From: Tubulanus polymorphus
Taxonomy: Eukaryota; Animalia; Nemertea
Length of the DNA: 64,000 bases
Assembly (NCBI RefSeq): GCF_964204645.1
Contig: NC_134031.1
Span: 19,785,910 to 19,849,909 of the forward strand
Reading direction: 5' to 3'
Shown: positions 1 through 64,000 of the stretch, in pieces
Numbering within the stretch: the first letter of the stretch is position 1
Layout: each line of letters starts with the position of its first letter
The notes under the pieces: model-generated
What the model saw: only the letters and a program-made list of their open reading frames with translations
Told to the model about the DNA's origin: nothing
Database searches by the model: none
Position numbers and translations under genes: made by a program

Positions 1-1689
1 AATGTATTGATTGCTAATTTTATTGCGGTCTGCAAAATGACCCGGCCGATTTGGAGGAACGAGCCAATTTTTTAGCCTAATACCCAATTTTTGCGATTTT
101 GATATAATTTGTTTATGGATCGCATTAAGCGCGTTAATTTTGTATACTGGAAACGCATTTATCGCTACCAGAAAAAAAAAACTCAAAAGCTAATTCAAAA
201 TGAACCGCTTTTAAGTTGATTCGAAATTGGAAATTCTATACACTATTTCCTGCGTGGGACACTTTAGAAAAATATTCAAACATGCGACGGGTCGATATTT
301 CCCTCGGTTCTTATTCAAACGATTCATTTTGAAATCTGAATTAGATTCGTTTGAAGATCTGATTTCACGGATTTTCGGCGCAGTTACTGCTTCGATCGCG
401 TGATGTTCGACACTTTACGCGTACTGCCTAGATTTTCAGTCGGATTCATGTATATGAACTGCGTGTATTGAATTCGGTCGATGCATTATGTGTTTATGTC
501 CGCTGTCTTTTGTCAACTTTGTTTTTTGTGAAACGTGTTTTTCTTCAAATGACATATCATCATTTTCTCGTCACATGAAAATGACAAAAAAATAATTTTT
601 TGTATCCTTTTTACTCGTTCGTGTCCTCGTTGACAATGGGCGCTCTGTTTTTCTAAACCCACGCATATCAACGGCCTAAAAAGAGAAAGACGTTTGCGAT
701 GATATTTTGTAAAGAAATCTAAATCGTTTGATATCTATCGCATGGACACCGACTGATCGCAGAAAAAAATTCATTTCATCACAACCGCTATTTCTGAACT
801 ACCCTGTCAATGAATGTTATACCATCAAAAAGGAGGCAATGAACAGTGAATCAAATAAAGAAATATGAAGATAAAATGGTATTGTTAATCGTATGAATAA
901 CCGAGCAGGTGCAATAAGTATGTATTTCTGGGAACGGTCCGAAAGTTATGCATTTCCTCGATTGAAATCATAACAAAATTCCCTACTACCTGGATGAATA
1001 GGCAGCTAACGTAATGATTATTGGCGTTATTTCTTTCACAGAAATGCGATTTATTTGTTGATAAATTGTGATGACAATTCATAAAATCGTAAATAGATAA
1101 TACGGGATGTATTGGTATATTTTCTGCACGGCCTGAGGTTCCTCGACAATTACCCGATTATCGTTCTGAGTTCAGAGCTGTCTAATAACTGGTATTTTAC
1201 TCAGCACGGTTTTTCTCTGTGAATCGCGCCGATTTGCAATTCTTTCATCGACGACGACAACGAGCGAAACGATCACGTGTCAACGCATCCGGAAAAACGG
1301 ATCCGCCCATAAATTACCAAACGACATAATCATAGTCTACACGTACGACCGAGTCGACCAATTGTATGAGTTTCTCGTCGCGTAAGAGCTCTAGTTCGGC
1401 GAACGGTCGTTCGAGGACGCCGCGATAGACTCCACCCCGCTGATAGACAGATCTGGTGAAGTATTCAGGAAAGATTTCGCTGCCGTTGTTGTCATTAAGT
1501 CGAAAGTTATCGGACGGATCAGAACTTGCAGTAGAACTAATTGAGACAATCGCGAGGAGGGATTCTTACTGAAAGGTTTCAGCGCCAGAACTGTTCGCAG
1601 AGGAAAATATCAACCGGAGCTTCACGCGTCCCGTATCTTGGTTTTAAAAGTTTATCAACGCCGGCTTCAATCTGGGGACATTCGTCAGA

Positions 1690-4600
1690 ATGGTGGAGAA
1701 AACTTCAATGACCCTTTGCGAGAGAGGGGTCGAAGTAACTGGACCACTGGATTGTCAGCATCCACATCAACCAGGCATGACCAGCATCGATACACATATC
1801 CACAGTCAACCGATGACAATGGTATGTATACTACTTCATTACACCTTTCTCATTTTTCGTGAAATAATTCTCAAAAGGTTTGTTAACCCTGAAGTATCAA
1901 CTGTTGATCCTGATGGTGAATTCATATTTGGGATTAAGGTCTCTCTTCAATATCTTACGCTTTGCGTTTAGACTTTAGATCATTTTGAACATTACATGTT
2001 TGAATTTGAATGACAAACCTTAGCAATCTTTGTGTATAACTTTTCTTTCGATATCGGTTGAAAAGCTAATTCAAACCGAGTTGGCGCAAGCTGAGTTGAT
2101 ATTTGTCAGTAGAATATTCAAGATGTTAATCGAGAGTTTCACGTTTCCACGAATGTCAACCCCGGTCTTTGACTCTCGTGAAATTAGGTCGACTCGCTGC
2201 AGGAATACAAAATGTTTTGAAAGTATTTTTATCAAATCTATGAAAGAATGCGACTAGAATCTTTTAAAAAGGTACTTTTCTAAGTAAACACAGGTTTCCG
2301 AGGAACTTCGCCCAGCTGTTGGCTTTAGGGTCTTTAGTCGATACCACAGTACAACAACTTTCACCATTGTTGAAAGCTAAATTTCTATTTGTATCTATAC
2401 TTTGCGTGCGGACTGTCGAAAGCCGCATAAACTTTATGAAACTGTGAAATCTGAAATCTTAAATACGACAGGAATTAAGATCGAAATTTCGTGCTTTGAT
2501 AAAAGGTCTCTCAGATTTTAGTAGGAAATTATAAACGATGGATATTCATTGAGAATGCCAGATGGTAATAACCGACGCGCGCTGTGGTTTGTATTTTTTT
2601 CGCAACAAACACTTGACCAGATGTCATGAAGTTATTTTCGAGCCGTCTCGCCAAACGCTGTTTCTCAGATCTGAGTTATAATTCTCGCGCCGATATACGA
2701 TATTTTCTCAAGTCGTATAGCTTGCATTTTTCCGCGCACTTAAACGATATTTCTTATCTATGAAGTCAGTCGGTGTAAACGGCACGCGTCCACGATATGA
2801 AACCACTTATGAGCGCATTTTTTGAGCGGTGTCTGTTTTCTTAGGTGCGCTAAATTGTGATGGATCAAGTGGCCGAAATTTATGAGATAGGATGAGACGT
2901 TAAAGGTGTGACCGATCCGGTAAAACCACCACCTGTAAACCATCTTAGTAAATATCCTTGTATAAACAATTCAAACATTGATCTCATTTTCAGATTGATA
3001 AAAAAGAGCCGTTAATTTCATCAACGATTTCGAAATTCTAAAAAGATACTTTCATAATGTAATACGTACATATAAATCGATGGGAATATGAAAATTGATT
3101 TTTTGTTTGCGTGAACTGGAGGTCCACAGGTGTTGTCTGGCACATATCTTAACCCTTAAGAGTTCGATGTATACTTAGCATCCATTTTATTTTACATTTT
3201 AGTCGCCAGTTAGTACACGATCGGTCGGTATTTGCCTTCACAGCTGCTGCTGCTGCTGTGGTGGTTACTACATCACTTTTTATTCTATTGTTTGAATCGT
3301 TTGTGGCGCGGTCGGTTGCATGTTATAAAGTTACATTAAAATTCGATATAATGTCATCCAGCATGTATTCGACTGAAAATGGAAAATGGCTGTGAACGTG
3401 ATATATATATATATAAGTGACTTGTCTTACACAAAACTAAAAACTATTGCATTTATCGCCTACCATAATTTTTGAAAATGAATAATACATTTGAAAAGCA
3501 TGTGTTAAATATTTAGCTCGGGTGTTGGATAATGCAAAGACACTACCTGGAATCACAGTCACCACTCCCCTTGTCCAAGCCAATGAACCTACTAATTATA
3601 TGCACATCTTATCCGTCTATAGCCCCATTACTTGACACTTACATAAACATGATACGAAGCAAAAGGACATTCTCAGCAAAGCCATGAAGCCATCAGATGA
3701 CATCAGAGCTGTTTGTGAAATTTCTCCCAATACGCGATGTCATTATACATTTTGTGGCATTCGCAATGGCAAATTGTTTGATTTTACTTCGGTTCATTTT
3801 GTGTTCAAATTGTATTTTTTCTCTACTGCAGCAACCATTACCGTTGATGAAGACGGAGGAACACCCGAGTATTTGCGCCGGTTGTTCCGGTCGTATCGTC
3901 GACCGATTCTATCTGATGGCCGTGGATAAACAGTGGCACACGTCGTGTCTGAAATGTTCCGAATGTTGTCTACGACTCGACTCCGAATTGACTTGTTTCG
4001 CAAAAGACGGAAATATTTACTGCAAAGAAGATTATTACAGGTAGGCCCGAAGCGAAGGCTTTCTTTTCAATGATCTTTAGCAAAGTCAGAAGTAATCTCA
4101 GAATTTTTCCCGACCCGAAAACATTTACTTTTCGCACATACATGCAGAGGTGTATACGGGATTTAAGCGGTGGATTTACCCAGGCGTTTGGTTCTTCAAC
4201 GCTTATCATATGGCTTGCACACGCAGTTCAAAGTGAATCTTATATCACAACCAGTACGGCTATCGCCACTCACCACCCAGGATGGTCACGCCAGGTAGCC
4301 AAGTTTCTCCCACTGAGGCGTGATACATTGTGTCAGCTGTACGAGTACCGAAACAGATTCTTACGGTAAACTACACTTCTCGATTTAGCTGGTAGCGGCG
4401 GGGAAGAAATCGTATAGTCCAGCTACCCAACCGTGTTTCAGTACGACCGGATTTCTACCGGTGTTAGAAATAAACATTTCACGAAACAGTTCGTTGCGCG
4501 CACGTGCTGTGTCAATCAGATTACGTCACTTCCGCTGAACGGTCGAGTCGGTCAGTAGATATTCGATACGGCAGAAGCTGAGTTGTAACGGTTCGTTTGT

Positions 4601-7600
4601 TTACGCGGCCATGTCCTATATAATCTGTATGTTATGTATCATTGGCCAGGCTTCAGACAGCTGATCAGCTTGTTTGGATGATATTTTATTTCTCATATTC
4701 CGCACGCTGAAACTCGAGCGTTTTGCCTTCGTTATGACGTAACCACCGCGGCCCAGGCGCCTACAGGAAGATTTGAAAATCCCACGAAAAGCACAATAAC
4801 TATTTGTGAAAATCGTTGGAAAGATCAAATTCAATCAAATTCCGCTGAATTATTTCTGATTACGGTTATCTCAAGACCAAAACTGAGTGAACCGCAGAAG
4901 TGAAATGTCGATATAACTAAAAAAGCTTGTTCCCGCTATTATTATTAAAATCAAATTATCCATTTCATTTCGAAAAGGAAACCGTTTGATGAAAACGATT
5001 GACATAGAATCCAATATCTATTTGTTTTTCGGCCCGCAGCCTATTCGTAACAAATATGGTTTTTCGACGTATTAGATTCAGGTAAATCTGTGAACAAGAA
5101 TTTATTAGATATATTTTCCTAGTTCAACGCTCAATTAAGTAAACATACAAATATGATTTTAGAGGTTTTAAATTCAATCCGTTAAAATAAACGCCTTTAA
5201 TTCATTAGGTCGGGTAGAATAAACGAATTGATTTTTCTCTTCGGCTCCGAGATGTTTAAGTAATGTATATAACATCCATAAAAATATCGCGAACGGCGAT
5301 TCAATAATCGTGTAATCTTCGGTTTAATGGCTTAATATCGACGAATCACCATCATCCAGTTAACACCTGATACGCGCAGGCATCGATTTAATTTTCAAAA
5401 GCTTTTCAAAAGCGATGATGACGTTGAGCTTAAGCCCGTTAATGAATCGATAATCAACGATATCTGACGATGAGCACCTAGCGCGGACATCCGCCGGATA
5501 CGCGACAACAAAACTATCAAAACTGAACTCGGATGAAACGACGGATGATCGCGTAAAATTAGTTGAATTTGAGAACGATTCGATGAGTATCGTTGTAAGG
5601 ATTCTCAATCCGAGCTTTTGAAACAATTCAACCATTATTCGTCGATACAAGTGCATTAGATGTCGCGCTGTAGATGATGACCTGTGATTAGGGCCGATTA
5701 TTAGCTCTTCTCTCCGGGTGTAGCCACTTCGAATGAGAGACGAGATTCTTTTCTTTTAACCGCGTCCGAGATTGAGGAAATGCTCTTTTGATTTGCGTGT
5801 TATAATTACGTTTAACTATCTCATAGTTCTCACGTGTCAGCTTTTATGTAAACTCGACCATTTCTCACATCTCCTCATTCGAGGACTTCTTCTGTCGGTG
5901 ATGCGACAGTTAAATTTCACCTCGAAATGTCGGGCGCGTAGCTATTTCGGTTTGACAAAAAGATTACTTTTTTCCGTACTTAAGACAACTTTATAGAAAT
6001 AGCGCGCAGATTTAGATGAAAGGAAGTGATGAGTAAAACTATCAGTGTTAATGATTATGAATGATGATAATGATTAATCCCACAATGATGATATTTCAAA
6101 GTTTATTTATCAGATATTTCGAGATTTATCTTAATCCTATCTTCATCGCTGTCCAGTGATGTTTCCATTTCGGTTTCATTCCGTTTCCCTGAGATGGGAT
6201 TAAGATAAATCCGATAGATAAACTTAGGAATATCAACATTGGACATTATTCATTATCGGTATAAAGTGGTTTAACGTACAGAAGCGTCACTGCACGCCAA
6301 ATGAAATTGTTGCTTAGAAAAATATTCGTCCCATGGCGCTATTATAACTAGTGTTTCCATAACTGAATTGTGAGTGTACTTCGTTGCAAAACGCACTATT
6401 ATCATTCAATGGAATGAAAACTTGATTTGAAGGCGGCACACTTTCTTAAACTCACTGGTGCGGTAGTATTCGCTATCATGTTATATTTGCGTTTGGGAGT
6501 TAGATATACTAAACGTTTGTCACCCGAAACGATTAAAACCCACTTGAAAGCTGAAATTCTAAGGCTGTATTTATAAACAGATTTGTCCATTTTGTAAGCG
6601 TTGTCGTCGCGATGGGATGTCCAATACAAACTCATGGCAACCTTTGTAAAACGAGTTTGTCTATTCAACGAATTGACGCTTCGTTACGCGAAATGTGTTA
6701 CACGTCGTACACAATTGAAATATAGGAAAGTTTTCACGAACTCGCGAGAAAAAGAATCACTTTTTAATAGATGTTTGTTGTCGATCGGAAATTAGATATC
6801 TTCAAATAGTTAACGCCGCGAAATACGAGATGGAAACCCACTGTTACATACAGCTAGATAGAAAGAATTATCAGGACCAGTTGGCTGTAGATTGGCTCGG
6901 GATTGCATCCAGTATCAGTCCCATAGTTCGGTTAGAAAAATAGATTTAAGGTGGAAACATTAATCAGTAACTGAAATGAAACAAGGCCCTGAATACAATC
7001 CAGATTCTTATGGCTCAATGAAAACTATATAGAAACGTTTGGCAACGTGTTGCATTTCAATAAGTACTCGGTTAGCCTGCTACTTCAATCTCTACTCCGA
7101 TTTTTTCTGCTCTATTCAACAGTATCGACGGGGGAGTCTTTTGTGTTAAACGTTTCAAACCCTTTACATTTTCAATAGAAATCGATAGCAGATATTACAT
7201 AGCCATTTTAAACCCATCATCGCAGATGTCAAATTTCAGATCGGTGGCGGGCGGCGTCCATCATTGCCACCCGGCTAACGGCAGTTCCGATTCTCCACCA
7301 CTAAGCCGGATTACCAGAGTCAGAAACTCTTGACTTATTATTAATTGTAAGAGCTATTGTTATTCGGTACGTGAACGCACGTGTTTGCATCAGTGCAACC
7401 ATCCGGTTCGAATAGCCCGGAATACCAGTGGCTCATGTAACATGCATGTAGATATGTTGCATTAGTCTGTAATTATCAGATTCCGTATTCACGGTTGATT
7501 TACTGCTATAGTTAATCGTCTGCTTATAATTTATGATCACTTTGTTAGCGAGGTTTACGCCTAATGAATTGTTGATTGTCGTCGATCCTCTGTCATATTT

Positions 7601-10600
7601 ATTTATATACATGTACAGTATCTATAACGTTATGTACAGTTTTATGCCGGAGGCTGTATAAATGATACGGCTAATGCTGCAGGCTCAATCACATATAACG
7701 CCTTTCCTCTCAACTTATATTTGATTAAATTAATGACCTATATACAGTGTTAAAAGCTACTGGAATCGGCTTAAATTCGTTAATTGAAAAGAAATAACGC
7801 GACATCATATTCTGAAATATAGATGAAAACACGCAAGTAATCGAAAATATCCTCGCTGAGAGATCGGATCCATGGAACAACAAAGAGTTTCGATTTTCCA
7901 TTTCTATATCATCGTGATGTTTTCGAATCTGTCGAACGGTTTTTGATTAACGTTTGACCTGTCTCGAGGCAATTCAAACTATTGTGCACTGGGTTTGAGC
8001 AAAATTCGAAAGAAAACGTCAATATTCTTAAAACAAAATTTCGACGGATAAAGTGAGAGCAGAACGGTACATTAACGCTTTAACCTATTGTATTCACATA
8101 TTAATAGAAAATATTTCAGTATTTAACGTTCACCCTTGAAGTTATTTGCTTTGCTGACATAATGTTTATAATATAGAGGAAATCTTTGAACGCCTTGCCG
8201 TCAATCATTGTCAATAATGAGATTGTGAGAAATTGACATCTGCATCATTTCGTTTCTATCGTTCTGCACCAGTTGCTCGAGTCTTGGAGAATTATCGTTC
8301 TTACTTTCTGTTTCAATGTAAACTATAAGCTTGGCGCAACCCCTCCAAGAATCGACATTCCATTCCCTGATCTATAGGTATTTTCAATGATGTACTTTAA
8401 CCTCTGTAAGATTTTTTATTCTGTCGTTCAGGATAATATATGTCCCCGTAACATTTGAAAATTAGACTTCGATTTTTGGTGGACAGCTTCAGATTTGAAA
8501 CATTGTTTGAAAAACTTGGGATTTTAGCACTTGAGCAGGACATCTACAGACATCTTGATTACATCATTCACGAAAGTAAAAGATTTCTCATTCCGTGGAC
8601 GTAACTTTGAAACCCTTTGAAATCCTCTGGTTTCGGACGCTTGAAAGTGAGAAGCGTCCAGCGATGAAATGACAATAGATGCTCGAAAAATAATTGAGGA
8701 GTTTTTGTCCGATGTCCATCGCCACACGTGAATACGATGTGTGAAATAATATTATGCGCTTAAGAGACCGGTGATTCAGCTATAGAACTATAGTGAATAA
8801 CAAGCGAAAGTTGAAACGAAATGTTTCAAACTGGATGTTTCATTATTCTCACTAGTATCTCAGACATATGAAGTGGCTTTACGGGAGGCTGACGTGTAAA
8901 GAGGACAACTCGTTCAACAATAATTGCAAACTTAAGAAACAGATTTGGCTGGTCCCATAAATAATTCACCATTGTCAGTTTATTTAAAGGGAATTTATTG
9001 TCGTTTATGTATGGAAGTTTGTAGCGATTGTGACGCCCGACGGGTGGTCAGAGGTTACAATGCTCAGCAAGTGCTCCGCGTTTGGGAAAATATCTTCTAG
9101 CTAAATAGTTTTCAATATCCGCTCACGGCGGGATTCAAACGTGGCCGAGATTTAGCTGAATGAGTTGGCGGACTGGATGAATGCGAGCTTTGAAGGGGCA
9201 GCTTTAAGAACCGAGATCCCGTCCCAGTAAGGTTTGCTCGCAGGCAAATACCCCATGAGCGTGAACACCGCGCTGTGGCCCAACGATTGTCTACGGCGAG
9301 ACTGTTCCCCAGATGCACAGTTTTCCCCCGTCGCGTTCTTCAAACTGAACGTCTCTTCGTTCCCCGGTCACAGCGAGATGGAATGCTTGAAATACTGTAC
9401 ATATTTTGAAAAGTAACAGAGCCGTGTTTATCGAAGTCGAAACGCGAGTATTGTTCGCCCCAAAAAAACGACATACCGCCACAGTTTTTCCCCGTTTAAA
9501 TACCGGTAACACCACGCTGGTAACCGGACTATACGCCGTTATTTTCCATGAAAAAAAATCGATGTTTTTTCGACAAAGCCATCAGGTACGAGTTGGCCAA
9601 TTCTATGTAAAAGCAACAAAATTTTCCACCATTATCTTGATTTTTGAAAGCAGTAAAAACAACACAGCTATTAGGTCTAATCCTCGCTAGAAAAAATGCC
9701 TATAATCATTATTTTCGTTCTTAGGAATTTCGATAGAGCTTAGATATATGTCCTGAAAATATAATTTCTTATTGGAACATTCATTTTAGAAACGGATTTT
9801 CTCGGCAAATAGAGTTTTAAAAGGTGAATAGTCGATGCAGTATAGTGCACGGTTTTATCTAAAGTTCTGTTAGCGTTCCCACTGTTACAGCGCGTATATT
9901 ATCTGTTCCCGATGTCGATTGTGGCAGACTAAGGATTAAGCGCCCGACATGATACCTCCCATGACATCCTACTCAATAGAAATCTGCGCTGAGGAGAGAA
10001 AAAAACATCCCGACTCTCGGCAAAGCGATAAAAAGTATTCATGCGTACATTTTTGTCCATTTGTATTAGACTGGATTTTGTACTGGGTATCGTCACGTCA
10101 TGGTCGTTTTTGCTATGCGGGTTTCATCAAGACGACATTATAATTCCATCGATCATCTTTTGTATTAATTACCTTTTACCTCTTATACACGTGGAATTTG
10201 TAAATATAAGTGCTATTAGAAGTTTTGTTATAACAGTTATGTATATATATATATATTCTATTTTCTTCCTCATCTTGTTAATATTCTTGTCACTTATGGT
10301 CATGTAATATTGATTTAAAAGACAATAAACATTAATTGAATTAATTGAATTGTATTATTCTCCTAACAGACGTTCTGTTCATCTTTCACCGTCATTCTCG
10401 TCGTCATTGAAACACGAGAAAGTAACGTTGAAAGATTTGTCCCTTTATCCTGAATGGCTGATCATAAACACTTGATCTCATCCGAAGATGATATTCTGTG
10501 TGGAGCGCTGGCTTTTTTCCGGCGTTTTCTATTTCGTGTGCGTATATTCTCGTATATAAAATACATCTGAAATCATTTGGTCTAGATCGCCGTATAAAAC

Positions 10601-13600
10601 AAACAGAACTCCTGTCTGCGTAGAAAAACAGGCTTCTACCCGAAATAAAGAACATAACTGGCTACTTGCTCTCTTGAGCGCGATCGCGGCACCCCTGATA
10701 TATATCTACCTCGTCGAAGATATCTTTCTATAAAATGTAGAACGTCCATATTCCGTACTAAAGCTATCGAAGACAAATATTTTGAAAACCTGAAAATTTG
10801 ATTAGTACTTGTTTTTGTTTCTATGTTAAGTGGGGGCCGGTAGAGGTGATATGACAGATGGGGTTCAGTGCCTATAGACTGTATAATGCGCCTAGATGCC
10901 AAGTCTCTTGTAACCTTATTCTAAAAACTAAATTGTATTTATGATTCGTTGTAATATGGATTACGTAAAATCAATTGTACATGTATAATCATGTTTTCAC
11001 AATGAAATACAAGTACGATATCGATGTTTCTAAATGCGCATTGTAAAATTCCCAGTCACTCTGAATAAAATTCGAACTTTTGAATCAACATTGTTTGAAT
11101 TGCTGCCAAAGCTGTTTTTGTGATCGTATAAATTTACCAAACCTTTTTGGATTTGTGAAATTCGGATTTAAATTTCTGGTACTTTCTAGCAATAGATTTA
11201 ACGCGTATAAGATACGAAGATCCGCACCACCGCCAACGCCGCTGAGAGTGGGTTATAGCCAGATGTCGAAAACTCAACGACACTTCTAAAATAATGTTGA
11301 ATATTTCATTGCTATCGATTTTGCTCTTCAAACTGCAATTGACGTACGTGTGTATTCGATTCTACGTTAGGTCGAATTACTGTTCATATTTACGTTATTT
11401 TTTCAAATTATGAATTATTTTTGATCAACAACAGACTACGTCATTGCACTTATCCAGCCCCTCACTAACTTCTAGAAAATTCCTATAATTTCCAAGAGAA
11501 AAGTTTGATTATTGCTAATTACAAGATACAGCGCATCAAGTATTCATAATTTGTTGGTTAAGCGTGTCCATTTTGCATAAAATATTTTACTGTTTTTACA
11601 TGAAAGTGGGTGCGGGAATCATGTACTGCAAACACGTCTGTGGTCTTCCCTTGCTATAAATACTGCGCGTAACAAAAGTATCGGTAGCTTTGTGAATTCT
11701 ACGATCTATCGGTCAATCGGTCAATAATATCATCGATGACCAAACGTTTCGATCGGCGCGAGTTTGTGAACAAACATTGACCGTTGACGAGTACGTGTTG
11801 ATTTTCGAAGCTTATGGTCGATATTTGCTCATCAAAAATCTATTGGATATTTATTCAGGAGATGTAGTCAGGGTTGTTAACGTGCGTTCTGTTGTTTGGT
11901 TCCGTACTGATATTCACCGTTGCTCATTATAAATTTAACGGAACGTTTAGTACGCCATGTATGTTTCCTTATTGGTGATGACAATATCGTGCAGGGATCA
12001 ACTTTTGATTTCGAAACCTCTGTAAATAAACAGATATTTCAATGAGATAAGCTTGTTGGAAAACTAAGTACCTTCGGGTGGGATTCGTCGTTCGTGTTTC
12101 ATCCCGTATCGCCCAACTCTTCATGCTGCAATTTCAGACGACATTATCCGCATTATCATCCACGCCGCGAGTCGTGTATACTATCACAGGGTCATCTGCC
12201 AATGATGTCTCAGTTTGCAACGGGATTCTTTTGGCTTCCCGACGTGATCTGAACACACTTGAAAAAAAAAGAAACTTCGCACACAGAGGACAGCGTGAAC
12301 CGTCCTCGAAGTGGGGATCCTACTTGACAAGCAAATCCAATTTAGAAACGACTTAAAACGTTCATTATGTCTTTTGTAGCGAAAACAAATTCGCATAAAA
12401 GTGGTATCTAAAAGACGCTTCGGGCGCTTCAATCTTCTCCAAGTGCCATTTAGCCTCGGGCGAAACCCCAGAGCTATTGTCTAAAGGCGTCGAATTGCAT
12501 TCGTGAAAAAACCCGTCGGCCAGGAGCCCGCCGGGGTTTTTGTTCGTGTATAGCAAAAAGTAGATTTTACATGCCGTCTTTAAGATAATTCAATGAAAGA
12601 AAATCTTAACAGAAAAAAGAGGGGAACATTGAACTTGATTTTTTTTCAAAATTTTGATCCAAATATAGCTAGACAAAGACTGTAGACAAAGGTTTTCGTA
12701 AGCCTTATACAACTCTTGTTTTCAAATAAATATATGTTCGTAACCTGAACAAGAATTCGTGAGATTTTTAAAGAGTTTGATCGTTGGTTCATGCATACAC
12801 ATATTGTATAATGCTTATGTTTCTGTAAGTCCTTAAAAATAAGTTAGTCCAATCTTTTAATTCGTTTATGACACGTAAATTAGGGAATAACTGCAAATTA
12901 CACCCAGAAGTGGAAAAACGGATGAAATGTCATTCTCGTTACGTATCTATTAAGTGCAGATGTGTTTTTGATGAAAAATGCTTGACGTTGAAAAATACTG
13001 CAGGTCCTTTCTTCACACAAGTGTTACAAGTACCGCGTAATAGGCAATATTCGAATATCCGATGGCAATGATTACATACTCATAATCTGATAACTATTGT
13101 GACATTTCATAAAGCTGAAAGTTCAAAACCTTATCCGAAATGTCATCATCGCTTGAAGTCAAACGAAAGCCTAATAATGATACATTTCTCGCAGGTGGCA
13201 TTTTGACGTAATTATACGAAGAAAATACGTTACGTCACCAACAACTGTTTGCCTGTAAAATATTATAACTTATAGTTTTCAAAGTCTTAAAGACAATGAT
13301 AACGTGTCGTACGTCACAGAATCCCAATTTACTGCAATGCTTGTTACTGTAGACGTTGTTATCAAAGCGAAACTAATCCACGTTTGGTGATGAAATCATA
13401 CCCGTGTTTTTGTCGAAAAGATTATTATGTATCTTTGTGATTTACAATGAACGTCACGTATATGCTTTATACATCGGCATACTTTTTATGGAATTGTTTC
13501 AATCTTTTTCAGAAGGTTTGCCGTAAAAAGATGCGCCCGCTGTCACATGGGAATCGCCGCTAACGAACTGGTGATGAGGGCGAAAGATTGCGTTTATCAT

Positions 13601-16600
13601 ATCAGTTGTTTCACTTGCGCTTCGTGTCACCAGTCACTGACACCGGGAGAACAATTCGGCATGAAAGACAGTATGATTTACTGCCGTGCTCATTACGAAC
13701 TGTTGATACAAGGCGACTATTTAAACGGCATCACGTCGAATCTAAACGGTCACCAAGTGCCGTTTTATAACGGGGTCGGTAGCGTACAGAAAGGCCGTCC
13801 CAGGAAACGAAAAAGTCCCGAACCGGATCCCTGTTCACAAGGATTAGGTAAGAGTTCTAAGCATCCATTATTCTTTAGTGTAGGTTCATTCTTCTCTACA
13901 TTACTTGAAAAACTTGAACCTGTAGTTTTTGTAACGTAAAATGAAGTATCTCGATGATGTATTAATTCAGTATCACCATCTGGATTTATATCTCTTATAT
14001 CCCGCTGAAAAAAATACCCCGATCTAAAAAGTGCTATCGAATATTCGGAATTGTCCACAAGAGTTTTCATTACTTTTTATCTAGTAATAACGATACCGAC
14101 TGCGCCAGCAATACGAAATATACAAAGTCTGATAATCGTCGAGAGCATGTTAGGTCGATAAGCATTATTGTTCGGCGTATGAATAATGAACAGGTCATTT
14201 TTCATTGCGAGTGGGATTTAATTTCATCAAGAATCGAGACAAGTATTCGTAGCGATACTCGTGCGGTCGATTCGTGGTCCACGGTATATAACTCACTCTC
14301 TCTATCCGTACACTTTATGAAAGAGCATTAAAAATTTATTCAGTCGACGAGTTGTGCAGAAAAAACATAATGCATACGCGTGGTACTTGTGGTGATGAGA
14401 CCTCAGTTGGCTCTCCGCGGGTACAGGGTTGTTTCGGTACACACTATCTGGACGAAATTTATACGACAACTTTTCGGGAGAGTTCATGACATGGCCACGC
14501 CGCTGCACAGTTCCCGAGTTACACTCCAACGAAACCCGTCGTGGAATATATCATTTTGAAAACAGCATCATACGCGTGATTTCTATTCGACGCTCAAGGG
14601 AAAGTTTGAGTCGTGAAACGTTTATGGACATGCGAAGAAAACCCTACAATATCAACGAACAACAATTAAAAACCTGTTTCATTGATTTCTCGATTAGTTC
14701 TATGCAGTTTTAGAGATTCATGTTGATAAAACTGTGGGTGTAATCTACACAGACTACAGTGACTACTGGTTTAAATTGATATACGAATATAATATTTATT
14801 TCTCCGTGTTACCCGACGACCAAGCGGTCACCTTTCACACAACATGACGCCCAGATAGTTTATCATCATAAATATAGAATTCACAACATATCCCGGGCAC
14901 GAGGCAGTCTCAGCACGACCCCATAGTGACCGGTACAAACACAATGAACGGTCAGTGTCTTCTCCCCATGAAGGTAAAACCCAAGTCACGAATGTCTCCC
15001 AAGCCGCACGTGTGCGCGTCCGGCGATTGTGGTCGGTGGTCGAACAGGACTTTTGTCTTCAGGAACAGGAGACAGAGAAATTTTGAAAAATAGCCAGACT
15101 TTTGTAGCATCCTCCCGCCACCTTCCGCCTCAAAGTAATAAAATGATTTTGGACGTTGATATTGACAATATAGAATCTATCGTTTGGACGTCAACATCTT
15201 CTAATAAAGAATGTAAGTGTTTCACTTAAGCTTAGTTCACAAAAGTTAATTTGATAAATTCTAAGCAGTTCTTGATCAGGGAGTGGTGTACTTTCATTGA
15301 TATACCCTCATACACACGGCCTGGTATAAGCAATGATCGCACGAAAGTGTTTTTATTTAGGTTGCTCGGAAATGTGTCTCAAACGTCGTTTTCCGTTGCT
15401 TTTTAAATCCGGTCTCTTATCACATGATCTCAAAACCCTATCAATTATTCACCATGAAACACTTGAATGAAATCACCCTTATGTACATGTATATATATAT
15501 ATATACAACGTTTCTATTGAGTCGTTCTAATTCAGAGAACGTTTCTCGAAAATTTTCATAGACAACATATCGTAAAATTATCAATTACGATTTATTGAAA
15601 AGAAGAACGCTGGCGAATATCATACAATATGTCATCAAAACAATTCGAATATTGTTCACTACGTAATAGATAATAATAAATGATTTTGGCGTATTGAGAA
15701 TAGTTATATATCGTCCTAGCAGACGAGTGTCGCCGATACAATGGCCGAGGACCTGTCCCGGTATAGGCTTCGGGCAAATCGGTGTCGCCCGTTAACAGAA
15801 GTGAAAGCGCATTCGCTAAACATTCTGCGCAGATTTACCGAGCTGGAAATCATTGAAAAGAGATTCAATCGTGTTATGTCTGGTAGTTTTTCATTCTTAT
15901 CGAGCCCCGGTCGGCGAAACTAGCCTCGGGCTCTTTCACGAGGGAACGCGGACGCGCGCACTCTAAAGCGGTGGAATCACGCAGTCTCGCTTTAGTGCGG
16001 CTCAGTTTCGCTAGCGTGGCCGGTCGCCTTCGAAATTGCGGGTGCTCAAATCGTTCGTCTTTGTCGCCCGACACCCCGCCGTTTTGTATTCCCGAACAGA
16101 GCATACCTCAGGCGCAGGATATCGGGAACTGTTGCACAATGCACCAGGACCATCCCTTCGCATTAGATCTAAATATGCACTTTGTGATAGTGCTACTGTA
16201 GACCGTGAGTCGACCAATATTCCCAGAATGAAGTCTTTATTGATAACATGGCTACTTGAGTTCAGTGACGAGTTTCCAACATATGGAATAGCTTTTGGCT
16301 TCCGGCTGACAGGAGCTGATGAACAAAAATATTAGGCAACAACCGAAAAAATACTACTACACGTCTCGATACTGTACAAGCGAATTTGCGCGAACAACGA
16401 AGATCCCCAACTGAGTATACATAACCAGAACTGGTAGGATAGCACTGAAAACAGCGAGCCTCATCTCAGATATAGCAATATCGTATTCACGACTTCCGAC
16501 GAGTTTTTTTAGTATACGCACACGTGAATCGTGCAAAATGTTCGCAAGTCTATACTTTACACATTTGCAAAAGATTTTGTGAGCAAGTTACTGCAGAAGT

Positions 16601-18582
16601 CGAATAAGGCTTTGTAACAATTTGATATTTTGAGTCATATCGTGTATTATAGGATTTCACGGAATTTGAATCGCAGACAAGAAATGTAAAAGCTACGCGT
16701 TTAGGACGAAGCCAGCAGCGGCGGCTGATTCATTTCTTGGCGCGATGTTTTTCAAAGATGACGTGTATAGACGTGCATCATCAAACGAAAATCTAGATGA
16801 GAGGCGAAATCTGAAATTTGCTATTTGTCTCGTGTTGGTATCAGGTGTTATAATGTCGGCGATAATGGGTCGCGTTCGAAGCGCTTTCACTTCAACAGCT
16901 GCTGCGAGTGAGTTGAACTGCTCAGGACACGTGGTGATAAAACGAAAATCAATCCATTGACATTTTTCGAAGCCCGTTTCGATACCTCCAATAAAATATA
17001 ATTGGTATAACAATGTATTTATTAGCGTACGAAATGAATTGGCGTAACATTTGGTCTTTTTCGATCGTTCTATATATGAATTCAGGTTTAATGCGGTTCG
17101 ATAAATAATTGTATCAAGAATCTTTCGTTGATCTTTTAAGTCAATTACTGCGTTACGTTTTAAAGTATCTAAGTCAAAATGTCACTGCAGTGAATTGTAT
17201 TAGTTCTACGACGTTAGACGACGCCTACGTATAATGTCTCCTGACTGTACTCTAGACAGGTTATTCACCGAGGTTGAGTAGATTTTTCAATTCTAACTCG
17301 AGAAACAAAATGACGACGGAATCCTTAAAAGCGAACATAGTTTAGATAAGTTGTTCGATTCGCTGGGGCTCAGCCTACTCGACAAACAATATTTGATGTG
17401 ATATCTTATTATGAAAATAGATTTAGTCTCATACGAGTGTTATAACAAACCCTAAAGGGTATATTTTGTATTTCATCTAATAGCTCGGGGAAATACAGAA
17501 TATCGCTGTGAAAGTTCTCACATTTTCTGATATACTCATTCCGCGTTCGCTTCATTTATTCACGAAAAAAGATACAAGTTTATTGAAGTTGACGCCTGGT
17601 TCATGGCGTCATAGACATTTGAAGCGTCGCGTATCAAAAGCCGCTCCACGCCCTTTATTTCTAGAATTTAGATTTCAAATTCGCACGTTTCTATATCCGA
17701 TGTTCGATTTATATTTGACAGGAATGGGCGGTAATGAGAATCTAGATGGAGACCCTCTAGATCGCGACTACCAACAACAACCTCCCAGACAGAAACGCAT
17801 GCGCACTTCGTTCAAACACCACCAGTTACGGACGATGAAATCGTATTTTTCTCTAAATCACAATCCAGACGCAAAAGATCTCAAACAATTAGCACAAAAA
17901 ACTGGCTTGACGAAAAGAGTTTTACAGGTAACTATGATGTCCGGTTTTTTGAAATTAATGGGCCATTGCTTTGGAATATTTTCTCAGATGTTGAACTTGA
18001 TATTTAATATATATTGATATTTAACAAATATTAAAAATTTCAATAATTTTAGATCAGCTCTTGAAACCGTTCTATTCAATCTTATGGTTAGCCACACTTT
18101 TATTAAGAATCAATTTTTTCTGTAATTGCCTTACAGCAATATTTAACTAAATAAAGCACCAAATGTGGTATATAAGAATAATGATAATTACTGAATTCAA
18201 GGATATAAGTATTATGTGAAATGATCTTTCAATTATCAGTCGATAAGATACATGTTTATTCAAATAGTATCTGTCTGATATTTTCTAGGTATGGTTTCAA
18301 AATGCCAGGGCGAAATACCGACGGAATCTGTTACGTCAGGAGCAGCAACGCGACCCGAATTCGCAGTCGAACGGCGTAATGTCACCGGATTGTAAATCAC
18401 AGGACAGTTTACAGGAATTAACCGAACTGACGAACGCGCACTCACCGGGCGGATTATCAGACATCAGTTCCACTCCGTCGCTATCAGATCTCGGACATTC
18501 TATGGACAGCGAAGAGCATCAAAATGACACGGGCGGCAGTTTAACGGACCTTTTTAGCAGCAGTATTAATAACCTGAATTGA
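1690..18582 (+). CDS. LHX2/9: LIM-homeobox transcription factor Lhx2/9 (apterous); exons 1690-1821, 3832-4040, 13513-13847, 17722-17927, 18289-18582
   Basis: LIM1 CAGCSGRIVDRFYLMAVDKQWHTSCLKC..CFAKDGNIYCKEDYYR; LIM2 [35 protein letters not shown]..; linker QKGRPRKRK; homeodomain KRMRTSFKHHQLRTMKSYFSLNHNPDAKDLKQLAQKTGLTKRVLQ|VWFQNARAKYRR typical of Lhx2/9. All GT-AG junctions join in phase (0,2,1,0). Confidence 0.96.
6089..6235. repeat. Imperfect inverted repeat (MITE-like palindrome) in Lhx2/9 intron 2
   Basis: gatatttc..aagtttatttatc..gatttatcttaatcctatct is mirrored by agatgggattaagataaatc..gatagataaactt..gaatatc. Confidence 0.55.
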
Positions 18583-18802
18583 AAAACCGTATAAGTGGCG
18601 CTCGCGTGAATTGGAGAAAAGTACCACCGAAAACTCTTGTATCTGAAAAAGGAAATTAACAGAAAACAATATATATATATTTACCTTATAGTTTGAAATA
18701 GCTATAGATTTACTAAAATCCAAGATCAGTTTTCAAACAATAATGTGCTCCAAATCCATGGATTTTATTATGATGACAATCTTAAAATCAGAACTGTTGT
18801 AT

Positions 18803-18833
<31 letters not shown>

Positions 18834-19483
18834 GTGTACAGGTATAAATAAAATAGGCGTTCTACTTATTATTAAATTCATGACTTGATCTCGCGGTGTA
18901 CAACGAAAAAAGTTTTAATATCATTGTTTTTCCTAGAAATATCTACTGATCTCAGAGAAATGTCTTACGAATACATAGTATAATGATAAACATATACTTA
19001 GGGTTAGTTCCGCGTTTGGTATCAAAGTCTAAGATAAACTCTAATCAGCGTTTATAAGTCATTTTATTTTAAAATTTCGTGCAAAAAATATTCCCTTGAT
19101 TTTCAATCGATTGAATACTGTGTTGATTCGAAAATATTGAAGCATCGCGCTAGTTGTTAATACACTAAATATCTGTACCGGTTTTTGGTCATTGATATCA
19201 ATAATGTATATAACATTTAATAAGTGTTGTGAATAAAATATTGAGAAGATTAAATTATGAATAAAGATAAATCATTATTGTTATTTCTTTTTGTTTTCGT
19301 CATTTACTGTATTCGACGTGAGAAGGGCGCATCGTACGGGACAAATTGAACCAGAAAAAAAGTGAATAAGAACCCAAAGATGAAATGACTAATGACTAAA
19401 ATAACTATCAGGGTATAAGACTGGTCTGAATACCAGTTGTTATTACGGTCTCCTACAGCGTATGCCGCCAAAAGTATAAGATC

Positions 19484-19616
19484 GAGAGAATCCCACAATA
19501 ATAACGAAAAACCAGTCCGAAGATGACTATTAGGATACAGTCGAAACGTTGAATAAACTACACTAGCTTCAGTTACAATTTTGGACTGTTTTTCGTTATT
19601 ATTGCGGGATTCTCTC
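19484..19616 (+). mobile_element. Palindromic element with a degenerate hammerhead-like core (possible Penelope-like remnant), copy 1
   Basis: Arms gagagaatcccacaataataacgaaaaaccagtcc / ggactgtttttcgttattattgcgggattctctc; centre CCGAAGA-T-GACT..AGTC-GAAAC-GTTG. Confidence 0.55.
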
Positions 19617-20245
19617 TATATCGCTTTAACGCGGATATAGTTCTTTATCAATAGTGTTAGTTCGTGTGTCTTAGTGCAACGGCACAGATTTTAGTCCGCA
19701 GTGGAAGCTATTTTATCAAATAAACTCGACTAACGACTTTGAAAATTTGTTTTAAATATTTTTGATGATTTGTTCCGAGAAAATTAACCTTATGTGCACT
19801 TTCTCCCAAGACGTCGTTTTAAGGCTAGATATGGTACTAGACTAGATATAGACTAAACATCGAAAAATAATCGGCCTAAATACCTACTGGGCTCGCTTTT
19901 CTTTCTGAGTTTGGCATTTTCTATGTCATGAAACAGCAAAGCATAATCAAATCCATGGCATTAATCATACATTTTGGACCCTTAACTTCCCTTTCTCGAT
20001 TTCCTTCGCCTATCCAGCTCAAACAATATGTCGTCATTTATTAAACGGAAAATTTTGCGCTGCAAAGAGTATTTGAAGGAATGAAATCAATTGATACATT
20101 TTTCTATCATTTACATGAATGGGTTTGGAGAAATTTGAACGTACCGCGACATTCTTTCTCAACAAGCTCAATTGTAGAACCAATGCGCCATCTGTCGTAT
20201 TGTTGTGTGTCACTCAACGCGCGACTCTCCTCAATACTAAGTAAC

Positions 20246-20266
20246 GGGGATTCCCCGGGAATTTCA
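20246..20266 (+). promoter_or_regulatory. Tandem NF-kB (kappaB)-like sites upstream of zinc-finger gene copy 1
   Basis: GGGGATTCCCC immediately followed by GGGAATTTCA, 114-134 bp 5' of the ATG; C/EBP-ATF-like TGACGCAA at 20305-20312. Confidence 0.55.
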
Positions 20267-20379
20267 GCCCTATGTCACGCGACCAGGCTGTGTATTTACA
20301 TTACTGACGCAACAGTAAACTGTACATTGTACCTTCGAGTACTCCGACGAGATTGTACAGTCAGCATTAGCAACGCAAA

Positions 20380-21786
20380 ATGGAAGAAGCTTTTCCTTTA
20401 CAATGTACCGTCTGTAACAAGGTTTTTAATGGAGCTAACCCAGCAAAACATCATTATGATAGTGACAAACATAAAAGGAAGGCTGGAACGTTTGTTGGTG
20501 AAGAAACAAGTAAGAATATCGGCTTGTCTTTCATGAATAATCTTGATGATACTAGCAGTGTTACGAGCAGCGAGTACAATGAATTTGTAAATATATCGAA
20601 CCAAATGGCTTGCTTGAATTTGGGCATCAGAACCCCGAGTGAAGCTGGTTCCATGATCGCATCGACTGATACAGCCTCATCATTGGGCGTTTCCTCGTCA
20701 GGAGCTGCTGCAGCCAGTACTTTCGGGATGTGTAATCTGTGCAATATACTTTACACGTCACCAGAAGAAGCTAAGAAGCATTTGAATGGTAAAAAACACC
20801 TACGTAAAATGAAAATGGTGAATTTACTACCGGGAGCTAATAACGTTAGGGCTGATGTTACTATGGTTCAGTCCGCACCATACAGTGCACCAGTTCCGAA
20901 TCCGACCGTAAGCGTCATGGCATCGCCAACTTCTCCGCTCGGTGCGGGTCCACAACTGCTTCCTGTTCAAGCAGCGCATGTGGTGGTCGAAACGCCATCG
21001 AAACGACGACGATTCTGCGACATTTGCCGCTGTTACGTCGACACAGAAGAGATGTATGTAATCCACTGCGACAGCCCGAGTCACGTCTGGAAAGAGAAGT
21101 TGTTCATAAACGAGATGAAACAGCAGAAGAAACTCAAACGGCGAGGTATCCAGCACGTGGAAATGGCCAGGCCAGCTGATGATGGAAATAACGCTATATC
21201 TAATGCTTCCGCTGTCGTCGCCTCATCAAGACGTGACCAGCAGCAACATTTCTGCGACACCTGTTCGTGTTATTTAAACAGCGCCGAGCAGTTGAAACAA
21301 CATCAAGAAAGTCCACGACATATAACGCAAGATGAAATGAAGAAGAGAAACGCCTTTTTCCTTATTGGGCATAGCAACGATGGCGTGGCATCAACGGCGG
21401 CCGCATCTACAGGTCCACGTTCGAATCCATTGCTCGAACATTATTTACAAGATCAACGAGAGGCATCGCGACGAAGTGATTCTTCATCGCCGCCGTTTTC
21501 GTCAGCCATGTCGTCGATTACCGATAACCGATTCGTTACACCAGAACCCAGTGTGTTTGGTGACAGCACTGTGGAGCTATTGAATGCCGATCTCCGATCG
21601 GTTTCTGAAGTAATGAGGTCCGGTCACGGGGCTGTCGGAGACGGCCGAGCATCTTCGCTGATGTTACCGAGTATTCCGCCTCCGAGCAGGCTTTCAACAT
21701 ACTCGGACGCGACCGCCTCCGACTTGCACCAGTCTGAAATGTTCGAATTTTCTTCAAGTTTGTTGAATCGCTTGAACAAAGAATAA
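20380..21786 (+). CDS. Intronless protein with four matrin/U1/JAZ-type (C-x2-C-x12-H-x5-H) zinc fingers, ZNF385/ZNF346/ZMAT-like, copy 1 (468 aa)
   Basis: Fingers CTVC..HYDSDKH, CNLC..HLNGKKH, CDIC..HCDSPSH, CDTC..HQESPRH, separated by long Ser/Ala/Pro-rich linkers. The spacing matches dsRNA-binding zf-met/JAZ fingers. Confidence 0.88.
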   Translation: MEEAFPLQCTVCNKVFNGANPAKHHYDSDKHKRKAGTFVGEETSKNIGLSFMNNLDDTSSVTSSEYNEFVNISNQMACLNLGIRTPSEAGSMIASTDTASSLGVSSSGAAAASTFGMCNLCNILYTSPEEAKKHLNGKKHLRKMKMVNLLPGANNVRADVTMVQSAPYSAPVPNPTVSVMASPTSPLGAGPQLLPVQAAHVVVETPSKRRRFCDICRCYVDTEEMYVIHCDSPSHVWKEKLFINEMKQQKKLKRRGIQHVEMARPADDGNNAISNASAVVASSRRDQQQHFCDTCSCYLNSAEQLKQHQESPRHITQDEMKKRNAFFLIGHSNDGVASTAAASTGPRSNPLLEHYLQDQREASRRSDSSSPPFSSAMSSITDNRFVTPEPSVFGDSTVELLNADLRSVSEVMRSGHGAVGDGRASSLMLPSIPPPSRLSTYSDATASDLHQSEMFEFSSSLLNRLNKE

Positions 21787-23037
21787 GAATAAACGCCACT
21801 GACAATTGTCGACACTGATAATTTATGTTGATAGAAAATGTGTCTCTTCGCTGAACCTCGCTAGAACGATGACCGTGGGAAAATGAAAAGCATCGTACTA
21901 ACGATTTGATAAAAACAATTCCATAATTAACTCGACGGACAGAGAAATTTATTGCCTGTGTGGTCAGTACTACCGCGACCAGACAGGATTTGTTTTTAAG
22001 ATTACTTCAGGCCTGTAGGCCTAATTAAGAGAGATCGTCTCATTTTAATTCAGTAAATTTTCACGATATATGAACGAGCTAATATCAAACCGGTACTGTT
22101 CAGTCGATGGAATAGGTTTCTTGATGAGTTTTTAATGTAGTAATTATGGACCATCGTAAACATTTTTATAGGGAAATCCTATAAGAAAAGCCGGGAATTC
22201 TTAGATTCATCGTATTACTGAGGTTTCTTGTTGAAACGTACTAACGAGGTTCGACTGAAATAGCTATAGATTTACTAAAATCCAAGATCAGTTTTCAAAC
22301 AATAATGTGCTCCAAATCCGTGAATTTTATTATGATGACAATCTTAAAATCAGAACTGTTGTATGTAATATGTATATATATTTATATGTGTACAGGTATG
22401 AATAAAATAGGCGTTCTACTTATTATTAAATTCATGACTTGATCTCGCGGTGTACAACGAAAGAAGTTTTAATATCATTGTTTTTCCTAGAAATATCTAC
22501 TGATCTCAGAGAAATGTCTTACGAATACATAGTATAATGATAAACATATACTTAGGGTTAGTTCCGCGTTTGGTATCAAAGTCTAAGATAAACTCTAATC
22601 AGCGTTTATAAGTCATTTTATTTTAACGTTTCGTGCAAAAAATATTTCCTTGATTTTCAATCGATTGAATACTGTGTTGATTCGAAAATATTGAAGCATC
22701 GCGCTAGTTGTTAATACACTAAATATCTGTACCGGTTTTTGGTCATTGATATCAATAATGTATATAACATTTAATAAGTGTTGTGAATAAAATATTGAGA
22801 AGATTAAATTATGAATAAAGATAAATCATTATTGTTATTTCTTTTTGTTTTCGTCATTTACTGAATTCGACGTGAGAAGGGTGCATCGTACGGGACAAAT
22901 TGAACCAGAAAAAAAGTGAATAAGAACCCAAAGATGAAATGACTAATGACTAAAATGACTATCAGGGTATAAGACTGGTCTGAATACCAGTTGTTATTAC
23001 GGTCTCCTACAGCGTATGCCGCCAAAAGTATAAGATC

Positions 23038-23170
23038 GAGAGAATCCCACAATAATAACGAAAAACCAGTCCGAAGATGACTATTAGGATACAGTCGAAA
23101 CGTTGAATAAACTACACTAGCTTCAGTTACAATTTTGGACTGTTTTTCGTTATTATTGCGGGATTCTCTC
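23038..23170 (+). mobile_element. Palindromic element with a degenerate hammerhead-like core, copy 2 (inside the duplication)
   Basis: Same sequence as 19484-19616. Confidence 0.55.
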
Positions 23171-23799
23171 TATATCGCTTAAACGCGGATATAGTTCTTT
23201 ATCAATAGTGTTAGTTCGTGTTTCTTAGTGCAACGGCACAGATTTTTGTCCGCAGTGGAAGCTATTTTATCAAATAAACTCGACTAACGACTTTGAAAAT
23301 TTGTTTTAAATATTTTTGATGATTTGTTCCGAGAAAATTAACCTTATGTGCACTTTCTCCCAAGACGTCGTTTTGGGGCTAGATATGGTACTAGACTAGA
23401 TATAGACTAAACATCGAAAAATAATGGGCCTAAATACCTACTGGGCTCGCTTTTCTTTCTGAGTTTGGCATTTTCTATGTCATGAAACAGCAAAGCATAA
23501 TCAAATCCATGGCATTAATCATACATTTTGGACCCTTAACTTCCCTTTCTCGATTTCCTTCGCCTATCCAGCTCAAACAATATGTCGTCATTTATTAAAC
23601 GGAAAATTTTGCGCTGCAAAGAGTATTTGAAGGAATGAAATCAATTGATACATTTTTCTATCATTTACATGAATGGGTTTGGAGAAATTTGAACGTACCG
23701 CGACATTCTTTCTCAACAAGCTCAATTGTAGAACCAATGCGCCATCTGTCGTATTGTTGTGTGTCACTCAACGCGCGACTCTCCTCAATACTAAGTAAC

Positions 23800-23820
23800 G
23801 GGGATTCCCCGGGAATTTCA
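23800..23820 (+). promoter_or_regulatory. Tandem NF-kB-like sites upstream of zinc-finger gene copy 2
   Basis: GGGGATTCCCCGGGAATTTCA, identical to copy 1. Confidence 0.55.
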
Positions 23821-23930
23821 GCCCTATGTCACGCGACCAGGCTGTGTATTTACATTACTGACGCAACAGTAAACTGTACATTGTACCTTCGAGTACTCCG
23901 AGATTGTACAGTCAGCATTAGCAACGCAAA

Positions 23931-25337
23931 ATGGAAGGAGCTTTTCCTTTACAATGTACCGTCTGTAACAAGGTTTTTAATGGAGCTAACCCAGCAAAAC
24001 ATCATTATGATAGTGACAAACATAAAAGGAGGGCTGGAACGTTTGTTGGTGAAGAAACAAGTAAGAATATCGGCTTGTCTTTCATGAATAATCTTGATGA
24101 TACTAGCAGTGTTACGAGCAGCGAGTACAATGAATTTGTAAATATATCGAACCAAATGGCTTGCTTGAATTTGGGCATCAGAACCCCGAGTGAAGCTGGT
24201 TCCATGATCGCATCGACTGATACAGCCTCATCATTGGGCGTTTCCTCGTCAGGAGCTGCTGCTGCCAGTACTTTCGGGATGTGTAATCTGTGCAATATAC
24301 TTTACACGTCACCAGAAGAAGCTAAGAAGCATTTGAATGGTAAAAAACACCTACAGAAAATGAAAATGGTGAATTTACTACCGGGAGCTAATAACGTTGG
24401 GGCTGATGTTACTATGGTTCAGTCCGCACCATACAGTGCACCAGTTCCGAATCCGACCGTAAGCGTCATGGCATCGCCAACTTCTCCGCTCGGTGCGGGT
24501 CCACAACTGCTTCCTGTTCAAGCAGCGCATGTGGTGGTCGAAACGCCATCGAAACGACGACGATTCTGCGACATTTGCCGCTGTTACCTCGACACAGAAG
24601 AGATGTATGTAATCCACTGCGACAGCCCGAATCACGTCAAGAAAGAGAAGTTGTTCATAAACGAGATGAAACAGCAGAAGAAACTCAAACGGCGAGGTAT
24701 CCAGCACGTGGAAATGGCCAGGCCAGCTGATGATGGAAATAACGCTATATCTAATGCTTCCGCTGTCGTCGCCTCATCAAGACGTGACCAGCAGCAACAT
24801 TTCTGCGACACCTGTTCGTGTTATTTAAACAGCGCCGAGCAGTTGAAACAACATCAAGAAAGTCCACGACATATAAAGCAAGTTGAAATGAAGAAGAGAA
24901 ACGCCGCTTTCCTTAATGGGCATAGCAACGATGGCGTGGCATCAACGGCGGCCGCATCTACAGGTCCACGTTCGAATCCATTGCTCGAACATTATTTACA
25001 AGATCTACGAGAGGCATCGCGACGAAGTGATTCTTTATCGCCGCCGTTTTCGTCAGCCATGTCGTCGATTACCGATAACCGATTCGTTACACCAGAACCC
25101 AGTGTGTTCGGTGACAGCACTGTGGAGCTATTGAATGCCGATCTCCGATCGGTTTCTGAAGTAATGAGGTCCGGTCACGGGGCTGTCGGAGACGGCCGAG
25201 CATCTTCGCTGATGTTACCGAGTATTCCGCCTCCGAGCAGGCTTTCAACATACTCGGACGCGACCGCCTCCGACTTGCACCAGTCTGAAATGTTCGAATT
25301 TTCTTCAAGTTTGTTGAATCGCTTGAACAAAGAATAA
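23931..25337 (+). CDS. Intronless four-finger matrin/JAZ-type zinc-finger protein, copy 2 (468 aa)
   Basis: Intact ORF of the same length as copy 1, with 13 amino-acid differences. Confidence 0.88.
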   Translation: MEGAFPLQCTVCNKVFNGANPAKHHYDSDKHKRRAGTFVGEETSKNIGLSFMNNLDDTSSVTSSEYNEFVNISNQMACLNLGIRTPSEAGSMIASTDTASSLGVSSSGAAAASTFGMCNLCNILYTSPEEAKKHLNGKKHLQKMKMVNLLPGANNVGADVTMVQSAPYSAPVPNPTVSVMASPTSPLGAGPQLLPVQAAHVVVETPSKRRRFCDICRCYLDTEEMYVIHCDSPNHVKKEKLFINEMKQQKKLKRRGIQHVEMARPADDGNNAISNASAVVASSRRDQQQHFCDTCSCYLNSAEQLKQHQESPRHIKQVEMKKRNAAFLNGHSNDGVASTAAASTGPRSNPLLEHYLQDLREASRRSDSLSPPFSSAMSSITDNRFVTPEPSVFGDSTVELLNADLRSVSEVMRSGHGAVGDGRASSLMLPSIPPPSRLSTYSDATASDLHQSEMFEFSSSLLNRLNKE

Positions 25338-26353
25338 GAATAAACGCCACTGACAATTGTCGACACTGATAATTTATGTTGATAGAAAATGTGTCTCTTC
25401 GCTGAACCTCGCTAGAACGATGACCGTGGGAAAATGAAAAGCATCGTACTAACGATTTGATAAAAACAATTCCATAATTAACTCGACGGACAGAGAAATT
25501 TATTGCCTGTGTGGTCAGTACTACCGCGACCAGACAGGATTTGTTTTTAAGATTACTTCAGGCCTGTAGGCCTAATTAAGAGAGATCGTCTCATTTTAAT
25601 TCAGTAAATTTTCACGATATATGAACGAGCTTATATCAAACCGGTACTGTTCAGTCGATGGAATAGGTTTCTTGATGAGTTTTTAATGTAGTAATTATGG
25701 ACCATCGTAAACATTTTTATAGGGAAATCCTATAAGAAAAGCCGGGAATTCTTAGATTCATCGTATTACTGAGGTTTCTTGTTGAAACGTACTAACGAGG
25801 TTCGACTGAGATGTTTAATTTTTTTCAAGTTTTGTTGATCGATTCGCTTGAACATGGCACAATGTTTATGAAAGCTTTATATATATATCTTCTTTAATGT
25901 TTGTAAATTAACACAATAATTGCAGAATCATTAAAATTAAATTCTCTGCGGTGTCAGCTACATCACTTGTGAGCAGGTTGTAAAAATGTTTGAATAAATG
26001 AATACGTTATGTCAGTAGTTTGTCTATTACATACAGCCTTCCGTACACCACTCCAAGCCAGTCCTCGCTCGCCGTGAACTAAACTCCCGAAATCAATTAC
26101 ATAAACAACTAAAATCATATATTTACGATACAAATAGAATTTTATTATTATTATTCACAGTTATTTGTTATGTATCGGCACAAATACATGTAGATAGACA
26201 CACGCCAATACATTCCCCACGTGACGCGAAGCCATTTTCCGTAAATTGGTTTGAAAATGAGCTAAAATAATCAAGTTCTTTTTCCCGATTGTTCACATAT
26301 TTTTTTTCTCATTTTAAACAAACACATTAATGATAAAGAGATTTCTAATGAAA

Positions 26354-28259
26354 CTAGTCCCTGCGCAGCGGTACTCGTTCGGTTTGTACACCGTCTTTAG
26401 AGATGACCTGCACCAGTAGAGTATCTCCGGTGTAAATGTCGCGTTCAGCTGCCGATATAAACACGTCTTTCACGAGAGCGACGGCTTTCTCGCGAGACAA
26501 CGGAACCTGTTCAACACCTTCCATATTCTTGAAATTAATCTGAAATTAGATTGAAATCAATAGTACAGATCCGACGAACAGGTGATACACAGTCAAATGC
26601 CGTCCAGTCGTCACAAATTTTTGAGTCCCAATTCAATTCGTTATAATGTAATCTACAGAATCTGCAGTGGATCAGTCGTTACAGCGAACTTCACGGAACC
26701 AGATACATGTAATATGTTCCTTATAACGGTTCGTTATCCGATGAATAGTTGTAACCGAGTTCGTTATAACGAGGTTCAACTGTAGATGGATAATAGAGTA
26801 AAATGTACCTGGTTGTCGAGTAAAGGCTGTAACATAGAACTGGCAGTTCCAGCAGCGCGACAAGCTTCTCGTTCATACGAACCAACAGGATCAAAACTGA
26901 ATACGCATCCTTTACCTACAAACACAACAAATACGTCAAAGAAAAATACGAAGTTTTTAGCAAATCTGCAGTCTTCAACAAGCATCATTTCAGAATGGAT
27001 ATGTTTGTTCTTTAATACTACATTCACCAGTTGGCCATTTTCCCCCCATTTACTACAAATTCCCTAAGTTTCACCATATATCTATTCCACTCAATTCCTC
27101 AAGGTGAATGGAGAATTTGTGAATAATATGACATATGCATTTTCTCTTCAAAACACTTGCGAATAACTTGTACCTTCTTCGTCGAGTCCAGCAATGATAT
27201 TATAAACATAGAACGGAAAGAAACGTCGATAGTATAACATCGTTGACACCATGGCGGCTACCGCCGGACTGGACATCTTTTTATTGTGTTCATGTTCGTA
27301 AAACTACAACAAAAACTAGCAAAATTACCATTTAAAAACATGATGTTTCATTTATCCAGGTTTCATGAATTTATCAGGAAATAGTTTATTATAACGCCAT
27401 CATTTTTAATGTCACTGCTCATTCTTAACGCCAACAGTTTTCAGAGAACAAAATCTGCTCAATCTAATAAACTCAAACTCAATCTAACTCAAAATCAATT
27501 GAAATACCAATCTTTATAACTCTAAATTTTTAATTGATCCAAACTTTTACTGTATAAACATAGATTGAACTACCTTTAAACGTGCTTCAATTCGTTTCGT
27601 GAATGTTAGGATATCTCCGTGAAAACCAGAACATCCTAATATAGTCTTATCACTCCTGAAATAAACATAAAAACATATATAGGAATACCGTCTATCAATA
27701 GGCGCGAACAAATTCAGCGCTGTTTCACTGATATTTACAGCTGATATGTTTTTGGAGAATCCCTTGTGTAAATGGAAAATCCTTCACTCAAACGCGTGTC
27801 CGAGGCAATCACAGCGAAATCCTCACCTGCCACTGCCAACACAGTCCTAAATACAACAACATTAATATCACGATGTTATTAACTAGGAAATTGAAGAGAG
27901 GTATTTGGAGAAACGGTTTAACTGTACCCATGATTGTGTCCCTGGCCTGGGGAGTGGGGGTCCCAAATCTGGACAAACCAAACCCAACAACGGATCCCTC
28001 TTTGTCAGAAATGCCAATAGAATGTAAACCACTTGGCAAGTATGTTATTTTGGGGGAAAGTAGTAGTTATGCCTAAACTGGGCGAAAGCTCTATGAAGTT
28101 TCACTGTAAACTACTAGTGTGATTTTGCTATAATTTGTCGGTTTTTAATGACTAATTCAGGTCTTTGCGAACTTACCCGCCGTTCATCGTATACGGGGAG
28201 AAATGATGCTGTTTTGGATTAGCTCCATAACCGGCTATTCTTTCTACAGACGCTTGCAT
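26354..28259 (-). CDS. PSMB1: Proteasome subunit beta type-1 (beta6); exons 28259-28177, 27846-27739, 27655-27574, 27303-27174, 26915-26809, 26539-26354
   Basis: Spliced protein reads [107 protein letters not shown]; junction phases are consistent. Confidence 0.96.
26590..26784. mobile_element. Tc1/pogo-like MITE remnant in the last PSMB1 intron
   Basis: Ends ..cgttataacgaggttcaactgta with internal gttata motifs; the same terminus type occurs at 32533-32549 and 22243-22258. Confidence 0.5.
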
Positions 28260-28511
28260 CTCGGCTTGTTTCCGACGATTCAATTCAAAAAATTGCTGAC
28301 AAATCCAATATGGCGGCGCCCTGTGAATGTCCCGGTGCGGCGTAAAAACCTGTGGCGCTTCGGGCAATAAACAAATTTACTTGCATTGAATGAAATGGAT
28401 TCACTCACTCGATTCTCGAGAACACCAAAACACTTCCGGGTTCGTTTTCGGATTTTTCGTCGCTTCAAATCTTAGATTTCATCATCTTTTCGAAATTGAA
28501 TCGTGATAATT
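28260..28511. promoter_or_regulatory. Bidirectional housekeeping promoter shared by PSMB1 and FARSB
   Basis: Divergent ATGs 252 bp apart; YY1-like AATATGGCGG at 28307-28316; ETS/GABP-like CACTTCCGG at 28431-28439; CpG-rich. Confidence 0.75.
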
Positions 28512-33298
<4,787 letters not shown>

Positions 33299-33857
33299 AT
33301 TGTATTTCGCTGATTTTGTTGTGCTAAAGAGATCATGTGGATTAAATTATGATGTATTAACTAAAGTTATGAAATTTTTGTTGTTTTGATTTCGGTAAAT
33401 TATTGAATCAATTTGTTTACGTGATTCAACATGTTTGATAGATTGGATGGTCTTTCTGAGGAGGCCCCAAACTAATAGATGTGTCCCATTTAGATGGCTT
33501 TTTGTATGGAAAAATACAAATATTTCATTTTAACCATTGATGAAACACTGTCCGTACTGTAATTCCTCACAAGATGAGTCCTATTGGAATAAAGTTAAAA
33601 CGTTGAATAAACTACGATGGGCCCTTATAGCTCAAGGAAATATTTCGGTTTTTATTTTCTATCATTAGTGTTGCATTTTACATCAAATGCACACTTGGCC
33701 TTTCTTTTGCTAGGAAATATACGAATTATGTTGATAGCGAGCGGAAGACTCGCCGCGGAGTATAAGTTAGGACCCTCAGAACTGTTAAAACGAGCTGGAG
33801 ACTCGCCGCGTCGCGTGCATCAGCCGCCAACATCTCTAGAACTATCTCTGAAGAGAG

Positions 33858-36800
33858 ATGAAAGTGGAAATAATGGACGATAAACCTTCTGATAAAGGTA
33901 ATTAATTCATCTTTTCTCATTAGATTCTTCATTTTTCATGTGCGCTATAGTTTATAGATTATCGTTAGATTCACTGTTTGTGTTTATTGTAAATGAAAGC
34001 GTCGCAAATTCGATGTTTTGTAGTCGATTTTTCCAAGAAAGTAGTCTGTGATTAAAACGTTCGTTCTGATCCGATTCAATTTTTGCAGCAGTTGTTATTG
34101 TTTTTACCGATTTGCAAGAGGTCCTGCAACTCAGTGTTCATTGACGGTGTGATGTTTGCCAAGCATTCAGATATTTGTTGATGGTTATTCTTAAACATTC
34201 CAAATTGTTAAAATGTTTGTCTACATCCGAGCCAGTAGGCAGTGGTGTTTATTCCCGGCCCTTTATCCATGGTGTGTCAAGGATTCTGGTTTAGGTGGTA
34301 GGGATACTACTGGTGTTCTACAGGTTTCTCAGTCAGTATTTCGCCTTGTCTTTTGTTCACCTCCTAGCGACCAATGGATGTTCCAGACTCCAGAGGCTCC
34401 TCAGCTTGAGCAGAAAACTGCTTGGTTCACTAGCTGTCTCCTGTCAGTCAGTAGCACAACAATCATGGCTTAGTAGATTTTGAGTCCAGTGTATGTCCAT
34501 CTGGGTTAACTATAGATATACCAATCTGATGTTAAACCACTTGGATTTGTCATGACATCAGCACTAAGGTTTAGGCTAGTATCAAGTCATAGCTACCAGT
34601 GACTGTAGTGAAGCACTCTTGCATGCAATTTACTAGGAAAAATGTCTTTATTTCTGAACCACGTATAAGAAAATGTGCTAGGCCTATTTCAATTGATGGA
34701 AAACTCAATCTTTTTGGAGTGATTTTACCCTGTCATAACATATTCGGGCAGTTTATCGCCTACCTAGCTGTTATCTAGGTTATGAACTTAAGTTTAAGGA
34801 GATTTTTTTAGTGGAATATTTTGTATTCATATCATTTATGAACTCGAGGATATTTTTATCATTTGCCTATAGTTTATTTCAAGTGTTTATTCTAAAGGCA
34901 GGTCTTTATTTAGATTGTGAATGCCACTTCTGCCCTCAATGGTCTTCTATCTCAGTTGATAATTACACGCATGAAATCTGTGACCCCGAAGTGCATTCAA
35001 TAAGGGCGGCTGATTTTTTCGCACACTTTGCAAGATACAATGTTTAAGCCAGACGAATAATAAATTATCCGCCTGGAGAACTACCCTCTCAGACATTTGA
35101 TACTTTAAGCACTGTTCTTCAATTTCTTATGGTCAAGGCTTCTCATGACGTGTTCAGTACTTCACCTGAAGTATCTTAAAATCAAAATCAACTACAAACA
35201 CCAGACATTAGGATATTCTAATAGTGCAGTTTCAGCAACTGATTGTCCGCGCTTCGCTTTGCAATGGTAAATGTCGTCCAAAGGGATGATTCTAGGCTGC
35301 AGATTTAAAACAAATGAATTAGATATCAGACAATGCCTGAATACAATACTAATCTGAGGCTAATCTAAATTCAACAATGAACCAAAGTATTTTGTTAACT
35401 GAAATTAGACAGACGGTTCGTAAACACGCCTTTCACCAATTCATTCAGTCATCATAAATAAAAAGAACCATCTCAATATTCAATAGCTATTTTTTCGATG
35501 GTGCTTCGATCATAGATTGAAGGGTTTTGTGGGTACTGCTCGGAAGAGTGTGTGTGAATGACTGTTGTAGAGGAATGTTTCGCAGAATATTTCTTACACG
35601 AATCTCGAAAACCATTGACACGAATCGGTATAGACTGTATTCACTACTCAGTGTAATAGCGTACCAGTCAGTCGGTCGGTCTCCACCCATTGTATTCAGT
35701 TAGTACCGCGCTAGTCTAACTATCTAATACCGGGCGAAGTAGATACTTATTATTATCACTGGTAATGTATTGATGTTTCCTATCGATTTATATCTCGTCT
35801 ATGCTTCTACTGTGCATTCATTTGGTATTTTTTCAAACGCTGAAATCGATTGATTTCTCACCTGTCTCTATCGATAGAAATAAGCTGTTTTTATGCATTT
35901 GTTCCTATTGGGATAATGTGTTAATTCTCGGTTTCGTTTGTTTCTATGGGGAAATAAGATAAAACTAACTAATTGCGTTCGATTGAATTCACTTCAGCTG
36001 ACAATTTGTTCCGATGTTCGTGAGCTTTGTTGTTATACAAAATTCTAAACAATCTGAAGATAGATTTTAGATTAGAGAATCTCCTTATCAGATATAACAT
36101 AATATATCTTTCAAAATTGAAAAATCTCGAGAAAGTGCCGACTTTAGATATATATTGGTTGGTTATATTTGTTGTCTGATTTTTGTCTCTCTCCTTGTTT
36201 CTTCCACAGGCATTGAGGCATTCTGAGAGTGTTGTTGCCGTGTGAATGTGGATCAGATAAGAAGAGAGAGAGAAAGGAGTGAGATGATATTAATAATATA
36301 TCTAAAACGTACAAAAAATCACGCAAAAAAGTTGACTCGAAAGAAACTAGTAAAAAAACTTCCGCATTTACTTAGTGTTAACAACTGAGGATTTTAACAT
36401 TTCTAGATACAGCAGCAGCAGCAGTTAGTGCTGGTCGGGTTATATTCACTGTTCTCAGAGAGCTACCACTCGGTCGGTCGTCGATGTAAAGTTAGTTTTT
36501 GCGGTGTGTATGTACAGCTCACAGTATTGGATATAACAGTTCTACGAACAAAAAGCCTCCTAACGTTTAGCTGTATGCGCCGCGCGCTGAAACAAGTTAC
36601 CGGTAAAATACATTACACTCACACATCAATTGATGCTCGAATCTATATTTATTAATTTGTGACTAGCGTTTGATTGAACGGTCTCTCGCAGACGCCCCGC
36701 GGTCTTTTACGAATCATCAGTAGAAATATTCGTTCTTATTTATCGTTGTTGAAACGAGTCTGGAACGATGAACGAACCGATGACGAACGGACCGACGAGC

Positions 36801-39800
36801 TCGAGTCACGTCGAGTTATTCGTACGCGCCGGACAGGACGGTAAATGTTACGGAGCGTCGCCGTTTTGTCAGCAAGTGTTCATGATCTTGTTGTTGAAAG
36901 CCGACGACGATTCGTTGTCGTTCCGCGTGACGACGGTCAACCCGGCGAAATCGCCGCCCGAGTTCAAGAAGCTGTCGAATCGTCTTCCGACGCTCGTTCA
37001 CGGCAACGAGGTACGTAAAAACTCGGACGAGATCATCGAATACATCGACGAAACGTTTCCGAAACCGTCGCTCGCGTACGACGACCGAAACGCCGAATCC
37101 GTCTGTCTCGAGGTGTTCTCGAAATTCGCGTATTACCTGAAAGAGGTTTCGCGTTCGCCGACGCAGCTAATCACCGAACTCGGTAAAATTAACGAATTCC
37201 TCGACGCGGTCGGAACGCGGTTTCTCTGCGGCGATCATCTCACGCATCTCGATTGTTTGATGTTGCCGAAGCTGCACCACATCCGCGTGACGGTGAAAGC
37301 GTATAAAGACTTCGAGATACCCGCCGAGTTCCGCGCGTTGTGGCGCTACCTGAAGAATGCGTATGAGACGGACACGTTCCAGAAGAGTTGTCCTTCCGAC
37401 CAGGAGATCGTTTATTACTGGTCGGAGAAGCCGGAGACTCCGCAGCTGCCGACGGAGGCCGCTGTGAAATACGCTCCGACTGGAGATCCGTTTTATTCGT
37501 GGGATACACCGCTTTAAACTGCTGCGGAATTATTCGCTTATTCGCGCATCGTGTTTATACAAAACGGCCAAGCTTTACAAGAATTAAACAGCCAAGCTTT
37601 ACAAGAATTAAACAGCCAAGCTTCACAAGAATTAAACTGCCAGGCTTTACAAGAATTAAACAGCCAAGCTTCACGAGAATTTGGAAAAGCGTAAGATTGA
37701 AAAATATAAATGGATTCGACAAGTACGGGAAATACCGCAGGGCCGTACATAGGGAGAGAGTTGCCCCCAGATATTTTGGGATAGAGTACCCTTTTCACAA
37801 ATATTATTGTCATATCTAATAGAATTCACTGATGGTATTGACTTAGCAATTTATTATATAATTGGAAAATCGTTTTTGATTTGAGGTAACTGCCCTATTT
37901 CTGGTTTCTCTGTCCCCCCCCCCCTACATTCGAATGCTGTTTACGGCCCGGGACGGTCATAGAGAAGGGCTTCCGAATATGAAGTCATCAGATGACACAT
38001 TTTACGTGTGAGAGTTGGAGAGGATAGAGAAAAGAGTTTGATGTGGTTTTCGAGATGCTCAATATAGTAGTTTGCTTATACAGCTTCAGTCTGTAGTGAA
38101 GAATGATATTCATATACATAAGTATATTTAATAGTAGCTTTAGATTTCGAATAGAAAGAAATTCATTTACACTTATGAAAGTATTGCACTTTAGTAGATT
38201 AGATCTCTGTAATGTTGGGCAGCATTTGTTGAAGCGACTTTGAATGACTTATCCCAGTAGTAGTTAGTGTTTAGATGCTGGTTATGTTAGAAATACAGCT
38301 CTAACTCACCCTTCGGACATCCACCCAATGATGATCGCTTTTTGAGGTAAAATGTCTAATATCTGGTGTTCCTTTTCAAAATTAAATCTGTGAAAAAAAT
38401 TAGAGGTATTGTTGTATGATGAACGTGTAAAGTATGGAATGTCTGAAAGATCGCAGGGTTAGGTCATTACAGTAACTGTACCCGTAGACTAGTATACCTG
38501 ACCTCCCGCCCAAAACACTTAAACAAAAGTGGGCATCATACAAACTGGGATAGTCAAACATAGCTTCCAGAGAAACCAAGCCCAGTATTTGATTTATTAC
38601 ATAAAGATCTGATTAGTTTAGTTAAAGTTTCTGTTGTCGATGTTTTTATTCATTGATATTTAATTCATCTGTGTTTTTTACGAAGTTGGTTTTTGTGGCA
38701 TTTTGTACAGAAATATTCACATTCTGTCCTGATGTATTTTTCTCTGTGCATTTCATAATCGATTGCTGTATTTATTCCTATATCATTAATAACAGGGTTT
38801 CCAGTGGTCCTTCCAAGTCCTTCTTTTGGAAAAAGTTTGGACAAACATCATCTTTGTCCTTCCTTTTGATGAAAGTCCTTCCGATTTTAATTTTATTTTA
38901 TTACTCAGGCCTGTTAATTCAATTGTCAGTGAGAATGAATATTCTGAAAAATGTAAGACTGGTCTACATGACTATTAGTATTCCGGTGAAGGCATTGCAA
39001 AAAAAGGCCCTCACTTTACTGGAAAGAACTTCTTTCTGAGTCCAAAAGTCCCTCTCTTGGGTCTTAAATTGCCGAAAAGTCCTTCTTAGTACTTCTTTTT
39101 ACCCTGGCCTTACCACTGGAAACCCTGTTAATATTATTATTATTATTATTATTCAATCTTAATCATCAGCTATTGATTGTTTTATGGTTCATCTATTTAA
39201 TGTTTTGTCAGTTTTCTTACTCAGTATTTTAAATACCAGTATAAACTGTCATATATGTTCATCTATTTGATGTTTTGTCAGTTTTCGTACTCAGTATTTT
39301 AAATACCAGTATAAACTGTCATCATATCGTCATGTTTTACCTGTTTATCGAATGTCATATCAATTTTTTTCACTTTATTTTTGACGGGTTAAGATGCATG
39401 CAAGCTAGAAAAAAATGTCCTATGTTTTTCAGTGATCTGAGTTAAGAATTAGAAAAGTATTATTTCTTTATTTATATGTGTATTTTTGTGTCATTAGCCA
39501 AATGATTATTTTTTCAAAACTTTGTCTTCCCTGAATTTTGAATACACTTGTACGGATTGTAATCGGTGCTTATTTTATTTCACTATGTAATACATTTACC
39601 AGTAATGAAATATGTAATGCGTTAATGTTAAAAATAAGTGATGTCACCAATGCAGGTATTGATCTCCTGCCTAGGGTTATTCCTGATATCAAGTATTTGT
39701 ACATGGAGTAAATTTTTCATTGAAAATGTCCTGGATCCAGTTCCGCAGTTGTGAGTTAGAAATTCAAGTTGAGAGTTAACTCCAAGTAGTAATTAGTTGT

Positions 39801-42752
39801 TTTTTTTGATGAGGTAACTCTCGAGTCAAATCTTAACAAATTAGAGATAAGATAAGTACATTTTGGATGAGTTCATTCATAAGTAAATTCTTTACTCAGA
39901 AATGTGTGACTCTGGGTCCTGGACACAGAATGAATATCTGAGGCTGGGGTCCAGGCTGAATTTGATACCTATGCTATGATACCCCTTTGCGTACCATCCG
40001 GTGATATGTACAAATTCGATAGGTCGGTTCTTCACAAAGATGGATATGCGTAATGCTACCTCTTCTCTTCCCAGAACTGCTTGTGTTTACAAACTATAAT
40101 TCAAGTACAAAGCAACCAGATGTGAGTAATATTCATATGTTCCCGAAATTGCTGAACAATTAGTCACATTAAACATTCTATTAATTGCTTAGTACTTCTA
40201 ACGCTGCCATTTTATGCATATTACGCATATTACATGAATTGTGTAGTACATGTATAAACCTCCTAATTTTACTCTGAAAGTCTCAAATGTTTGTCCAATT
40301 TGTAGTCAATTCTTTATGGCATAATGTTTATATAATAGATCTGAGAATTCGAATTCAGTATTTTTCTCGCTGTAGTGTTATTAAGCCGGGTTCCAGTTAT
40401 TATTACGCAACTGGAATTGCTTGCTCTAGATTTGAATATCTAAGTCATTAGTGAGTAGATTTTTAATTCGAACTCGGGCTGCAATCTATTTATTTAGCAA
40501 TAGTTATTCAGTTCAATAGGTTTTTTTTGCGACTGCGGAGTACCCAATTTTATCGTCATTTTCCCGGTATTATCGTAATTGTATTCAGCTTTTACTTTGT
40601 TTTGAAGTATACGATGCAATATATGTAACGTTCAGTCTATCAATGTCTACTGTCTCTTTATCTCTGTACTATTTTACTATGATATCATGTAATACCTCAA
40701 TCTGTTTCAAATATATGCTGTTTTCAGTTGAGATTTTTTTGTGACTTTTTTCATTGTTTTCTCCCCGATTCGTCGGTAGGTCTTCGCGATCATCTAAATT
40801 GTCTTTCATTTTTAACGAATTCTCCGAGAACAAGTAAGTTTTATTGACGTCTTTTTCCCGAGGATTGAAATGAGAAAGGTCCCAGACTTAGTACAGGTCG
40901 TCGGTATGTTATGTTTTAGTGGTTTATGAAGTAGGTGGTGGTGTTCACACGGTTTCTCTGTTTGCTCGCAAAGAACTCTCATACTCGATTACCATTTACA
41001 TATTACATGAAGTGAATGTATGTACATTTTTCCACTGTTTGCGCGGCATATGGCGTTAATTTCAGCCGCTTTTTGCCGTCATTGATTTCACGTGGAGCTT
41101 CGGTCGGTTTGGGCAGAGAATCATTCTCTCACGACATTTAATGCTGCTGTGCTGTCCCTGGCTAGATAGCCGGTGTCTGCGGATACCGGCTAAATCGTCT
41201 GGTCATTGATTCATGTGACGTTCCTGTTTGTTTTATGTCTAAATTTGAAATTTTCTCTGGGTTGATAGAATGTGATTCTGACATTTGCCCCGGTTCTGAT
41301 ACTGTCCCTTTGATGGTTTTAAGCTTTGATGGGACCTCGCTTCAAGTGCTGCCCCCTGGTTGGGATGCGAGCGTTTTTGAATTCGAACCTCTTGGGAAGA
41401 CTATACTAAACAGTCCGTTAATTATAGAGACTTCCTTAAATACGATCGACTGTTGTCAGTTGATTTGGAATACGTGTATTTGAATTTTTGACCTTTCATT
41501 TCGAATGTTCATCATACAAATTCAGCGGTATATATGGATATTTTCGGTCTGATCAATTATAGATATTGAAAGCTGTGAATAAATCAAACACCAATACTAT
41601 AGTAGTCTGTCCCGCCGGCCCTGACGACAGCTGTTACTTAACGATTGTCGATTATAGCAATAATTTATGGCAATTTAGATTATCTTGCGATTTATCGACG
41701 AGATTCTTTTCCACCACTTCGCCATCTATCGTCGGTTATTTTGTATAATTTGTGGTCATTTCTTTTTTATCGACAGGATCAGAAGATACGGTTGCCGAGG
41801 CGACGCAACCTGGAACTCCAGCATCAGTAGCTCCATCGACTACTACGCAATCGGAAGTGCCGAAATTGAGCGGGCCTTCGCTGTGCGATTTCACACTGCA
41901 GCTCGACGATTATACCCCGACTGTAAGTCGACGGTTTCCTCCTGGGAGTCTTCAACTAAAACAAAACTTTAGTTTATCTGATTAATATTGTCTTCGTTTT
42001 GACCATTCGTCTTCTTGATAAATGCGTGTTTTTGAATCAGAGATTTTCTTCCATGAAGGAAGATTATTTGTTTGAAGTTAACTGATTCTATAAGAAATAT
42101 AGCTTTTATAATCGGATGGGGCTCAGAATACCAACTAGTGAAAATATCCGATCGTGAAATCAAACCACTGACTGACAGGTTACTGTCTATCCGCTACTAA
42201 TCAACTGTCGCTTTATCGCGTAAATGGTCATGTATATTGTAGATTCCCGATGCAGTGACGTCATATTATTTAAACCGATCCGGATTTGACACATCGGACC
42301 CGAGAATGTGAGTAAATTTAGTCAACGAGAAGTGAAGGGCTCCTAAAATGCGGGATAATTTTCGAAATCTGTATTCATTTTCAGAGTGCGACTGGTGTCA
42401 CTTGCCACTCAAAAGTTTATATCCGATGTAGCTAACGATGCGTTACAACATTGTAAAATGAGAGGCGCTGGACAAAGCTCTAAAACTAAGGGCAAGGTAT
42501 TTATCTATCTAATTCATCATAACATTAGTTCTTGATGAAAACTTTTCGTAATGAAATTTAGGATGAAGACTTTCAACCCCTTGGCCCTATCAAAGTAGAC
42601 CGGGCTCGGTAGAAATCTTTTACGCTGTATGTCGATGATCATGCTCATTCTCGTTTTCCTAGGATAAAAAGTACACGTTGACCATCGATGATCTAACACC
42701 AGCCTTGTCCGAATACGGCATCAACGTCAAGAAGCCATATTATTTCACGTAA
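33858..42752 (+). CDS. TAF10: TFIID subunit TAF10; exons 33858 (or 33873)-33897, 41777-41922, 42243-42307, 42385-42496, 42663-42752
   Basis: LCDFTLQLDDYTPT|IPDAVTSYYLNRSGFDTSDPRI|VRLVSLATQKFISDVANDALQHCKMR..|DKKYTLTIDDLTPALSEYGINVKKPYYFT* is unmistakable TAF10. The first coding exon (MKVEIMDDKPSDK-G, phase-1 donor at 33898) is inferred and less certain. Confidence 0.88.
36768..37517 (+). CDS. CLIC: Chloride intracellular channel protein (CLIC/EXC-4-like, GST fold), single coding exon, 249 aa
   Basis: VELFVRAGQDGKCYGASPFCQQVFMILLLK..FRVTTVN..PPEFK..FLCGDHLTHLDCLMLPKLHHIRV..FEIP..LWRYL.NAY..FQKSCPSDQEI. Confidence 0.93.
   Translation: MNEPMTNGPTSSSHVELFVRAGQDGKCYGASPFCQQVFMILLLKADDDSLSFRVTTVNPAKSPPEFKKLSNRLPTLVHGNEVRKNSDEIIEYIDETFPKPSLAYDDRNAESVCLEVFSKFAYYLKEVSRSPTQLITELGKINEFLDAVGTRFLCGDHLTHLDCLMLPKLHHIRVTVKAYKDFEIPAEFRALWRYLKNAYETDTFQKSCPSDQEIVYYWSEKPETPQLPTEAAVKYAPTGDPFYSWDTPL
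37562..37681 (+). repeat. 24-bp tandem repeat, 5 copies, just after the CLIC stop codon
   Basis: (aaacagccaagctttacaagaatt)n with single substitutions. Confidence 0.95.
38793..39127. mobile_element. MITE with 16-bp perfect terminal inverted repeats (CAGGG-type)
   Basis: cagggtttccagtggt at 38793-38808 / accactggaaaccctg at 39112-39127; internal gtcctt motifs; AT-rich flanks. Confidence 0.75.
39187..39322 (+). repeat. 70-bp tandem direct duplication
   Basis: gttcatctattt[a/g]atgttttgtcagttttc[t/g]tactcagtattttaaataccagtataaactgtcat occurs twice. Confidence 0.92.
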
Positions 42753-43654
42753 TAAAAACGGATGCGATGAATGAATGTTACTGATCCACAGAAATCAGAT
42801 CTAAAACCGTTTGTTTCGAAAACGGATTTTTCCAAAAAGCTCCAACAAGGTGTTTGAACTGTAGGAATTGTGGACTCAATTTTCCAAGTTAATCAAATAT
42901 GAGATATAATTGGAAATGTGCCCGTTCTTTCGCGAAATCTGATATTTTTCGTAAAAATTCTTGTGAAATAAAAACAAAAATCTATATACATGTATATAAG
43001 TCATTCGTGTATAAAGTGTGTGTACCAGGAAAAATGACTTTAATGACTTGAAGTTTAATAGAACAAAGGAAAACGTAATGTCCAATAAAGAAAACTGTAT
43101 GAAATAAATTTTCGATTGATTTTTTCTGAAATTTTAGAACTTATCTGGAAATATGATTTGTTGATGTTGATGTTGATGTTGTGGTTGACTGGAAGCCTGG
43201 TCTGGCTAATCTCAAGTATCCCGGAGCAGCAGTTAGCCGATCGTTATTTCTCAGAAAATTATCGGTTGGCAGCTGTTAAACTACTATTAGAAACTAATCC
43301 AAAAAAAACTTACAGAATTATTACACATGCAAAATCTCGTTCATTCTTTCATTTTCAAAAGTAACGATCGTGCGGGCGTGGCCATTTCTCTGTCCCAATC
43401 GAGGTATTTCCTGATTTGCATAAGGGAATTTTTTCTGAACGTGAAGCCTGGAACTCGAACCCAATCAAATCAAAAATTTTCCACGGATGGCATCTTCAAT
43501 GCGAAATTATGACAAGAAAATTGATGATATGATCCCCGCTCATCCAATGCCAGTGTTTTTCCAAGGATCGAACCTGAACCCTAGAACTCAAACCAACCGG
43601 GAATAAAAACTACAGCACTGTCCGGACTGCAATTAACAATCTCAGTGTAGAGTT

Positions 43655-43806
43655 AACAAATAAAAACCCACAGTTAGATCAGGTGTAAAAACAGTTTATC
43701 TTCCTTACAGTTTTTTGTTCCTCTGATGATGAGGCTTAGTTAAAGCCTCGAAACTGTAAGGAAAATAAACTGTTTTTACAGATCTAACTGTGGGTTTTTA
43801 TTTGTT
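43655..43806 (+). ncRNA. Long palindrome enclosing a minimal type-I hammerhead-ribozyme-like motif (Penelope-like element signature)
   Basis: Arms aacaaataaaaacccacagttagatc..tgtaaaaacagtttat..ttccttacagttt and their reverse complement; core CTGATGA(43723-43729)-T-GAGGCTT/AAGCCTC-GAAA(43750-43753)-CT-GTA; stem I ttcct/aggaa. Confidence 0.62.
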
Positions 43807-44273
43807 CATTAGCACTGTCTCCTGATGTGATAGTTGGCACCGCTGCTTGACGTGTCTTGAATGAGACTAATGATCATTGGTGACCAGTCTAATGTTAGAT
43901 ATGATTTGTTGATGTTATGGTTGACAGAATTCCTGGAGTTAGCCGGGTCGCGGGGTCTACGACACTTCGACGCTCCACTCACGCGCTGGCCGGCGCCACA
44001 CAGGGCCGGGACAGTCACCCTCTTACCAGTTCTCACATTTTCTATTTTTCGATGGCAGCAGAGAGAAACCAAGCCCTTAACCTATGGAAACTAGAATATG
44101 AATATATCCAAAATAAGATCTTAGAAGCAGGGCCGGCGCGAAAACGCATTAGCTACAGCGGGATGCCTCCGCCCGACTCCAAACGTTGATTAATCTACAT
44201 TTACCCAAACTATGAGTATAATACTCTTCACATACTCCACCTCGACCTTGACCTTAGCGTGTGGAGTAATAAA

Positions 44274-47200
44274 ATGCCTTCGATCGATACTGAGTAAGAC
44301 TTTGTCAATTTAACATAATTTTCCGGATAATTTTAATGTAAATTAATCATAGTTGATTACTGGACTATGTTTCTGTTTTAGAACGATTGGTAAAAGTTGG
44401 GCCGATGAGGTCGAACAGGTTCAATCTGGTAGGTGAAATTTGACAATCTGTTTCTCATTCATTCGCATCCGGCTTTTACACAGTCAAAGCGCCGTCTACC
44501 GGGCGATGTACAGAAGCGAATGGCAGTAATTTTTTCGAATTTGTTTCACGCTGGGCAAATTGCCACTCATATGAAAGCTTAGCTAAGGCTCTAATTAAAG
44601 ACGAAACAATTTTTGGATTGATATTGAGCCATTTAACAGTGAGCCATTTAACAGTAAGAAGGTGAAAAAGAAATGGTTTTTTTAAATGAGGTTTATTACT
44701 ACCAGGTGACCTGCCCGAACCATCTGAAGACTTTGATGAAGCGACGAATACTCGCACAATTACAGAATATAAACTCAATGAAGATGGCAAAAGAGTTCGC
44801 GTAAGTCTTAACTTTCAAACCCGCCATTTATTACATACATTATATGATTCCAAGTGTTAAAACCGAATAGAAGTAAACAAAAAAGGTATATTTTCTTCAT
44901 GTCATCTCGGTGCATCTTGGTTGTTACGTCATCGCGGTAATAAATGACCGTAACCGCCAGATGTTGTTACTACTTAGACTCCCCTCATCTTAAACCATCT
45001 CTTATCCCCCTTCCCCGTGCCCATGTACTTGGGAGAAGTTAATAATTCTTTAATAGTTTATCCAAATATGAATAACTCCTTCATCTCGGTGGTGTTGGAC
45101 TTGCAGCGGCAAAAGCCGTGTCAATAACTTACTTTTAATACCATGTTTTTGAGGAGATTGAAGTAAATTCACTGTGGCATATTAGAACCTGTCAAAAAGT
45201 GGCCGCGGCAATAAAAAATTGTTTCCAATTCGTCTGTAATTTTGATATAAACACAATCTTTTAGGGAGGAGGAGTCTCCATAAATGATGTGATTTTATTT
45301 TCTGTTCTTTTTTTGTTGTTGTTAGATTGTTAAAACATACAAGATAGAAACAAGAAAAGTCAGCACTTCTATAGCTAAACGAAAGGTGAGTCGAGGAGAG
45401 GGTGCTTTGAGCTCGAGAGGGAGGGTACTGCGTTTGACATCAGGGTATCGTCATAGACCTAAGAACTGTTTTTTAATTCAGGGCTCGTAAGCTTCAAATA
45501 CCCGTTATTTTATTTTTAGCAATGGAAAAAATTCGGCGCAGCCACTCACGACCCTCCCGGTCCAAATCCAGCAAATACAGTTATCGCTGAAGATGTATTC
45601 ATGGCATTTGTTTCAAACAAAGAGGTGAAGAATATAAGATAGGGGTGCAATCAAAGTCAATATCTGAATAAAACCAACATTACAATCTGATGTTTCGATA
45701 AAAATATCGAAAAGATCATGTTTTTTGGATACGTCTATTTTTCAGGTCAGCTCAGAAGCGGAGGAAGATCCATTGGCTAAAATGAAAGGGCAGAAGATTG
45801 TCTCTTGTCGAATCTGTAAAGGTGACCATTGGACGACGAAATGTCCGTATAAAGATACGCTTTCTCCATTAGCGGTGAGTATTACATGTATTCTTTTCTA
45901 ATGCTGCTCGAGTTATGGGGAAAAAAAACTAGGTTGGTAAGAGATAACCGGCAGATAAATACCATAGTAACAATGAAGTTATAACTATCAGTCAACTATC
46001 AACTGGTAACTCTAACCAACTTATGAGGAGCAACTGGTCCCTGAACTTCACCTGAGATATTTTTAATTGAAAATAAACAACAAACACCAGACATTAAACA
46101 TTTTATCAGTCGAATTTCAACATTTTATTGTCCGCATTTCATATGTATCGGGGAGGTTGATTTCACACAAAAATTTGTCGATTTTCCAGGATGCTCTCGG
46201 CGAGGGTGGTGCTGCGACTGAACCTAAAGATGGTGCTGCCAGCACAGCTACGACGCCCGCTACACCAGCTGCAGCTGCTACAGCTGCCTCAAAAACCGGT
46301 AAATACGTACCGCCTAGTCTACGAGGGGGCGCTGGAGCAGCGAAGGGTCGCGGTGAAACAATGCAGAGCAAACGCGGTAAGTTCTTTAATTGAAGAAAAT
46401 ATGTTAGAAGTCAGAAAAATAATTTCGTTATCGTTTGAGTCAAGTCACAGTTTACAGCATTCGTGAATGCAATGATTTGATTGTTGTTGTATGTATTGTT
46501 ATTATAGATGAATCGGCAACAATACGAGTTACTAATTTACCGGAAGAAACGAGAGAACTCGATTTACAGGAATTATTCCGCCCGTTCGGAATGATTTCAC
46601 GTATTTACCTCGCCAAGGATAAACATACAAATACATCTAAGGTATACTTATACTTATCGGATGATTTTTAGAACGATGGTGAAATACTAGAAACCCATTT
46701 AAATCTCCTTCAATTTTGAGTAATAGGCAATTCTATGCCTATAAATTCACTACATTTAAGACTCTGGCGATTGTTGCCTAATTTGGCCATTACCGATATA
46801 GAAATAAGAATTGCTCACAAAACCACTGAATTAACGGTTAAGCAAGATAGACAGTACCAATTCAGGAGGAGTCTACTGTAATTGGGATGGGAAAGTTATG
46901 CAGACGCTTCCTTGACATTCGAAATATTCTCCTTGAAAACTCCTTATTATATCGACAAATTACAGATCTGTAGAGAATCTATTGATTATAACCAATAGTT
47001 TGTTGTATAGAGTACGAAATTAATTGTGGTTAATTGTCCGATTTAGGGTGAAATTCCTCGTTCGGGATATCGAAGTTCATTATGTGGTCGCGTGTGTATG
47101 ATGTGATTTTCTTTTCGAATGATAGGGTTTCGCGTTTGTAAATTTCCACAAAAGAGAAGACGCCGCTCGAGCTATCGTCGGCGTGTCCGGATATGGTTAC

Positions 47201-47695
47201 GATCATCTAATCTTGAACGTAGAATGGGCAAAGTAAGTTCGTACAGGTTTCATACTATTGTATTCGTTTTCATACGTAACCCAATTTGTATTTCCAATTC
47301 AATTTACTAACTGTAAGTCATCATTTGGGAAAGTCCAGCTACGCTAATTCGCCTTATAAGTCATTGTTAGGCTAAAAAAAATTGATACCTTGTTTCTCCG
47401 CTCTGCTGAGCTTAAATGTTGACCCGGCCGGCCGCCTATCTACCCTATACATTACTTTTTTTTTAAATCGTTATCAATTTTACCATAACAGACCCAGCCG
47501 CTATAGGAATGAACTGTTTATAAATTTTATCATATTTTACAAAAATGACCCGGCCGCTGCGGAGAAACAAGGTATCATTTTTGTTTAGCCTTACAATTTT
47601 ATTTTGTAAATGCATACATTTTCTCCATGAGCCCGTACATACAGATATTCATTGGTGGTTTTCTTTATTTCAGGCCCTCTGGAAATACGATGTAA
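44274..47695 (+). CDS. EIF3G: Eukaryotic translation initiation factor 3 subunit G; exons 44274-44293, 44382-44428, 44706-44800, 45326-45385, 45520-45624, 45746-45874, 46190-46376, 46508-46641, 47126-47232, 47674-47695
   Basis: [55 protein letters not shown]; [66 protein letters not shown]. Confidence 0.97.
47368..47592. mobile_element. MITE with ~34-bp terminal inverted repeats in the last EIF3G intron
   Basis: taggctaaaaaaaattgataccttgtttctccgc / gcggagaaacaaggtatcatttttgtttagcctt; internal gacccggccg. A related right end is at window positions 34-79. Confidence 0.75.
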
Positions 47696-48016
47696 TTAGA
47701 TCTTACTGAAAGTGGAATTAATCAAATTTTATGATATTGTTTCAAAGTCTCTCGGCGAATAATAAAATGGGTTTATATGTGAAATGGTGGATGTTTTAGT
47801 CATCTCTGTTTAGTCTCGCAGTAGCAGGCAAAAAACAGTCGTCTCCAAGAGGAACTAATCCAACTGTTTGTACCAAGAATTCTCATATCCAGATAAAAAT
47901 GACGTAAAATTATTAAATAAAAGTCAATTTATTGTAACAAACCACTATTATTGAGAATACACACTAATCACTATACAAAGACGTCTAGATACTAGAGCAC
48001 GACTGAAGTAAACTCA

Positions 48017-49893
48017 TTAATCGATTCTTTGAGCTTGTATTCCCTGTCGTTCTTCGTTTAATTCCAAATTTTCATGCGCTAAATAAACCGACCTATCGTT
48101 AAACGGTACGTAATACCAACTTTTGTAATCGCCACGTTTTCGCATCAGGTCCTTCGCTTTCCATTCTAATTTCCTGGAAAAAATCAACAAAATTCGAAAT
48201 ATAAAAAAACAGTTGTTTAAACTAGTCGATATATCCACCAATATCAGAGTGATCAGTTGTGCGGTCGAGGCTCAGAGACACTAACTTAAAACTTGAAACC
48301 AGTCTCAAGAGTAAAGACTACGTCATGACTTCAAACAGACCCAGGCTTAAACGGCTTCAAAATGTTAAGCCTTGGGGCCAGTTGCATAGTCACGGCTTAG
48401 TCTAAGACCAACTTAGTTCTATAGCCAATCTAACAACTTAAGATCAGTCTAAAGATTTAAGACCACTTTTGGACTTAAGTCACGACTGTGCAACTGGCCA
48501 CTGCTGGTGTATTTACATTTACGACTAAATCAGGGGAAAACGACATCTGTTATCACTACTGTTCTTACCTCCATTTTGCTTTCTGATCTTCAACGAAGAC
48601 GAAATGAAGATATTTCTCGTACTCTTTCTGTGGATTCGAGTAGACATAGCGCGCGAAAAATCTTTTTATCGGATGCTACAAAAATAATTGAAATTTCATC
48701 GATAAACACTTGGATTGAGTTATACAACACAATATACAATTAACTGTACTACAAAAGCCTTACTTTATGAAACTCCCAATGTTTTGGCTCATAGTTTTCC
48801 GGTATATCGGTCAATATGCCATGTCCTTGAAATGAGACAACCAATTTTAAATCACGATATAATGGATAGAAATTGCGGATCATGACAGAAGATACAGAAT
48901 ACGATGATCAGTCATGAACGGACATACCTACAAACGTGTTTGCATAAACAATAACGGCTCCTAACGGTATGATTCCAAGTGCAAAGAAAAAGTGCTGCCG
49001 ATAGAAAGAAAACAATATTCAGTAATTTTCCATCTCTTCCTAATCAGCTCTCCGTTTCTGTACGATCATGATTCATTATCATATTTTATTATATCGTCTT
49101 CATGTTTCCCCATATTCATTGCAAATATCATCACCACCATCAAAATTAGTTGTAATTCATCATTTTTGGTCCTCTTTGCTCGTCCATTGTCTATTGTATG
49201 TATTCATAAAAAAATTTCTGTTAAAAAGGAGACAAATAAAGACTGAATACAATACATACCACTTTATCTTTCCACACGTTCACTTCATGTTTAGTTGGTA
49301 TAATAGTCATACGTCGACCGTGGCCGCCCATATTCCTCACAGCAGTCACTGAAAAACATAATGCAATATATCTTATACATCTCCAGAGTGCGTCGTCTTT
49401 GTGGTTTGGTTGAAAAGGCGTTTGACTCATAACCGAGTAGAACCCTAGTGATTAACCAAACCATGATATTCGGTAAGGTCATATTGATTGCCTCTCGCTG
49501 TGGCAAATCACACCCTGTCCCTGTTCCTGCTGGTAAGCCAGGATGGTCATATATGTATCAACTCAAGTTTTTCTAAAATCTCACTAATAACAACAAAAGT
49601 TGCAAATGAATGAATATCCCATATCGACGATCAATTAATTAACGAAATATGGGTTAAAACACAACTCGAGAAGGACATTCAATGACCGCAAAAAACCCGG
49701 AAGTCCAACGTAAAGACGATTGGTTGACGACTTTAAAAGCCAAGATTCATTACATTGCCTGTACGGATATCTAGTTTACAACGAGTTTTAATTGTTTATT
49801 ACCTAAACTGACATTTTTCGCGGCATTTAGTTGATGTTTGAGTCCATTTACGGCAGGGCCGAATTGCCTACACAGGACACTCAGCACGGCCAT
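48017..49893 (-). CDS. NDUFB5: NADH dehydrogenase 1 beta subcomplex subunit 5 (SGDH), mitochondrial; exons 49893-49803, 49348-49260, 48994-48928, 48825-48764, 48675-48569, 48173-48017
   Basis: Transit-peptide-like MAVLSVLCRQ..; RNMGGHGRRMTIIP..; TM segment HFFFALGIIPLGAVIVYANTFVG; DIPENYEPKHWEFHKHPIKRFFARY..NPQKEYE..LMRKRGDYKSWYY, matching NDUFB5 motifs. Confidence 0.92.
48376..48499. mobile_element. Short MITE (GGCC-type terminal repeats, PIF/Harbinger-like) in an NDUFB5 intron
   Basis: ggccagttgcatagtc / gactgtgcaactggcc, with internal taagac repeats. Confidence 0.6.
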
Positions 49894-51435
49894 CTTGTTT
49901 GCTTCTCGAGATGTCCCAGATTCAATACAATTCAACAAGATCTTTATTGTACATGAAAATTCAGTTCTGAACTCGAACTCGATGAACTTGAACTTGAACT
50001 TGAACTCGATGTCTGACAAGGAATGTAATCGGCCAGTATGAAATAAAGTAAAAGATACGTTAATCGGGCCGAATTTGCTGCTGGTCTCTTGTTTACTATC
50101 CCATTCATGCCATTTCATTTGAAATAAACTCGCAGAATCGGAAATCATACGTGATTCAATTCATATGGTTTACGAAAATAGATCATTACAATAATTCGTC
50201 GTACCTAGTGGAAGCCTTCCGAACAAGTCATTTTGTATGTTGCTAGACCTGCCGTACATTGACCGTCTCTCCCTTACCGCACACGCCAGGCCCTGTCTCT
50301 TTCGGAGGAGATCAGCTAGAAAACTATTAGTTTGCCACGCAAAGAATTTAACAAAACAATATGTATTTCATCTAACACCCAGGAACAGGAAGCTTTGTTC
50401 TAAAACAGAGGCTGTATCCAGAGGCCACGGGGCATCACTACTCCCTGTGTATTCTCTTATCAGTCCTCATGCGGGTTAATTGTTCATTTGACTTCCAATG
50501 TATACATATATAAACTTCTAATTAACAATAACAATTGGCGATACCAGGAAGAACAGTATTGAATGGTAAAAACCATTTTTTTTTAAATTAACTATAAATA
50601 GGACAATGAACTTCAAAACGATTACCCGGATTAAAGGAACTATCAACGTTGTGACAAGAAGCACGCGCATCCTGTTTCTGGTATTTTCCTAACCATTAAA
50701 CCTTCGGCTATAGCAAGTAACCTTCGGGGCTTCAATGGAATACCTTCAACTGTAGGACATTGATTTGTTACCGTAGAATCACTTGCGAGAATAAACAATT
50801 CCTCGAATTGTACATCACGCTTCACCGTTAATCTTCCTGTGAGGGGCTGTCTGTTTGCTTCTTGTAGGGTAGAAAAGAATTGATGTTGTTGGATCAATTT
50901 ATTTTTTCCAACAGCGGAGGAATCGTTACCTTGAGTTATAATATTTCAGCTGACTACCGTAGATATTTCTTCATCTGATTTACTCGTGATTTACGCTGAA
51001 ATGCCTTGAGCGGTTCTTATGTTTACGATATCGTGCAATTGGTGGATGCTTCTTGCACTTCGCTAACACGCGTTAAGTCACCGTAAGAAAACATGTTTCA
51101 GTAGGAAAACCCTGGGATTTGCACGAATAGATCTAACAAATAAATAAATATGTACGTATATTCATAACAGTGGACGTTGTGTTACTATTCCTCTGAGGGG
51201 TGTTTTATTTGCCGACTCCCTTCAAACCGGTTTTCGACTGAAATCACGCCTATGCGTCTATAGGATTCTTATACGGCTAGTTTCGGAAGAAAGCGAGTTT
51301 ACTGGTGTACAACAAGGTAAGTTGTTAAGATCTTTTAAATTACTACCTTGTAAATTCTTTTTCTAGAGCGAGATCAAGACTCATATTCAGAATTCAAATA
51401 TTTTGTTGACAAACTTTATCATTCCGTTATGACAT

Positions 51436-51807
51436 AGAGTTTTTGCTTATCGTTTCACTTTCACTTTCAGAGTTTTAGCTTATCGTTTCGCTATCACTTT
51501 CAGAGTTTTAGCTAATCATTTATAAGCCCTCACTTTCAGAGTTTTAGCTTATCGTTTCGCTATCACTTTCAGAGTTTTAGCTTATCGTTTCGCTATCACT
51601 TTCAGAGTTTTAGCTAATCATTGATAAGCCCTCGCTTTCAGAGTTTTAGCTTATCGTTTCGCTATCGCTTTCAGAGTTTTAGCTTATCGTTTCGCTATCA
51701 CTTTCAGAGTTTTAGCTAATCATTTATTAGTCCTCACTTTCAGAGTTTTAGTTTATCGTTTAGCTATCACTTTCAGAGTTTTAGTTTATCGTTTAGCTCA
51801 CACTTTC
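51436..51807 (+). repeat. Minisatellite of 33-bp (A) and 36-bp (B) units forming a 102-bp higher-order repeat, in laccase intron 1
   Basis: Units start tcactttcagagttttagct at 51461, 51494, 51530, 51563, 51596, 51632, 51665, 51698, 51734, 51767. Confidence 0.95.
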
Positions 51808-52274
51808 TAACATCTCGAGCGACGCGTGGGACGAAGCTGCTGCAAGGGATTATTTAGCCATTAGTTGAAATATATCTATCAGTCCATTTACAAATAATGA
51901 TTAACTTAGGAAATAAATACGGCAGTCAGGGGAGACCATTGAAACAAAACATCGGGAGAGCATCCGTGAGGCAGGTCAACGAGTATCCCAGAAACATAAG
52001 GCCCGTTCTAGGAAATGTTTGGTAAGACCTTGGATAATTAATTATTATCGACAACACACATCTTAGATTTTAACATCTACGAGTTGAGTTCGCGTTATTG
52101 TATTTCTGTCTCGGGTTCCAACATCGCCGTGAGTGACAGGAGGGGAAGACAATGCATATACGCCTAGGAAATACAGGACCGCTCTCCCACCTCCTCAGCG
52201 GGAATGATTTCTGGAAAATTGAGGCCTCATTTGCATAATGTTGTGGCACTGCTAATCCGATTGAATTCCGTTCG

Positions 52275-52570
52275 CCGATTTTTGAACCGTGTTTCCCTTC
52301 CTTAAAGCTAATGTCTGTCCACCTTGAAATTCTATTGCTAATGATTATATTCATATACAAACCCATTGTCCTTCTGCTATAGACGAATGAACCTTTTTAG
52401 ACGAGAGGGCTATGGAACTGTTAGTTACTGTCTGCTTGTTTTTGATAATTTGATCTGTCCACCGATTTTTGAACTGTGTTTCCTTAAACCTAATGTCCAC
52501 CTTGAAATTCTATTGCTAATGATTATATATGTAAAAATCCATTGTCCTTCTGCTATAGACGGATAAACCT
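52275..52570 (+). repeat. Diverged ~110-120-bp direct duplication
   Basis: ccgatttttgaac..tgtccaccttgaaattctattgctaatgattatat..ccattgtccttctgctatagacg at about 52275 and about 52462. Confidence 0.85.
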
Positions 52571-52831
52571 CTTGTTAGTAACTGTCTGTTGGTTAGTTAG
52601 ATAGTTAGTTAGTTAGTTTGTTTGTTTGTTTGTTTCTTTCTTTCTTTCTTTCTTTCTTTGTTTATTAATTTGACCTCATGTTAACGTGAACTCCTGGTTC
52701 GGCGGTGTTTTGCCCACCGAATGAACCCAGGTTTTTTACAAAAATACCCACCAATCGAAATGACCATTACTGCGTAGTCTGAAAACTTGATATAAGTATA
52801 AAAAGACCACAACCCTTGATTATTTTCAGTT

Positions 52832-55632
52832 ATGGGCGTTTTAACAGCGACTGCGGTTTTCCTGTCGGGAGTGTTCGTGTCGACGGTTATGGGTGCGTCG
52901 ATGCCGAAAGGGTTCGGCGAAAAGCAACAAGTCGAATGTCGACCAGAATGGAAGAAATGCACGTACAAATTTATCATTCACGAGAAGTTAACGATGATGA
53001 AATACAAACAGATGTTGTATCCGTACGAGGGTAAGTTATACCCGTGTTACGTGAAGAGTCCACCTGGTAACGATACAGCCCCGATTCCACCGAGTGAGAT
53101 CATCCCTGCAGACGGCTGGACCCAGTCGCGCGTCGTATACGTCGTCAATAATAGCATGCCAGGGCCGCCTGTCGAGGTTTACGAAGGTCAGACGGTAGTT
53201 ATAGAGGTACATAATGCTATGCGCAGCGAGAGTACATCTCTACACATGCACGGGTTACATCAGAAAGGTACTCCGTTCATGGACGGGGTAGCATTCGTCA
53301 CCCAATGCCCGATACTTCCCGGTCAGAGTTTCACGTACAGATTCAAAGTCAAACAGTTGGGCACGTATTGGTACCACGCCCACGTCGGGGCGCAGCGATC
53401 GATGGGCATCTACGGGGCGTTTATAATTCGACCGAAACCGAAATCACAAATCGAATTGGACAATATAAAAATGAACGAACACGTAGTAATGTTGAGCGAC
53501 TGGAACCACGACTGGGAATCGATGAACAGTTATTTACGGATGGTATTAGGCGGTTTCGACGGACTGGTGAAAACTAAGGCCAGTCAATCGCTAGATGGCA
53601 TGCATTATAGTAATTTCCGATTCCAGAGTGGGTTAATAAACGGTCTCGGGCGTTACTATAATCCCGATACGGGTAAACACAACGACGCGCCGCTTACTGT
53701 ATTCACAGTGAAACACAACCAAACCGTTCGATTACGTGTAATCGCCGCCGGTAATCTATATCCATTCCGAGTATCCGTAGACAATCACCAGCTGAGGGTA
53801 ATCTCGTCCGACGGGATGGACGTCGAACCGACTGAGGTCGAATCCGTCATCATCAATCCGGGAGAGCGATACGATGTGGTGATCGATACCGATCAGACGG
53901 CAGGTAATTATTGGATTCGAGCCGTGACGTTAGAAGTGGGCAAGAAATATCACATCGCCGAGGCCATATTGCGCTACGAAGGCGCGCCTGACGCGGAACC
54001 GATTACTGAAAGGAAGAAGTGTACCAGTAATGACGTGTGTATGGTGGTTAACTGTCCTTTCCTTTACTACCCCGAATCAGATTATACGAAATGCATCACC
54101 GTCGACCAACTGAAAAATACGCAGAACGACACAGTTCCCGAATACGAGCTGGGAAAATCGAAAGAATACTTTTTGAATTTCGCGTTTCCCGGCGCGGACT
54201 GGACTCCCGGTTCGGTAAATGGTCACGCGTTTACCGAGTCTGGAATATCGGCATTAACTCAACCCGAACTGTTCAAGCCATCGTGCAGCCCTACCGAGTG
54301 CGGTGAAGAGAAAACCTGTCTTTGTACGTTAACTCTCGATTTGAAATATAACGACACCGTTCAGATGGTGCTGATGAATTTAGGGCGTGGTCGGGGCTGG
54401 GCGCACCCCATGCATCTACACGGCCATAGCTTTTACGTCGTGAAAATGGGTTTTGCCGATTACGACAACGTCACCGGTAAACTGACAAATGATACGAAAG
54501 ATATCGATTGTCGCGGCAACCCCGATCCTAAACAGTCGTATTGTAACAAGGCCGCGTGGTCGAACTCGAGCTGGGGCGGCGACGATATTCCGGGAATCAA
54601 CTTGGAAAATCCGCCACGTAAAGATACGGTTATCATACCAAGCGGTGGATATGCGGTTATCCGCATCAAAGCGGATAATCCGGGTGTGTGGATCTTCCAC
54701 TGTCACATAGAGATGCATAATTTGGACGGTATGTCGATGCTCGTAACCGAAGCACTCGATCACGTCCCGCCGATACCGAAACGATTCCCTACTTGTCACG
54801 GGTTCGAATTTACCGACGCAGATGAGGAGGAATACGAGAAAGTGTTAGCGAGCAGCTCTGGTAAGTCGACCACGATAGCGCTTTAATGCGGGATATAGCT
54901 GAATAAACAAAACCGCCGTGTTCTTTACTATTGTCGATTGAGAATGTTATCGAATATCTGGAACAAGTTATTTAAAAAAATAATTGGCGCTACCAAAATT
55001 CCATCTCAATCAAGTATTATGCAAGTGACCAAGGACGGATCTAGGGGCGGACTGGGCGGACTGGTCCACCCCATTCAATATTTGAATGTGCCTGCCAAAA
55101 GTTCTGGATATTCTTATTGCATAGAAAATATTCAAAGATGAAAATAAATCCGAATGGGTCCTGTTTAGTGATAAGGACCAGAACTGCCCGTTTCGATCCT
55201 AAATGTGGGAGGGCCACCAGAACCCCCACGAATGGTCGCGCTTGTAGCCCTCGCATTGCCAAATCTGCCATTTCCAAATTAAGAGCCCGTTTTCACGTCC
55301 ACCCCTTTCAAATAATTCTATATCCGCCCTTGGTGACGTCACGGTGCGTCTTATTGGCGTCACATTTGACGTCAAGCGCTAGCTGAAGTAGAGAGTCACA
55401 TTGACGGTTAACAAGTCCGTGCGCGTACCCCTGTATTACTTCGTAATCCTTCAGATTGCTTGATAATGAATACATCTTTAATTAAACGAGATTAAAGTTA
55501 TTCATACTTATAACTTGATTATTTTTCTTGAATCTATTTCCAGGTTCTCGTTTGGTACCTACCGCATTCCCGACGTCGTGTCTGTTATTTGTTCTGTGGT
55601 TGTTTTATTTAAAGTCAATTGTACATCATTGA
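52832..55632 (+). CDS. Laccase-type multicopper oxidase; signal peptide, exons 52832-54860 and 55544-55632 (hydrophobic, GPI-signal-like tail); 5'UTR exon ends at 51316
   Basis: Four Cu-binding motifs: HMHG, YWYHAH, HPMHLHGH, HCHIEMHNLDGM (axial Met). Donor G|GTAAGT at 54861 joins TTTCCAG|GT at 55544 in phase, giving GSRLVPTAFPTSCLLFVLWLFYLKSIVHH*. Confidence 0.93.
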
Positions 55633-55767
55633 GACGTGTACTCGCAGCATCTAAATCAGTCGTGTGTGAGGAAAGAGTGTGAAAAATCTACCGGCGAAAA
55701 ATACAAGCCGCATATCCACGAGCCGACGGAAATATAGAACAATTCGACGTATAAATCATACTACTAC

Positions 55768-55887
55768 AGTAGACTACGCTTAAATCAGATTGTTCAACTG
55801 AGACATCTGTATGAGATAATTACCGACTCAACTGTGATTATGTATGTCACTCAAGATCACTAAGATCCGATTTAAGCGGAGTCTACT
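55768..55887. mobile_element. Short Tc1/mariner-like MITE in the laccase 3' region
   Basis: agtagactacgcttaaatc / gatttaagcggagtctact. Confidence 0.65.
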
Positions 55888-56159
55888 TATCATATTTCAT
55901 CGGTCCATAAATAGGTTTCGACAGCTTTGGTAACATTCTAACCGTAGGAATCTCTAGTTTTGAGTTATATAAAATTCATATCTGAATTTATGAATACTAT
56001 GGTGACTGATTCGGGCCAAAATCAGAAGAAAAATATACGTCTGATACGCCATGCAAAAAATATATTGCCTCGTTTCTTCGTCCGTTTTTTCGTCGTGTTT
56101 CTTTGCATGTTGCGTATTAAATATTTACTGTATTTACCTTATTACCAATGAATCGTAGA

Positions 56160-56481
<322 letters not shown>

Positions 56482-57353
56482 GACTAAAATATAGCGAGAC
56501 AACATGACAAAATTCTTTAGATTTTAAGATTTTTATAAATCTCTGTAGATTTTAAAAAGTGTCTTTTATATGGATTACTGTATATACATAATGTGTATAA
56601 CCTGAATAGCAATGTCTGTGACGGCAAGACTAACAATATAGAATATGTATATATATAATAAGATTATAAATTTCATTGTGTGTTTAACTAACCCGGAATG
56701 TTTTTAGATTAATTCTATCTATACGCTTGAATGCAGGGCGTACAGCTACAGCTTGAATGATCCGAGGGGGATCACGATGTATCACTATCACTCTTCACAG
56801 CACATCCATTTTATCTTAGGTTCTGAGGCGTTTCATTGACATGCCACCGTTGCCAAGAAAGGCGGCGTTTTTGTTCGTAGATCTTTTATCAACTGGTTAC
56901 ATATTTTATTATGACAATTTTAGAACGACCGAATAAAATATGAGGAGGCAAACATGAACAAGCACATTATACGAGAAAAAGAAAGAGTTTTGTCTGAAAA
57001 CTATCCAAATTAGCTCTTATCATTTACACATTAAATTAGGTGTTATTCTAATTTTTTTATTAAACCTTGCTTCGATTATTAATTGATTCAATACATTTTT
57101 ATTCAAAACTAATTTGCTTTTTTTATAATCTAGGCTGTGTATGTATTAAACAATGACAGAATCAGAACCGGAAGATATATCTGAATTTCTGAAATAAAAA
57201 GACATTATATGCGGACATTTTTGTTATCAGTTGTTTAGGAGTGTTTTTGAAAGATCTCTGGCGATATTGTTATCTCACCTGAAGGTGATGGAGAATAAGT
57301 AATAAAAACCGTTGAGTGATTTTCTCATTTCTTTGCCATGTCGACAGTCGACG

Positions 57354-58415
57354 ATGAACTACAGTACTACACAAGGTTTTCCTACTACGGTTGATCCGTG
57401 TGACACACCGTACAAAAATGAAAATGTGTTGGCTATCACTATCAAACTGGCTGGAAATCTACCAATCACAATCGTCGGTATCCTCCTCAATAGTTTTAGT
57501 ATTGTCATCTTACATCGACAGTCATCCAGTCACATTTCGCTTTACCTTCTGCGCTGTTTGGCCGTGGCTGATTTACTATTTCTTGTTTTCCGCGGAATTC
57601 AAGAACCTGTACGATTCATCGCCTCCGCTCTTACACAAGGAAGTCACATGTTTACGGTGCCAAGAAGTTTAAGCTGGGGTGTCCGGCCATGGTTTTACAA
57701 ATTGTCTTGGATACCACGTTATTCTGCGCAGTTGACGAGGAATTGGGTGACTGTACTTGTTGTTTTAGAGCGCTGTATTTCCATCTCGCATCCATTCTTC
57801 GCTCGATCACATGTTACGAAGCCCCGAGTTCGAGTTGTCATTTTATGCATGTACATCGGATTTGCAATATTATTTTGTCCGTTTCCAATCGGTACTTCTA
57901 TATCAGCTTGGTACTTCGATACGTGCAATAATGTCCTTATATCATCTATAGGAGATTCCAAAGACCCAATACGAAATAGTTTCTTCAGAGCTTTCCAATG
58001 GTTAGATCAATTCGTCGGTCCTTTGGCTAAACAAATCCTACCAGTTTTTTGTCTTGTAGCTTTCAACGTCTTTCTTATATGGAAGCTTAGAAAAATAAAA
58101 GCTACGAGGAAAGATCTAACGGATAAACAAACAACGTCAAGCCTTGATATTAAAGCTACTAAAATGGCCGTAGCTATTGTAATACTTTTCATTATCTGCG
58201 AAGTGCCGACGTCATTTCGAACGTATCATAAGCTTCTAAGTAGCGTAATCGATATTCCACCACTCCCCAATTCAGCAGCACTTTACTTAACAAAATCGTT
58301 ATTCGGGGATCTTTTACCAACTCTCAATTCATCGGTCAATTTCGTTATATATTATTTAGCAAACGACAATTTCAGAAAGACCGCAAAAAGCTTAATACTG
58401 AGGAGGCGAACGTGA
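57354..58415 (+). CDS. Intronless rhodopsin-class GPCR, FMRFamide/peptide-receptor-like
   Basis: Seven hydrophobic segments; GILLN (TM1), LAVADL (TM2), LERC (DRY equivalent), ICEVP (TM6), NSSVNFVIY (TM7), NFR helix 8; N-glycosylation site NYS after the ATG at 57354. Confidence 0.9.
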   Translation: MNYSTTQGFPTTVDPCDTPYKNENVLAITIKLAGNLPITIVGILLNSFSIVILHRQSSSHISLYLLRCLAVADLLFLVFRGIQEPVRFIASALTQGSHMFTVPRSLSWGVRPWFYKLSWIPRYSAQLTRNWVTVLVVLERCISISHPFFARSHVTKPRVRVVILCMYIGFAILFCPFPIGTSISAWYFDTCNNVLISSIGDSKDPIRNSFFRAFQWLDQFVGPLAKQILPVFCLVAFNVFLIWKLRKIKATRKDLTDKQTTSSLDIKATKMAVAIVILFIICEVPTSFRTYHKLLSSVIDIPPLPNSAALYLTKSLFGDLLPTLNSSVNFVIYYLANDNFRKTAKSLILRRRT

Positions 58416-60618
58416 ACAACCGCACATTAATTTTGCACAGAATGAGTTACAAATAAAACATCTTCAGTTGTGGTATGGAATCTAAAACGTCTTCGTTTCA
58501 GTTCCCTTCATTTCAGAGTCAATGGTTGTAGTCAATCCATTTAGTCCGTAGATTTGCCGATTCAAAATATGCTGAGATCTCAATATGCGTACATTGTGTA
58601 TGTAAATATGACGTAACGACGTTGGTAAAAGATTGAACATTGAAATTACAGGTTGCGGAGGGAACACTTCGTGATACACGTGAAAATACACCGGGAATCA
58701 ACGACAAACGACAAACTCACCTCCGGGTGGTGACGAATGTAGAATGATTTTTACTCACACATGTATCAGACATGAGTCAGTACTAAGAGAGATAGAGAGT
58801 TATTGAGCGCTATCCATACTGTCTACGTGGGTTCGTTTTACATGCCTACAAAATTAATGATAGTATGCAATGCCATTCATCAACTTCAATAATCAGAATC
58901 AACTTGCCTTAGATACATTTTTTATCTTCCATATGCTGCTGCTACGTGTTGTTTATTTCACGAATTATTTCGATCGGACAAAAAATCGCCCTAAAACTAT
59001 TATATATATATATAAATATATAGATTTGATATACTCTATTGTACGACAGCTGTTTGTCTGACGTGTATGAAATTCAATATCGATACAGATTTACATGTCT
59101 GCAACAAACGGCAACAGAATCGAAACCAATCGAATTGAATCTTAGATCTGTAGACACATCAGGCTCCATTCTCAAAAGCGCCTAGTTTTTGGATGGATCT
59201 CCTCAGAGTTCGAACTTCAATGCAGATCAATATAACAAAAATCACTCAATCGCTGCCAAAATCAAACTTTGCCACTAGTTAATAGTTAATAAAATGGAAA
59301 TAACATTATGGTTTCTAGTTAAATTGTTGTTAAAAGACAATAATTACAAAATTATCAATCATGTTGTATGTACCTGAAACCATCGACTAAGAGGAGATTT
59401 TAGTTCTTTGGTCTCGAGCGAAAACAAATTTTTCTGATATATTTTGGTCGAGCCGATTTTGTAAAAAAGCTAGAAATCAGAGAAAAGTTAGGGAAATTTG
59501 TTGAGATAGTTAGATCGTAAAATCAGACAGTTTCCGGCTATGTCTTACGAAAATTTGTATATGAAAAACGTTAGTTACCAATCTGTGAAATATGAACCTA
59601 AATCCTAAAGAGCTTCCAGATAAACAGGGTTCGTAAAGTTCAATTATAGAGATTAGAGATATTTAAAAGCTGTTTTAAACAGCTGCGCTTAACATGAAAA
59701 TAAATCAATGCAGGCTCATGAAGAGAAATAGCGAACCCGCAACACTGCAGCAACGATCCCACCAGATGGCTTTGTCAAAATTATTTCATTTTCAATAAAT
59801 TTTGAACTGAATTTCAGACTCGCGAATCCATATTTTATCGCAGGACCTGCCAAATATACAAATAGATTCATTTTCTACTCTCAGATATCGGTATATTTCT
59901 CATTAATGATTGATATTAAAGGGAAGTTGATATCTAACGCTTTAATTGAAATGTAGAAGAAATCGAACGCGGAAGACCGATTAACTATACTAGCGAACCT
60001 GGTGGATCCTCGCCTGCCATACGTGGAAGCCTCGATTGCCACAGTAGCGGTGCGATCATACGTCGGATCGAGAGCAGAAATGACCTGATTCTGGCCTTAT
60101 CTACTGCCGTGTAATCGCGATAGTCGCCCTTTACGCCCTGGACACAAACACCAGTCCCTCCGCTGAGCTTAAGTTGCAAATGTGTCTTAACGTTTTCAAA
60201 TCAGTCTTAATTTGTAAAATTGGATATGATGCAAATTGTTTTTAATGAACCAATATTTTTGCCCGGCTCTGAACTCCATACATCAAATCTTATCTTAAAG
60301 TTGATAATGGGATAACATTTTGTTTCAATTTATTCGTCGTGACTAAAACTCGAACTTGCATTGGATATGTATCAAATTCTGTTTTAAGCCGCGTGGTATT
60401 TGCGCGATATTGATTGTCGGCGGCTTAACTTTGATTGGTATGTGAGTAACTTATAACCACTCGAGGTCAGATTACGATTCTTTTACGTTTCCTGCACCTG
60501 ATACGCTCGATCTGGCGCGATCTCGCCTTGTGTTTTCTATAATAAGCCGCGGCTGTTTCCTTGCGACGACAAGCGATATTTCACAACGTCCAGAAACAAA
60601 CCGAAAACCGACGAAAAA

Positions 60619-62183
60619 ATGAGGACCCTTATATTCGCTTCATTATTTCTGGCGATTGTTTATTTTAGACAGGTAAAGACATTTTTGTAATTGAATTTGA
60701 TTAGATTTATCAAAAAATGATAAATTCAAACAAATACTTTTTGTTGGTCATATAACGTGCTTTGAACTCTTTGAAACGAGAGTTATTAAAAAGGCCTACG
60801 CGTATGTAATACACTTGGCCATTACATTATTCGATAATAAAAGCGCAAAGAAGTTTCAAATCTTTCATTTTCAAAAACATTCTGACTGGTATATTCTGAT
60901 CAACGTGAGTTCGGTTTGTATTCAATTATTCTGAATATATTTGTTCGATGTTCAACCGATAGTGCAAAATTGTATTTGATCGTTTAAAGAATTGTATTTC
61001 TTTTTTCATTGAAAATATTACATCGATATCATTTCGTATTTCAAACCTCTCTCTATTTTTTTTCGTAGACCGTAAGCTATTCTCTATTGAAATTGGAAAA
61101 TGGGAAACACGAAGTCCATGAACCGTCTGTGAAGACTCTAAAACAAGATAAAGTTTCGAAAACTGAAGCTAATTTATGTTTATTGACGGTAAACAAACCG
61201 TGTACAAAAGATACCGATTGTTATGACGAAACTTCACACCAGGATTGCGCCTTGACCTGCCCATTAGTCATCGAGACAGACAGTAAGATTCATATATTCA
61301 TAAGTCAATACTTATTCTCGGGTTATTGCTTTGGCATGGAGTACTAAATGCAACCTCGAAAATCCTCCCAAAGATTGAAATATTAAGTTGGTATCTTGGG
61401 CAATTTCAGCAAAAGCTGTGTCTCAGCATTATGGTAGAAAGTGTCATAATTACAAGAGATAGAATAGAAGATGAATATATCCATGAGATTAATAAACAGT
61501 TTCATCTTAGGTTTAAACAAAATGATACCTTGCTTCTCCTAATCGGTATGGTCATTTTGTAAATTACTATAAAATATATAATCAGTTTATTTTTATAGCT
61601 GTCTGTTATTGTTAGCTCGATCTTGATTTTAACAAAAATGATGTACTGGGTATATAGGCAGCTGGTCGGGTCAAATTTTTACGCTCAGCAGATATGGGAA
61701 ACAAGGTATCCATATTTTAGCCTTATCATGATTTATTTACTCAGAATAAGTCCACAAATTTCGGGGTAATGATATAGTACTTCTCAAGAGAATTTATATT
61801 GATGAAAAAAGAACATAATATATGAACGTAAGTCCTCCCTTGATGTACTTTGACGATTCTCGATTTAATGCATGAGCAATATGTAACTGTTTCTGAATAT
61901 ATGGACATCCTACCGTTCAGCGAGAAATATCCACTTCAAAATACTTTTGAAAATCATCCGGGAAGTGTATTATGTTGAATCAAGCCGTTCCCTATCTGAA
62001 ATCCACAATAATCTATCGTATGAGTTATACGTTAATTTTTGCAAAAAGGTTGAAATCAGTGATATTGTTAATTTCTTCACTTTTCTTATTCAAGGTACTG
62101 TTCCTCCAACTAAAAGGTCATGCGTATTGGTGGACATTAATGCTATTGCACGCGAAACATATCCAAACTCTGGCAAGAAATAA
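60619..62183 (+). CDS. Small secreted Cys-rich protein A; exons 60619-60672, 61069-61282, then probably 61658-61705 and 62095-62183 (3' end ambiguous)
   Basis: Signal exon MRTLIFASLFLAIVYFRQ|GT; exon 2 ..EANLCLLTVNKPCTKDTDCYDETSHQDCALTCPLVIETD; TATA-like tataat near 60538; paralogous to the next gene with the same intron phases. Confidence 0.7.
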
Positions 62184-62791
62184 GGTACCATATATAACCA
62201 GTCAATGCTCGAGACTATTTTCTTAGAAAGTAAACTCCGCAATACGATATTATACAAAGTTCATTCGCGTCTTTCCTTTCAGACTCGAAAAAGGAAGTTT
62301 GGCGGTTGTAAATGAATCGATTCTAATTTTGAATATACCGTTATTTGTTTGTAAAACTCCAATTGATTAAAGATAACACGGTTTAAAAAATAGATACGCG
62401 TCAATGTTTTATAAGTTGATTTTGGAGGATAGCGTTTGGTGACCTGGAGGAACACAAACTTGACGATATAAGAAAAGGTATGAATTATCAAATTTTTTAT
62501 GCTCCATTCGCATGTGAACCTTCATCAAGGATTGATTAACGAACCTACGTCATGGGTACATTACATCGCCCATATGCGAAACGACATGTTGAAAAAAACG
62601 ATTTATTTCATTGTTCTATAACATAAATGTCAATATAACGCGTGAAATTTCATCATTTAGATACAATAGATATTAGCGAAATAGACGCATATCGTCAATC
62701 TAAGTAAACTCCAGTCGGCTCCGTCAAAACGGTCTTTAACATCTCTCTCAGTCGACGCGTAAGAGCCGGTTGGATCCCCGCAGAATAAGAG

Positions 62792-63881
62792 ATGAAGTCT
62801 TGTGGATTTATCCTGGTTTTAGCGGTAGTTGTTTATTCGGTAAGCTCAGGAAATAATTGTTTGGGTCATTTTTTCATTACAACGTCGATTCATTTATCCA
62901 TTCTTACTAAAATCAAATGGAAAATTAATTGTTATTATTCAAACGTACCCGGGAACCTTTTTCCAGGCTAGTAAATTTCTTGCTGCTGGTGGTTTTGTCT
63001 GGATCAAATTGCCGTAAACATCTGAATTACTCTATTTTGGATGTTATATCTGTAGAAACTGTGGTATCTAAAGATAAAGAATTGCATTAGAAATATATCT
63101 TTTGAGCCGTTTCTTAAAGTACTTTATTTACCGATTTTTAATGCATCGGCGTATAAAAATATTCATTTGGATAATCTATAGGTAACTTGTGCAACGATTA
63201 GAGATGGAAATAAAAACGAAGTTCCGGTCGTACATGATATGAATACGACAAAGGTTGAACCGCAAGAAGCCGCCTTATGTAACAGTGTAATGACGAACAA
63301 AGCATGTAGGTCGAAGGAGGATTGTTACGACGAAGGAAAGGGTTATTCATCATGTTCTTTGTATTGTTCAGCTATAACCGATGAAACGGGTAGGTTTTAA
63401 TTTGTTTTGGTCTGTACCCATGCGGATATCTGTTCAGTGGTTCGAACTAAGGAATCCATTTGAAAGACCTCGAGATATACGTTTTTTTAAGGAATCATAA
63501 TCCAATGCCATGTAAGAAGGGAGTAAACTCAATCGTTGAGAATTAGTAAGAATTAAACGCAAATTCGCGTAATCTTTTAAACATAAAGCTGTTTAGATGC
63601 CTAACTTTTCCTTGCGCAGTATGTGACAGTGAGGAGACGAGTTTCGTCAAATATTTAAACCAAATCATACTCAGTTTTGTAGTTTTCATTGTTTATATCT
63701 TTATTTCTATCTGTATGTAATAGAAAAATACATTTCGTTTACATTTGTATTATACATTTCATTTCTTTTAGGAAAATTGTACTCTGATGACGAGCTTCTT
63801 AAGGTTGGCAGGTGTGAACTCCCTAATCCCCAAGCTGCAGCACTGGAAAAGGCTGCAAAAGACAAAAGTAGCAGTGGTTAG
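62792..63881 (+). CDS. Small secreted Cys-rich protein B (~121 aa); exons 62792-62839, 63182-63389, 63772-63881
   Basis: MKSCGFILVLAVVVYS|VTCATIRDGNKNEVPVVHDMNTTKVEPQEAALCNSVMTNKACRSKGDCYDEGKGYSSCSLYCSAITDETG|KLYSDDELLKVGRCELPNPQAAALEKAAKDKSSSG*; canonical splice sites in phase. Absent from the ORF track. Confidence 0.8.
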
Positions 63882-64000
63882 AAAAATGGTAGGTTCTGAT
63901 ATGCTATACACTATACTGAGTTCAATAAAATCGTTAAAGTTTGATTTTTTAAGCAATTTCATACTTCATTTACAGCGAAGTTGTAGACCGGCAGTGAAGT

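What the first reader, a model, noticed from the sequence alone, without database searches (positions are those of the whole stretch)
20380..25337. Young duplicate dsRNA-binding-type zinc-finger genes diverging almost only by amino-acid changes, repeatedly at the same finger position
Seen: comparing the two CDSs by eye gives 13 amino-acid differences (16 nt) but only 2 synonymous changes (GCA/GCT, TTT/TTC). The non-coding flanks are nearly identical and both ORFs are intact. The residue two positions after the last Zn-ligand His differs in three of four fingers: ZF2 R/Q (CGT/CAG), ZF3 W/K (TGG/AAG), ZF4 T/K. ZF1 differs at His+3 (K/R). Two of these changes need two substitutions within one codon. 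Known: in JAZ/ZNF346-type fingers the basic helix around the His ligands contacts dsRNA. Inference: the nucleic-acid-binding surface is being retuned under diversifying selection, as expected of a host-conflict (antiviral or anti-transposon) gene. The counts are small, so this is suggestive only.
Basis: partly seen in the sequence, partly recalled or inferred. Interest (0 to 1): 0.85.

Follow-up and report, generated by a model that had tools for sequence, protein, structure and literature searches.

The report
Fast-changing duplicated RNA-binding zinc-finger genes

Summary
Two intact 468-codon ORFs (20380-21786, 23931-25337) lie in a head-to-tail 3.55-kb tandem duplication in Tubulanus polymorphus. 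They differ by 16 nonsynonymous and 2 synonymous nucleotides (13 residues), including H+2 in three of four zf-met/JAZ-type fingers. The duplication is real: 3-bp microhomology at the breakpoints, an independent 2014 contig crossing the junction, and about 2x read depth in an unrelated DNA run. RNA-like contigs show an intronless transcript.

One claim is wrong. The upstream flank is as diverged (1.0%) as the CDS (1.3%), and adjacent double substitutions also occur in non-coding DNA.

Gene-wide dN/dS is 1.8, or 1.46 against non-coding plus synonymous sites (CI 0.75-2.85). That is not above 1, but strong purifying selection is excluded. The positional clustering is significant (P about 0.002 after register correction). 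It falls on positions that are basic in about two thirds of 886 related fingers and lie near RNA in U1-C. Reads reveal a third ZF3 allele with four more replacements in the same patch, and also an H308Y allele that destroys a zinc ligand.

Verdict: a credible but unproven candidate for selection on the RNA-binding surface. A host-conflict driver is untested.

The parts
18694..22258 (+). Tandem duplication unit 1 (upstream region, gene copy 1, proximal 3'UTR)
   Evidence: Self-BLAST shows 98.7% identity over 3,565 bp to 22256-25809. All 36 substitutions and 2 indels are mapped.
22256..25809 (+). Tandem duplication unit 2 (upstream region, gene copy 2, proximal 3'UTR)
   Evidence: In DNA run X8, depth over 23252-25555 averages 12.1, against 6.4 on the unique right flank.
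22256..22258 (.). Duplication junction with 3-bp microhomology TGA, shared by the start of the unit and the first bases of the right flank
   Evidence: Boundary sequences. X3 contig 22143-22361 crosses the junction with 0 mismatches, and the X2 1,938-nt contig runs from the CDS into 22285.
20380..21786 (+). Copy 1 CDS, 468 codons, intronless
   Evidence: ORF. Pfam zf-met 54.7 bits and zf-C2H2_jaz 48.9 bits. The RNA-like contig is colinear with the genome.
23931..25337 (+). Copy 2 CDS, 468 codons, intronless
   Evidence: ORF and Pfam. It is 97% identical to copy 1.
20404..20472 (+). ZF1 of copy 1 (C9-H31); K34R lies at His+3 just after it
20731..20799 (+). ZF2 of copy 1 (C118-H140); R142Q at His+2
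   Evidence: This finger aligns to ZFa and JAZ fingers in the PDB.
21016..21084 (+). ZF3 of copy 1 (C213-H235); V220L in strand 2
   Evidence: The AF2 model has pLDDT above 90 for residues 217-246.
21076..21090 (+). Hypervariable patch, codons 233-237 of ZF3 (copy 2: 24627-24641). Three alleles are seen: P-S-H-V-W, P-N-H-V-K and Q-K-H-D-R.
   Evidence: The third allele appears in X8 (9 of 13 reads) and in an X3 contig.
21253..21321 (+). ZF4 of copy 1 (C292-H314); T316K and D318V follow on helix 2. H308 is the ligand changed to Y in 6 of 14 X8 reads (copy-2 coordinate 24852).
21787..22737 (+). 3'UTR of copy 1; it crosses the junction into the start of unit 2, so its distal part is new sequence
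   Evidence: X2 and X3 contigs reach 22737 and 22729. Apart from one AATAAA overlapping the stop, no canonical poly(A) signal lies inside the unit; the next ones are at 22401, 22425 and 22786.
25338..25999 (+). 3'UTR of copy 2, keeping the ancestral 3' end in the unique right flank
   Evidence: Poly(A) signals at 25930, 25936 and 25993. X3 contig 25800-25999.
21559..22258 (+). Homogenised 3' segment (last 76 codons plus proximal 3'UTR): 1 difference in 700 bp from its partner 25110-25809
   Evidence: Poisson P = 0.0018 against the rate in the rest of the unit.
20246..20256 (.). Palindromic kB-like site GGGGATTCCCC about 100 bp upstream of where the RNA contigs begin (20348); an identical site lies at 23800-23810
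   Evidence: Its presence is suggestive only.

Best explanation
This is a real, recent, microhomology-mediated tandem duplication in the ribbon worm Tubulanus polymorphus. It carries a transcribed, intronless, lineage-restricted gene. The protein has four widely spaced U1-like/JAZ-type (zf-met) fingers, the class that grips the sugar-phosphate backbone of RNA duplexes, followed by a long Ser-rich tail. The breakpoint lies inside the ancestral 3'UTR, so copy 1 has acquired a new 3' end. Since the duplication (about 1% divergence) the coding sequence shows no detectable purifying selection. Amino-acid replacements are concentrated on the first turns of the second helix of each finger, at positions H-1, H+2 and H+3. 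The family normally keeps these basic, and in solved relatives they face the RNA. The most likely reading is that selection, not drift alone, is re-patterning the charges with which the fingers hold RNA. In the reference copy 1 this mostly removes them. The duplicates, and alleles of them, would then differ in RNA affinity or preference. Shown: the duplication, its junction, transcription, the counts, the positional clustering and the fold class. Inferred: RNA binding, that the variable residues contact RNA, and that selection is the cause. The driver (virus, transposon, dosage, subfunctionalisation) is unknown.
For: Duplication: self-alignment; TGA microhomology; a junction-spanning contig from a 2014 study; and X8 depth of 12.1 against 6.4 on the flank, with copy-specific letters at about 56% of reads. 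Only two copies plus one 30%-identical intronless paralogue exist in the 268-Mb genome. Transcription: X2 and X3 cover only 20348/23899 onward and skip the intergenic part, and a 1,938-nt contig is colinear with the genome, so there is no intron. Family: Pfam; ZFa and JAZ alignments; AF2 helix-kink-helix models; best structural matches are U1-C (Z 5.7, rmsd 1.9, 51 residues), spliceosomal U1-like fingers and the JAZ ZF3-dsRNA entry (Z 5.6). Constraint: NG86 dN/dS 1.8; dN against non-coding plus synonymous sites 1.46, CI 0.75-2.85. Clustering: P = 0.0023, 0.0003, 0.0021, 0.0026, 0.0024 and 2e-5 in the various tests. H+2 is basic in 66% of 886 related fingers, H-1 in 68% and H+3 in 60%. RNA-facing: U1-C R28/K29 lie near phosphates and E32 near the RNA 5' end (PMC4383343); the JAZ-based model places the basic residues of the kinked helices on dsRNA (PMC6488673). 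Out-of-sample: a third ZF3 allele (P233Q, N234K, V236D, K237R) occurs in two other studies. No donor for gene conversion was found in the window or the paralogue.
Against: The N:S excess is not significant (P = 0.11 to 0.39). Non-coding divergence equals coding divergence, as neutrality predicts. Intact ORFs carry no weight: P(no stop in 18 substitutions) = 0.5 and P(no indel) = 0.19. H308Y, which removes a zinc ligand, is at 6 of 14 reads in X8. Nine of the 18 copy-1 letters, including two of the three His+2 differences, are seen in no run. They may belong to one rare allele, and rare radical changes are what a decaying copy would carry. The derived states (K to W, K to T, R to Q) move away from the family consensus. 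Substitutions come in tight clusters in non-coding DNA too, so a mutational process contributes. Two independent clusters in the same 13 bp of ZF3 could mark a mutational hot spot. The finding was picked out of a very large scan because of its pattern, which weakens the P values. RNA binding was never measured.
Confidence: 0.5

Rival explanations
1. Neutral decay after duplication. With two redundant copies, purifying selection is lifted and substitutions accumulate at the neutral rate. The concentration near the last His is then chance plus clustered (multi-nucleotide) mutation or a local hot spot, and the reference copy 1 is a degenerating allele.
For: Omega is compatible with 1 (CI 0.75-2.85). 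Non-coding divergence of 1.0% compares with dN 1.4% and dS 0.8%. Five adjacent double substitutions are split between CDS (3) and non-coding DNA (2). H308Y destroys a zinc ligand in about 43% of X8 reads. Copy-1 private changes are radical, depart from the family consensus, and are unseen in other runs. Scan-wide selection of the pattern inflates its significance.
Against: Under neutrality, replacements should be spread evenly, or if anything prefer the 77% of the protein made of linkers and tail. Instead 5 of 13 hit the 12 normally basic positions (P = 2e-5), and 3 of 4 fingers are hit in one register (P about 0.002). The mutation types and sequence contexts at the three His+2 codons differ, so a shared hot spot is unlikely. 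An independent allele hits the same ZF3 patch with four more replacements.
Confidence: 0.38
2. Specifically a host-conflict gene: an NF-kB-inducible dsRNA sensor or restriction factor in an arms race with viruses or transposons. This is a narrower version of the best explanation.
For: The replacement pattern on the putative RNA-facing patch and multiple alleles at ZF3. A palindromic kB-like site about 100 bp upstream of the transcript start in both copies. Human ZNF346 binds dsRNA and was recently reported to promote PKR activation (bioRxiv 10.64898/2026.06.03.729416).
Against: There are no expression data under infection. The kB-like motif count is not above chance once the palindrome and the duplication are counted once. 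These fingers contact the backbone rather than the bases in solved relatives, so it is unclear what a pathogen-driven race at these positions would discriminate. The protein is not an orthologue of ZNF346; similarity is confined to the fingers. The ligand-destroying allele is common in one sample.
Confidence: 0.15
3. Assembly artefact: two alleles of a single-copy gene wrongly placed in tandem.
For: The copy divergence of about 1.2% is within the range of allelic divergence expected for a marine invertebrate (my own knowledge). In contig set X1 the mean word depth over the copy (54-57) is only about 1.2x that of the flank (46).
Against: A contig from an independent 2014 study crosses the end-of-unit to start-of-unit junction with no mismatch, and a 2024 RNA-like contig does the same. 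In an unrelated raw-read DNA run, depth is 1.9x the flank, with a flank depth of 6.4 against about 7.2 expected genome-wide. The breakpoints are clean with 3-bp microhomology. Contig word depths after bubble popping are a poor measure of copy number.
Confidence: 0.04

Closest known systems
ZNF346/JAZ (human) and dsRBP-ZFa (Xenopus): dsRNA-binding zinc-finger proteins (Pfam zf-C2H2_jaz PF12171, zf-met PF12874)
   Same: Same finger type: C-x2-C-x12-H-x5-H, a basic K-H-x-K-K patch and a helix-kink-helix. It has four fingers, as JAZ does, separated by long non-TGEKP linkers. ZF2 aligns to ZFa and JAZ fingers, and the ZF3 model superposes on the JAZ ZF3-dsRNA entry 2mkn at Z 5.6.
   Different: It is not an orthologue; similarity is confined to the fingers. 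The linkers are longer (86, 72 and 56 residues), there is a 154-residue Ser-rich tail, and the gene is intronless. The family appears restricted to this lineage, with one distant paralogue. ZF3 and ZF4 have S-P instead of the usual G-K before the last His. RNA binding is untested.
U1-C, and other spliceosomal proteins with U1-like fingers in the matched U11 snRNP, pre-B/B-complex and Bact entries
   Same: These are the best structural matches (Z 5.5-6.0). They hold an RNA duplex by backbone contacts from the first helix, strand 1 and the residues flanking the last His (PMC4383343).
   Different: Those proteins have a single finger, are highly conserved, and are embedded in snRNPs. Here there are four fingers in a fast-changing, duplicated gene.
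KRAB zinc-finger genes and PRDM9: tandemly duplicated classical C2H2 genes with positive selection at the DNA-contact positions of each finger (my own knowledge, not tested here)
   Same: Young duplicates in which the same within-finger positions, on the nucleic-acid-facing helix, are replaced again and again while the zinc ligands and the scaffold stay.
   Different: Those are classical DNA-binding fingers that read bases, arranged in long tandem arrays with TGEKP linkers, and their selection is well established statistically. Here the fingers are the RNA-duplex type that contacts the backbone, only two gene copies exist, and the selection is unproven.
Rapidly evolving antiviral RNA-binding proteins such as PKR and ZAP (my own knowledge)
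   Same: RNA-binding host factors in which replacements cluster on interaction surfaces.
   Different: In those proteins the selected surfaces mostly face viral antagonists or specific RNA features, and the evidence comes from deep phylogenies. No link to immunity has been shown here.

Membership tests
zf-met / zf-C2H2_jaz (U1-like, JAZ-type) zinc-finger family | Pfam profile match above the gathering threshold | tested here: met
   PF12874 scores 54.7 and 55.1 bits against a cut-off of 21.2. PF12171 scores 48.9 and 48.7 bits against 22.6. Both copies match.
zf-met / zf-C2H2_jaz (U1-like, JAZ-type) zinc-finger family | Ligand spacing C-x2-C-x12-H-x5-H, with all ligands present | tested here: met
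   Four fingers in each copy; all 16 ligands are intact in the reference. An H308Y allele exists in run X8.
zf-met / zf-C2H2_jaz (U1-like, JAZ-type) zinc-finger family | Beta-hairpin plus helix-kink-helix fold, superposable on solved members | tested here: met
   AF2 models of ZF3 and ZF4 have pLDDT 81.6 and 79.3, with strands, helix, kink and a long second helix. VIA Z is 5.6-6.0 to U1-C, B-complex fingers and JAZ ZF3. These Z values are middling, as expected for 56 residues.
dsRNA-binding ZF proteins of the JAZ/ZFa kind | Several such fingers separated by long, non-TGEKP linkers | tested here: met
   Linkers of 86, 72 and 56 residues. The criterion is stated in PMC5100589.
dsRNA-binding ZF proteins of the JAZ/ZFa kind | Preferential binding of double-stranded RNA | not testable with these tools
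   Needs a binding assay. It is inferred only from the family and the fold.
Orthologue of vertebrate ZNF346 | Full-length, colinear similarity beyond the fingers | tested here: not met
   In the exhaustive HMMER search all non-self hits match by finger stretches only, and the best are molluscan multi-finger proteins of 350-1,800 aa.
Gene under positive or diversifying selection | dN/dS significantly above 1 | tested here: inconclusive
   1.8 by NG86, with P = 0.20 (binomial) and 0.39 (Fisher). P = 0.11 under a mutation model. 1.46 against non-coding plus synonymous sites, CI 0.75-2.85.
Gene under positive or diversifying selection | Replacements concentrated on an interaction surface, recurrently at the same positions | tested here: met
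   P about 0.002 (register-corrected) and 2e-5 for the family-basic positions. A third ZF3 allele occurs in other samples. That these positions face RNA is inferred by analogy.
Gene under positive or diversifying selection | Signal reproduced with more alleles and orthologues (site models, MK test) | not testable with these tools
   No orthologue is in the protein collections. Only one read-laying run was allowed.
True tandem segmental duplication | Junction present in independent data and doubled depth | tested here: met
   X3 contig 22143-22361 has 0 mismatches. The X2 contig crosses into 22285. X8 depth is 12.1 against 6.4 on the flank.

The most novel reading that the evidence does not exclude
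U1-like/JAZ-type RNA-duplex-binding fingers can be the substrate of a KZFP/PRDM9-style diversification. On this reading, a ribbon worm has a young, possibly NF-kB-driven pair of dsRNA-binding genes under diversifying selection at the backbone-contacting positions flanking the last zinc ligand, with several functionally distinct alleles segregating. That would point to an invertebrate RNA-sensing or RNA-silencing factor in conflict with viruses or transposons.
Probability: 0.15. Interest if true: 0.7.

Novelty: new member of a known kind. Interest (0 to 1): 0.4.

Why it matters
If selection is confirmed, this would be the first case I know of in which the RNA-duplex-binding (U1-like/JAZ) class of zinc finger, rather than classical DNA-reading fingers, diversifies at its nucleic-acid-facing positions. 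A search of the held literature found no precedent. It would also provide a small, tractable pair of natural variants, plus a third allele, for asking how the basic patch around the last His sets RNA affinity or preference. And it would give a candidate innate-immunity or RNA-regulation gene in Nemertea, a phylum with almost no functional genetics. If it is only decay after duplication, it is an ordinary young duplicate on its way to losing one copy.

Tried and rejected
1. Gene conversion from another finger or from the paralogue as the source of the clustered changes: no donor within 1 mismatch for the cluster segments, or within 4 mismatches for the 21-nt third-allele segment, in the window or the paralogue locus. 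Short templates cannot be excluded.
2. Orthologues for a proper site-model test: the word-indexed search found only the query itself; the exhaustive search found only finger-level hits; the paralogue search was blank; and the look-up of encoding contigs had no record.
3. Using the paralogue to polarise changes: at 30% identity, with a one-residue gap right after the last His of ZF3 and ZF4, it is not informative.
4. Burge et al. 2014, the primary JAZ-dsRNA paper (PMC3985865), is not held. I used what two citing papers say and the U1 snRNP crystal paper instead.
5. kB-like motif enrichment: 9 matches against 2.3 expected, but 8 of them are one palindromic site counted four ways in each of two copies, so there is no real excess.
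6. The sigma-70 promoter and terminator scan does not apply to an animal genome, and I ignored it.
7. Copy number from Logan contig word depth in X1 (1.2x the flank) is ambiguous, because bubble-popped mosaic contigs mix one-copy and two-copy words. I relied on the raw-read run instead.
8. Intact ORFs as evidence of constraint: rejected, since P = 0.5 for no stops and 0.19 for no indels under neutrality.
9. A sequence search of the ZF3 segment alone against the PDB gave only a chance hit.

The gene has no introns, so no spliced model was needed.

Full report
WHAT IS THERE. The window comes from chromosome-scale contig C7 of a 268-Mb animal genome. A neighbouring intronless laccase gene matches a RefSeq protein of Tubulanus polymorphus at 100% identity, so this is a palaeonemertean ribbon worm. 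Self-alignment shows one head-to-tail tandem duplication, 18694-22258 and 22256-25809. The two units are 98.7% identical, with 36 substitutions and two indels: 8 bp in an AT run and a 3-bp CGA. The start of the unit and the first bases of the right flank share TGA, so the junction carries a 3-bp microhomology. That is typical of a simple replication- or end-joining-based tandem duplication. Each unit holds one 468-codon ORF.

THE OBSERVATION. The protein has four C-x2-C-x12-H-x5-H fingers, with the last His at residues 31, 140, 235 and 314. It passes Pfam's zf-met and zf-C2H2_jaz thresholds.
- The differences fall at His+3 of ZF1 (K34R).
- At His+2 of ZF2, ZF3 and ZF4 (R142Q, W237K, T316K).
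- At His-1 of ZF3 (S234N) and His+4 of ZF4 (D318V).
- In strand 2 of ZF3 (V220L).
- Six lie elsewhere: E3G, R157G, F326A, I329N, Q359L and S369L.
One statement is wrong. The upstream non-coding 1,686 bp carries 17 substitutions and both indels (1.0%), about the same as the CDS (1.28%). Only the last 700 bp of the unit (the final 76 codons plus the proximal 3'UTR) is nearly identical, with 1 difference (Poisson P = 0.0018). This points to recent gene conversion or to constraint on that part.

IS THE DUPLICATION REAL, AND IS THE GENE USED? I laid four public runs on copy 2 plus the junction and the right flank (4,301 letters).
- In X8, an unrelated raw-read DNA run, depth averages 12.1 over 23252-25555 and 6.4 on the unique flank. 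About 7.2 is expected genome-wide from the amount of data read. Copy-specific letters sit near one half of the reads (53 of 94 over eight sites, including the CGA indel at 7 of 14).
- A contig of X3, from a different study dated 2014, covers 22143-22361 across the junction with no mismatch.
- A 1,938-nt contig of X2 runs colinearly from 20348, 32 nt before the ATG, through the CDS and across the junction to 22285.
- X2 and X3 cover the transcript region at high depth and leave the intergenic part empty, so they behave like RNA. A 2014 T. polymorphus cDNA data set is described in PMC4986456. Equating it with X3 is my inference, because the run ids are coded.
So the two loci are real, the gene is transcribed, and it has no intron.
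Apart from an AATAAA that overlaps the stop codon, there is no canonical poly(A) signal before the end of the unit. The breakpoint therefore lies in the ancestral 3'UTR. Copy 2 keeps the old 3' end (signals at 25930-25993; X3 contig to 25999). Copy 1 reads into new sequence (contigs to about 22737).
In X2 only copy 1's private 3' part is covered. Yet the X2 CDS contig mixes copy-1 and copy-2 letters. This could mean both copies are expressed and the assembler merged them, or that this animal's copy 1 differs from the reference. I could not resolve which.

WHAT KIND OF PROTEIN. The exhaustive profile search found 391 relatives, all matching through finger stretches only. The nearest named ones are molluscan 'ZNF346-like' and 'ZNF385B-like' proteins. 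The genome holds one distant, 30%-identical paralogue 5 Mb away. It is also intronless and has the same four-finger layout. No orthologue exists in the collections.
AlphaFold models of ZF3 and ZF4, built with 90 related fingers, are confident over the finger itself. They show a beta-hairpin, a helix carrying the first His, a kink at the Ser before the S-P motif, and a long second helix that begins two residues before the last His. The best structural matches are RNA-duplex-binding U1-like fingers: U1-C (Z 5.7, rmsd 1.9 over 51 residues), fingers of spliceosomal pre-B/B and Bact complexes, the JAZ ZF3-dsRNA entry (Z 5.6), and TUT1/TUT4. These Z values are modest, as they must be for 56 residues. 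The assignment to this family rests mainly on the Pfam match.

SELECTION OR DRIFT?
Gene-wide, the data do not show positive selection:
- NG86 dN = 0.0144 and dS = 0.0080, so omega = 1.8, with P = 0.20 (binomial) and 0.39 (Fisher).
- Under a codon mutation model, P = 0.11 per nucleotide, and 0.35 if substitutions within 10 bp are merged into events.
- Against non-coding plus synonymous sites, omega is 1.46 with a 95% interval of 0.75-2.85.
This interval excludes ordinary purifying selection. Intact reading frames add nothing.

Where the replacements fall, however, is not random:
- Three of four fingers are hit in the same register (P = 0.0023 over 34 registers).
- Six changes lie in the best 6-residue window (P = 0.0003).
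- With merged events, all four fingers are hit within one such window (P = 0.0026).
- Under the mutation model the register test gives P = 0.0024.
Across 886 fingers from 150 relatives, H-1, H+2 and H+3 are the most conserved non-ligand positions, basic in 68%, 66% and 60%. Five of the 13 changes hit these 12 positions (P = 2e-5). By ligand register (U1-C ligands Cys6, Cys9, His24 and His30 are from my own knowledge, consistent), U1-C R28/K29 correspond to H-2/H-1 and E32 to H+2. In the U1 snRNP crystal structure R28 and K29 lie by the RNA phosphates and E32 lies by the RNA 5' end. A paper using the JAZ-dsRNA model places the basic residues of the kinked helices on the RNA. Relaxed constraint alone would predict changes in the linkers and tail, which make up 77% of the protein, rather than here.

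POPULATION EVIDENCE CUTS BOTH WAYS.
For selection: X8 (9 of 13 reads) and X3 carry a third ZF3 allele with four linked replacements at H-2, H-1, H+1 and H+2 (P233Q, N234K, V236D, K237R). The five codons 233-237 therefore exist in three forms, with no synonymous change among them.
Against selection:
- X8 carries H308Y in 6 of 14 reads, which removes a zinc ligand of ZF4.
- Nine of the 18 copy-1 letters (E3, S234, the T of the W237 codon, T316, D318, both letters of F326, I329 and the synonymous F393 site) appear in no run. Two of the three His+2 differences may therefore belong to one rare allele.
- The derived states (K to W, K to T, R to Q) lose the consensus charge.
- Two independent substitution clusters in the same 13 bp could also mean a mutational hot spot.
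- The finding was chosen from a very large scan because of its pattern, so the P values are optimistic.

VERDICT. I put about 0.5 on selection-driven change of the RNA-facing patch. I put 0.38 on neutral decay with chance or mutational clustering and 0.04 on an assembly artefact. The specific host-conflict story gets 0.15, as a subset of the first. Its only extra support is a palindromic kB-like site about 100 bp upstream of the transcript start in both copies. That motif is not enriched in the window once the palindrome and the duplication are counted once. Human ZNF346 has recently been linked to PKR activation, but this gene is not its orthologue.

COMPARISON AND NOVELTY. The protein works like the JAZ/ZFa class and is a member of the zf-met/JAZ finger family, but it is not an orthologue of any named gene. 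The evolutionary pattern resembles KRAB-ZNF and PRDM9 genes, where the nucleic-acid-facing positions of each finger are replaced repeatedly. Here, though, the finger class contacts the RNA backbone rather than DNA bases. I found no report of this for U1-like fingers in the held literature. On present evidence this is a new member of a known kind: a young tandem duplicate with lifted constraint and a suggestive site pattern. It is a reasonable candidate for follow-up and not yet a demonstrated case. The scan had noted this same stretch once before (s1-516434, my own finding) and the kB-like sites separately (s1-516502).

Noticed in passing
window 23073-23210 and 19519-19656: A dispersed repeat of about 140 bp lies inside each duplication unit, upstream of the gene. 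It has at least 135 matches across the genome, some within arrays of 50-bp sub-units spaced 69 bp apart, and with inverted partners. Raw-read depth there exceeds 1,000x in X8, with many strand-switch joints. It looks MITE-like or satellite-like.
   Followed up: partly
window 20246-20256 and 23800-23810: A palindromic kB-like site GGGGATTCCCC, followed by GGGAATTTC, lies about 100 bp upstream of where the RNA contigs start, and is identical in both copies. The motif count in the window is not above chance once the palindrome and the duplication are counted once.
   Followed up: partly
window 21559-22258 vs 25110-25809: The last 76 codons and the proximal 3'UTR are almost identical between the copies: 1 difference in 700 bp, where 8.6 are expected (P = 0.0018). 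This indicates recent gene conversion or constraint on this part.
   Followed up: partly
window 22244-22963 and 25556-25843: In DNA run X8 the AT-rich distal part of the unit (GC 29%) and the end of the unit have almost no reads at 95% likeness or better, although the rest of the unit has about 12x. That animal is either much more diverged there or differs structurally.
   Followed up: no
window 22256-25809 (run X1): In contig set X1 the word depth over the copy is only about 1.2x that of the flank, not the roughly 1.7x expected for two fixed copies. The duplication could be heterozygous (polymorphic in copy number) in that animal, or the measure may be unreliable.
   Followed up: no
window 17508-18017 (+): A 169-aa ORF with a homeodomain (Pfam E = 1.7e-11) lies about 700 bp left of the duplication's left breakpoint.
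   Followed up: no
window 52832-54886 (+), 36768-37517 (+), 57312-58415 (+): Three further long single-exon ORFs: a three-domain multicopper oxidase (laccase; RefSeq LOC141908958), a CLIC-like protein, and a rhodopsin-family/Srw-like GPCR. Intronless genes seem frequent in this window.
   Followed up: partly
window 56163-56478 and 51436-51807: A perfect (AT)158 microsatellite, and a 33/102-bp tandem repeat (3.6 copies of the 102-bp unit, 93% matches).
   Followed up: no
G000:C7:14843831-14844691 (L003 901-2379, minus strand): A distant paralogue of 492 aa. It is intronless, has the same four fingers and a Lys-rich coiled tail, is not present as this ORF in the protein collections, and has no detectable relatives by word-indexed search.
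   Followed up: partly

Follow-up and report, generated by a model that had tools for sequence, protein, structure and literature searches.

A CLIC gene within the first intron of TAF10 in Tubulanus polymorphus and its comparison with known nested gene pairs

Same-strand nested gene pairs are common in animals. The cholinergic locus has a shared 5' exon that is non-coding and two products that act in one pathway. The cholinergic locus of C. elegans is unc-17/cha-1. VAChT has been described as lying within the first intron of ChAT (PMC3053374).

The window analysed in this work is a 64,000-nucleotide stretch of DNA of the palaeonemertean Tubulanus polymorphus. An earlier note on this window had proposed that a complete CLIC gene lies inside intron 1 of TAF10 on the same strand and that both genes might be expressed from one promoter by the choice of splice site and poly(A) site, as in the cholinergic locus. 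We consider that the pair is probably an ordinary but old same-strand nested pair where CLIC is mainly its own transcription unit within the TAF10 intron, and we put the probability of this reading at about 0.55 on the basis of sequence comparison. The earlier note had also known of no description of this pairing. A full-text literature search for TAF10-CLIC linkage of this kind found no paper, which is consistent with that view, but both Tubulanus gene models are already present in the public annotation. The orthologous layout in Lineus and the linkage in a chiton and the annelid Owenia are new in this analysis.

TAF10, FARSB, and CLIC in the Tubulanus window

The public NCBI protein "TFIID subunit 10-like [Tubulanus polymorphus]" (P0273, 150 aa) was retrieved by a word-plus-profile protein search that used the TAF10 exons of the window as seed. 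P0273 is a pipeline prediction, and the TAF10 model was compared with it exon by exon where the pieces were never joined; in this comparison, P0273 tiles exactly on five exons of the + strand. Coding exon 1 (33858-33897) consists of 13 codons and one base that ends at a phase-1 donor, where 33858-33896 encodes residues 1-13 and the last base is the first base of Gly14. Exon 2 (41777-41922) encodes residues 14-62, with residues 15-62 at 41779-41922. Exon 3 (42243-42307) encodes residues 63-83 at 42243-42305 and exon 4 (42385-42496) encodes residues 85-121 at 42386-42496. Exon 5 with the stop (42663-42752) encodes residues 122-150 at 42663-42749 and ends with the stop TAA at 42750-42752. Both split codons agree with P0273. 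Exons 3, 4, and 5 match the Pfam TAF10 family (4.2e-11 for exon 4 and 2.4e-08 for exon 5), and P0273 contains the histone-fold domain (PF03540, 5.6e-43, profile positions 3-102 of 102). Intron 1 (33898-41776) is 7,879 nt in length, the remaining introns are 320, 77, and 166 nt, and all of them have GT...AG ends. TAF10, a basal transcription factor that is a histone-fold subunit of TFIID/SAGA, is encoded by a single-copy gene in the 268-Mb assembly.

The earlier note had stated that the exon at 41777 begins at a phase-1 acceptor and that TAF10 needs an upstream coding exon. Both statements agree with the public model, where AG precedes 41777 and the codon split across 33897/41777 (G + GA) is that of Gly14. 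No in-frame ATG is found upstream of 41777, where a stop just before 41752 closes the frame, and the frame of exon 2 has no ATG ahead of the histone-fold region. The exon that had been suggested as the first coding exon, 33858-33897, is identical to the start of P0273. Its donor (AAG/GTAATT) acquired the top simple donor score among the 222 ATG-to-phase-1-donor candidates between 33000 and 41776. The exon structure of TAF10 is thereby established.

It could be argued that this far exon is an artefact of gene prediction, where TAF10 starts nearer to 41777 and CLIC is a plain upstream neighbour as in the chiton. The 222 candidates include 41235-41271 and 40870-40903, the CpG observed/expected ratio is raised from 40.2 kb onward, and the public TAF10 protein comes from a prediction pipeline. 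However, we regard an artefact as improbable because the donor of the far exon outscores those of the other candidates, the frame of exon 2 lacks an ATG ahead of the histone-fold region, and in the public models of Lineus and Owenia TAF10 likewise begins with a tiny phase-1 exon that precedes exon 2 by 8.7-13.9 kb.

The gene just upstream is FARSB, as the earlier note had recognised. The last coding exon of FARSB with its stop is located at 33155-33298 of the + strand (Pfam tRNA_synthFbeta, positions 172-214 of 214, E 5e-12; stop at 33296-33298), and AATAAA is found on its 3' side at about 33590 and 33606. The TAF10 promoter must fit between this 3' end and the TAF10 ATG, so the room for it is approximately 220-250 nt. 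The segment at 33738-33857 is the presumed TAF10 promoter and 5'UTR. It contains two 20-nt direct repeats (33738-33757 and 33791-33810) that flank a TATA-like TATAAG at 33761, and it is rich in CpG with an observed/expected ratio of 1.3-1.4. The 11-nt core of the repeat occurs twice there against 0.32 occurrences expected in the window. We infer a promoter role from these features, where a compact promoter about 250-500 nt beyond the 3' end of FARSB would drive TAF10, with a start near 33.79 kb. The 20-nt repeat was also considered as a genome-wide motif and was rejected, since many of its 43 matches (15 in the control) lie in one tandem array. The Rfam scan of 33000-43500, which includes TAF10 intron 1, gave no match.

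The CLIC coding sequence is located at 36768-37517 of the + strand as one exon that encodes 249 aa. Measured against the public TAF10 model, the whole coding sequence is inside TAF10 intron 1 on the same strand, which confirms the nesting that had been claimed; the match to P0273, the single-copy status of TAF10, and the same nesting in Lineus all agree with it. The N-terminal thioredoxin-fold domain matches the Pfam CLIC-like_N family (PF22441, E 2.2e-17, 63.5 bits with a cutoff of 23.5) and the C-terminal all-helical GST-like domain matches GST_C_2 (PF13410, 3.1e-06). The protein also matches the structures of human CLIC2 (2r4v, 4.3e-38, residues 12-216) and Drosophila CLIC (2yv7, 2.4e-37). 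The predicted protein is 55-60% identical to the CLICs of annelids, brachiopods, and molluscs. Its glutaredoxin-like site is S-P-F-C, where the first Cys is changed to Ser, and the site is C-P-F-C in Lineus. The vertebrate-type Cys that opens the C-P-F-[S/C] motif is thus absent from Tubulanus CLIC. Some invertebrate CLICs also have no first active-site cysteine, so the Ser at this position does not exclude membership of the family. Judged by these matches, the open reading frame encodes a chloride-channel-like protein of the CLIC family.

TAF10 and CLIC in other Lophotrochozoa

The earlier note had named the synteny of TAF10 and CLIC in related genomes as a check. The same nesting is found in Lineus longissimus (Pilidiophora), a member of the other deep branch of Nemertea, where the TAF10 coding range of 15.4 kb encloses a single-exon CLIC of 251 aa on the same strand. 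TAF10 exon 1 of Lineus has 16 nt of coding sequence and a phase-1 donor, and intron 1 is 13.9 kb in length. The conserved end of TAF10 exon 2 exhibits 85% DNA identity between Tubulanus and Lineus. A sensitive blastn comparison of both loci aligned the coding exons alone and recovered no non-coding conservation. The exact look-up of the Lineus TAF10 and CLIC proteins returned the genome only and no RNA-derived contigs. In the maximum-likelihood tree of 70 CLICs, the CLICs of Tubulanus and Lineus form a clade (support 98/88), so a single nesting event in the nemertean stem is sufficient to account for both species.

The two genes are linked and un-nested in other phyla. In the chiton Liolophura sinensis, TAF10 is preceded at a distance of 16.7 kb by an intronless CLIC of the same orientation, and the annotation lists no gene in this interval. 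A strong acceptor precedes the ATG exon of the chiton TAF10 by 27 nt. In Owenia, an annelid, both genes share a chromosome and a strand, where the intronless CLIC is 475 kb upstream of TAF10, and this distance indicates that the coupling of both genes is not obligatory. The first coding exon of Owenia TAF10 is 13 nt in length with a phase-1 donor, and its intron 1 (8.7 kb) contains a retrotransposon open reading frame and no CLIC. In the brachiopod Lingula, the CLIC model is flagged LOW QUALITY and has one annotated frame correction. This CLIC is effectively single-exon (802-nt range, 266 aa), and its translation does not reproduce the query exactly. No TAF10 was found within 10 kb of the Lingula CLIC. 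Further contigs, one with a brachiopod-like CLIC (L004), one with a long-branch CLIC by a proteasome gene (L015), and a Lineus-like genomic contig (L016), were too short or unrelated for an assessment of nesting.

The conservation of the nesting in Lineus and the linkage elsewhere are thus established. Since the pair is nested in Tubulanus and Lineus and un-nested with the same order and strand in the chiton and Owenia, the order CLIC then TAF10 on one strand is old in Lophotrochozoa, and the enclosure of CLIC by TAF10 looks nemertean, being found among the sampled taxa only in the two nemerteans. We suggest that the nesting was derived from an ancestral tandem neighbourhood of CLIC then TAF10, and that it was already fixed when palaeonemerteans and heteronemerteans diverged.

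A decaying or unexpressed retrocopy that came to lie in the intron by chance would also be intronless, and a second CLIC-like gene with a multi-exon coding sequence, the only one in the genome besides the nested gene, is present on contig C1. However, the nested open reading frame is intact and has full-length matches to CLIC families and solved structures. Of the two genes, it is the one closer to other lophotrochozoan CLICs (55-60% identity), the coding sequences of which also have no introns in Owenia and the chiton and effectively none in Lingula, and its orthologue occupies the same position in Lineus. The C1 gene is only 31-45% identical to it on the matching exons, which argues that the nested gene is the canonical orthologue and not a spare copy. 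The intronless state of CLIC predates the nesting, as seen from Owenia, the chiton, and Lingula, so the pair was not formed by a recent retrogene insertion. We consider a retrocopy to be highly improbable.

The CLIC leader and the possible routes of CLIC expression

The region upstream of the CLIC ATG (36210-36767, + strand) contains three candidate 3' splice sites, with exon starts at 36210, 36407, and 36692. The pyrimidine tract is best at 36210, where it is much better than that of 36407, and a leader from 36210 would contain six upstream ATGs. The acceptor at 36407, which had been suggested earlier, is indeed preceded by AG, and its leader would contain four upstream ATGs. The acceptor at 36692 gives a leader of 76 nt with zero upstream ATGs, and this length is comparable to the leaders of about 100-190 nt in other species. 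Candidate acceptors approximately 100-190 nt before the CLIC ATG were identified in Lineus, a second heteronemertean (Lineus-like) contig, Owenia, Lingula, and the chiton. Because such an acceptor is also found in Owenia, Lingula, and the chiton where CLIC is un-nested, the leader intron, and with it an own leader exon, is probably an ancestral feature that belongs to CLIC itself. For the same reason, an acceptor before CLIC does not point to TAF10 exon 1.

On the 3' side, a 24-nt tandem repeat (37562-37681, + strand) follows just after the CLIC stop. It contains ATTAAA four times (37583, 37607, 37631, and 37655), and these copies are possible, putative proximal poly(A) signals. The AATAAA that had been noticed near 41578 is confirmed at 41578-41583, and no other canonical hexamer occurs on the + strand from the CLIC stop to 41777. 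The strand bias of poly(A) hexamers in the introns (3 sense and 18 antisense in Tubulanus, 18 and 9 in Lineus) gave no consistent signal.

The earlier proposal of a shared first exon can be compared with these features. A unit of the cholinergic type would have one promoter at about 33.8 kb that drives both genes. Splicing of exon 1 to an acceptor before CLIC, together with polyadenylation on the 3' side of CLIC, would give the CLIC message, and splicing to TAF10 exon 2 would give the TAF10 message. The TAF10 AUG would act as an upstream open reading frame that limits CLIC translation. Several observations agree with such a unit. An intronless guest is located in the first intron of the host on the same strand with candidate acceptors before its ATG, and two deep lineages of Nemertea share the nesting. 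On the TAF10 pre-mRNA, the CLIC acceptor is available to the donor of exon 1 earlier than exon 2 is, and some splicing of exon 1 to CLIC is therefore mechanistically likely. In Tubulanus, the host frame is closed ahead of the CLIC ATG; as had been predicted for the splice from 33897 to 36407, the TAF10 frame joined in phase 1 to 36407 reaches a stop at 36487-36489. In Lineus, a CpG-rich patch that resembles a promoter is found only at TAF10 exon 1 and nowhere else upstream of CLIC. The ancestral order of CLIC then TAF10 also offers a plausible origin, where read-through from an upstream CLIC leader exon was spliced into the TAF10 acceptor.

However, the exon to be shared would be a coding exon, where the TAF10 AUG has a purine at -3 in both Tubulanus and Lineus. 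This AUG would open an upstream open reading frame on any CLIC mRNA that carries exon 1, and in Lineus the host frame overlaps the CLIC ATG out of frame and continues for 32 nt beyond it, so that a strong decrease in CLIC translation would be expected. The joining of TAF10 exon 1 to CLIC therefore appears to be a poor design for the main CLIC mRNA. The CLIC leader acceptor is present also where the genes are un-nested, the genes are 475 kb apart in Owenia, and no functional link between TAF10 and CLIC is known. We consider such a dual-output unit to be a possible arrangement that has clearly lower probability than independent expression of CLIC. Exon 1 as the main route to CLIC is somewhat unlikely, the sequence evidence being mixed and leaning mildly against it. 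The fullest form of this proposal, a single-promoter unit conserved across Nemertea that arose when read-through from the CLIC leader captured TAF10, and in which the TAF10 start codon throttles CLIC as an upstream open reading frame and the choice of splice and poly(A) site sets the ratio between the basal transcription factor and CLIC, is more doubtful still. A TAF10-CLIC fusion protein was considered separately and was rejected since none of the candidate acceptors holds both frames together.

The ancestral leader intron, the burden of the upstream open reading frame in exon 1, and a CpG-rich patch at 35.4-36.1 kb within TAF10 intron 1 of Tubulanus are the reasons, all of them indirect, for which we prefer the independent expression of CLIC. 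The patch could be an internal promoter. The CpG observed/expected ratio is patchy and differs between the species, so it is a weakly suggestive promoter mark, and the intron of Lineus exhibits no CpG-rich promoter-like patch upstream of CLIC.

With CLIC as an independent unit, the TAF10 pre-mRNA would run through CLIC, and the splice from 33897 to 41777 across 7.9 kb would remove CLIC together with intron 1. CLIC would retain an intronless coding sequence after a 5'UTR intron, a structure that appears to be common to its annelid, brachiopod, and mollusc orthologues. CLIC would most likely be expressed mainly from a putative leader exon and promoter of its own inside the TAF10 intron, and its transcripts would be polyadenylated well before TAF10 exon 2. 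The nesting has probably been retained because the guest is hard to separate from the host without damage.

Comparison with known nested genes

Same-strand nesting forces the host polymerase to ignore the poly(A) site of the guest and the host donor to skip the acceptor of the guest. A pair that has been kept since the base of a phylum, together with its un-nested tandem in the chiton, would provide a dated natural series on how nesting arises from neighbours. TAF10 and CLIC also offer a way to ask if nesting is kept by function or is merely hard to undo. If exon 1 were shared, the locus would be a second and unrelated instance of the design of the cholinergic locus that involves an essential housekeeping gene. 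As it stands, the main outcome of this work is a confirmation of gene models that are already public, to which it adds a minor finding from the comparison of species.

The CLIC protein is similar to human CLIC1-6, Drosophila Clic, and C. elegans EXC-4/EXL-1 over its full length and in the two-domain thioredoxin/GST-like organisation. It differs from them in Tubulanus, where the first Cys of the glutaredoxin site is Ser.

The locus resembles the hitchhiking retrogenes that borrow a first exon, where an intronless guest is located in the first intron of the host on the same strand with an acceptor before its ATG. However, the intronless state of CLIC is older than the nesting, and CLIC is not a recent retrocopy. 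The locus is also similar to the cholinergic locus in having an intronless guest in the first intron of the host, in the same orientation, in a layout that has been conserved for a long time. Unlike the cholinergic locus, TAF10 exon 1 carries the start codon of the host so that the candidate shared exon is coding, TAF10 and CLIC have no known functional link, and the nesting occurs only in nemerteans among the sampled taxa. The closest likeness is to the ordinary same-strand nested genes of animals, where the guest coding sequence is within an intron of the host and the host reads through the poly(A) site of the guest. TAF10 and CLIC differ from those pairs in that they have been kept across the deepest sampled split of the phylum and that a chiton and an annelid still exhibit their older tandem linkage. 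The pair is best filed as a same-strand nested pair that is notable only for its age and its visible un-nested precursor state.

Gene order around TAF10 and CLIC

The TAF10 neighbourhood is partly syntenic between Tubulanus and Lineus because zinc-finger genes are located upstream of TAF10 in both nemerteans. In the window, these zinc-finger genes are separated from TAF10 by the multi-exon FARSB gene (28503-33298, plus strand). ORF fragments of a putative proteasome subunit, which were recognised by eye only, are located on the minus strand (26354-28367). In Lineus, a zf-met/jaz zinc-finger gene is found immediately upstream of TAF10 exon 1.

In the chiton Liolophura sinensis (CM072728.1, 11,535,303-11,555,359), CLIC adjoins TAF10 on the same strand with 16.7 kb between both genes. 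CLIC and approximately 6 kb past it consist of CpG-depleted DNA, and this stretch is followed by approximately 10 kb of CpG-normal DNA upstream of TAF10. This succession suggests that the chiton CLIC and TAF10 are two separate transcription units.

Repeats at TAF10 exon 1 and within intron 1

Directly upstream of TAF10 exon 1 in the window, a GC-rich 20-nt repeat is present in two copies that are 53 nt apart (33738-33810), and a TATA-like hexamer sits between both copies. The repeat is not a genome-wide motif in Tubulanus. Immediately 3' of the CLIC stop codon, a 24-nt unit is repeated in tandem approximately five times (37562-37681) and this array contains four occurrences of ATTAAA. Further downstream of CLIC, the TAF10 intron contains a MITE-like inverted repeat with 29-nt arms and 303 nt between them (38780-39140), and beside it a 70-nt tandem duplication (39187-39322). 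The DNA across 38780-39322 resembles repeat DNA of introns more closely than it resembles a conserved 3'UTR. In the annelid Owenia, much of the length of TAF10 intron 1 is due to a same-strand set of LINE-type endonuclease/reverse-transcriptase ORFs (13735-17030 of the TAF10 locus L006).

CLIC proteins, their relatives and intron history

The glutaredoxin-like site of CLIC reads S-P-F-C in Tubulanus (36768-37517) whereas it reads C-P-F-C in Lineus (15443-16198 of the locus L005). The Tubulanus genome also carries a divergent second CLIC-like gene (contig C1:30243128-30243937) that has at least one coding intron and exhibits 31-45% identity over two exons. Another CLIC relative, with a long branch and an ORF extended to 342 aa, was observed on a 3,461-nt Logan contig (SRR22388065) from another organism with a very compact genome. 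A proteasome alpha fragment is situated 1.3 kb upstream of this CLIC relative, which is sister to the nemertean CLICs in the CLIC tree.

The CLIC coding sequence is without introns in one annelid, one chiton and two nemerteans (Tubulanus, 36768-37517, and Lineus), and it is effectively intronless in the brachiopod. Each of these CLIC genes likely has a 5'UTR intron. In contrast, the CLIC genes of vertebrates and ecdysozoans have introns within the coding sequence, and this difference suggests that CLIC lost its introns or underwent retroposition long ago in Lophotrochozoa.
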